In this document: positions 1-31,987 of the stretch, piece by piece | How the letters are laid out: each line of letters starts with the position of its first letter | Numbering within the stretch: position 1 is the first letter of the stretch | IMG/VR virus record: IMGVR_UViG_3300045988_155672 | Coordinates: 1 to 31,987 of that record | Length of the DNA: 31,987 bases | Strand: one strand, 5' to 3' | DNA from: a virus | Program-made: the position numbers and the translations under genes | Notes under the pieces: generated by a model | Seen by the model: only the letters and a program-made list of their open reading frames with translations | Told to the model about the DNA's origin: nothing | Databases searched by the model: none

Positions 1-215
1 CTGCGATAACAAAACTAAGTATTCCAACTAAGACAAGTCAATTAGAGAATGATGCAAATTACCAAAACGACACCCAAGTACAAACAACTGTTAATACTGC
101 GATAACAAAACTAAGTATTCCAACTAAGACAAGTCAATTAGAGAATGATGCTAAATATCAAAACGACACTCAGGTACAAACAACTATTACTACTGAAATA
201 GGTAAATTAACGATT
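1..215. repeat. 96-bp (32-codon) tandem repeats inside the tail fibre gene, continuing from 31879-31987
   Basis: Units start at 31879, at 31975 (equivalent to nt 24) and at 120. The first two are nearly identical and the third is diverged. Confidence 0.85.
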
Positions 216-290
216 CCAACCACTACAACAGATTTAACATTTACGTTAGATGATGGAACAATAAGCACCTTGTCAGTTTACACTAAATAA
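1..290 (+). CDS. tail fibre protein, C-terminal end (continuation of the ORF that starts at 30511 and runs off the window end)
   Basis: The frame beginning at nt 3 is open to TAA at 288-290. It encodes more copies of the 32-aa IPTKTSQLENDxxYQNDTQVQTT repeat seen at 31879-31987. Nt 1-36 are identical to 31952-31987. Confidence 0.7.
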   Translation, partial: AITKLSIPTKTSQLENDANYQNDTQVQTTVNTAITKLSIPTKTSQLENDAKYQNDTQVQTTITTEIGKLTIPTTTTDLTFTLDDGTISTLSVYTK

Positions 291-364
291 AGAAGTTAAC
301 CAAAAACAACAAGAAAAAATTAACTATTTTATAAGTAAATAAATAATAATAAAAATATTAAATT

Positions 365-859
365 ATGAATAAAACAAAGTTATTGAAGTTAGCAAGACTT
401 TTGAAGTGCATAAAGGAAAGGCAAACGGATAAAGGATTGTTGATTGTAGAAGATGAATTTGAACCGAATGTAGAGGTTTTTATACCTGATGAAAATGGAG
501 ACCTTGTACCTGCTATGGACGGAGAATATGATGGACAAGATGTAATCATAACTATCGAGGGAGGAGTAATTAAAGAGATAAAACTTAAAGAACCTGAAGT
601 AACAGAAGAGGTAAAAGTAGAAGAGGAATTGGAAGAGGAGGAAGTAGTTGTTGAACCTGAACCTACTAATGAATTGGAAACGAGAGTAAAGGTTTTGGAA
701 GATGAGGTTGCTAAGGTAGTAGAACTTATTAACAAACTTTACGAGATGTTAGAAAAACCTGTGGAAGAACCTGTGGAAGTACAAGAAACTGTTGAGATGA
801 AGAAGCAGGCTAAGAAGCAACGTGGACTTGATTTTTTGGCTCAAGCATTCAAGAAGTAA
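365..859 (+). CDS. putative scaffolding protein
   Basis: 164 aa, very acidic (EEVKVEEELEEEEVVVEPEP), with predicted helical or coiled-coil segments. It lies directly upstream of the capsid candidate. The call rests on position and composition only. Confidence 0.45.
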   Translation: MNKTKLLKLARLLKCIKERQTDKGLLIVEDEFEPNVEVFIPDENGDLVPAMDGEYDGQDVIITIEGGVIKEIKLKEPEVTEEVKVEEELEEEEVVVEPEPTNELETRVKVLEDEVAKVVELINKLYEMLEKPVEEPVEVQETVEMKKQAKKQRGLDFLAQAFKK

Positions 860-903
860 AAATAAATAATAATAAATAAACAAGATTAAAATTATAAAAG
901 ATT

Positions 904-1803
904 ATGGCATATACATTAGATGTAACGGCTCTTAAGAGCTTTATTGAAGAGAACAGAGAATTGTTAATAAGCAAGATTTTTGCATTAACAGATTCCTCTA
1001 AGTACATGAATATTCAGAATGGAATAACTGCTGACACTAACATTCATGGATTGGTAACAGAATTGTCAGTACAAGATGGAAAAGCATGTGGATTTACTCC
1101 TGACGGAAAACAAACCATCACAGCAAGAAAATTAGTCCCAACTTATTTTAAGGTTAATGCTCAGTATTGTCCTAAAGATTTTTATGGAACGTACAAACAT
1201 TATGAAACAAAAGTAGCTATGGGAAAATCGCCTCTACCATTGGAGGAAGCGTTGGTTACCGATGTAATTAAATCAATAGCCAATAAAAATGAAACCTTGA
1301 TATGGAGTGGTAAAAAAGAAACAGGAGATTTGATTGATGGTTTAACAACTGTTATAGCTGCTGATACTGCAATCCCTGCTGCTAATAAGGTAGAGCAAAC
1401 TGAAGCTACTGTATTTGGTAGATTGCAAGAGATGTTTAATAAAATTCGTGATAAGAGAGTTTCTGCTGTTATGAGTGCTGCTATGTATCGTCAACTTATC
1501 ACTGAACTTGTTAACAAAAACTTCTATCACTATACAGGAGAAGAGAATGAAACCATGACGTTAACATTACCAGGTACTTCATTTAAGATTTATGGTATAG
1601 ATGGAATTGCTGACAGTGATACTAACATTTATGGTTTGGTATGGGAAGAGGTATTCATGGGAGTAGATAACGCTGATGATGCTTCTCAATTCGACTTTTT
1701 CTGGTCTAATGATGACAGAGTGTATAAATTAGATATAGAGTGGGTGTTAGCTGTTAACTACATGTTTTCGGATAATGTTTACGTTTATTCTAAGAAAGCG
1801 TAA
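904..1803 (+). CDS. putative major capsid protein
   Basis: 299 aa ORF immediately after the scaffold-like gene and followed by a strong terminator. Size and composition fit an HK97-fold coat protein. No motif-level proof. Confidence 0.55.
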   Translation: MAYTLDVTALKSFIEENRELLISKIFALTDSSKYMNIQNGITADTNIHGLVTELSVQDGKACGFTPDGKQTITARKLVPTYFKVNAQYCPKDFYGTYKHYETKVAMGKSPLPLEEALVTDVIKSIANKNETLIWSGKKETGDLIDGLTTVIAADTAIPAANKVEQTEATVFGRLQEMFNKIRDKRVSAVMSAAMYRQLITELVNKNFYHYTGEENETMTLTLPGTSFKIYGIDGIADSDTNIYGLVWEEVFMGVDNADDASQFDFFWSNDDRVYKLDIEWVLAVNYMFSDNVYVYSKKA

Positions 1804-1834
1804 AACTTTTTAATTAACTAAATATATATGTAGA

Positions 1835-1870
1835 GGTGGGAGCGAATTAGAAGTACCTCTCACCTTTTTT
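1835..1870 (+). terminator. rho-independent terminator
   Basis: GGTGGGAG (1835-1842) pairs with CTCTCACC (1857-1864) including one G-U pair, followed by T6. Confidence 0.6.
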
Positions 1871-1896
1871 AATAAATAAATAAAAAATAATTAAAT

Positions 1897-2451
1897 ATGA
1901 TTTGTAATCAATCTTTATCAAATATAACAAGACCATGTGGAAGTGGTAAGGGTGGTTTGAAAATGGAGGTTTATATTACACTCCGTTCAAACGTTGATTT
2001 TAACTCCATAGCTTTTGTTGAGACAGCAGAACCATATAACGTTATTAAAACTTTACCATTGTTAAACGAAGCAAAATGGAATAAGTTTGAATTTAACAGA
2101 AATGCTGCTGACTTTACTTCTGAGGCTCAATTCGATGGTACAACAAATGAGTTGGCTTATTTTCAAAATACTCTTAATATTGCATTCAGAAAAATGGACG
2201 CTGCATTGAGATTATCCGTTATGGCTCTTTTGTCTAATGAAGTGGTTGTAGCTTTTGAAGATAATAATGGTGTTAAATACTTTTTAGGTTATGATGAGTA
2301 CGTAGCTTCCAATAGTGCTTCTCACGCAACAGGAGCTAATAAAACAGATTCCAATGTGGTATCAATAGCTTTAACAGATTCTTCAGATTCTTTACCTTAT
2401 CAAATATCTGATGAGTGTTGGGCTACAATAACAGCGAACGTTGCTCAGTAA
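1897..2451 (+). CDS. virion protein, possibly major tail/tube protein
   Basis: 184 aa ORF with the same AAATAAATAA-type leader as the scaffold and capsid genes. It sits between the capsid gene and a terminator. Function is inferred from position only. Confidence 0.3.
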   Translation: MICNQSLSNITRPCGSGKGGLKMEVYITLRSNVDFNSIAFVETAEPYNVIKTLPLLNEAKWNKFEFNRNAADFTSEAQFDGTTNELAYFQNTLNIAFRKMDAALRLSVMALLSNEVVVAFEDNNGVKYFLGYDEYVASNSASHATGANKTDSNVVSIALTDSSDSLPYQISDECWATITANVAQ

Positions 2452-2480
2452 TTATTAACTTAAAAAGAAAGGAGAATGTG

Positions 2481-2513
2481 GAGGATTCCAATTAAGGAGT
2501 CCTCTTTTTTTTT
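2481..2513 (+). terminator. conserved hairpin terminator, copy 1 of 4
   Basis: GAGGATTCC-AATTAA-GGAGTCCTC forms a 9-bp stem with one G-U pair, followed by T9. Near-identical copies are at 3392, 15931 and 25274. Confidence 0.8.
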
Positions 2514-2523
2514 ACACCTAAAC

Positions 2524-2550
2524 CATGAAAACGCATAGAACACTTCGTTG
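2524..2550 (+). promoter_or_regulatory. promoter-like motif YATGAAA-N12-CTTCGTTG, copy 1 of 6
   Basis: CATGAAAACGCATAGAACACTTCGTTG. Copies with the same fixed spacing are at 7689, 18098, 19131, 20915 and 25315, each upstream of an accessory gene. Confidence 0.5.
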
Positions 2551-2577
2551 TATAAGGAAATATTAAATTATTCTTTT

Positions 2578-3372
2578 ATGAGAAACAAAGAAATTACAAA
2601 CCCCGTAACCATGGTGAAGAAGAGTAGTCAGGTTACAAGCAATTTTAATTTAGTTAGAAATTTGGAGAGCTTTGAGATTAACCAAAGAACCTCCGATGGA
2701 ATGTTTAACGCAACTTCTTTATTGAAGCAATGGAACAGCGTGGAGGGTAACACGAGAAGAAGAATGAATGAGTTTCTTAACAGTCCAAACACCCAAGAAT
2801 TTATCCAAACCATCAAGGAAGAAGAGGGGTTAATCGGAAAAACGCAAGTCGCTGATAATCAACATGGACGGAAAAGCGTCGATGTTGAAAATCAGGTAGT
2901 TACGAAATCCTACAATGATGGGGTTATTTGCTTCAAAAAAGGACGAATGACTAAAGGATTAGGAAAGACTCCTGATGAGTATTGGTTCCACCCATTCTTG
3001 TTTATCAAGTTTGCTATGTACTTAAATCCAAAGTTTGAGTATAAAGTTATTAAATTCGTTTATGATAATTTGGTTAACTTGAGGGTTGATATAGCGAACA
3101 GGTATAAGAGATGGACTTCAGCATTAAAGAGTGCAGGAGCAAAAGAACCTGAAGATTATCAACGTATAGCCAAGTGTATGAACTATACTGTATTCGGAAA
3201 GCATTTTGAGGGCATTCGAGACCACGCAACAACAGAAGAGATAGCGGAGATGCAAAAACACGAAGACTTCATTATTAAAGGCATTGAATACGGTATGTTC
3301 ACTAATCTTAAACAAATCAGGGGTTATTTTGAAAAGGAGTTCTATAAGAAGAGTTCAACATATTTTAAGTAA
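2578..3372 (+). CDS. KilA-N domain protein, paralogue 1
   Basis: FEINQRTSDGMFNATSLLKQWN ... YWFHPFLFIKFAMYLNPKFEYKVIKFV fits the KilA-N pattern, and the protein is closely similar to 25380..26144. The ORF-track start at 2548 is a TTG inside the promoter-like motif. The first ATG is 2578, and similarity to the paralogue begins at ATG 2611. Confidence 0.75.
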   Translation: MRNKEITNPVTMVKKSSQVTSNFNLVRNLESFEINQRTSDGMFNATSLLKQWNSVEGNTRRRMNEFLNSPNTQEFIQTIKEEEGLIGKTQVADNQHGRKSVDVENQVVTKSYNDGVICFKKGRMTKGLGKTPDEYWFHPFLFIKFAMYLNPKFEYKVIKFVYDNLVNLRVDIANRYKRWTSALKSAGAKEPEDYQRIAKCMNYTVFGKHFEGIRDHATTEEIAEMQKHEDFIIKGIEYGMFTNLKQIRGYFEKEFYKKSSTYFK

Positions 3373-3391
3373 AGAAAACATGTACTATGGA

Positions 3392-3423
3392 GAGGATTCC
3401 AATTAAGGAGTCCTCTTTTTTTT
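3392..3423 (+). terminator. conserved hairpin terminator, copy 2 of 4
   Basis: The 32 nt at 3392-3423 are identical to 2481-2512. Confidence 0.8.
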
Positions 3424-3431
3424 ATCTATAT

Positions 3432-3452
3432 ATCTAATTTATAATAAAATAA
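3432..3452 (+). promoter_or_regulatory. candidate late-type promoter element (A/T)CTAATTTATAATAAAATAA
   Basis: ATCTAATTTATAATAAAATAA here matches AGCTAATTTATAATAAAATAA at 15970-15990. Both follow a copy of the conserved terminator and precede a structural gene. Confidence 0.35.
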
Positions 3453-3458
3453 ACTGTT

Positions 3459-4724
3459 ATGAATTATAATCCGTATAAGAGTAGTAGGTTCACGATTAAC
3501 TTGGGTAGTCATAATTATGATAACAAGTATATGAATTATAAAGTCTATCTGTATTATGTTAATCCGAATTTGAATATACCACGATATGTAGTAATGTACA
3601 ATGGAAAAACGTTAGTAATAAATAGTAGTACTACGATAGATGTAAGTGATGTCATAAGGGACTATTCATTTAGGGAGAGCATTAAATACAATGAAGAGAA
3701 GCAGAGGTATGAGGTGAATGACATAAATCCATTACCATTGAACACTGTTGAAAATATTGAGTACACATATAAGTTATTATTAAACTCGAATATAAGGATA
3801 GAGTTATTAGATGAGAACGGGGAAATTGTTAAACACCTTACAAAACCATTCAGTATTTATGTTAATAACGATGTAATACCACTTGTAAGCATTGTTGGGG
3901 GTACGTTAACCAATTATAATAAGAGTGATATAGTAAATCATGTTCCGTACGTTAAAACAGACGAGTATTGGGTTAATTTAAGTTATGTTATATTAAATCA
4001 AAATAAAACCATATATCCTGCGTTAAAGAGTAAGAATAGCACTAACATCAGACTGAGGACGAATGCAAGGGGTAATTATTTTAACAATATAACTCTTAAG
4101 AATTTTATCAGTACAATGGAGAGCAGTTTGAGGAGAATGATAGTATATACAGGGGGAACTGCAAGGCCTAATTTTACTAAGACAATTTTTTCTAATGTAC
4201 ATACGTTAAACACTCTATTACCTCCTATTGGTGCGGATATTAGTATATACAATCCCTCTACTTCAAAGCCTTTAATTGATGGTGATAAAATTATGTTAAA
4301 CTATTATAAAGAGCAAACGGTTGTTAACACTAATGATTGTATTACTGTAATAGATAAGAGTTGTCCATCAAAATATTATTTAACGTGGTACGATGAAGAT
4401 GGTTGGCATTCAGTGGGTTTAAGAAATGTTACAGAGGTTAGGGAGAATAAGCAAACCAATATTAGCAATATTTATAATGAGACTATCAACATATCGAATA
4501 CCATAACAAAAAGATTCAGATGTAAGAGTAATAAGTTAACCAATGAGGAGGTAGTAGGTTATGTTAAAATGGTTCAGACTCCTTACGTGGTTTTATATGA
4601 CACTAATAAAAACAAGAGTTACTTTTGTAATTTAACAACAAGTACAACGGAGTACATTAAGAAGAACGTTATAGATAAATTTTTTGAGTTTGAGATTGAA
4701 GAGATAATAAAAGATAACAGATAA
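3459..4724 (+). CDS. virion/tail-associated protein (function unknown)
   Basis: 421 aa, N/T/Y-rich and beta-type in composition. It is tightly packed with the 859-aa ORF that follows. Confidence 0.35.
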   Translation: MNYNPYKSSRFTINLGSHNYDNKYMNYKVYLYYVNPNLNIPRYVVMYNGKTLVINSSTTIDVSDVIRDYSFRESIKYNEEKQRYEVNDINPLPLNTVENIEYTYKLLLNSNIRIELLDENGEIVKHLTKPFSIYVNNDVIPLVSIVGGTLTNYNKSDIVNHVPYVKTDEYWVNLSYVILNQNKTIYPALKSKNSTNIRLRTNARGNYFNNITLKNFISTMESSLRRMIVYTGGTARPNFTKTIFSNVHTLNTLLPPIGADISIYNPSTSKPLIDGDKIMLNYYKEQTVVNTNDCITVIDKSCPSKYYLTWYDEDGWHSVGLRNVTEVRENKQTNISNIYNETINISNTITKRFRCKSNKLTNEEVVGYVKMVQTPYVVLYDTNKNKSYFCNLTTSTTEYIKKNVIDKFFEFEIEEIIKDNR

Positions 4725-4730
4725 AAAGAT

Positions 4731-7310
4731 ATGCGTTTATTATTATATATAAATAAATCTTGGGTTGAACCTGATTTGGATAGGAATAATGAAAACATAA
4801 TCTCTCTTAACTTTAATTTTGAGAGTTTTGAAAATCCTACTGATTATATAAGTGAATATTCCTACGATTGTAATATCCCGAAGACAGAGAAGAATAATAA
4901 ACTATTCGAGTTCTTTTTCAGGCTTGATTCGGTTAAAGTTTATAATATACCAATCCCTTACCTTTATATTAGTGATGGTGATACGATAAGCAAGGGTAAC
5001 TGTATTATTAAAGAGATGAACCAAGATGAGTACGTTATATCGCTCAATGGTACGCTCTCCACAGTATTCAATGGTTTGTTAAATTCAGGTTGGTATAATA
5101 CTACTGATGATGAGGATTTTTATAAACTAAGTCAACCTTTTCAAAATATTATGTTAAATCCTAACACCATAATCAGGTCATACCAAAAAGAGGAGATGGA
5201 TTGGGATATTTTAACAGGAGCAAGCAATACCAACAGATTTATCAATACAATCGGTTTCATGCCTACCAATAATACGGAGCATAAGAATTTTAACAATGGT
5301 AAATGGTTATTCTTAAATAAATTTTATAACGTTGGTGAATATCCTAACTCAACCTCTTCTAATTCAATAGGAGAGACGACAGAGCAAGAGATGGCTGAAT
5401 TTAGATGTACTCAGTTGAGACCTTATATATATGTAAAAAGACTGTGGGAGATTTATCAAAAGGAATGTAAAAACATAACAGGGTATGAGTTGGTTTTGGA
5501 TAAGAGATGGTATAATGAATCCTACCCTTATCTTAAACAAGTGATATATACCTTACCAAAATTGAATACGGAGAGCAACAGTAGTACCAATCAATATATA
5601 GGAGATAAAATTATTGCTAATATAAGTAAAGGTAATTTTTCTCAATGGTACGGATTAAACAAGACAATCACTTCACCTTATACAGTAACAGCTAATGAAG
5701 CTAACACAGCAAGGTTCGAGTGGTCTATTCCTGTTGATTTTACGAGTGTAGGAGAATGGGTTGCTAACTATACTATATTTGACCCAAGACAGTACATAGT
5801 GCTTACCATTACTATTAAAAATGATAACCAAACTTATATAACAAAAAAAATAGCTTACGTGCCTCTACCAACCATAAAGAACAGTGATGGTGATTATGTG
5901 ATTGGTAACCTAAGTCAAAATATGTTAAATTCAATCAGACAAGCTACGGGAGCAAGTGAGGTGAGACAATATAGGTATGACGTTAACAATACTTATAATA
6001 ACAGCACTCAAACAACTTATCATAATTTTGGTTATATTACAGGGGGTATAAGTATAAATAACTGTACGAATGCTTATATGGAGATTAAAATCCAAACAGG
6101 TACAACATACGTAAGGCTTAACCCAATACAGAGAATTGTTAAAGATGGTGATAATTATACGTTAACAAATATTGAGAAGTATGGTTGGCAACAGGGTAAG
6201 TTCGATTCAATCCCTATAATAAATTCTACACTTATATATAATAATGGTACGGGTAGTGAGGTAACAATGGCGAGATTATTCAGTAACCAATCACCGTTCG
6301 TAGTATTGTTAAAATATTCTAAGATGTTAGGCTTACTATGGGTTGTTGATGACTATAAGGAAAATGTAACAGTTATTCGTAGGGCTGATTATTTTTACGA
6401 TTGTTTTCATAAAGATTTGAGTAGTAAAAATCCACCCGTTTATCCTTATACAGGTTTTTATGATATAACCCATTTAACAGATATGAAAAGTTACACTATA
6501 ACCCCTATATCTTGGGAACAACGTGATTTATCATTTAACTACGATACAGGTGAGAAAAATTATGGTGAACCTTATGAAAAGAAGTTTAACTTAACGTATG
6601 GGTCAATTATAGTACATACTGAAAACAAAACCAATAACGATATTCAAAAACTACTTGGGCAAACCGAATATAATAAAATTAACCCACCAATAGTGTCAAG
6701 CGAATGGATACAGGATTTGAGGGCTAAGCAAGCTAACAGGATAGGTAAATTCCAAGATGACCCTTATGTAAATGATGTGGAGAATACGTTTTGTTATAGG
6801 TTAAAAAATTCTAATTATACCATTGCAACAAGATATAATAACTATAAGGTGGAAAATGGTGAAGCGTACGTAACGATAAGTGGGGATACAACAATAGAAA
6901 TCGAAAATCAAGAGTTTTGTTGGCATTCTAATACTATGTCAACAGATGTTAAAACATTTATTCGTCCCGTATTCTCAGCCTATAATGAGGAGGGTTATTC
7001 AATACTGTTCGGTCAACCAAAAGAGGTTTATGTTAATTCAATTCCTGTAACTGATAATTATCTTTTTAATGTTGAGTGGAGGGATTACTTTTCAGAAGTC
7101 TATAACATAAATAATAAAACAATCTCCTGCTATGCTAAAATCGATGGACAGTTATATAACAGATTGAAAATACTCCCTTTTGTTACATTGGGGAATATGG
7201 GTTATATGGTGATGTCTATTGAAGATTGGAGTGATGAAAATGAATTAACAAAAATAACTCTTAAACAAATTAACAGCGTACAACAATTATATACTAAAAA
7301 GAATATATAA
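4731..7310 (+). CDS. large tail/baseplate-type structural protein
   Basis: 859 aa, the largest ORF in the window, N/Y/T-rich with no enzymatic motif recognised. Size and context suggest a tail-tip or baseplate protein. Confidence 0.4.
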   Translation: MRLLLYINKSWVEPDLDRNNENIISLNFNFESFENPTDYISEYSYDCNIPKTEKNNKLFEFFFRLDSVKVYNIPIPYLYISDGDTISKGNCIIKEMNQDEYVISLNGTLSTVFNGLLNSGWYNTTDDEDFYKLSQPFQNIMLNPNTIIRSYQKEEMDWDILTGASNTNRFINTIGFMPTNNTEHKNFNNGKWLFLNKFYNVGEYPNSTSSNSIGETTEQEMAEFRCTQLRPYIYVKRLWEIYQKECKNITGYELVLDKRWYNESYPYLKQVIYTLPKLNTESNSSTNQYIGDKIIANISKGNFSQWYGLNKTITSPYTVTANEANTARFEWSIPVDFTSVGEWVANYTIFDPRQYIVLTITIKNDNQTYITKKIAYVPLPTIKNSDGDYVIGNLSQNMLNSIRQATGASEVRQYRYDVNNTYNNSTQTTYHNFGYITGGISINNCTNAYMEIKIQTGTTYVRLNPIQRIVKDGDNYTLTNIEKYGWQQGKFDSIPIINSTLIYNNGTGSEVTMARLFSNQSPFVVLLKYSKMLGLLWVVDDYKENVTVIRRADYFYDCFHKDLSSKNPPVYPYTGFYDITHLTDMKSYTITPISWEQRDLSFNYDTGEKNYGEPYEKKFNLTYGSIIVHTENKTNNDIQKLLGQTEYNKINPPIVSSEWIQDLRAKQANRIGKFQDDPYVNDVENTFCYRLKNSNYTIATRYNNYKVENGEAYVTISGDTTIEIENQEFCWHSNTMSTDVKTFIRPVFSAYNEEGYSILFGQPKEVYVNSIPVTDNYLFNVEWRDYFSEVYNINNKTISCYAKIDGQLYNRLKILPFVTLGNMGYMVMSIEDWSDENELTKITLKQINSVQQLYTKKNI

Positions 7311-7693
7311 TGGGATTGATAAATAGAAAAGAATTACAATCTAACGCACGTAAAGTTAATAGAAGTAAAAACGGTTCACCTGAATACCAACTACAATGTA
7401 AATGCGTACAATGGTTCAGAAGCAACTATCCTGAATACCTCATCTTCCAAGTACCTAATGAAGCAACCCATAAGAATGGTGAAAAATTCCATAATAGCGG
7501 TACACTAAACGGCGTATCAGATTTAATAATCGTTAAAGATAAACAAATCCTCTTTATTGAGATGAAGTCTGAAAAAGGTGTACAGAGAAGAGAACAATCC
7601 GAATTTGAATATAAGGTAAAAGAACTCGGGTTTGATTATTATATAGTAAGAGATTTTGAAACGTTTAAGAAAATAATTTGTAGTGAACCATGA
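7310..7693 (+). CDS. VRR-NUC domain nuclease
   Basis: GVSDLIIVKDKQILFIEMKSEKGVQRREQSEFEYKVKELGFDYYIV fits the VRR-NUC PD-(D/E)xK pattern (D...ExK...Q). Its start overlaps the upstream stop (TAATG). Confidence 0.8.
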   Translation: MGLINRKELQSNARKVNRSKNGSPEYQLQCKCVQWFRSNYPEYLIFQVPNEATHKNGEKFHNSGTLNGVSDLIIVKDKQILFIEMKSEKGVQRREQSEFEYKVKELGFDYYIVRDFETFKKIICSEP

Positions 7694-7715
7694 AAAGGCA
7701 TATATGACTTCGTTG
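7689..7715 (+). promoter_or_regulatory. promoter-like motif, copy 2 of 6
   Basis: CATGAAAAGGCATATATGACTTCGTTG. It overlaps the VRR-NUC stop codon and ends 9 nt before ATG 7725. Confidence 0.5.
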
Positions 7716-7724
7716 CTATAGAAC

Positions 7725-8537
7725 ATGTCTAACAAAAATGTATTAGTAGGAGAGGCGAAGAATAGTAGCCAACCTACGCAGGAAGTTAAAATTTTTAGTA
7801 GTGAAAAATTCGGTGAGATTAGAACAATGGGTGATACAACTAACCCACTCTTTTGCTTACCCGATGTATGTAGAGCATTATCTGTTGATATAAGTAATGT
7901 TAGAGAAAAGGTAAGAAAGGGGTGGTGCATTAAACACCCCCTTCAGACTAACGGTGGAATCCAAGAAACAACCTTTGTTAATGAATCAGTTTTATATGAT
8001 ATAATTTTCAGTTCGAGAAAAGCTGAAGCTGTTGAGTTCAGGCATTGGGTTACTGATGAAGTTCTACCTATGATTAGAAAGACGGGTGCATATTTAACTA
8101 AAAATACAGCAGAGGCATTAGCAAGTGGAGATATAACAGCTCAGAGAGAATTTATTAAAATGTACTTAACAACTCTTGATGATTTAGAAAAGAAAAATCA
8201 GATGCTACAACAAGCCACTACTAAGATTGAAGAGGATAAACCAAAAGTAGAGTTCCACGATGCTGTACACGATTCAACTAATTTAATGAGTATTCAGGAT
8301 TTTGGTAAGGCTGTTAGTATTGGTGAGAAAACATTATTTAGTGCATTGAGAGATATGGGTATTTTTTATTATGACAAAAGAACTAATCTCCCTTATCAAG
8401 AATATATAAATAGTGGATATTTCAAAGTAATTGAAGGTACGTATAAAAATAAAAGGACAGGGGAAACTATGACATATTTAACTACCAAGATAACAGGTAA
8501 GGGACAGACGTGGTTAACTGATAAATTAAATAAGTAA
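7725..8537 (+). CDS. Bro-N / KilAC (ANT-type) antirepressor-like protein
   Basis: The N-terminus (FGEIRTMGDTTNPLFCLPDVCRALSV ... FRHWVTDEVLPMIRKTGAY) fits Bro-N. The C-terminus (FHDAVHDSTNLMSIQDFGKAV ... NLPYQEYINSGYFKV ... ITGKGQTWL) fits the KilAC/ANT C-terminal domain. Confidence 0.85.
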   Translation: MSNKNVLVGEAKNSSQPTQEVKIFSSEKFGEIRTMGDTTNPLFCLPDVCRALSVDISNVREKVRKGWCIKHPLQTNGGIQETTFVNESVLYDIIFSSRKAEAVEFRHWVTDEVLPMIRKTGAYLTKNTAEALASGDITAQREFIKMYLTTLDDLEKKNQMLQQATTKIEEDKPKVEFHDAVHDSTNLMSIQDFGKAVSIGEKTLFSALRDMGIFYYDKRTNLPYQEYINSGYFKVIEGTYKNKRTGETMTYLTTKITGKGQTWLTDKLNK

Positions 8538-8543
8538 AAAGAG

Positions 8544-8576
8544 AGGGAGCTAATTAAATTTAACTCCCTTTTTTTA
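8544..8576. terminator. bidirectional terminator between convergent genes
   Basis: AGGGAG (8544-8549) pairs with CTCCCT (8564-8569), followed by a T-run and preceded by an A-run for the opposite strand. Confidence 0.55.
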
Positions 8577-8579
8577 TTT

Positions 8580-9620
8580 TTAATAGTTCTCAGTAGTCCA
8601 ACCTGAAGTAGGAAGTCCACTATTACCTACTGGAATTGTTAATTTAGCAGGTTTACGCATAACTCCCGTTGAAGCTACACCATATACCCAACCATTAAAT
8701 GTATAAGTATTCCACGTGGTTATGTTAGGGGTAGTTACTAAATTAAGAGAAGAGCAATTTTGATAACTATAATAGAATGCTTCAGTACCAACACTTGTAA
8801 CATTAGAGAAATCAGGTGCTGTTGTTAATTTTGTACAACCTTGTAAAAAATGAGCAAAACCATGATCACCAACACTTGTAACATTAGAGAAGTCAGGTGT
8901 AGTAGTTAAAGAAGAACAACCTTCAAGAACATGAGCAAATCCACTACTACCAACTGTTGTAACATTAGAGAAGTCAGGTATTTTTTCTAAAAGGGTACAA
9001 TTCTGAAAGAGTCCAAGAAATCCACCAGCGCCAACAGTTATTAAATTAGGGATACTAATGCGACTAAAAATTAATGAAGTACAACCATAGAAAGAATTAT
9101 AGAATGAATTTCTACCAACTTCTGTAACCCCTTTCATGGTAAAACTACAAGTAGCTATACTACCCCTATTTTTAAACCATTCATAAAAAGCGTAATCAGG
9201 GATTTTAGTAACTGAATTAACGTCTTGATGATTTATCAGTGTTCTAATATCTCCTACTATATTATTCGTAGTACCACTTATATAGAACGAAAAATGTACA
9301 CCATCTCTAAACCTAACATCTGTATTTACTCCCCTTAAGTAAATTATACCACCTGAGGGAATAGTTACAGTAGGTCTTTTACCCGTATCATACTTATTCC
9401 ATGTTTTCTTATCTAAGGAGTACTCGAGGTTAATTTCAGAGTTCATATAATCAGTTGCATAGAATCTACATGCGTCCAATCCATCATTAGAAATATTAAA
9501 ATAATAAGGTTCACTTGCTTTTTTCTCCCACAGCACCTTACCTGCACTATTCGTTATTTTAGTTACTGCTTTACTTCCCAATTTAACCTCAGTAACTTTT
9601 GAAAAATCTATACTACTCAT
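8580..9620 (-). CDS. BspA-type leucine-rich-repeat protein, receptor-binding candidate (paralogue 3, inverted orientation)
   Basis: Repeated (G)CxxLxxxPDFSNVTxVG units. The N-terminal NLEYSLDKKTWNKYD...IYLRGVN and GDIRTLINHQDVNSVTKIPDYAF segments and the C-terminal RKPAKLTIP...GWTTENY are shared with 29422..30405. Confidence 0.7.
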   Translation of the reverse strand: MSSIDFSKVTEVKLGSKAVTKITNSAGKVLWEKKASEPYYFNISNDGLDACRFYATDYMNSEINLEYSLDKKTWNKYDTGKRPTVTIPSGGIIYLRGVNTDVRFRDGVHFSFYISGTTNNIVGDIRTLINHQDVNSVTKIPDYAFYEWFKNRGSIATCSFTMKGVTEVGRNSFYNSFYGCTSLIFSRISIPNLITVGAGGFLGLFQNCTLLEKIPDFSNVTTVGSSGFAHVLEGCSSLTTTPDFSNVTSVGDHGFAHFLQGCTKLTTAPDFSNVTSVGTEAFYYSYQNCSSLNLVTTPNITTWNTYTFNGWVYGVASTGVMRKPAKLTIPVGNSGLPTSGWTTENY

Positions 9621-9645
9621 AAAAAAATTTTGTTTATTTTTAATT

Positions 9646-9670
9646 ATTCTATATATTTATAATATAGAAT
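9646..9670. promoter_or_regulatory. perfect 9-bp inverted repeat in a divergent intergenic region
   Basis: ATTCTATAT-ATTTATA-ATATAGAAT lies between the starts of 8580..9620(-) and 9695..10045(+). Confidence 0.3.
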
Positions 9671-9694
9671 AAACTTATAAAATAGTAAAAAAAT

Positions 9695-10045
9695 ATGAAG
9701 TCAAAAAATGAGATAATTGAAGAGTTGTACAGGACTAAGTTTGTAGATAATTATGTATTCAAAAAATTAGTTAATAAAAAAGACATACCATTAGAGGAAG
9801 CGACATCTGTTATATGGGAGATTATTTGTTCCATGAGTGAGGAGAAGTTACAGGAGTTATATAGCAAGGGTGAGATTAACGGTGTAAGGAAGTATGTTAG
9901 TGGGATAATATGCAGGCAATGCTGTAGTACTACTTCAACGTTATATCATCAAGAGATAACCAAAAATCCTCAAAAGATTAAAGAGAAGATGATGAATGAT
10001 GAGAGGGTAAGTTTTAGTGAAAGTGAGGGCTTGAAGATATGTTAA
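9695..10045 (+). CDS. sigma-factor region-2-like protein (N-terminal half of a split sigma-like factor)
   Basis: LEEATSVIWEIICSM ... GVRKYVSGIICRQ resembles the sigma-70/ECF region 2 pattern (AEDxxQExxxxxW ... WLxxIxxN). A paralogue is at 18206..18697. Confidence 0.4.
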   Translation: MKSKNEIIEELYRTKFVDNYVFKKLVNKKDIPLEEATSVIWEIICSMSEEKLQELYSKGEINGVRKYVSGIICRQCCSTTSTLYHQEITKNPQKIKEKMMNDERVSFSESEGLKIC

Positions 10046-10290
10046 AAGATGATTATGAGACATTGGATATTGAGTACAAGACCAACATTAAGGGTTCGCC
10101 TGCGATAGATGCGTTAAATAAGTTAAATGATGTGGACAGGAGTTTAATGATTAAATTTATCGAATGCAAGTCTCATTATACAAAATTAGCTAAGGAGATG
10201 GGTGTTGGTGTTGATTTAATAAAGGAGAAGATAAATCCTATAAGGGAAAAGTTTAAGGTATTATATGAGGAGGAATTAAGGAATGGTTAA
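10039..10290 (+). CDS. sigma-factor region-4-like HTH protein (C-terminal half)
   Basis: LNDVDRSLMIKFIECKSHYTKLAKEMGVGVDLIKEKINPIREKFK resembles the region 4 HTH. It overlaps the upstream ORF by ATGTTAA in the -1 frame. Confidence 0.4.
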   Translation: MLKDDYETLDIEYKTNIKGSPAIDALNKLNDVDRSLMIKFIECKSHYTKLAKEMGVGVDLIKEKINPIREKFKVLYEEELRNG

Positions 10291-10621
10291 TTTTTATTTA
10301 TTCATAGTAGTGGAAGCGTTTATATGCGTTGCCATAATTGATAAGACGGACATAGTTGATAGTGTAACAAAATTCATCAGTGGGTTATTAACGGGTGGTA
10401 AGATTAAAAGACCATTTAAGTTAAAACCGTTCACTTGTTCTTTATGTATGACGTTTTGGGTTGGTTTACTTGGTTTGCTTGGTTGGTACGATATTAACAT
10501 AATAAGGATTGGTTTTATTGTACTCATGTCATTAGCTACGTCTGTTCTTGGGGATTTGATTGATTTAACATTTAACATAATAAATAAACTAATAAGGAAG
10601 ATTTATGAGAGAATTAACTAA
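10283..10621 (+). CDS. small integral membrane protein
   Basis: Three hydrophobic segments. The KPFTCSLCMTFWVG motif is reminiscent of DUF1360-type membrane proteins. Confidence 0.45.
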   Translation: MVNFYLFIVVEAFICVAIIDKTDIVDSVTKFISGLLTGGKIKRPFKLKPFTCSLCMTFWVGLLGLLGWYDINIIRIGFIVLMSLATSVLGDLIDLTFNIINKLIRKIYERIN

Positions 10622-10892
10622 TGAAGAGTATGAGATATTAAAGAAGTATGACAGGCACTTTACCACAGCGATAGAGGGGCAGTATATATATAACATGTCC
10701 CCAAGTGAAGCAACCATATTATTCGATGTGTATAATAAAGTGTTTTGTAAATTTGAAAAGAATTTATATTGCATGAGTTGTAGGTTAAGGATTACGCAAT
10801 TATTAGGAAAACTTTATTTTGAGAGGAAGGAGGTAGAAGATAATGGCAGGAAGAAAGGTCGTAAGAAATCGAAAGTTAAAAAAGAAGCCTAA
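10605..10892 (+). CDS. hypothetical protein
   Basis: 95 aa ORF with overlapping starts and stops relative to its neighbours, and a basic C-terminal tail. Confidence 0.35.
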   Translation: MRELTNEEYEILKKYDRHFTTAIEGQYIYNMSPSEATILFDVYNKVFCKFEKNLYCMSCRLRITQLLGKLYFERKEVEDNGRKKGRKKSKVKKEA

Positions 10893-11238
10893 GAATTATG
10901 AGGAGATAATACAGAGGGGGATTGAGTTATATTCCAAGGGGTATTCCAATTCTTATGTACGTTCTCAGATATATAAGGAATTTAACTTTAAGTATTGCTA
11001 TTTTGATACGTTAAGAAAAGACATTGTTAAACAGATAGAAAAGGAGAGTGATGCTTTAGGTAGTGTTACAAGGGAGTTAAATTTAACAAGGCTTAATTCT
11101 TTATTGAATGATGCGATAGAGCAAGGGGATACTCAGATGTCGTTAAAGATTATCCAAGAGATAAACAAGATGACGAACCAATATGAGGACAAGACAGAGG
11201 TAAAGGTTGATAATACAATAACGTTTAAAATAAATTAA
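10843..11238 (+). CDS. putative small terminase subunit
   Basis: 131 aa with a basic N-terminus and a helical DNA-binding-like segment, immediately upstream of the large terminase. The call is positional. Confidence 0.4.
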   Translation: MAGRKVVRNRKLKKKPKNYEEIIQRGIELYSKGYSNSYVRSQIYKEFNFKYCYFDTLRKDIVKQIEKESDALGSVTRELNLTRLNSLLNDAIEQGDTQMSLKIIQEINKMTNQYEDKTEVKVDNTITFKIN

Positions 11239-11245
11239 AAAATCT

Positions 11246-12484
11246 ATGGGAGTAGTTGTAGAGGGACATAAGTTATATCCATGGCAGAGGGCTGTTATAG
11301 ATTGTTATGATAAGCACCCCAAGAACTCCATAATAGTTGTTAAATCAGCGAGACAGAGGGGCAAGACGGATATGTTGTTAAATCTTCTTATGAGGGAGAC
11401 AATCAATCATGAGAGGTTCAGAGCAATTATAATTTGTCCCTCTTTTCAAATATCGAGGAAACAATATAAGGAGGTTGCAGATAATTTAAATAAGATACCG
11501 AATTTAGTTAAATCAGCTAATGGTTCGCACTTGGAGATTGAATTATATAATAAGAGTATGATTAAATTCAAGTCAGCAGAATCTAAAAATAACCTAAGAG
11601 GTGAGACGGCTGAATTGTTAATATTCGATGAGGGGGCTTTTATTAGTTTGGAGACAGCCTTGGAGTGCTTTAACTACACCAATACAACCAATGGGAACAT
11701 TATCATAACATCAACGCCCACATTCAAGGACGAAGAAAATCTGTTTTATAAATATTATCACGCAGCGGAGTTAAACGAACCTAATGTTTATTTAATAGAT
11801 TTTTGCGAATATGATACCTCAGCCCTTATGCCCATTGAGAAGATGGAGATGTATAAGAAAACCTTACCACATAAGATTTACTGTAATGAGATATTGGGAG
11901 ATTTTTTAACGGAGAGCAGTACAGTATTCGGTGATTTTTCAAAAGTGTTAAGGAATGATGTGATTCCTGATAATAATAACGTAATGGGAATTGACTTTTC
12001 GAGTGGTACTAATAATGATGAGACAGCTATAACTTGTTTTAACAGTAAAAAAGGAATGTTTTATCTGAACCACTTCAATGACAAGGATACCCTACAAACG
12101 ATAGAAGTTATAATAAATGTCATTAAAGAATATAATATAAAAAAGTGTACAGTGGAGTTAAACAGTATGGGTAAAACGTACAGGGATTTATTGGCAAGAG
12201 AGATTAGTGTTCAAGGTCTTAAATGTCAGATATTAGATTTTAACACCACCAACAGTTCCAAGAGAGACATAATTGATAGCTTAAACTTAAATATACAAAA
12301 TAGAACGTGTACCTTATTAAATGAACAAACCTTAAAATTACAGATGGCTTCATTCGAGGTTAAAACAACTAAGACGGGTTTATTAACATACGGCAATAGC
12401 AGCGATAGAATACATGATGATATAGTGATGTCGATTGCTCTGGCGTTAAATAGTTTTAAGAGTGGTAGTTATGCGTTTAGATAA
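11246..12484 (+). CDS. terL: terminase large subunit
   Basis: Walker A-like VVKSARQRGKT, Walker B-like LLIFDEGAF, an ITSTP coupling motif, and C-terminal RNaseH-like nuclease acidic residues (GIDFS...DETAI...HDDIVMS). Confidence 0.9.
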   Translation: MGVVVEGHKLYPWQRAVIDCYDKHPKNSIIVVKSARQRGKTDMLLNLLMRETINHERFRAIIICPSFQISRKQYKEVADNLNKIPNLVKSANGSHLEIELYNKSMIKFKSAESKNNLRGETAELLIFDEGAFISLETALECFNYTNTTNGNIIITSTPTFKDEENLFYKYYHAAELNEPNVYLIDFCEYDTSALMPIEKMEMYKKTLPHKIYCNEILGDFLTESSTVFGDFSKVLRNDVIPDNNNVMGIDFSSGTNNDETAITCFNSKKGMFYLNHFNDKDTLQTIEVIINVIKEYNIKKCTVELNSMGKTYRDLLAREISVQGLKCQILDFNTTNSSKRDIIDSLNLNIQNRTCTLLNEQTLKLQMASFEVKTTKTGLLTYGNSSDRIHDDIVMSIALALNSFKSGSYAFR

Positions 12485-12513
12485 TAAAAATTATAAAATA
12501 CGTTACATAAAAT

Positions 12514-13044
12514 ATGAAATGGAATGATTTAACATTTGGTCAGTATTTAGAGATTGAGAGTATATGGGATAGTAAGGATAGTGAGTTATTAGATAAGACT
12601 GTTGCACTTCAATCCATAATCTTCAATATAGATGCAAGTAAGATTAGCATAAGTGAATTTAATGATAAGTTAAAAGAGATAGAGTTTTTGAAGCAACCCA
12701 TACCCATAGTTAAAGTTAAAAGGAGTTATGGTGATTATAGGGTGATCATGGATATACCTGAGATTACGATGGCTCAATATATGGATTTTGTTAATTTTAG
12801 GGAAACCAATGACAAGATAGGTATATTGAGTGTTTTTTTAATTCCAAAAGGCAAGGAGTACATGGAGGGATATAGTATCGATGAGGTTAAAGATTATATA
12901 ACTAATAAACTCTCCGTTGTTGATGCTTTAGCCATGTATGCTTTTTTTTTAAGATTTTTTCAGAGGTATATAAGGCTTTCCCTACGATTTACACGGAACA
13001 GGTTGAAGAAGATGTGGAAGAGGGAAAACAAGAAGAAGAAGTGA
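12514..13044 (+). CDS. hypothetical protein, zero-frame product of a candidate -1 frameshift pair (G/GT-like architecture)
   Basis: The sequence looks protein-like up to ...ALAMYAFF. After the T9 run it becomes an R/K-rich tail of low plausibility (LRFFQRYIRLSLRFTRNRLKKMWKRENKKKK). Confidence 0.5.
   Translation: MKWNDLTFGQYLEIESIWDSKDSELLDKTVALQSIIFNIDASKISISEFNDKLKEIEFLKQPIPIVKVKRSYGDYRVIMDIPEITMAQYMDFVNFRETNDKIGILSVFLIPKGKEYMEGYSIDEVKDYITNKLSVVDALAMYAFFLRFFQRYIRLSLRFTRNRLKKMWKRENKKKK
12942..12950 (+). other. T9 homopolymer; T_TTT_TTT is a slippery heptamer in the zero frame
   Basis: Zero-frame codons are GCT TTT TTT TTA. The -1 frame is open from 12924 to 13205. Confidence 0.5.
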
Positions 13045-13205
13045 ATACAACCTTTAACAGAATAGGAATGGTTTTAACACTTGCCAAGGAAACCAATAAC
13101 ACTTTTCAGACTATAATGAAGATGAGTTTGGTTGAATGTCTTTATATCTATGCTTACTTAGTTGACAGGAACGAAAAGGAATTGAAAAAGATAAAGAAAG
13201 TTTAA
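12948..13205 (+). CDS. -1 frame extension of 12514 ORF
   Basis: The -1 frame reads FKIFSEVYKAFPTIYTEQVEEDVEEGKQEEEVNTTFNRIGMVLTLAKETNNTFQTIMKMSLVECLYIYAYLVDRNEKELKKIKKV. There is no ATG start; the ORF track begins it at a GTG (13014). Confidence 0.45.
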   Translation, partial: FKIFSEVYKAFPTIYTEQVEEDVEEGKQEEEVNTTFNRIGMVLTLAKETNNTFQTIMKMSLVECLYIYAYLVDRNEKELKKIKKV

Positions 13206-13227
13206 CTATTTTTTAATAAAGTTTAGT

Positions 13228-13668
13228 ATGGTTTTAGAGGATTATAACATAAATCAAGAGAATTTTTATAACATTTTCTACCCTGTTTGGGAAAAGTTAA
13301 CATTTACACCTATTATAGTTGGGTTAATTGATGCTCAGAGTGGGGAAGATATTATTGATGCTAGTTCAGGTGTAGATACTATTGACTGCATGGGAGCGAT
13401 GATAAGTGATAATGAAGAGCAATTAACGTTAGTTCTCACATCAACAGAAACGTTTAAGAATTACAGAATAATAGTACAACCCAAGCAGAGTAACTTAAAT
13501 TATATTGAGTTTGATTTAAGGGTAAAGGATATTCCGAGTGGTAGATACAGGACAGCGTTGTATTATTATAATAATGTAGTTGGCATGAGTGAGATGAGGT
13601 TGGTAACTGTCTATCCTAATAGGTCTATATATAATAATGAAAAAGATATAAATATATATGAAGGATAA
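13228..13668 (+). CDS. hypothetical protein
   Basis: 146 aa ORF between the terminase and portal genes. No motif recognised. Confidence 0.4.
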   Translation: MVLEDYNINQENFYNIFYPVWEKLTFTPIIVGLIDAQSGEDIIDASSGVDTIDCMGAMISDNEEQLTLVLTSTETFKNYRIIVQPKQSNLNYIEFDLRVKDIPSGRYRTALYYYNNVVGMSEMRLVTVYPNRSIYNNEKDINIYEG

Positions 13669-14716
13669 GTTAAATTTTAGATGTTGTCAAGATACGGAGT
13701 TAACGGTTGAGATACCATTAGCTATTGAGAGTACTGTAACAGGTAAGGGTTATGTTAATTTTGGTGTAGATAATCTAATGCCTCAGGTTTACTATGATTG
13801 TTATAATGAGTGCAGCGTTTTACAATCGATTATTAACACTGTAACTGATTATGTTCTTGGAGATGGAATGGAGGGTGAGAATCCCATTGTTAACAGACAG
13901 GGAGATGATTTACATACGCTTTTAACTAAGGTGATTTTTGATTACATAATATTCGGGGCATTCAGTTTACAAGTCATTAGAAACGGGTTTAACAAAATTG
14001 CTGAATTAAATTATATAGATGTAAGGTTCGTTCGTTTAGATGAGACGGGTGAGCATGTTTATTATAGTAAGACGTGGAGTAAGTATTGCAGGGATATTAA
14101 AAAATACGATAGGTTCAATAGTAATAATCCTGTACCCAATTCTATCTTTTATTTTAAGAATTTTAAGAGTAGAGGGATTTATGGTACACCTATATGGGCT
14201 TCATCATTGAGAGAGGTTTTAACACTGATAGAAGCAAGTAAAATTAACTTCTCTTCCACATTAAATCATTTTGCTCCCACCACGCTTATTAACTTCTCTA
14301 ACGGTATCCCAAGCGAAGATGTACAAGATGAGATTGAAGCAAGAGTTATAGCTAAATTCACGGGTGCTGATGGTAATAATATTATGTTAAATTGGAGTGA
14401 TGATAAAGAACACGCTCCTGAGATAATGAACTTCGATTCAACCAACTATACAGATAAATATACAGCAGTTGTTGAGAGTTGTAAAAAAACAATCTTAGTA
14501 GCTTTTAGATGTAGTGGACAATTAGTGGGTTTGATTGAGGGTCAGACAGGGTTTAATGATGTGGAGTTTACTAATAGTTTTGTTTTATTTAAGCAGACAG
14601 TTATAAACCCATTACAAAAAGAGATTGAAAAAGCATTTAAGTTATTAGGGTTTAATTTTAACCTAATCCCTTTTGAAGTGAAGTTCGTAGATAATGGTAA
14701 TCAAATATTAAGTTAA
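13658..14716 (+). CDS. portal protein
   Basis: FGAFSLQVIRNGFNKIAELNYIDVRFVRL ... YGTPIWASSLREVLTLIEASKINFSSTLNHFAPTTLINFSNG ... KFTGADGNNIMLNW follows the pattern of PBSX/HK97-type portal proteins. Short for a portal at 352 aa. Confidence 0.7.
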   Translation: MKDKLNFRCCQDTELTVEIPLAIESTVTGKGYVNFGVDNLMPQVYYDCYNECSVLQSIINTVTDYVLGDGMEGENPIVNRQGDDLHTLLTKVIFDYIIFGAFSLQVIRNGFNKIAELNYIDVRFVRLDETGEHVYYSKTWSKYCRDIKKYDRFNSNNPVPNSIFYFKNFKSRGIYGTPIWASSLREVLTLIEASKINFSSTLNHFAPTTLINFSNGIPSEDVQDEIEARVIAKFTGADGNNIMLNWSDDKEHAPEIMNFDSTNYTDKYTAVVESCKKTILVAFRCSGQLVGLIEGQTGFNDVEFTNSFVLFKQTVINPLQKEIEKAFKLLGFNFNLIPFEVKFVDNGNQILS

Positions 14717-14723
14717 AATAATT

Positions 14724-15293
14724 ATGAATATAGATACACTTTTAATCAGTCCCGAGTACATAAGAAAATATTCCACAGTAAGCGATAATATGAATGATAA
14801 CAATATCGTCCCTTGTATCATAGACGCTCAACTAAGTGGATTACAACCTATTATCGGAACAGCTTTATATGATGAGTTATGTAAGGAGGTAACAGATGAT
14901 GATTTAACAGAATTAAATAAACTCCTCTTAGATAATTATATTGCTACATATCTATTATATCAAGTAATAGCTAATATGACGGTGGATAATTATCAGAAGC
15001 AACATAATGCAGGGAGTGTTAATTACGTTGATACCAATTATCAAAACATAGCTTTATCAGAGTTAAAATACATGAAGCAACATTGGGAAGACAAGGCAAG
15101 TTTTTATGCAAACAGATTAGATGATTTTCTACATGCCAATTCCCAAAACTATCCTAAATTTTATGAATGGAAGTGCGGAGAGATGAGACATAATGACAGC
15201 TCCAATGTTTATCATTCAGGAATAGGTTTAGGAAATATACCTACGTGTTACAATAATTTTATTAAAAGGAAGTATAAAAAATGGTATTATTAG
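14724..15293 (+). CDS. putative head-tail connector/adaptor protein
   Basis: 189 aa, directly after the portal gene. The call is based on position only. Confidence 0.3.
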   Translation: MNIDTLLISPEYIRKYSTVSDNMNDNNIVPCIIDAQLSGLQPIIGTALYDELCKEVTDDDLTELNKLLLDNYIATYLLYQVIANMTVDNYQKQHNAGSVNYVDTNYQNIALSELKYMKQHWEDKASFYANRLDDFLHANSQNYPKFYEWKCGEMRHNDSSNVYHSGIGLGNIPTCYNNFIKRKYKKWYY

Positions 15294-15682
15294 AAGTTAT
15301 AAAAGCAATTAAAGACACTTACTCCACTATTCCATTAGTTAACAGTGTTTATGACAACAGTAACCTCATCAATAGAAAAGATACTAAATATATTAACGTT
15401 TCTTTCGATTTGCAAGGTGTTAATGAATATGAAAATTATTCTATTTATAATTTTAACATCACAGCAAGCGAACTGATGAGTGATAAAGAAAATTTAACTA
15501 ACCAACACTATTCAACATTAGTAAACGTCATTAGAGAGGGGTTTGACCTATTACAATTAAATTATGATATAGATGTGGATTATCCCATCAACTATCAAAT
15601 GAACACCCTTAAATTCGCTGACGTTTTAGATATTGTTCAAGCTAATGTTAATATAATTACTGAAAATACGGAGGATTGCTAA
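15281..15682 (+). CDS. hypothetical virion-module protein
   Basis: 133 aa ORF that overlaps both neighbours. Confidence 0.3.
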   Translation: MVLLEVIKAIKDTYSTIPLVNSVYDNSNLINRKDTKYINVSFDLQGVNEYENYSIYNFNITASELMSDKENLTNQHYSTLVNVIREGFDLLQLNYDIDVDYPINYQMNTLKFADVLDIVQANVNIITENTEDC

Positions 15683-15945
15683 TGGTACAAAAGGATATTA
15701 AATTTTACATATTAGTGGGATTAGGTTTTACAATATCCCTCATAGGTCTTCTCTCCCCTCCAATAGGTATAGTAGATAACAGCGTTTTAGTGGTAACAGG
15801 TTTATTCCTAAGCGTTGCAGGTGGTCTTATTGGTGCTGTCATTCACTTAGACTTCAAAAACCTTTATTTTCATATAGGACCAATGCCAACCAAAATTAAA
15901 GAAGATAAGAAAAAATGCGTAAAAGATGAAGAGGATTCCAAGTAG
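15682..15945 (+). CDS. small two-TM membrane protein
   Basis: ATG 15682 overlaps the upstream stop (TAATG). Two hydrophobic helices (FYILVGLGFTISLIGLL, VVTGLFLSVAGGLIGAVI) and a charged C-terminal tail. Confidence 0.5.
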   Translation: MVQKDIKFYILVGLGFTISLIGLLSPPIGIVDNSVLVVTGLFLSVAGGLIGAVIHLDFKNLYFHIGPMPTKIKEDKKKCVKDEEDSK

Positions 15946-15962
15946 GAGTCCTTTTTTTTTTA
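15931..15962 (+). terminator. conserved hairpin terminator, copy 3 of 4 (overlaps the stop codon of 15682..15945)
   Basis: (G)AGGATTCC-AAGTA-GGAGTCCT followed by T10. The TAG stop lies in the loop. Confidence 0.75.
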
Positions 15963-15969
15963 TGTATAT

Positions 15970-15990
15970 AGCTAATTTATAATAAAATAA
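15970..15990 (+). promoter_or_regulatory. candidate late-type promoter element
   Basis: AGCTAATTTATAATAAAATAA, the same element as at 3432-3452. Related TAGCTA...TTTATA strings occur at 22404-22434 and 26229-26250. Confidence 0.35.
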
Positions 15991-15998
15991 GTAAAAAA

Positions 15999-18041
15999 AT
16001 GGCTACAATAGAAGAAAAGGTAAATGTAATCAATATTGAGACTAAGAAAGCGGAATCCTCTGTCCAATCATTAAAAACAAAAATAAAGCAGTTAAAAGAT
16101 GAGATGGGTTTATTGGAAGAGGGCACTGAGGAATATAATGAAAAGGCGAGGGAGTTAGGTTCTTTAATGAATCAGCAAGCCAAGATAACAGAAAATGCAA
16201 AATTCTCCACAGCGGACTTAGGTGAAAACTTAAGTAATGTTACGCAAGTGTTAAATGGTGGTGTTGGAGCGGTAACAGGTTTCACGTCTGCCTTAGCGTT
16301 AATGGGAGTTGAGATGGACGATGATACAAAATTGCAACAGAAGTTAGTTCAAGCGATTGCGTTGATGTCCTCCTTGTCAGCTATTGATAATGCGATAAAT
16401 GCGTTCAATGGATTAAAGAATCAGATTAAGCAGACGACATTAGCTCAAAAGGGATTGAATGCGGCGATGAAAGCTAATCCCATTGGTTTTTTAATAACAG
16501 CTGTGGCGACATTGGTTACAGTTTTTGTTACGTTAAAAAATTTATTAGATGATACCAAGGATAGATTAGAAGCGATAGGGGAAGCAGCAAGACAGGCTAA
16601 TGGTGAATATGAATTTTTAGTTAAAGGACAAGAGCAGCAGATAGCTATAATGCAGGCTCAGGAAAAGAGTGAGAATGAATTGAACGAGGCGAGGATTAAA
16701 TTCCATAGGGATAACATGAATCGTTTATTCGGTCAAATAGTGCAGTATCAGCGTTTATATAATTTAACTAACGAACAATTAGAAGAGGAAGAGAATTATC
16801 AAAAATTATTAGCTAATCATAATAAAGAAAAAGAAGAATATGAAAAGGCTTTATGGAATAGAGAAGTTATAAGAGAAAAGCAAAAGACAGCAGCAAGGAA
16901 GAGAGAAGAGGAAGCGACAAAAAGGCAACGTGATGCAGCAAAAGCAAGATTAGAAGAGTTAAAGAAAGAAAAAGCAACATGGGAGGATTTAGCAAAATTA
17001 CAGATAGAGAGAGAAAAATCAGATGGTAAAATAAATGAAATCGAGTACCAAGAGAAATTATTAAATATCGAGGTAAAGAAGTTAAACGCCATACGAGAGC
17101 AAGATAAGAAAAAAGGAAAAGATTATATTAGCAAGTCGTATGTGGAGCAGGAAAAGGCTGTAAGGGCTTTAATTACCACGATTGATGATTTACGTAAGAC
17201 GGAAAAAGAAGAGGCAGAGGAGCGAAGAAAAGAGCTTGTAGAGGGTGATTTAACAAAAGCTCAGTTGGAGTATGAATCGGAGTATTATAATGCAAAGAAA
17301 AAGATTTATGAAGATTATGCAAATGATGTTAATATTATAAATGAGCAGTTATATTTATTAGAGCAAGATAAGTTAAAACAATCGCTCCAAGACTTAGAAC
17401 AGCAGTTAAGTGATAAGTTAATATCATTAGAAGAGTATAAAGCTAAAAAATCTGAGATTGAATACACCATTAGTGAAAATGAACGCAATGAATCAGAACG
17501 AAGAAAAACTGTTAAAAAAGAAGAAGCAGAACAAAAGCTAACCACCGAAGAATTGCTAAGACAACAGATTATAGATTTACAGAGTGGGGTGAGTGGATTG
17601 TTAAGTGGTATAGGTGAAAATTTAAGTCAAGACACTGAAGCATATAAAAATATTAAAGCAGCGGAAGCGATTATTAACACCTTATCAGCAGCAGTGGCAG
17701 CATTCTCAGGAATCACATCAAGTACAGGTGGTTGGGGAATAGCAGCAGCAATAGCTCAGGCAGCAGCAGTAACAGCAACAGGTATGGCAACAGTTAAGAA
17801 AATTTATGCAGTTAATACCAATGGAAGTTCTAATAATACTGATGGTTCAATGACTACTAGTGCGATGAATGTTATTAACAGAAATTATACTAATGCTCGT
17901 TTAACAGATAGTAATGGTAGTGAAGTGAATATCGGAGACCTTGCAAACCAAATCAATGATAAAAAGGTTTATGTAAGCGTTAAGGATATAAATGAAGCTC
18001 AGACAAAAGTTAAAGTCGTATATAGGAATAACAGTTTCTAA
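15999..18041 (+). CDS. tape measure protein
   Basis: 680 aa. The N-terminal helical segment contains a hydrophobic stretch (NPIGFLITAVATLVTVFVTL), followed by a long charged coiled coil and a C-terminal Gly/Ala-rich hydrophobic region (GGWGIAAAIAQAAAVTATGMA). Confidence 0.7.
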   Translation: MATIEEKVNVINIETKKAESSVQSLKTKIKQLKDEMGLLEEGTEEYNEKARELGSLMNQQAKITENAKFSTADLGENLSNVTQVLNGGVGAVTGFTSALALMGVEMDDDTKLQQKLVQAIALMSSLSAIDNAINAFNGLKNQIKQTTLAQKGLNAAMKANPIGFLITAVATLVTVFVTLKNLLDDTKDRLEAIGEAARQANGEYEFLVKGQEQQIAIMQAQEKSENELNEARIKFHRDNMNRLFGQIVQYQRLYNLTNEQLEEEENYQKLLANHNKEKEEYEKALWNREVIREKQKTAARKREEEATKRQRDAAKARLEELKKEKATWEDLAKLQIEREKSDGKINEIEYQEKLLNIEVKKLNAIREQDKKKGKDYISKSYVEQEKAVRALITTIDDLRKTEKEEAEERRKELVEGDLTKAQLEYESEYYNAKKKIYEDYANDVNIINEQLYLLEQDKLKQSLQDLEQQLSDKLISLEEYKAKKSEIEYTISENERNESERRKTVKKEEAEQKLTTEELLRQQIIDLQSGVSGLLSGIGENLSQDTEAYKNIKAAEAIINTLSAAVAAFSGITSSTGGWGIAAAIAQAAAVTATGMATVKKIYAVNTNGSSNNTDGSMTTSAMNVINRNYTNARLTDSNGSEVNIGDLANQINDKKVYVSVKDINEAQTKVKVVYRNNSF

Positions 18042-18052
18042 AATCACTAAAA

Positions 18053-18085
18053 GGGGGTATCTAATAATTACTCCCTTTTCTTTTT
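18053..18085 (+). terminator. rho-independent terminator
   Basis: GGGGGTA pairs with TACTCCC (one G-U pair) and is followed by TTTTCTTTTT. Confidence 0.6.
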
Positions 18086-18097
18086 AACTTTTTTTAA

Positions 18098-18124
18098 TAT
18101 GAAAGTGAGAATAAAACTTCGTTG
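18098..18124 (+). promoter_or_regulatory. promoter-like motif, copy 3 of 6
   Basis: TATGAAAGTGAGAATAAAACTTCGTTG, 81 nt upstream of ATG 18206. Confidence 0.45.
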
Positions 18125-18205
18125 TATGATTAAACCTTTTTGATGTGATATTGTCAAAAACGAAAAATCATACTATTTAATATTGAATATAAAAATATAA
18201 ATGAT

Positions 18206-18697
18206 ATGAACAAAAACGAAATAATTGAAGAGTTATACAAGAGTGGTTGGATTGAGGATACTGTAAAGAAAAACAATGTACATGATTATGATATTGAAGA
18301 AGCCATGGGTTGGTATTTAGTACACCTATGCGAGAAACAAGAATTAGAAGACATGTATAATAATGGTGGAATGAAAAGAATAAAAAGGTATTTAACAAAA
18401 GATATTGATTTGTTTTTATTCTCAACAGGCACTCAATTATACAAGTGGGAGATTAAAAAATCACCTGCCAACATATCTAAAAAAGCGAGTGAATATGGTT
18501 ATAGGTTTGTTGAGGAAAAAGGTGTTATTGATAGTGGTTCTAATAAGAAAAACTCTGAACCAATGACTTATATATATCAAGAGTTAGACCCTTTTGTACC
18601 TAAACCCAAACCTAAACCTGTGATAAAGGGAAAAAGAAAATACACTAAGAAAAGTGATAAGTGGAATAATTGGAACAGTTCAAGATATACAAAATAA
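18206..18697 (+). CDS. sigma region-2-like protein, paralogue of 9695..10045, with a basic PK-rich tail
   Basis: The MNKNEIIEELYKSGW... N-terminus parallels MKSKNEIIEELYRTKF... The C-terminus is PKPKPKPVIKGKRKYTKK. Confidence 0.4.
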   Translation: MNKNEIIEELYKSGWIEDTVKKNNVHDYDIEEAMGWYLVHLCEKQELEDMYNNGGMKRIKRYLTKDIDLFLFSTGTQLYKWEIKKSPANISKKASEYGYRFVEEKGVIDSGSNKKNSEPMTYIYQELDPFVPKPKPKPVIKGKRKYTKKSDKWNNWNSSRYTK

Positions 18698-18710
18698 AAT
18701 TTAAATTAAC

Positions 18711-19028
18711 ATGGAACAAGAAAAGTTAACAGAATTAAGAAACAAAGCATTCCAATCTAAAACAAAACAAGAATGGGATGTTGTAATGAATGAAATTAAA
18801 ACCCTAACTGAAAATGATGAATCAGCAAGGGAGTATTTAAGAAAATATTGTACTACTCTATTGGAAAAGAAAAAAGTCTATTGGGAGAAGTATCAACAAC
18901 AGTCAAATAAACCTAAATACACATCAGTTAAAAACTCATTCATTTTCCAAGATGAACTAGCTCACGCATTAGCTGAATATATAAAAGTTAAAACTGAGTT
19001 ACTCAAAAAAGAAAAGAATTTATTATAG
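18711..19028 (+). CDS. hypothetical helical protein
   Basis: 105 aa, charged and helical, followed by a terminator. Confidence 0.4.
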   Translation: MEQEKLTELRNKAFQSKTKQEWDVVMNEIKTLTENDESAREYLRKYCTTLLEKKKVYWEKYQQQSNKPKYTSVKNSFIFQDELAHALAEYIKVKTELLKKEKNLL

Positions 19029-19050
19029 CTCATTTATTATTATTATTATT

Positions 19051-19087
19051 GAGAGGTAGTGTTCACAGCATTGCCTCTCTTTTTTTA
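19051..19087 (+). terminator. rho-independent terminator
   Basis: GAGAGG (19051-19056) pairs with CCTCTC (19074-19079), followed by T7. Confidence 0.6.
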
Positions 19088-19130
19088 TCCCTCCCTCAAA
19101 AGTTAATTACAGTTAAAAACAAAACCACTT

Positions 19131-19157
19131 CATGAAAACACGTATATCTCTTCGTTG
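19131..19157 (+). promoter_or_regulatory. promoter-like motif, copy 4 of 6
   Basis: CATGAAAACACGTATATCTCTTCGTTG, 39 nt upstream of ATG 19197. Confidence 0.5.
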
Positions 19158-19196
19158 CAATGACTGTAAAAGTAAAAAAGATAAAAAATAACAAAT

Positions 19197-19844
19197 ATGT
19201 CAAAGTTTATAATAACACGCAATTTGAACGGATATAAGTTGCAACAGAGAACTGATAATGGAATGTTTAACGCTTCATACTTCATAGAACAATGGAATGA
19301 GAAGAATAACTCCAATCTGAAGGTAAGTGATTTTATTAAAGAAAAAGACACTCTACGCTTCATGAATATATTAGCTGTTAAAGAAAACCTAAATCACGTT
19401 GGAGAATGTTTTAATGATGGTATAATAGCTGTTAATAATACCGTAACTAATGATGAGGGTATTATTCATACAGAGATTTGGTTTCATCGCTACCTCTTCT
19501 CAGATTTTTTAATATACGTAAATGAAGAGTTAAAATATGAAGCATTGAAGTTCATCACCGATAACTTAATTGATATGAGAAACACCGTAGGCTCTAAATA
19601 CAGAGAATGGGTAAATCTACTCACTACCATTGGAGCTAATCAAACAGATATTAAAACTATTCAATGTAATATAAATATCATCGTATTCGGTAAACATGAA
19701 AAGGATATTAGAAACTCAGCTACATTTGAAGAGTTAACTAAAATACTAGAAATCCAATCAACACTCTCATCACTCATTAAATTAAACATAGCTACCACTC
19801 CAATGGAAGTTTTATCTCATCTTGTTAACCTCTTTAGAAAATAA
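19197..19844 (+). CDS. KilA-N domain protein, paralogue 2 (diverged)
   Basis: YKLQQRTDNGMFNASYFIEQWN ... IWFHRYLFSDFLIYVNEELKYEALKFITDNLIDMR ... IIVFGKHEKDIRNSATFEEL is colinear with the other two paralogues. Confidence 0.65.
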   Translation: MSKFIITRNLNGYKLQQRTDNGMFNASYFIEQWNEKNNSNLKVSDFIKEKDTLRFMNILAVKENLNHVGECFNDGIIAVNNTVTNDEGIIHTEIWFHRYLFSDFLIYVNEELKYEALKFITDNLIDMRNTVGSKYREWVNLLTTIGANQTDIKTIQCNINIIVFGKHEKDIRNSATFEELTKILEIQSTLSSLIKLNIATTPMEVLSHLVNLFRK

Positions 19845-20299
19845 AGTGAAAATTATGAAAAATAACATTAAATTTTTTCTCGGTCAGTATCAACAAGTTA
19901 AGAAAAATTCATTAAAATTCCTCACTTTCATATCCACTTTTTTCAAAAAAAGGCTCTCTTATTCTATAGGAACTATGTCCTATTATAGTTCATTGGAATA
20001 TTCTCATCGAATATCCCAATTCCAATAAGCGGACAATCGTTCAAGTATTTTCTTAGAAACTGTTTAAATAGCGGTTCATTACATTCACCTTGTTACTCAG
20101 TTCTAAAGAACTTCATAAAAACAAAAGAACTTAACGAAAATGAAAAGTACTCATCGTACTCTTCATTCTTCTTATAAGTCCTTCAGTTTACTAAAGAATC
20201 TAAAACAGTTAAAAATACTCAAGTCAATACCTGAAAATACTTCTAAGGTATAAGTAAGGTAAGGATAATTGTACCCTTTTGAATCGGGTGTTTTTTCTT

Positions 20300-20720
20300 T
20301 TCATTTTGAGATTTTTCAAGTTTGGTAGTAGTTGAGAAGTTACTTCAGTTTTCATTGGTAGTAGTTAGTAGATTCGATTCTTCAGTTTGGTAGTTAGTTT
20401 TCTTGAGTTGGTAGGTTAGTAGAGTAGTTTAGTTAATTCCAAGTTAAGTAAATTCACTAGTAGATTCTCAAGTTTACTAGTAGTTTCCTTATTTCCATGT
20501 GTAGAGTAGTTTTAAGAGGTTTAGAGAGGTTTTAACAGTTCATAGGTAGAATTAGTTCAGTGAGGTAGTAAAGTCTTACCAGAGGAGAAATAAACGTACT
20601 TCCAAGGTAGTTAATTCTAGTAGGTAGTTTGGGAGGTAGTAAAGTACTTGTAATTCCATGTGTAGTTAATTAGGTAAGAGACTCGTTTTAACATTCCATA
20701 GTTAAGTAAATTCCAAAAAG
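20300..20720. repeat. C-depleted, G/T-skewed non-coding tract with degenerate GGTAG-type direct repeats
   Basis: Nine exact GGTAG at 20324, 20357, 20389, 20410, 20545, 20564, 20606, 20623 and 20635. Longer repeat pairs are listed in the finding for 20030-20914. No ORF of 60 aa or more is listed on either strand between 20029 and 20913. Confidence 0.8.
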
Positions 20721-20914
20721 TGTAAACGTAAGTTAATGTCGAAGACACTCCATAAACGAAGTGATAATACAATATACTTCCGCTGCGTAATTTTTACATA
20801 CTTAATAGGGTAAACAGTTGAAAATGAGTAATTCCTAAAATTGAGGAGATGGGTGAGTAGCGAAATGCGACGATGCTCTGAATTGTTAACTTTTCAAAAA
20901 TGATACTACTTATT

Positions 20915-20941
20915 CATGAAACTACCAATAAAACTTCGTTG
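20915..20941 (+). promoter_or_regulatory. promoter-like motif, copy 5 of 6
   Basis: CATGAAACTACCAATAAAACTTCGTTG, ending 9 nt before ATG 20951. Confidence 0.5.
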
Positions 20942-20950
20942 TAGTAGTAT

Positions 20951-21265
20951 ATGAACAAAGAAAATTCAATAATAGCGGAGGCGAATAATAGTAACCAAGC
21001 TATGCAGATTTTTAATAATGAGAAATTTGGTGAGATTAGAACATTAGGTGATGGAAACAATCCACTCTTTTGTTTACCTGACGTATGTAGAGCATTATCT
21101 GTTGATATAAGTAATGTTAGAGAAAAGGTAAGAAAGGGGTGGTGCATTAAACACCCCCTTCAGACTAACGGTGGAATCCAAGAAACAACCTTTGTTAATG
21201 AATCAGTTTTATATGATATAATTTTCAGTTCGAGAAAAGCTGAAGCTGTTGAGTTCAGGCATTGA
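20951..21265 (+). pseudogene. truncated Bro-N domain gene (104 codons), possibly still expressed as a stand-alone Bro-N protein
   Basis: Homologous to the N-terminus of 7725..8537. Nt 21083-21264 are identical to 7866-8047. Identity ends exactly at a TGA, where the full-length copy continues WVTDEVLPMIRKTGAY. Confidence 0.6.
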
Positions 21266-21540
21266 ATCTACCGAATGGTGAGTTAGGTATATTAAATGTT
21301 TACAAATGGTTTAGAGATAATAATTTTACGATGAAAAATAACCTACCATACGAAATTCAAAGACGTAAGGGGCTTATGACAGTTAGGTTGGGTAAAGATA
21401 AGTACGGTAGATTAACAAAAACAGCTGTAATAACTGAAAAAGGAGTTAAGTACTACCATGATTTAATAGTGAATAGTCTTAATTGGATAAAAAAGAATTT
21501 ACTCAGCAATCTTCGGAGGAAACTGAGCTTGAGACTCTAA
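21262..21540 (+). CDS. KilAC-like C-terminal fragment ORF (-1 frame relative to the truncated Bro-N)
   Basis: FRDNNFTMKNNLPYEIQRRKGLMTVRLGKDKYGRLTKTAVITEKGVKYY parallels LRDMGIFYYDKRTNLPYQEYINSGYFKV...KITGKGQTWL of 7725..8537. It starts at TTG 21262 or ATG 21331. Confidence 0.4.
   Translation: MNLPNGELGILNVYKWFRDNNFTMKNNLPYEIQRRKGLMTVRLGKDKYGRLTKTAVITEKGVKYYHDLIVNSLNWIKKNLLSNLRRKLSLRL
21489..21495 (+). other. A_AAA_AAG heptamer in the zero frame of ORF 21262..21540
   Basis: Codons are ATA AAA AAG (21487-21495). A -1 shift enters the frame of ORF 21483..21776 (KKEFTQQSSEETE followed by LETLISNR repeats). Confidence 0.45.
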
Positions 21541-21736
21541 TAAGTAACAGGCTTGAGACTCTAATAAGTAACAGGCTTGAGACTCTAATAAGTAACAGGC
21601 TTGAGACTCTAATAAGTAACAGGCTTGAGACTCTAATAAGTAACAGGCTTGAGACTCTAATAAGTAACAGGCTTGAGACTCTAATAAGTAACGGGCTTGA
21701 GACTCTAATAAGTAACAGGCTTGAGACTCTAATAAA
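21528..21736. repeat. 24-bp tandem repeat, about 8.7 copies, nearly perfect
   Basis: Unit CTTGAGACTCTAATAAGTAACAGG. There is one A>G substitution in copy 7 (AACGGG). One frame is open on each strand (LETLISNR on +, RVSSLLLI on -). Confidence 0.95.
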
Positions 21737-21783
21737 AAAGATTTTGGTAGAATATTTATTAAAGGATTTAAAATAATTGAGAG

Positions 21784-22392
21784 ATGGAATTAAACGTAAA
21801 AAAACAAAAAGTGTTTGAGTTGTTGGGTAGAGAAGAAAATCAAAACCTATCAACAGAAGAATGGTTAAATAAGTTAAATGGTGAAGGTCTTAATGTAAGC
21901 CGAGGAACCTTTTTCAGATACAAAAAAGAATTTACTCAACTTCAATCTTCGGGTGAGTTAAAATTTGAAAACGGCGATTCCTGCAAATTACAACATATAG
22001 CTAAAGTGCTACATGTCGAAAATCGAGTAGTTAAAGAAGAAGCCCCAACACCAAAAGAAAAAGAGATTGATATATGGAAGCACATTGATGAAGTAGATAA
22101 ACGAGAAGAGGTCCCAATATCAAAAGAAGAAGATGATGTGGAGATAGATTTTAGTGGAAGTGATTTAACAGATGATGAGAGGGAAGAGTTAAACATATTA
22201 TTAGATGGATTTAAGACTTGTAGGAGTGTATTTGAAGCTATGGAGTGTTGCAGGCAATTAGACATGTTTGTACAGAATAAAAAGAAAAAGATAGGTAAAT
22301 ATGTTAAAGAAAAAGTATCTACCTTATACGAATGGCAGAAGTTGTTTTTTACCAACTATGGGTTAGATAAGAGAATTTGTTTTGAGGAATAA
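21784..22392 (+). CDS. HTH-containing protein with an acidic centre (function unknown)
   Basis: The N-terminus (LSTEEWLNKLNGEGLNVSRGTFFRYKKEF) looks like a small HTH. The middle is acidic and the C-terminus is Cys-containing. The gene lies immediately downstream of the tandem array. Confidence 0.45.
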   Translation: MELNVKKQKVFELLGREENQNLSTEEWLNKLNGEGLNVSRGTFFRYKKEFTQLQSSGELKFENGDSCKLQHIAKVLHVENRVVKEEAPTPKEKEIDIWKHIDEVDKREEVPISKEEDDVEIDFSGSDLTDDEREELNILLDGFKTCRSVFEAMECCRQLDMFVQNKKKKIGKYVKEKVSTLYEWQKLFFTNYGLDKRICFEE

Positions 22393-22437
22393 AAAAAATA
22401 AATTAGCTACTATATATAATAGGTAATAAATAGCACG

Positions 22438-22863
22438 ATGAAACTAACGAAGAATTTTACATTAGAGGAATTAATGTGGAGTGATACAGCTAATAGACTC
22501 CACATTAACAACACCCCATCAAAAGAGGTAGTAAATAAATTAAAAAAATTAGCAACGGATATTCTACAACCTATAAGAGACACATACGGACTACCAATTA
22601 AAATAAGTTCAGGATATAGATGTTCAGAATTAAATAAAAAGATTGGTGGAGTAAGAAACAGTCAGCATGTGTTAGGAGAAGCTGCTGATTTAGTTGTCGG
22701 TGATGTGGTACAAAATTTAGAACTCTTTAATCTAATAAAAACGATGATTGAGCATGGAGAGATAACTGTGGGGCAACTAATCAATGAATACGGAGGTAAA
22801 TGGGTACACGTATCATTACCAAGAACAAATAAAAAAAATAATCAAATAATAAACATATATTAA
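22438..22863 (+). CDS. endolysin, peptidase M15 (zinc D-Ala-D-Ala carboxypeptidase / L-Ala-D-Glu peptidase family)
   Basis: FTLEEL...ISSGYRCSELNKKIGGVRNSQHVLGEAADL...WVHVS contains the H..D...H zinc-ligand pattern typical of M15 phage lysins. Confidence 0.85.
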   Translation: MKLTKNFTLEELMWSDTANRLHINNTPSKEVVNKLKKLATDILQPIRDTYGLPIKISSGYRCSELNKKIGGVRNSQHVLGEAADLVVGDVVQNLELFNLIKTMIEHGEITVGQLINEYGGKWVHVSLPRTNKKNNQIINIY

Positions 22864-22872
22864 AAACAACAC

Positions 22873-23364
22873 ATGAAGAAGATTGTAATAACAGTATTAG
22901 TAACAACAGTATTAGTAACGGTTCTGACAGCTATCATAATAAAAAATTCCTTAAATAAAGCACTAACAAAAGTCGAACCGATTACCATAACAAAAACAAT
23001 AATAGAACCTAAATTCGATACGATATACCATAATCATTACGATACAATAAAAGTTAAAACAATTCAAACAGATACCCTAATAGAACATCATACAGATTCG
23101 GTACTCATACAACTTCCAATTAACAATTATATAATAGATACAACAATAACCGATACAACTTCCATAACGTCATTAGAAGCCCACATAAAAGGTTTTAACG
23201 TTACTGTGGATAGTTTACTCCTTATAACAAAAATAATCCCTGAGGTTAAAGAAAATGTCCGAAAAAGTTATAGAATTAAAGACAAAATAGGAGTGGGAAT
23301 TGGAATAGGATATGGAACATGTGGAGTTGGAATGATGGTAGGAATAATGTACAAAATAAATTAA
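22873..23364 (+). CDS. membrane protein adjacent to the endolysin (holin or spanin candidate)
   Basis: N-terminal TM (IVITVLVTTVLVTVLTAIII) and a C-terminal Gly-rich hydrophobic segment (IGVGIGIGYGTCGVGMMVGIM). Confidence 0.4.
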   Translation: MKKIVITVLVTTVLVTVLTAIIIKNSLNKALTKVEPITITKTIIEPKFDTIYHNHYDTIKVKTIQTDTLIEHHTDSVLIQLPINNYIIDTTITDTTSITSLEAHIKGFNVTVDSLLLITKIIPEVKENVRKSYRIKDKIGVGIGIGYGTCGVGMMVGIMYKIN

Positions 23365-23365
23365 A

Positions 23366-23396
23366 AGGAGAGTCAATTAAGATTCTCCTTTTTTTA
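23366..23396. terminator. bidirectional hairpin terminator
   Basis: AGGAGAGTC-AATTAA-GATTCTCCT followed by T7. The right arm overlaps the 3' end of the minus-strand gene. Confidence 0.6.
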
Positions 23397-23577
23397 TGTA
23401 CAGTTTGCAATGACATTCGTTTTTTTCCCTGTAATCAGAACAAGGACAATGCTTATCATACGAATCATTATGACAAGGACAGTCCCCATCACATGCTTCA
23501 ATTCTTTTTAATATCGCATTAACAATTTTCTCATTTGGATTTAACATGAACCCGTCTTTAATAAAAAAATTTTTCAT
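23377..23577 (-). CDS. ferredoxin-thioredoxin reductase catalytic-subunit-like small Fe-S protein
   Basis: CPCHNDSYDKHCPCSDYREKNECHCKLYI matches the FTR-B signature CPC...CPC-X8-CHC (cyanobacterial CPCVPMRERKECHCMLFL). It is one of only two credible minus-strand genes. Confidence 0.6.
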   Translation of the reverse strand: MKNFFIKDGFMLNPNEKIVNAILKRIEACDGDCPCHNDSYDKHCPCSDYREKNECHCKLYIKKGES

Positions 23578-23632
23578 AGTTTTTGATTATTTATATATTT
23601 ATGTTTATAATATAGATATAAAAATAAAACTA

Positions 23633-24163
23633 ATGAGAAATAAAAGAATAGACGATTCATACGAAGAAACGGATTATGAATTAACAAAACAATTTTTTAA
23701 CGATAAGGGGTTCCGCTGTGAGATAGCTCCACTTTATTCCCTTTATGATTATATTGTAACAGGTAACGGTCAAACGTGGTATGTTGAAGCTAAATATAGG
23801 AATATAAGTTATTATAACGAATCTTTACGTCCATGGCTTATAAACAAACAAAAAGTGGAAAAATTACAAAAATTAGAGGGCAATGTGATTCTCTTCTACG
23901 CATTCCCTAACGATGGTAAGGTTCTCCTCTATAATATAAAATCCCTTAACACTTCCAAAACCTCAGCAGTAAAAATTAAACTCAACCCCTCTAATGCAAC
24001 AAAAGACGAAACTAATATTGAACTCCCTCTACCTACCAATAACCTAAGAGATTTTGAATGTGGTAAAAATTACAGTACAATATTAGAAAAAAAATTGATT
24101 AAATACTGTGTTGAAAATGATGTGATTAAAAAAGAAGTTAGTAGATGGGTGAGAAAAAAATAA
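23633..24163 (+). CDS. PD-(D/E)xK nuclease, Hjc/resolvase-like
   Basis: EETDYELTKQFFNDKGFRCEI...YDYIVTGNGQTWYVEAKYR shows an E...D...ExK arrangement like archaeal-type Holliday junction resolvases. The start is moved to ATG 23633 to avoid overlap with the minus-strand gene. Confidence 0.5.
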   Translation: MRNKRIDDSYEETDYELTKQFFNDKGFRCEIAPLYSLYDYIVTGNGQTWYVEAKYRNISYYNESLRPWLINKQKVEKLQKLEGNVILFYAFPNDGKVLLYNIKSLNTSKTSAVKIKLNPSNATKDETNIELPLPTNNLRDFECGKNYSTILEKKLIKYCVENDVIKKEVSRWVRKK

Positions 24164-24266
24164 AATGAAAAAAAATATCGAACCGATTAAACCTTTTATT
24201 TTGGAAGTTGTCAAAAGAGAAAACAAAACAAATTAAATAAATAACTAAATTAAAATTTTTAAAATT

Positions 24267-24731
24267 ATGGAAAAACAAGAAATTGTACCAATGCACATTA
24301 GAGAAGCAAAGTTTAACCTAAGCGATTACATGGTTAGAAGAAAAATCAAAGAGACTTATCAGAGAAAAGAAGATGATGGGTTAAGCATTAGAAGTATAAT
24401 AGACAAGATATGGTACTTCTATCCTGAGGCAGATATTACAGTTAAAAACGAAAATGAGATAATCGTTAACAGAGAGGGTAGAATAATCCCAAAATTCAAC
24501 AACTACTCTTATATGTCTCCTAATGAAGCTGACGAGGCTATTGAAAGAGATGATTATATGTATCAAGAGTTAATGGAGAGAAAAGTTGATACTCACATTG
24601 AAGAGGGATATGATTCAAGTAGAATTATGATGGACGAACTAATGGAAGCTATATGGTCAATAGAACCCCAAGCAGAGATTGATGTAATGGACTTAAATCA
24701 CTTAGTAGCTAAATATTCTTGGGAGGAATAA
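24267..24731 (+). CDS. acidic hypothetical protein
   Basis: 154 aa, D/E-rich, with an internal motif duplication (DKIWYFYPEADITV / EAIWSIEPQAEIDV). Confidence 0.4.
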   Translation: MEKQEIVPMHIREAKFNLSDYMVRRKIKETYQRKEDDGLSIRSIIDKIWYFYPEADITVKNENEIIVNREGRIIPKFNNYSYMSPNEADEAIERDDYMYQELMERKVDTHIEEGYDSSRIMMDELMEAIWSIEPQAEIDVMDLNHLVAKYSWEE

Positions 24732-24739
24732 CTGACTTG

Positions 24740-24776
24740 GAGATGGGGGATATAACACAGCCCCCACCTCTTTTTT
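24740..24776 (+). terminator. rho-independent terminator
   Basis: GAGATGGGGG pairs with CCCCCACCTC (one mismatch), followed by T6. Confidence 0.6.
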
Positions 24777-24798
24777 ATTTTTTAAGGAAATTTAATTT

Positions 24799-25227
24799 AT
24801 GATAGAGGGAAAACTGAAACTTTACGAATATATAAAAGCAAAAGGTGGAACATATCCTTGGCATCATTTTATTGTAGTTAATGATATTGAGTTAATAGAG
24901 GCGTTTGAAACCGATAGAAAAGAGATAATGAAGTGGAGAGGGGAATTGGAAGACGATGAATTATTAACTTATTATAAGGTGTTCAAATTAGATTATTGCT
25001 ACACATTATTCACTCAACCAATAGAAGAGGTGGAAGAAGATATAAACAATCTTGTAATAGGTAAAGATTATAAATTGGAAGTGATAGTTAAAATTAAAAA
25101 CCACATACAACAAATCCAAGACGACATACAAAAGTCAATGGAGATAGATAAATGGGTTAACGTTTTCACCAATAAGCCCTACCTAAAATCACTAAGATGG
25201 ATATTATACGATTATTTTAATAAATAA
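24799..25227 (+). CDS. hypothetical protein
   Basis: 142 aa ORF. No motif recognised. Confidence 0.4.
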   Translation: MIEGKLKLYEYIKAKGGTYPWHHFIVVNDIELIEAFETDRKEIMKWRGELEDDELLTYYKVFKLDYCYTLFTQPIEEVEEDINNLVIGKDYKLEVIVKIKNHIQQIQDDIQKSMEIDKWVNVFTNKPYLKSLRWILYDYFNK

Positions 25228-25273
25228 TTCTATATAACTTTTCTTTAATTTTAAATTTTTTTGTTTTACGAGG

Positions 25274-25303
25274 AGGATTCCAATTAGGAGTCCTCTTTTT
25301 TTA
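25274..25303 (+). terminator. conserved hairpin terminator, copy 4 of 4
   Basis: GAGGATTCC-AATTA-GGAGTCCTC followed by T7. Confidence 0.8.
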
Positions 25304-25314
25304 CACAGCTAAAT

Positions 25315-25341
25315 CATGAAAACACATAGAAGACTTCGTTG
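25315..25341 (+). promoter_or_regulatory. promoter-like motif, copy 6 of 6
   Basis: CATGAAAACACATAGAAGACTTCGTTG. The whole terminator-plus-motif module 25274-25345 is colinear with 2481-2555. Confidence 0.5.
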
Positions 25342-25379
25342 CTATAGCTATAAACTTTTTATAAATTAAATTTTTTATT

Positions 25380-26144
25380 ATGGTTAAAAAACAAAATTCA
25401 TCTAACTTTACTTTAGTTAGAAAAATGGAGAACTTTGACATCAACCAAAGAACCTCCGATGGAATGTTTAATGCAAGTTATTTGTTAAATCAATGGAACA
25501 GCGTGGGAGGTAACACGAGAAGAAGAATGGACAAGTATCTTAGTAGTTCAAGAACCCAAGAATTTATCCAAACTATCAAGGAAAAAGAGGGGATAATCGA
25601 GACTTCAAAAAACGGCGATTCCTGCAAATTAGCTGAATGGTCAAAAATGACCAATGTTGGAAATCAAGTAGTTACGAAATCCTACAATGATGGGGTAATT
25701 TGCTTCAAAAAAGGGCGAACATTAAAAGGTAAAGGAAGTACACCTGATGAATATTGGTTCCACCCATTCTTGTTTATCGACTTTGCCATGTACTTAAACC
25801 CAAAGTTCCAATATGACGTTATTAAATTCGTTTATGACAATTTAGTTAACTTGAGGGTTGACATAGCCAAAAGGTACAAAGCATGGACTTCAACGTTAAA
25901 GAGTGCAGGAGCTAAAGAACCTGAAGACTATCAACGTATAGCTAAATGTATGAACTATGTTGTATTCGGGAAGCATTTTGAGGGTATCAGAGACCACGCA
26001 ACAACAGAAGAGATAGCGGAGATGCAGAAACAGGAAGACTTCATTATTAAAAGTGTTGAATATGGACTCTTCACTACCCTTGAGCAAATCAGGGGTTATC
26101 TAAAAAAAGAGTATGATAAGAATAATAATCCAAGGTGTTTTTAA
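25380..26144 (+). CDS. KilA-N domain protein, paralogue 3
   Basis: Closely similar to 2578..3372 along its whole length, except for a replaced central segment (SKNGDSCKLAEWSKMTNVGNQ). Confidence 0.75.
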   Translation: MVKKQNSSNFTLVRKMENFDINQRTSDGMFNASYLLNQWNSVGGNTRRRMDKYLSSSRTQEFIQTIKEKEGIIETSKNGDSCKLAEWSKMTNVGNQVVTKSYNDGVICFKKGRTLKGKGSTPDEYWFHPFLFIDFAMYLNPKFQYDVIKFVYDNLVNLRVDIAKRYKAWTSTLKSAGAKEPEDYQRIAKCMNYVVFGKHFEGIRDHATTEEIAEMQKQEDFIIKSVEYGLFTTLEQIRGYLKKEYDKNNNPRCF

Positions 26145-26174
26145 CTAAAGAAAAATAATCTAAACCATGTGGAG

Positions 26175-26208
26175 AGAGAGATTCATTAGTTTGGGTCTCT
26201 CTTTTTTT
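26175..26208 (+). terminator. rho-independent terminator
   Basis: AGAGAGAT pairs with GTCTCTCT (one G-U pair), followed by T7. Confidence 0.6.
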
Positions 26209-26260
26209 ATATTGTTTTTTGTTTTAAGTAGCTATTTTATAGATAAATAGTTAAATAAAT

Positions 26261-27520
26261 ATGGAATATAATGGTTTACCTGTTTTTAATGCTTATTTAA
26301 CAAGTGATGATGAAGAGTTGTTATGTAATAGCTTGGTTGACGACCCTGCTGTATGTAAAGATTTTTTATTGTTTGCTAAGGATAAGAAAAAACAGTTGAT
26401 ATTTACGAATACGGAGCAACACATCGTAACAGGTGTAAGTATTTTAGCTGATACACCAATATACAGAGCAGATGAATATGGGGGGTATTATGTGGTATTT
26501 ACCAAGGAAGAGATTAAGAAGTTCGTAGAAAAATATAATAAAAAAGGTTATCAAAATCTAATATCACTTCAACACGATGGGAAGCCCCTTGATGGAATAA
26601 CTATGATAGAATCTTACTTCATTAACAAGGAGAGGGGAATATATCCAAAAGAATTTGAAGATTGCCCTGATGGTTCATGGATCACTTCTTACCATGTAGA
26701 TAATGAAGACCTATGGGAGTTATTAAAAACTGATAAGGTTAATGGATTTTCAATAGAGATAGTAGCAACGTTAAAACCAAAACCTGATGAAGAGTTGATG
26801 TACGATGACCCTGATTTAATAGATGACTTGATTGAATGGTTGGAGTTCGATGAGGTTAAAAAAAAAATAACAAGAGGGAATGTTAAAGATATTATAGATA
26901 GCAATAGGCAAGTTGATATAACGGTAGGGGAGCAAGTACTTCATAATCAACAGATATTCCAAATAGGTAAAGATAATGGTGGGAATGATGTGGTAGTAGT
27001 ATATGACCCAAATAAAACAACGTGGGATACAATAGAGTTAAAACAAATTAACAGTCTCACATTATTAGATACAGAATTAGAGAATTTTAACTTTAACCTA
27101 TCATGGAAGCAGATAATAAATAACCTCACAGAACTGACAATAACCGATACCAAGCCAACCTCTCAAAAAGGTAAGAACGATTTAAATTATATTATAGAAA
27201 ATAATTTATACACATTGATTTCTTATGATGATGAAGAGGAGGGAGCAGCAACAGGATTTAGGACTTGTTTTGTATCTTCTTGGGGATATACTGTTAAAGG
27301 TAATGAGTGTATAAGGATTTATGAATATTCAGGAGCAACAAGAACAGGTTTTCAAGATGGTAGGTGGAGATTATTATTAACGAGGAGGATTATGGACTTG
27401 AAAGCAGCTGATTATATGGACGCTATTAAAACAGCACCACCACTATATAACGGTGAATTAAAAGCAGGCAGTGGAATTAACGGAACTATGGAATCAGTAA
27501 TTAAAATTTCTAACTTATGA
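26261..27520 (+). CDS. XkdF-like putative prohead protease with a C-terminal extension
   Basis: The N-terminal ~175 aa (VTGVSILADTPIYRADEYGGYYVVFTKEEIKKFVEKY...SLQHDG...ESYFI...GFSIE) resemble the XkdF/S78-like phage protease family. The C-terminal half is unknown. Confidence 0.45.
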   Translation: MEYNGLPVFNAYLTSDDEELLCNSLVDDPAVCKDFLLFAKDKKKQLIFTNTEQHIVTGVSILADTPIYRADEYGGYYVVFTKEEIKKFVEKYNKKGYQNLISLQHDGKPLDGITMIESYFINKERGIYPKEFEDCPDGSWITSYHVDNEDLWELLKTDKVNGFSIEIVATLKPKPDEELMYDDPDLIDDLIEWLEFDEVKKKITRGNVKDIIDSNRQVDITVGEQVLHNQQIFQIGKDNGGNDVVVVYDPNKTTWDTIELKQINSLTLLDTELENFNFNLSWKQIINNLTELTITDTKPTSQKGKNDLNYIIENNLYTLISYDDEEEGAATGFRTCFVSSWGYTVKGNECIRIYEYSGATRTGFQDGRWRLLLTRRIMDLKAADYMDAIKTAPPLYNGELKAGSGINGTMESVIKISNL

Positions 27521-27993
27521 AAATAAATACTGAGACATGGGTAGAAGAATCCCCACATCTTTATGACTTGGGAAGAGATATTGCAAACGCTTATAAAAAC
27601 CAATTAAGAAAAGACGATGCAGTAGCCTCAGGTGATTTAGTTAATTTTAAGTGGGACATTGTTAATACACCCGATTCGTTAAAACTCCAATTCACTCTAC
27701 CCTTTTATTGGAAGTATATAGAAAATGGAAGAGGTCCAACAATTAGAAGTGGTAATGGTTCGTTAAGAAAATCAATAACCGAATGGATACAAGATAAAGG
27801 GATTGTAGTGCCCCCTAAAATGACGATAGAGCAACTTTCTTTTCTTATTAGTAGAAAAATACATAGAGAGGGATATGAGGGAAGAGAATGTCTAAAAAAG
27901 GCTAAAATTAAAAGTAAACCCTTAATAGAGGATTTTGTTAATACGATAGTAAAATTATATAATAACGATATTTATAAAGAGATAAATTTATGA
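27517..27993 (+). CDS. HK97 gp10-like virion morphogenesis/neck protein
   Basis: FYWKYIENGRGP...ISRKIHREG resembles the gp10-family core (yvEfGt). It overlaps both neighbours (ATGA). Confidence 0.4.
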   Translation: MKINTETWVEESPHLYDLGRDIANAYKNQLRKDDAVASGDLVNFKWDIVNTPDSLKLQFTLPFYWKYIENGRGPTIRSGNGSLRKSITEWIQDKGIVVPPKMTIEQLSFLISRKIHREGYEGRECLKKAKIKSKPLIEDFVNTIVKLYNNDIYKEINL

Positions 27994-28373
27994 GTGTAGA
28001 ACCATACGAAGTAGTTTACGCAAGATTACTAAACAGACAAGATACAGCGGAAGAGTGGAAAAACGTTAACCCTATACTTGAAAAAGGAGAATGGGGGTAT
28101 GACACTACCAATAATAAAATTAAATTAGGTGATGGAGTAACCGCTTGGAATGATTTAGCTTATTTTAGTGGAGAGGGTGGTGGAAGTGGAACTGAGTATA
28201 AACCAGGAACAGGTATTAAATTTACAAACGGTAATCAAATCAGTGTTAATGCAGACTTGAAGACTTTAACTTTTACTAATGGGATTATAGAGGTTAACAC
28301 TACCAATATAGCCACAGTGAATTATGTGGACGGTCTTGTAGGTAATATTTATAATACTCTTAAAACGATTTAA
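27990..28373 (+). CDS. short tail fibre protein with an Mtd/hyaluronidase-type N-terminal domain
   Basis: RQDTAEEWKNVNPILEKGEWGYDTTNNKIKLGDGVTAWNDLAYF matches the conserved tail-fibre N-terminal motif (W..NP.L..GE.G.DT...K.GDG.T.W..L). The same motif opens the 30511 ORF. Confidence 0.6.
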   Translation: MSVEPYEVVYARLLNRQDTAEEWKNVNPILEKGEWGYDTTNNKIKLGDGVTAWNDLAYFSGEGGGSGTEYKPGTGIKFTNGNQISVNADLKTLTFTNGIIEVNTTNIATVNYVDGLVGNIYNTLKTI

Positions 28374-28375
28374 CA

Positions 28376-29386
28376 ATGGCAATAGCAGAAGAAATAACGA
28401 GAATACAAACAGCAAAAACTGATATTAAAACGGTAGTAGCAAGTAAGGGAGTAACTATTCCTGATTCTGCTCTCATCAGTGAATATTCAACCTATATAAA
28501 TAATATTAACGTAAAGCCATGTAAAAAAATTCCTTTAAGAGAATTATGGTTGGAACGTATTGTTGATGATGATAAGGAAAATGCTGTTTTAACTATTACC
28601 AATTTTACTGATGGTAAAAACCTTGAGTATTCATTAGATGAAACCAATCAATGGAAAACCTATATAGATGGTGAGAAGATAACAATCAAACCTCATCAAA
28701 GAATTTACTTAAGAGGTGATAATCCTAAGGGGTTTAATAAAAGTTTTGAGACCGCTTCTGTTTTAACTGTTAATAAACCTCTTAAAGCAGGGGGTAATAT
28801 AATGTCCCTTATAAGTGCAAAAAATTTTAACGATATAACAGTCGTACCTGATTGGTCATTCACTTGCTTATTCCAAAATCAACTCAATATTAAAAGCGTA
28901 CCTGATTGCTCTAATATAATAGTAGTAGGTAGGAATGGTTTTGCTAATTGTTTTCAAAATTCAGGAGTAACAAAAGGGGGTAGCTTTACAAGTTTAACAG
29001 ATGCAAGCACTGATGCGTTCTCTTATGCGTTCTCAGGGTGTAATGATTTAGCTGAGGCTTGCGAGTTCCCTGTTTTAACTACTATTGCAAAAAATACATT
29101 CTATAATGCTTATGCAACTTGTCCTTTATTAAAAAACGGTGGTGATTATTCAAGCATAACCAAAATCGATGGAGAGGCTGCCTTTTACCAAGCATTCAGC
29201 GGAACTAATGTTACTATAATAAAAACTCCTAATATAACTGAATGGAATGAAAAATGCTTTACTGAATGGTTAACTAAAATACCCACATCAGGAGTAGTAC
29301 GTAAACCTGCTAAATTAACAATTCCGATAGATAGTGATAGTGGAGTTCCTACGGGTTGGACTGTCGAAAATTATGATGAAAACTAA
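28376..29386 (+). CDS. BspA-type LRR protein, receptor-binding candidate (paralogue 1)
   Basis: NLEYSLDETNQWKTY...IYLRGDN, Cys-containing LRR units, and the C-terminus SGVVRKPAKLTIPIDSDSGVPTGWTVENY shared with the other two paralogues. Confidence 0.65.
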   Translation: MAIAEEITRIQTAKTDIKTVVASKGVTIPDSALISEYSTYINNINVKPCKKIPLRELWLERIVDDDKENAVLTITNFTDGKNLEYSLDETNQWKTYIDGEKITIKPHQRIYLRGDNPKGFNKSFETASVLTVNKPLKAGGNIMSLISAKNFNDITVVPDWSFTCLFQNQLNIKSVPDCSNIIVVGRNGFANCFQNSGVTKGGSFTSLTDASTDAFSYAFSGCNDLAEACEFPVLTTIAKNTFYNAYATCPLLKNGGDYSSITKIDGEAAFYQAFSGTNVTIIKTPNITEWNEKCFTEWLTKIPTSGVVRKPAKLTIPIDSDSGVPTGWTVENYDEN

Positions 29387-29421
29387 ATATTAAGAATAAA
29401 TAATTTATATAAAAAAATATT

Positions 29422-30405
29422 ATGATTAAAAGTTATTATAAAGTTTATAGGGTGTTTCCTGACCCTGAATATGTATGGGTGAAGAATGAGAAGACAAGTG
29501 TTGTTCAGTTTAGTACAACTAATTATATGAACTCTCCAATTAACCTTGAGTACTCATTAGATAAAACAACATGGAACAACTACGATATGAGTAATAAGCC
29601 TACTGTAATAGTTCCTGCAGGTGGTTACATTTACTTAAGAGGTGTTAATACAGGGGTTACGTTTAATAGTGATTTACATTTTGGATTTAGTTTTGAAGAC
29701 TTCGGAATTAGTCAACCCTTTTCAACAGGTGGGGATATTAGAACACTGTTAAATTACCAAGACGTTAATTCGGTTACTAAAATCCCTGATTACGCTTTTT
29801 ATGACGTTTTTAGAAGTGGTGGTAATATAACTTCTTGTACTTGGGATATGAGTGGAATTACAGAAGTTGGTGCTAATGGATTCGATAGTTGTTTCGACGG
29901 TTGTAGTAATTTAACAACTGCACCTGACTTCTCTAATGTTACAAGTATTGGTGCTAAAGGATTCAATGCTTGTTTCAACGGTTGTAGTAATTTAACAACT
30001 ACACCTGACTTCTCTAATGTTACAAGTATTGAGTATGCTTCATTTAACTACTGTTTCACTCAATGTTCTTCCTTAACAATTCCACCTGACTTCTCTAAGA
30101 TTACAGGAGCTAAGTTTACTTCATTTAATAGTTGTTTCTATAAATGTATTAAATTAACTACTGCACCTGACTTCTCTAATATTACGAGTCTTGAGGGTGG
30201 AAGTACCTTCCTTAGCTGTTTCAAAGGTTGTTCTTCCCTTAACTTAGTAACTGCACCTAATATAACAACGTGGGATAATAATTATTTTACTGATTGGTTA
30301 GTTAACGTTGCTTCATCAGGAGTAGTACGTAAACCTGCTAAATTAACAATTCCAACAGATAGTACGAGTGGTGTTCCTACGGGTTGGACAACTGAGAACT
30401 ATTAA
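29422..30405 (+). CDS. BspA-type LRR protein, receptor-binding candidate (paralogue 2)
   Basis: Four to five FxxCFxGCSxLTTxPDFSN(V/I)TS units. It contains an 81-bp tandem duplication: 29899-29949 and 29980-30030 differ at one base. Confidence 0.7.
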   Translation: MIKSYYKVYRVFPDPEYVWVKNEKTSVVQFSTTNYMNSPINLEYSLDKTTWNNYDMSNKPTVIVPAGGYIYLRGVNTGVTFNSDLHFGFSFEDFGISQPFSTGGDIRTLLNYQDVNSVTKIPDYAFYDVFRSGGNITSCTWDMSGITEVGANGFDSCFDGCSNLTTAPDFSNVTSIGAKGFNACFNGCSNLTTTPDFSNVTSIEYASFNYCFTQCSSLTIPPDFSKITGAKFTSFNSCFYKCIKLTTAPDFSNITSLEGGSTFLSCFKGCSSLNLVTAPNITTWDNNYFTDWLVNVASSGVVRKPAKLTIPTDSTSGVPTGWTTENY

Positions 30406-30433
30406 AAAATTTAAGAGGTTATTATTTGATGAG

Positions 30434-30465
30434 AGCTACTTCTGAATAAGGGGTAGCTTTTTTTA
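30434..30465 (+). terminator. rho-independent terminator
   Basis: AGCTAC pairs with GTAGCT, followed by T8. Confidence 0.5.
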
Positions 30466-30510
30466 TAACTATTTTATTATAAATAACATAAATAAAAAAA
30501 ATATAAGATA

Positions 30511-31987
30511 ATGGTAGAATATAAAAGGATTAAATTAAGGAGAGACATAACCACTAATTGGTATGAAGCTAACCCTGTGTTATTAGAGGGAGAGTTAGGT
30601 TATGATAGTACTAAAAAACAATTTAAGATAGGTGATGGAGTTAGTGAGTGGAGAAAATTAACTTATATAACGGTAAATCAAGAAGCGGTACAAGAAATCC
30701 TAAACACGGGTTACTATACCAAAGAGCAGACGGATAATGTAATAAAAACCGCTTTAACACCTATACAAGAAGAGTTAAAAACTAAGGTTGATAATTCCAC
30801 CTATGAAACAAAAATAAATGAAATAGAGGGACAATTACAAGCTATACCTGACGTTCCAACTAAGGTATCCCAATTAGAAAATGACTCGAAATTTCAAACC
30901 AATACACAGGTAGAGACAACTATTACTACTGAGATAGGTAAATTGGCAACAGTAGCAAAAACGGGTTCATATAACGATTTAACAGATAAACCAACAGCTC
31001 CTGGTGCACCTACTAAGACGAGTGAGTTGGAGAACGATTCGGATTTTCAAAATGGTACTCAGGTTCAAGCAACTGTTACTACTGAGATAAATAAATTAGC
31101 AACGGTAGCAAAGACAGGTTCATACACTGATTTAACAAACAAGCCTACCATACCCACAGTACCAACCAACGTATCTGCTTTTACTAATGATGCTAAATAT
31201 CAAAACGATGAACAGGTACTATCAACTGTTAATTCTGAAGTAACTAAATTAAACATACCTACTAAAACAAGTCAATTAGAAAACGACTCTAATTTTGATA
31301 CTATAACTAATGTTGATAATAAAATAAGTAAAGGGGATACTGCAACGTTAACTTCTGCTAAGGCTTATACAGATGAAAAGGTGGGAGGAATTAAAGTACC
31401 TACCAATGTATCTGAATTAACTAATGACAGTGGATATTTAACAGAAACGAATCTTAAAACAATTAACAATGAATCGATAGTAGGAACAGGTAATATTGAG
31501 ATTAAAGGTGGTGGAGGAAGTTCTAATGATTGGTTCGGTTCGGAAGCAGACTTTAACAAAATCCCGACAGACCAACTAAGTCAAGATACCAATTATTATA
31601 TAGCTGTTAAATTAGATTATGAAAAGGATATAGCTAATAAACCATTCGTAGCTAAAACTGTCTCTCAATTACCTAATACAGCTGATTACATAAATCGTGT
31701 TAAAACAATCAACGGTACTAAGATAACAGGTAGTGGTGATATTAACATAATGAAAATAATAGACAGCTATCAATGGTGGGGAACTCAAGAGGCTTATGAT
31801 GCTTTAACAGATGAACAGAAAAAAGAATACCTTTATTATTATATAGAGGGTAATGGTGGTGGATCAGGTGGAGACATACCAACAAAAGTATCCCAATTAG
31901 AGAATGATGCAAATTACCAAAACGACACCCAAGTACAAACAACTGTTAATACTGCGATAACAAAACTAAGTATTCCAACTAAGACAA
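30511..31987 (+). CDS. long tail fibre protein (5' part; continues at nt 1-290 through the end overlap)
   Basis: My own translation gives MVEYKRIKLRRDITTNWYEANPVLLEGELGYDSTKKQFKIGDGVSEWRKLTYI, followed by many (V/I)PTKxSxLxNDxxxQ repeats. The ORF has no stop before the window end, which explains its absence from the ORF track. Confidence 0.75.
   Translation, partial: MVEYKRIKLRRDITTNWYEANPVLLEGELGYDSTKKQFKIGDGVSEWRKLTYITVNQEAVQEILNTGYYTKEQTDNVIKTALTPIQEELKTKVDNSTYETKINEIEGQLQAIPDVPTKVSQLENDSKFQTNTQVETTITTEIGKLATVAKTGSYNDLTDKPTAPGAPTKTSELENDSDFQNGTQVQATVTTEINKLATVAKTGSYTDLTNKPTIPTVPTNVSAFTNDAKYQNDEQVLSTVNSEVTKLNIPTKTSQLENDSNFDTITNVDNKISKGDTATLTSAKAYTDEKVGGIKVPTNVSELTNDSGYLTETNLKTINNESIVGTGNIEIKGGGGSSNDWFGSEADFNKIPTDQLSQDTNYYIAVKLDYEKDIANKPFVAKTVSQLPNTADYINRVKTINGTKITGSGDINIMKIIDSYQWWGTQEAYDALTDEQKKEYLYYYIEGNGGGSGGDIPTKVSQLENDANYQNDTQVQTTVNTAITKLSIPTKT

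Follow-up and report, generated by a model that had tools for sequence, protein, structure and literature searches.

The window, meaning the whole 31,987-nucleotide stretch analysed here, covers a circular phage genome of 31,951 bp (about 32 kb) that is of gut origin and has nearly all of its genes on one strand. Between the genes for a KilA-N and a Bro-N/ANT protein lies a gene-free unit, 19845-20950, which is the sole large non-coding region of this compact genome. The original prediction had placed an ORF-free tract at 20030-20914; that interval does lack ORFs of at least 60 aa, but the limits of the tract are wider. A second zone that seems free of ORFs, 30405-31987 together with 1-365, in fact holds a tail-fibre ORF of 576 aa running over the window ends. 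This leaves the tract as the only large non-coding region and ruled out the window-end zone as a rival origin. We determined the anatomy of the tract, its conservation, the turnover of its repeats, its hairpins and the positions of a promoter-like motif around it. The tract is built of hairpins, GGTAG repeats in a rapidly changing array, and an ultra-conserved block, arranged as follows.

19131-19157, + strand: upstream copy of the promoter-like motif, before the KilA-N gene in the window
19197-19844, + strand: KilA-N gene, 215 aa, with a weak Pfam KilA-N match
19845-19905, + strand: conserved leader, 93-98% identical between three lineages and conserved also in L005 and L006
19906-19986, + strand: variable linker, 58-84% identical, with a roughly neutral rate
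19987-20296, no strand assigned: block B, hairpin-rich, 96-98% identical in three pairwise comparisons
19992-20020, no strand assigned: hairpin H1, eleven to twelve pairs, apex CTCATCG
20119-20189, no strand assigned: hairpin H2, about 30 pairs, apex CTCATCG
20271-20296, + strand: weak intrinsic-terminator-like hairpin (ACCC/GGGT) and T-run, as read from the sequence
20297-20504, + strand: array C, degenerate units (TTC...GGTAGT, ATTCCAnGGTAGTTAATTC), G/T-rich, C-poor and fast-evolving
20505-20845, + strand: block D, ultra-conserved, 341 nt, 96-98% identical
20846-20885, + strand: hypervariable patch, 72-85% identical, with a different weak hairpin in each lineage
20915-20941, + strand: downstream copy of the motif, 9 nt before the Bro-N start codon and invariant in all lineages, closing the unit

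The predicted absence of coding was confirmed. Hidden coding was rejected because each of the six frames is rich in stop codons and the ORFs below 60 aa are out of frame between lineages. A small ORF overlapping the leader (19845-19905) loses its frame in L002 and in L006, all three substitutions in a 37-aa ORF are non-synonymous, and no protein similarity of the tract was found in any frame. Stop-codon recoding was likewise discarded, as all three stops are common there and code 11 gives a normal reading elsewhere in the genome. Known RNA families were excluded by negative Rfam and tRNA scans: Rfam 15, which includes GOLLD, ROOL and other phage-associated RNAs, gave no match to the tract at E <=1 when the whole window was searched, and the tract searched alone gave only chance-level matches (E 0.6-8) far below gathering scores. 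Complementarity to the phage's own mRNAs was not in excess, and a trans-antisense role against them was set aside. A 24-bp tandem of 8.7 copies at 21527-21735 was considered as iterons and rejected, since it lies in frame within a small ORF (LETLISNR repeats). The same tandem is a hotspot for assembly breaks.

Three phage lineages carry the tract, including one (L026) that is without the upstream KilA-N gene. The carrier sequencing runs are SRR1761712, SRR20784054, SRR31228255, SRR11450247 and ERR4678687. As a neutral reference we used nearby genes, which are 78.5% identical at 707 four-fold degenerate sites. Judged by sequence identity, blocks B (19987-20296) and D (20505-20845), which are 96-98% identical in the three lineages, evolve 5-10 times slower than four-fold sites, and the linker, array and hypervariable patch evolve at about the neutral rate. 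Because of this difference between blocks B and D and the four-fold sites, sequence comparison indicates that the tract is a functional, strongly conserved non-coding element and not junk. Within block D, the GGTAG units and the G/T skew persist in the left part, to about 20660, and the right part (20661-20845) is unskewed and almost invariant in four sequences. On either strand, block D is predicted to have less structure than its shuffles (z +1 to +1.7). Folds of the hypervariable patch (-10.8 to -12.6 kcal/mol) were not significant against shuffles, and a terminator at 20846-20885 was rejected since its hairpins are weak and lineage-specific.

Beyond these lineages the tract was not recognisable. 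A blastn search of 19000-22500 against 50,697 phage records, c2 included, returned no match. No homologue was found in IMG/VR with three DNA patterns and two protein queries or in JGI metagenome contigs with two patterns, and a scan of GTDB genomes gave just remote TerL matches (21-31% identity) and no clue to the host. In distant relatives, whose TerL is 53-60% identical, there are G/T-rich repeat tracts that lack ORFs but show no similarity that can be aligned, and nhmmer and blastn of the tract against these gaps gave chance-level matches only. The relation to these gaps is taken as a lead, since they have nothing in common with the tract beyond composition and enrichment of an ATTCCA(A)G motif.

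The 27-nt promoter-like motif, CATGAAA-N12-CTTCGTTG, occurs six times in the window compared to 0.05 expected by chance, always on the + strand and 9-81 nt upstream of a start codon. The copy that had been predicted at 20915 is present and, together with the copy at 19131, brackets the tract. Judged from position, the 19131 copy is a putative promoter that would drive the KilA-N gene. This gene was found in the window, in L001-L006 and in L025 and is missing from L026, where the motif (8838-8864) runs straight into the leader of the tract, without an intervening ORF. This distribution indicates that the KilA-N gene is an optional cassette between the promoter motif and the tract. An earlier suggestion of a possibly untranscribed core loses weight, because the motif is also located upstream (at 19131, and abutting the tract in L026) and the intervening terminator is weak. 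The arrangement suggests that the tract may be transcribed as a conserved non-coding unit, with a copy of the phage promoter-like motif on either side.

The fold of block B has a z-score of -3.3 on the + strand and -5.7 on the minus strand, with one compensatory change (C-G to G-C, pair 20131/20179) in H2. H1 and H2 have different stems and an identical apex, and the two occurrences of CTCATCG on the + strand (0.47 expected) are these two apices. Each hairpin is the more stable in its minus-strand form: H2 folds at -17 to -19 kcal/mol on the + strand but at -29 to -33 kcal/mol on the minus strand, where four of its four wobble positions are G.U, and the sole non-Watson-Crick position of H1 reads A.C on the + strand but G.U on the minus strand. 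All five wobble positions thus favour the minus strand, and a U-rich run follows H2 on that strand. Such stability is more readily reconciled with an RNA from the minus strand, or with single-stranded DNA, than with a + transcript. The weak hairpin and T-run predicted near 20270-20296 were located at 20271-20296; the stem is invariant and a run of at least six T is kept in the three lineages despite differing neighbouring bases.

The base counts originally given were exact, with 10 C and 32 G in 20311-20440. The 20300-20720 core consists of 41 C, 95 G, 161 T and 124 A; it is C-poor as described, but it is not the genome extreme, as some coding windows have less C. In contrast, the G+T content of the tract (0.63-0.66) is the highest among all 300-420-nt windows (mean 0.485, sd 0.045). 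The G/T skew is limited to 20297-20660, and the strand asymmetry reaches into the spacers between repeats. The nine GGTAG claimed for 20300-20720 are present, compared to ~0.55 expected from local base composition and 41 in the whole window, and neither CTACC nor CTAC occurs in this interval. TAG occurs 32 times in its 421 nt, ~4.6 times the genome rate, and the four longer direct repeats lie where they had been predicted. Spacings between GGTAG copies are irregular (12-135 nt), and no significant periodicity was detected in any lineage. Helical phasing was ruled out, there being no period at 10.5 or 11. Array C is 74-80% identical between lineages with 29-86 gap columns, and its units are gained, lost and homogenised lineage by lineage, the repeats evolving in concert. 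Its composition is nevertheless kept in all lineages (G+T 0.63-0.66, C 0.07-0.10). Because the G/T skew is kept in this fast-evolving array and the neutral linker is skewed oppositely (GC skew -0.33 to -0.55), we conclude that the composition of the array is selected. ToxI-like arrays of Type III toxin-antitoxin systems are made of tandem repeats that are nearly identical and constant in length (about 34-40 nt), with a terminator and then a toxin gene downstream. The units here are degenerate and variable in length and the downstream gene encodes Bro-N, and this candidate was rejected.

No replication protein family was found by PHROGs or Pfam in any ORF, bearing out the original statement that no replication gene is recognisable. 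A host-dependent origin is therefore needed somewhere in the genome, and since the tract is the sole sizeable non-coding region, it is the best place for a cis-acting origin. Of the readings considered, we tentatively favour the one in which the tract is a transcription-dependent replication origin acting in cis, analogous and not homologous to that of lactococcal c2-type phages. In these phages (Ceduovirus), the ori is an ORF-free region between the early promoters PE1 and PE2; it gives a non-coding transcript, PE1-T, that is needed for initiation, and it replicates plasmids without phage proteins; members of one type are >90% conserved in this region, and different types show no similarity (PMC7150918). 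The tract resembles this ori in being an ORF-free region bracketed by two promoter elements of the same direction, putative here from their position, in forming the main non-coding region of a small phage genome and in having no ribosome-binding signal downstream of the first promoter. Conservation is likewise high within the lineage (96-98% for blocks B and D) and absent between lineages or types. In contrast, blastn against the 50,697 phage records gave no homology of the tract with the ori types of c2, bIL67 or 923, and the tract is therefore at most an analogue of the c2 ori, not a member. It also differs in its length of about 1.1 kb, in its setting among genes that all run one way rather than between divergent early and late blocks, and in its host, which probably does not use Shine-Dalgarno sequences. 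The G/T-skewed GGTAG array and the twin hairpins with identical apices are not reported for c2 (PMC7150918).

From this arrangement we infer a path in which host RNA polymerase would initiate at the 19131 motif, acting as a promoter, and transcribe the tract. The transcript would pass the hairpin domain of block B, and part of it would read past the weak terminator at 20271-20296 into the G/U-rich, C-poor and stop-codon-dense array and block D. Rho needs C-rich, G-poor RNA. The composition of the array and block D would keep the RNA untranslated, unstructured and free of both ribosomes and Rho. Transcription, or the transcript itself, might then open or prime the DNA, with the hairpins and GGTAG units as recognition sites for host or phage factors. 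In ColE1 (RNA II/RNA I) and in T4 and mitochondrial R-loop origins, a promoter is followed by a hairpin-rich region and then by a non-template strand with G-over-C skew. The tract has a comparable order of upstream motif, hairpins that can fold on both strands and G-over-C skew. However, its predicted RNA is G/U-rich and not purine-rich, for which reason a stable R-loop is weakly based, and signals for RNase H or primer processing are not recognisable in it.

Several observations argue against an origin. The KilA-N ORF separates the 19131 motif from the tract in the window, block D is without predicted RNA structure, and no initiator gene adjoins the tract. No GC or AT skew switch was seen at the tract, although this test is weak where nearly all genes are on one strand: cumulative GC skew rises almost monotonically, and AT skew shows only a local dip at 20001-20500. 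An AT-rich unwinding element is also absent from the tract, where 60-nt windows have a GC content of 0.20-0.38; all such windows with GC <=0.12 lie outside it. Compared to iteron-type origins (lambda ori, plasmid oriV/oriR), the tract shares direct repeats in one orientation whose copy number varies between relatives, but the repeats are degenerate, 12-135 nt apart and unphased, with neither an AT-rich unwinding element nor an overlapping or adjoining initiator gene. The original proposal of a cis-acting origin is thus favoured by a functional element and the c2 precedent, but not by a skew switch, phasing, an AT-rich stretch or an initiator gene.

A GU-rich non-coding RNA had been named as the alternative, and it is supported about as well as a purely DNA-level landing pad. 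In its main form, the chief rival to the origin, it is possible, if rather unlikely, that the tract gives a trans-acting + strand lncRNA whose C-poor, unstructured tail, rich in GGUAG/UAG, titrates an RNA-binding protein of host or phage, with block B as a stability and processing or terminator module. Sponge RNAs of the CsrB/RsmZ type work by titrating a protein. Like them and CrcZ, the tract has many short motifs on the same strand, motif-preserving turnover and a non-coding context: the lineages carry 9, 11 and 12 GGTAG copies in a single orientation without CTACC, and the units turn over with motif and composition retained. The irregular spacing would be more natural in a sponge than in iterons, the spacers share the strand asymmetry, stop codons are dense in all frames, the promoter-like motif is located upstream (directly so in L026), and the region would be accessible because it is unstructured. 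However, GGUAG/UAG has no known binding protein and no candidate was found, the motifs probably lie outside hairpin loops in an array predicted to be no more structured than shuffled sequence, and the terminator-like hairpin is located between the promoter motif and the array. There is no Rfam family match, the RNA is putative, and the array belongs to a larger composite that also contains ultra-conserved blocks; in particular, a simple motif sponge does not need the 341-nt block D, constrained at nearly every base. A more specific form of this reading, which we regard as unlikely, is a new family of ~1-kb phage lncRNA with a hairpin domain bearing two identical apical loops and a Rho-proof G/U-rich tail whose ~10 GGUAG sites would sequester an RNA-binding protein. 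The phage-host system probably does not use Shine-Dalgarno sequences, and we know of no sponge RNA in systems of this kind.

The array could also be a DNA landing pad for KilA-N, Bro-N/ANT, terminase or a 202-aa winged-helix-like neighbour protein, the single-sequence structure model of which (pLDDT 58) was too poor for use. We consider such a pad, whether controlling the neighbouring Bro gene or early/late transcription or serving in packaging, to be quite unlikely. It would explain an array of same-orientation, concertedly evolving repeats between genes for DNA-binding domains. There is a precedent in BstA-aba, where a KilA-N defence protein has a cognate DNA element, aba, of 63 bp that overlaps the gene start (PMC8585504). 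The likeness extends to a KilA-N gene adjoining a non-coding element with direct repeats, but the KilA-N and Bro proteins have no PADLOC match and the tract persists in L026 without the KilA-N gene; a BstA-aba self-immunity pair was rejected on these grounds. C-depleted spacers are unexpected for double-stranded binding sites, the repeats are unphased, and the hairpins share the apex and not the arms, the reverse of an operator palindrome. A pac site, also raised originally, is unlikely because the TerS and TerL genes (10843-12484) are 8 kb from the tract. Two independent Logan contigs, L005 and L006, end at 20017 in the 3' arm of H1, which could mark a DNA end or recombination junction, but L001, L002, L004, L025 and L026, including two Logan contigs, span this position. 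A physical DNA end at 20017 was considered, but no contig was found starting there.

The minus-strand stability of H1 and H2, with its five of five wobbles and the U-rich run after H2, would be accounted for by an element on that strand, either an antisense RNA ending at H2 or a Rho-dependent and hairpin terminator zone whose C-rich, G-poor, unstructured RNA stops leftward transcription into the structural genes. Minus-strand core RNA would have the composition of a rut site (C 23%, G 10%) and is less structured than shuffled sequence (z +2.2). We nevertheless find this very unlikely, given that there is no minus-strand gene or promoter motif to the right, that all six motifs are on the + strand and that the terminator-like hairpin at 20271-20296 has + strand orientation; moreover, an insulator has no need of 340 nt conserved at nearly every base. 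Non-functional sequence, such as a decaying gene or a slippage-generated minisatellite, would fit the degenerate, length-variable array but is highly improbable for a tract retained in three lineages, with no protein similarity in any frame and with blocks B and D evolving 5-10 times slower than four-fold sites.

Collectively, no replication genes can be recognised in this lineage of uncultivated gut phages, and a single non-coding region is under constraint like that on protein-coding sequence. Should the tract prove to be a transcription-dependent origin, the c2-type mechanism would reach far outside the dairy phages of lactococci, and the origin would be a handle for cloning, copy-number mapping and host finding in this phage group. 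If it instead gives a trans-acting GU-rich RNA, this RNA would represent a new class of regulatory RNA in phages. In both cases, the 27-nt promoter-like motif can be reused for annotating related metagenomic phages, and the contrast of a fast-changing array with barely changing flanks provides a second such feature.

The window is a complete, circularly permuted phage genome. Its ends overlap by 36 nt, so its size is 31,951 bp and the molecule is circular or circularly permuted. The genome has a GC content of 32%, carries nearly all genes on the + strand, uses TAA as stop codon in 32 of 40 genes, and has A/T-rich gene leaders without Shine-Dalgarno sequences. Recognisable phage genes encode TerL, portal, tape measure, an XkdF-type protease, an M15 endolysin, a VRR-NUC nuclease, an encapsulin-like capsid candidate, three KilA-N, two Bro/ANT and BspA-type LRR proteins. 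No replication protein, integrase or repressor family was detected among the genes of the window. Near-identical contigs originate in human gut metagenomes (e.g. a Peruvian sample), and GTDB species genomes, searched for a clue to the host, held no close TerL relative. The two BspA-type LRR genes lie on opposite strands (8580-9620, -; 29422-30405, +), have 81-nt repeats in common and contain ~74% identical segments in inverted orientation (29516-29788 vs 9197-9457); no invertase gene was seen. A second ORF-free zone at the window ends was rejected, as it is a 576-aa tail-fibre-like ORF with 96-nt repeats that crosses the junction (30511-31987 joined to 37-290). This leaves the tract at 19845-20950 as the sole large non-coding region.

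The original prediction described an ORF-free stretch with a C-depleted, G/T-skewed array of degenerate GGTAG repeats, and all of its counts were correct on recount. There are 10 C and 32 G in 20311-20440, and 9 of the window's 41 GGTAG fall in 20300-20720 (~0.55 expected from local composition); these 421 nt contain 32 TAG and lack both CTACC and CTAC. The four longer direct repeats were found where they had been placed. At 0.63-0.66 the G+T fraction of the tract is the highest in the genome (mean 0.485, sd 0.045), with the G/T skew limited to 20297-20660; C-poverty by itself is not unique, as some coding windows equal it. The tract has no ORF of at least 60 aa, the frames of its smaller ORFs are not conserved between lineages, no frame has protein similarity, and a tRNA scan and Rfam search of the tract gave no match. 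A weak Rfam L20_leader match at 19003-19091 (E 0.018, under the gathering score) was rejected as the strong intrinsic terminator 19051-19079 after a 105-aa gene.

Protein look-ups identified three lineages with the tract: a window-type lineage (contigs L001 and L025), an L002-type lineage (also L003 and L004; KilA-N protein 90% identical to the window's) and an L026/L027-type lineage (Bro protein 77-79% identical to that of L002). L026 lacks the KilA-N gene and has an intact tract, which is therefore an independent element. The KilA-N gene itself acts like a cassette (window 19158-19844; L026 8865-8890): at the L026 junction, post-motif …CTTCGTTGCAA directly joins the post-stop leader AGTGAAAA…, with the KilA-N ORF exactly removed. 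Four-fold degenerate sites of ten structural genes (n=707), used as the neutral benchmark, are 78.5% identical for both window-L002 and window-L026. Identities between lineages along the tract are as follows.

19845-19905, leader, 93-98%
19906-19986, linker, 58-84%
19987-20296, block B, 96-98%
20297-20504, array C (the GGTAG repeat array), 74-80% plus 29-86 gap columns
20505-20845, block D, 96-98%
20846-20885, patch, 72-85%
20886-20950, promoter region, 95-98%

The constraint on blocks B and D is that of first and second codon positions. Divergence is similarly low in all three pairwise comparisons, a result that favours purifying selection over a single recent exchange involving two lineages.

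The repeat unit of array C is longer than GGTAG, with forms including TTCAGTTTGGTAGTAGTT and ATTCCA(A/T)nGGTAGTTAATTC. Units are gained, lost and homogenised genome by genome, as with TTCCATGTGTAG, present twice in the window, vs TTCCAATGGTAG, present twice in L002. The three lineages have 9, 11 and 12 GGTAG copies, spaced 12-135 nt apart with no significant period and no 10.5-11-nt phasing. Despite this fast evolution the composition is kept (G+T 0.63-0.66, C 0.07-0.10), and the linker, which evolves just as fast, is skewed in GC the other way; the skew of the array is therefore selected or tied to the unit, not a local mutational bias.

Compared with shuffled sequence, block B is more strongly folded (z -3.3 for the + strand, -5.7 for the - strand) and block D less structured, in each case on both strands. 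Block B contains two hairpins, H1 and H2, and ends in a third structure.

19992-20020, H1, apex CTCATCG
20119-20189, H2, ~30 pairs, apex CTCATCG
20271-20296, +, weak terminator-like hairpin, T-run retained in all lineages with differing flanking bases

H1 and H2 have unlike stems and an identical apex, and these are the only two occurrences of CTCATCG on the + strand (0.47 expected). Unlike arms with a common apex are typical of hairpins that are recognised in single-stranded nucleic acid, not of operator palindromes. The L002 double substitution C20131G + G20179C keeps an H2 pair. The minus strand gives both hairpins greater stability (H2, -29 to -33 kcal/mol vs -17 to -19 on the plus strand), and all five of their wobble positions are G.U there and A.C on the plus strand (one-sided p ~0.03 under an even null). 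This minus-strand preference is a caveat to any + strand RNA model. L005 and L006, two independent Logan contigs that differ in sample and strain and are 83% and 90% identical to the window, stop at one and the same position (20017/20018) inside the H1 3' arm, and five other contigs cross 20017. The shared end may mark a DNA end or nick or a recombination junction, or may be an assembly effect.

The promoter-like motif originally seen at 20915 is a 27-nt element, CATGAAA-N12-CTTCGTTG, with six copies in the window vs 0.05 expected by chance.

2524-2550, +, motif copy
7689-7715, +, motif copy
18098-18124, +, motif copy
19131-19157, +, motif copy upstream of the KilA-N gene and tract
20915-20941, +, motif copy ending the tract
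25315-25341, +, motif copy

All six lie in intergenic spacers, 9-81 nt upstream of the start codons of three KilA-N genes, two Bro genes and one 163-aa ORF. The upstream copy in L026 follows the preceding operon's terminator and adjoins the tract leader with no ORF between. From position alone, we infer that the motif serves as a phage promoter and the tract belongs to a + strand transcription unit. The probable role of the motif is that of a phage-specific promoter or operator (early or moron), and no copy was found in relatives whose TerL is 53-60% identical. Downstream of the tract, the Bro-N/ANT gene (window 20951-21540; L002 11730-12512) is a single 260-aa ORF in L002 and L026; in the window, a probable frameshift divides it into ORFs of 104 and 92 aa. 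Within it, at 21092-21190, the window departs sharply from L001, to which it is otherwise 99.6% identical; together with a paralogous Bro gene at 7689-8107, this suggests gene conversion. A variable-number tandem repeat at 21527-21735 (GCTTGAGACTCTAATAAGTAACAG, 24 bp, x 8.7, 98% identity) lies in frame within a small ORF, where it encodes LETLISNR repeats, directly upstream of a 202-aa winged-helix-like ORF; contigs L001, L004, L025 and L026 break there and L002 has an N-gap.

G/T-rich repeat runs also occur in ORF-free gaps of distant relatives (TerL 53-60% identical), which are mosaic and carry serine recombinases.

L009, 8826-9767, GTTTTGGAGTGA three times, ATTCCAAG enriched
L010, 4004-5358, ~ten AARTGRAGTAGTWA-like units
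L012, 15922-16242, GU-rich stretch, then a strong terminator

None of these gaps has alignable similarity to the tract. In the gaps a structured part comes first (z -3.8 and -2.1), followed by the G/T-rich runs. ATTCCA is ~7x enriched in the L009 gap (4 of 14 copies), which also holds three of four TTCCAAG copies, a modest independent hint of a shared motif.

The original prediction proposed the tract as a cis-acting origin, to be checked by a skew switch. Cumulative GC skew rises near-monotonically, with no switch at the tract; no tract window is unusually AT-rich, no initiator gene lies nearby, and the repeats are irregular, so that the tract does not correspond to an iteron-type origin. The origin of lactococcal c2-type phages fits its anatomy better. 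There, the first two early promoters flank a region free of ORFs, and the upstream one yields a non-coding transcript implicated in initiation; the region supports plasmid replication without phage proteins, and its sequence is conserved (>90%) among origins of one type and differs from type to type (PMC7150918). The tract is likewise ORF-free, bracketed by promoter-like motifs and highly conserved within its group, in a phage without recognisable replication genes. Unlike a member of the c2 family, it has no sequence homology to c2, so the likeness is one of analogy. The origin proposal, recast as a transcription-dependent, c2-like cis-acting type, ranks first among the readings, as a tentative choice.

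The composition of the tract may matter for a transcript. Rho loads on C-rich, G-poor RNA, and untranslated, unstructured transcripts are normally its substrates. The + strand RNA of 20297-20660 would have 21-26% G, 7-10% C and stop codons in every frame, and could thus stay single-stranded while evading Rho and ribosomes alike. A minus-strand RNA would instead be an ideal Rho substrate, and a purely double-stranded-DNA function would leave the C-depletion of the spacers without a reason. Second in rank, and on the unlikely side, the tract may encode a trans-acting GU-rich sponge RNA. Less likely still is a landing pad in the DNA to which phage DNA-binding or packaging proteins would attach. 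A minus-strand antisense RNA or terminator element is improbable. That the tract is junk is scarcely credible. The origin and sponge-RNA readings are not mutually exclusive. The tract element is real and functional, and it fits no described RNA or origin family.

Follow-up and report, generated by a model that had tools for sequence, protein, structure and literature searches.

The window analysed here, a stretch of 31,987 nucleotides of phage DNA, carries a tandem array at 21527..21735 on the plus strand, between the remains of an antirepressor gene and a gene for a 202-aa protein (21784..22392, +) whose ATG at 21784 lies 48 nt beyond the end of the array. Tandem Repeats Finder reports a period of 24 bp, 98% matches, no indels and a score of 411 for 8.7 copies, a copy number that comes from one assembly and may be wrong. 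Read unit by unit from 21528, the array consists of eight full units, all CTTGAGACTCTAATAAGTAACAGG (LETLISNR) except unit 7, in which the sole substitution of the array, A>G at 21693, gives LETLISNG (R>G in the open frame), and of a partial ninth unit (CTTGAGACTCTAATAA) that runs into AAAAG. The near-perfect 24-bp array of 8.7 copies with a single substitution, as claimed in a preliminary description of this DNA, is thus confirmed, as is every other factual statement made there, and GAGACTC, which had been said to occur in each unit, is present in every one of them. Across the whole window, nine sites match the 16-nt core of the unit with zero to two mismatches, all of them inside the array; outside it there is one match with three mismatches, where 0.6 would be expected by chance at up to three mismatches.

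The array is contained in a plus-strand frame, 21483..21776, that is open for 97 codons and reads LDKKEFTQQSSEETE(LETLISNR)6 LETLISNG LETLISNR LETLIKKILVEYLLKDLK*, so the stop-free (LETLISNR)n frame noted in the same description does run through the array. The sole possible start of this frame is TTG at 21483, with no in-frame ATG, GTG or TTG between it and the array. Its product is on record as a gene in none of the assemblies of the collection; the flanking genes of the same 31987-nt contig are on record. Modelled from the single sequence with AlphaFold2, the translated array forms one continuous helix (pLDDT 90.7). An ORF on the minus strand (21503..21853), which translates the array as (LLLIRVSS)n, was discarded, since it runs antisense over the beginning of the 202-aa gene and all but two of the other genes lie on the plus strand.

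The surrounding genome has a low GC content (~32%), and nearly all of its genes are on the plus strand. They include the large terminase (11246), portal (13658), tape measure (15999), M15 endolysin (22438) and protease (26261) genes, together with several KilA-N and Bro-N genes. The contig ends overlap (1-36 equals 31952-31987), which suggests a complete circular assembly, and a 96-bp coding tandem repeat runs across them (1-228 and 30853-31987), a sign that the assembly is circular or terminally redundant and was closed within a gene that contains repeats. A blastn search against GenBank phages returned only two short stretches, in the endolysin gene and in a ferredoxin-thioredoxin-reductase-like gene, with matches in Prevotella Lak and crAss-like phages. 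The latter gene is a 66-aa cysteine-rich ORF (23377-23577, -) that resembles the catalytic chain of ferredoxin-thioredoxin reductase and shares 70-73% DNA identity with crAss-like phages and Prevotella Lak megaphages. Two or three paralogous genes with 81-bp (27-aa) repeats and a match to phrog_9915 lie in opposite orientation at 8580-9620 (-) and 28376-30405 (+); their inverted repeats I1-I6 are 74-79% complementary, and the paralogs could be substrates for inversion or for receptor-binding diversity.

Two related contigs, L006 (32.7 kb) and L007 (33.3 kb), are syntenic with the window at 88-92% DNA identity. A module of 421-aa, 859-aa and endonuclease-like 127-aa genes (3391-7721 in the window, 13727-18059 in L006) differs in map place: in both relatives it sits between a 142-aa gene and the protease gene, and its breakpoints coincide with repeated terminator and promoter elements. 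At the locus of the array, both relatives have an intact upstream antirepressor of 260 aa (Bro-N plus ANT, ending ...LNWIKKD*), followed by small paralogous genes that precede the homolog of the 202-aa gene; runs of N leave the exact gene order there partly uncertain, and the segments cited below are contiguous sequence. Gene a, found in L006, L007 and a third contig, L014, encodes 78 aa (MKYNIRKEKVF...KYKREFTQLQSSEETELETLIKKILVEYLLKNLK*) and has one LETLI unit. Gene b (L007 1783..2091) starts with ATG and encodes 102 aa, MELNVKKQKVF...FFRYKKEFTQLQSSEETE(LETLINNR)3LETLIKKILVEYLLKNLK*, with a 24-bp array of 3.7 copies that match at 100%. The unit of gene b, CTTGAGACTCTAATAAATAACAGG, differs from the unit of the window at the same single base in every copy, AAT in all copies of L007 against AGT in all copies of the window, and the two arrays must therefore have been homogenised or expanded within each lineage.

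The intact repeat genes are paralogs of the N-terminal domain of the 202-aa protein. In particular, we infer that gene b joins the 5' part of a 202-aa-type gene to the 3' part of gene a, as expected from an unequal crossover in the shared GAATTTACTCAACTTCAATCTTCGG. The segment encoding KKEFTQLQSSGE in the 202-aa gene (21926..21961, +) has its DNA in common with 21489..21521, just upstream of the array, and is likely to mark the crossover site of gene b in the relatives. The homology between this segment and KKEFTQQSSEE (21489-21521), already proposed in the preliminary description, is therefore real at the DNA level and has a ready source, because the repeat ORF of the window (21483..21776) is the 3' remnant of gene b. 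The remnant comprises the KKEFTQQSSEETE segment, the array and the tail LETLIKKILVEYLLKDLK*, and has its intact counterpart in L007 1783..2091. That the frame was coding at least ancestrally, as had been suggested, is borne out by the presence of the unit in intact ORFs of the relatives that are paralogous to the N-terminal domain of the downstream gene.

The tail itself (21720..21776, +) is conserved in L006, L007 and L010, and appears to be the single-copy ancestor of the repeat unit. Across the 60 nt compared, it differs by one base from L006 and L007. In L010, the most distant relative (62% protein identity), the upstream ORF ends ...LIADKIESLIKKILVEYLLKK and the tail reads IESLIKKILVEYLLKK; relative to the window it shows a synonymous double change, CTA>TTG, and an in-frame 6-nt indel. 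Because these changes are synonymous or in frame, the tail appears to be protein-coding and under purifying selection, as judged from few sequences belonging to three or four lineages only. The L010 contig starts exactly at its tail ORF, which would fit a putative IESLIADK array of its own. Beyond these contigs the family is small. A profile of the repeat proteins (A2) matched only the 78-aa protein of L006 among 5.8 billion proteins; scans of IMG/VR with the 202-aa protein, the repeat unit and the conserved 3' flank, and of JGI metagenomes with the 3' flank and a profile of the 202-aa protein (A1), yielded no relatives; and a scan of GTDB genomes with A1 gave no match, hence no host was identified.

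Immediately upstream of the array, three ORFs in three different frames meet: a Bro-N ORF, a KilAC fragment and then the repeat ORF. The first (20951..21265, +; 104 aa) is a truncated, Bro-N-only ORF of a second antirepressor gene (Pfam Bro-N, 1.4e-12; BLASTP 82%; repeat family D4). Its stretch 21008..21264 is 95% identical to 7791..8047 of an intact paralog, a 270-aa antirepressor with Bro-N and KilAC domains (7725..8537, +), which would be the source of this patch or the partner to it. The second ORF (21253..21540, +) is a C-terminal KilAC (ANT) fragment in a frame other than that of the Bro-N fragment; it matches Pfam ANT at E 3.8e-4 over profile positions 40-105 of 108 and has 91% DNA identity to L006 9224..9466. 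The split antirepressor is not accounted for by an alternative genetic code with reassigned TGA or TAG, since three different stop codons follow in that frame and deletions explain the junctions.

A three-way comparison places two such junctions in the window. The first (J1, 21260..21264, +) lies at the microhomology CATTG and leads from the end of the Bro-N domain straight into the middle of KilAC, with a shift of frame and a TGA next at 21263..21265; ~430 bp of L006 (8792..9224) are without counterpart and ~200 bp stand in their place, a net loss of ~230 bp. Gene conversion from the paralog at 7725..8537 probably preceded or accompanied this deletion, because the Bro-N patch is 95% identical to that gene. 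The second junction (J2, 21485..21495, +) connects the 3' end of the antirepressor, TGGATAAA, to gene b, AAAGAATTTACTCA (TGGATAAA|AAAGAATTT), out of frame by one. With the ~680 bp lost there (L007 1241..1921) went the stop codon of the antirepressor, the intergenic spacer behind it, gene a and ~140 bp from the start of gene b. Both junctions are present with identical sequence in L005, an independent assembly from another sample with 206x coverage, and are therefore not assembly errors. Thus, the host gene of the array is an intact ATG-started ORF of 102 aa in L007, and in the window its 5' half has been deleted. Since this half is missing, the ORF of the array is probably no longer an expressed gene in this genome; the earlier coding interpretation accordingly stands for the ancestor, given the intact ATG-started ORFs of the relatives, and probably does not hold for the present phage.

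The 202-aa protein downstream is a paralog of the lost 5' half of the repeat gene and combines an N-terminal winged-helix-like domain, an acidic linker and a conserved C-terminal domain. Among 5.8 billion proteins it has only three other homolog clusters, at 62-74% identity, and an exhaustive HMMER search with the A1 profile found five proteins, none of them annotated and three of them standalone versions of the C-terminal domain. Neither Pfam nor PHROG contains an initiator family that matches it. Its best sequence matches in the PDB are to the Fur winged helix (E 0.055-0.12, non-significant), and its AlphaFold2 model is poor as a whole (pLDDT 55), the N-terminal ~70 residues alone reaching ~80; Foldseek of the model against the PDB gives winged-helix matches only, at non-significant E values above 0.2. 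Two standalone relatives of the C-terminal domain, P0006 and P0007 (135-136 aa), have tandem duplications in their linkers (KVNSEH twice in P0006, VET repeats in P0007), so that linkers prone to repeats may be characteristic of this small family. The 202-aa protein also lacks 24 residues (KYKVGGE.FNKM.ED.KPPF.NKEELW) that are kept in all three homologs, with the gap at 22075-22085, and 5-10 further residues are missing from its acidic linker. The 24-residue gap is flanked by two W-K codon pairs (IDIWK...EELWK), which suggests, from the alignment, that it may be another microhomology deletion in this lineage.

As to transcription, a promoter-like motif, ATGAAA-N12-CTTCGTTG, has its nearest copy upstream of the array at 20916..20941 (+), and no terminator-like site was found in 19800..22500. 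The array is therefore probably transcribed from the 20916 motif, as leader or intercistronic RNA of an mRNA that also carries the 202-aa and endolysin genes. A scan for sigma-70-type promoters gave a single plus-strand site, at 19890..19918, and none within the array or shortly before it. Altogether, ATGAAA-N12-CTTCGTTG occurs six times in the window (2525-2550, 7690-7715, 18099-18124, 19132-19157, 20916-20941 and 25316-25341) where none would be expected, always on the plus strand and 2-57 nt upstream of a gene start. Behind five of its copies lie KilA-N, Bro-N or antirepressor genes, and behind the remaining one a gene that starts at 18206; the motif looks like a putative phage-specific promoter or regulator site. 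A conserved hairpin followed by a T-run, GAGGATTCCAATTAAGGAGTCCTCTTTTTTTT, is present in four copies (2476-2512, 3387-3423, 15926-15962 and 25268-25304; families D13-D15) and looks like a putative intrinsic terminator. At 2476 and 25268 this terminator-like hairpin directly abuts the promoter-like motif downstream of it, which gives the KilA-N genes the look of self-contained cassettes. Scans of the window for Rfam families and tRNAs were negative, and the array was rejected as a structured RNA: its folding z-score of -2.87 goes with a centroid that is essentially unpaired, as adjacent repeat units will give.

The 1.1 kb upstream of the Bro-N fragment (19845-20950) contain no convincing gene and are rich in GGTAG, TAGTAG and TTGGTAG repeats (Tandem Repeats Finder, 20378-20420). 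The region is kept in L006, L007 and L013, and its counterpart in L006 (8133-8216) has a period of 24-25 bp in 3.4 copies. It also holds the sole local sign change of the GC skew, from about -0.3 to +0.4 near 20200-20300. This region is a candidate origin or non-coding RNA region on these sequence features, and would be a better place than the array for an origin.

Outside the array, contigs from other samples match the window either fully or with just three mismatches, and they show that the array itself is variable. L001 (6755 nt, sample ERZ1749371) differs from window positions 21638..28392 by two mismatches only, both of which result from a shift of the G-variant unit; this unit is the last full one in L001 and the second-to-last in the window. 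L003 (SRR1761770) places the G-variant unit as L001 does, which is its sole mismatch in 2868 nt, and L002 is identical to the window across 3754 nt. Among the relatives, the unit is present in one copy in gene a of L006, L007 and L014, in 3.7 copies in gene b of L007 and in 8.7 copies in the window. The array-only differences, the copy numbers of 1, 3.7 and 8.7 and the lineage-specific base shared by all copies point to a minisatellite with gain and loss of units, a fast-changing one that is most likely driven by replication slippage. The recent expansion or homogenisation envisaged in the preliminary description is supported accordingly, L001 and L003 having array structures that differ from that of the window and no other mismatches to it.

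We therefore consider it probable that the array is an unstable in-frame coding minisatellite of the tail of a small phage gene, now held in a start-less remnant. Coding minisatellites change by slipped-strand mispairing or by unequal recombination. The ancestral protein would have had a winged-helix-like N-terminal domain followed by a tail ..SSEETELETLIKKILVEYLLK.LK, and the array would have arisen by repeated duplication of a 24-bp piece of its C-terminal helix. In the relatives, where the unit is translated, each copy would add eight helix residues between the DNA-binding-like domain and the hydrophobic tail. The identity of the units would then reflect ongoing gain and loss by replication slippage or unequal recombination, and not selection for a DNA-binding site. 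In this genome, two microhomology-mediated, out-of-frame deletions have disrupted the upstream antirepressor and cost the repeat gene its promoter-proximal half. Properties of an in-frame minisatellite are found here: the unit is a multiple of three within an open frame, its number and arrangement vary, and the flanking coding sequence appears to be under purifying selection in the few sequences that include the L010 tail. The longest array (8.7 copies) occurs in exactly the genome whose ORF is truncated, which fits relaxed constraint and would also fit a new role at the DNA or RNA level.

Other explanations have to be weighed against this one. An origin of the array, or at minimum of its length, in the misassembly of a short repeat is extremely unlikely, even though every other short-read assembly breaks in it: L001, L002, L003 and L005, all of which contain the array, and L008, another independent short-read assembly, have a contig start or end within it, and a sixth contig, L014, ends at the unit core in gene a. 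The unperturbed periodic run in the array is 166 nt by our own calculation, longer than the usual k-mer sizes. Four independent samples nevertheless show at least two to four consecutive units with identical flanks, and the related array of L007 is short enough for single reads to span. The array is thus real, and its exact copy number alone is in doubt, because the other assemblies all break inside it. We also think it unlikely that the remnant is still translated and functional, either from TTG 21483 or by a -1 frameshift at A_AAA_AAG. This heptamer (21489..21495) was made by J2, has the slippery form X_XXY_YYZ and is in phase with the frame of the KilAC fragment, from which a -1 slip leads exactly into the 97-codon open repeat frame; the same heptamer serves in dnaX, the classic bacterial case of a -1 site. 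After such a slip the KilAC fragment (from ATG 21331) would continue into EFTQQSSEETE(LETLISNR)n...LKDLK as a helical repeat protein of ~149 aa, and the remnant genotype, as far as the left junction is concerned, occurs in at least two samples. Against this, the heptamer came about as a by-product when the deletion junction formed, and it is missing from the relatives, whose antirepressor ends ...LNWIKKD* with a separate gene next, so that the two frames are not conserved together. The fold of 21480..21560 gives no stimulatory RNA structure downstream (z = 0.02 relative to shuffles), the upstream frame is a fragment too, preceded by a premature stop, the TTG-started product does not figure in the gene records of the collection, and the fused product would lack the winged-helix domain of the intact protein. 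A more elaborate possibility, which we regard as very improbable, is that the repeat is a tunable helical spacer (~12 A per unit) and a slippage-driven contingency locus, rescued here by A_AAA_AAG, or that the paralogs bind their own unit in the manner of lambda O.

The preliminary description had also likened the array to iterons next to an initiator gene, and the analysis gives this idea no support. As origin iterons, or as an array of binding sites for the winged-helix domain of the 202-aa protein or its paralogs, comparable to ori-lambda in the O gene, the repeat would act at the level of DNA. About nine head-to-tail direct repeats with an odd palindrome do stand beside a gene with a winged-helix-like N-terminus, the 8.7 units of 24 bp fall in the range of the several same-orientation direct repeats of ~17-24 bp that characterize such origins, and no replication gene is recognised anywhere in the window. 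Iterons of the lambda type are likewise located in coding sequence and variable in number, with four versus six copies between relatives that add 13 residues to O (PMC7466680); since lambda-type origins lie within a gene, a coding location alone is no argument against iterons. What argues against them is that copy number and position are not conserved, ranging from 1 through 3.7 to 8.7 copies in close relatives, with units that are identical and not degenerate; that no Rep or O-type initiator gene is adjacent, the 202-aa protein lacking any initiator family match in Pfam or PHROG and its Fur-type matches being non-significant; and that the unit is absent elsewhere in the window. The cumulative GC skew makes no turn at the array, the local sign change falling ~1.3 kb upstream in the non-coding GGTAG region, and the ~50 nt of AT-rich sequence 3' of the array have to be seen against 68% A+T genome-wide. 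In addition, the sequence of the unit is accounted for by the tail, whose amino acids are conserved while its DNA in L010 diverges. We conclude that the array is most probably not a replication origin, and hold either form of the DNA-level explanation to be highly improbable.

The coding minisatellite carries a caution, in that an iteron-like, near-perfect repeat beside a DNA-binding-like gene turned out to be a hypermutable coding repeat in a gene graveyard. It is also a breakpoint of short-read assemblies in this phage group and, being the only difference of two contigs of other samples from the window, could serve as a strain marker. The region as a whole shows an accessory region of a gut phage being remodelled, on very short time scales, through small paralogous genes, deletions at microhomologies and slippage of units. 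Should one of the minority explanations prove true, the locus would exemplify a helical spacer of variable length or a deletion-born frameshift site.

Several known systems share features with the locus. The decay of a phage antirepressor is seen in the two fragments upstream of the array, which match Bro-N and KilAC and have an intact paralog at 7725..8537; the copy here is internally deleted and frameshifted, and the array is not derived from the antirepressor. The dnaX-type -1 site has the identical in-phase heptamer, and the -1 frame is open here for 94 codons, but no downstream stem-loop is detected, and the site is junction-born and unconserved in the relatives. The iterons of ori-lambda (PMC7466680) are direct repeats in coding sequence, by or in the gene of a DNA-binding-like protein, where extra repeats add residues; unlike the units of the window, they are non-identical, fixed in number and position, and associated with an AT-rich unwinding region and a known initiator, none of which applies or is demonstrable here. 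The closest likeness would be to the in-frame coding minisatellites (VNTRs) of bacterial and phage genes, with which the array shares a unit that is a multiple of three, a frame that is translated in relatives, near-identical units homogenised within each lineage, copy numbers of 1, 3.7 and 8.7 among close relatives and contigs that differ in the array only. It departs from them in that the host ORF here is without its 5' half, so that the repeat is stranded in a remnant, and in that the unit is a helical octapeptide of a small winged-helix-like protein and not part of a surface or tail-fibre protein. The array is thus a further instance of a kind of feature that is already known, situated in a decayed accessory region.
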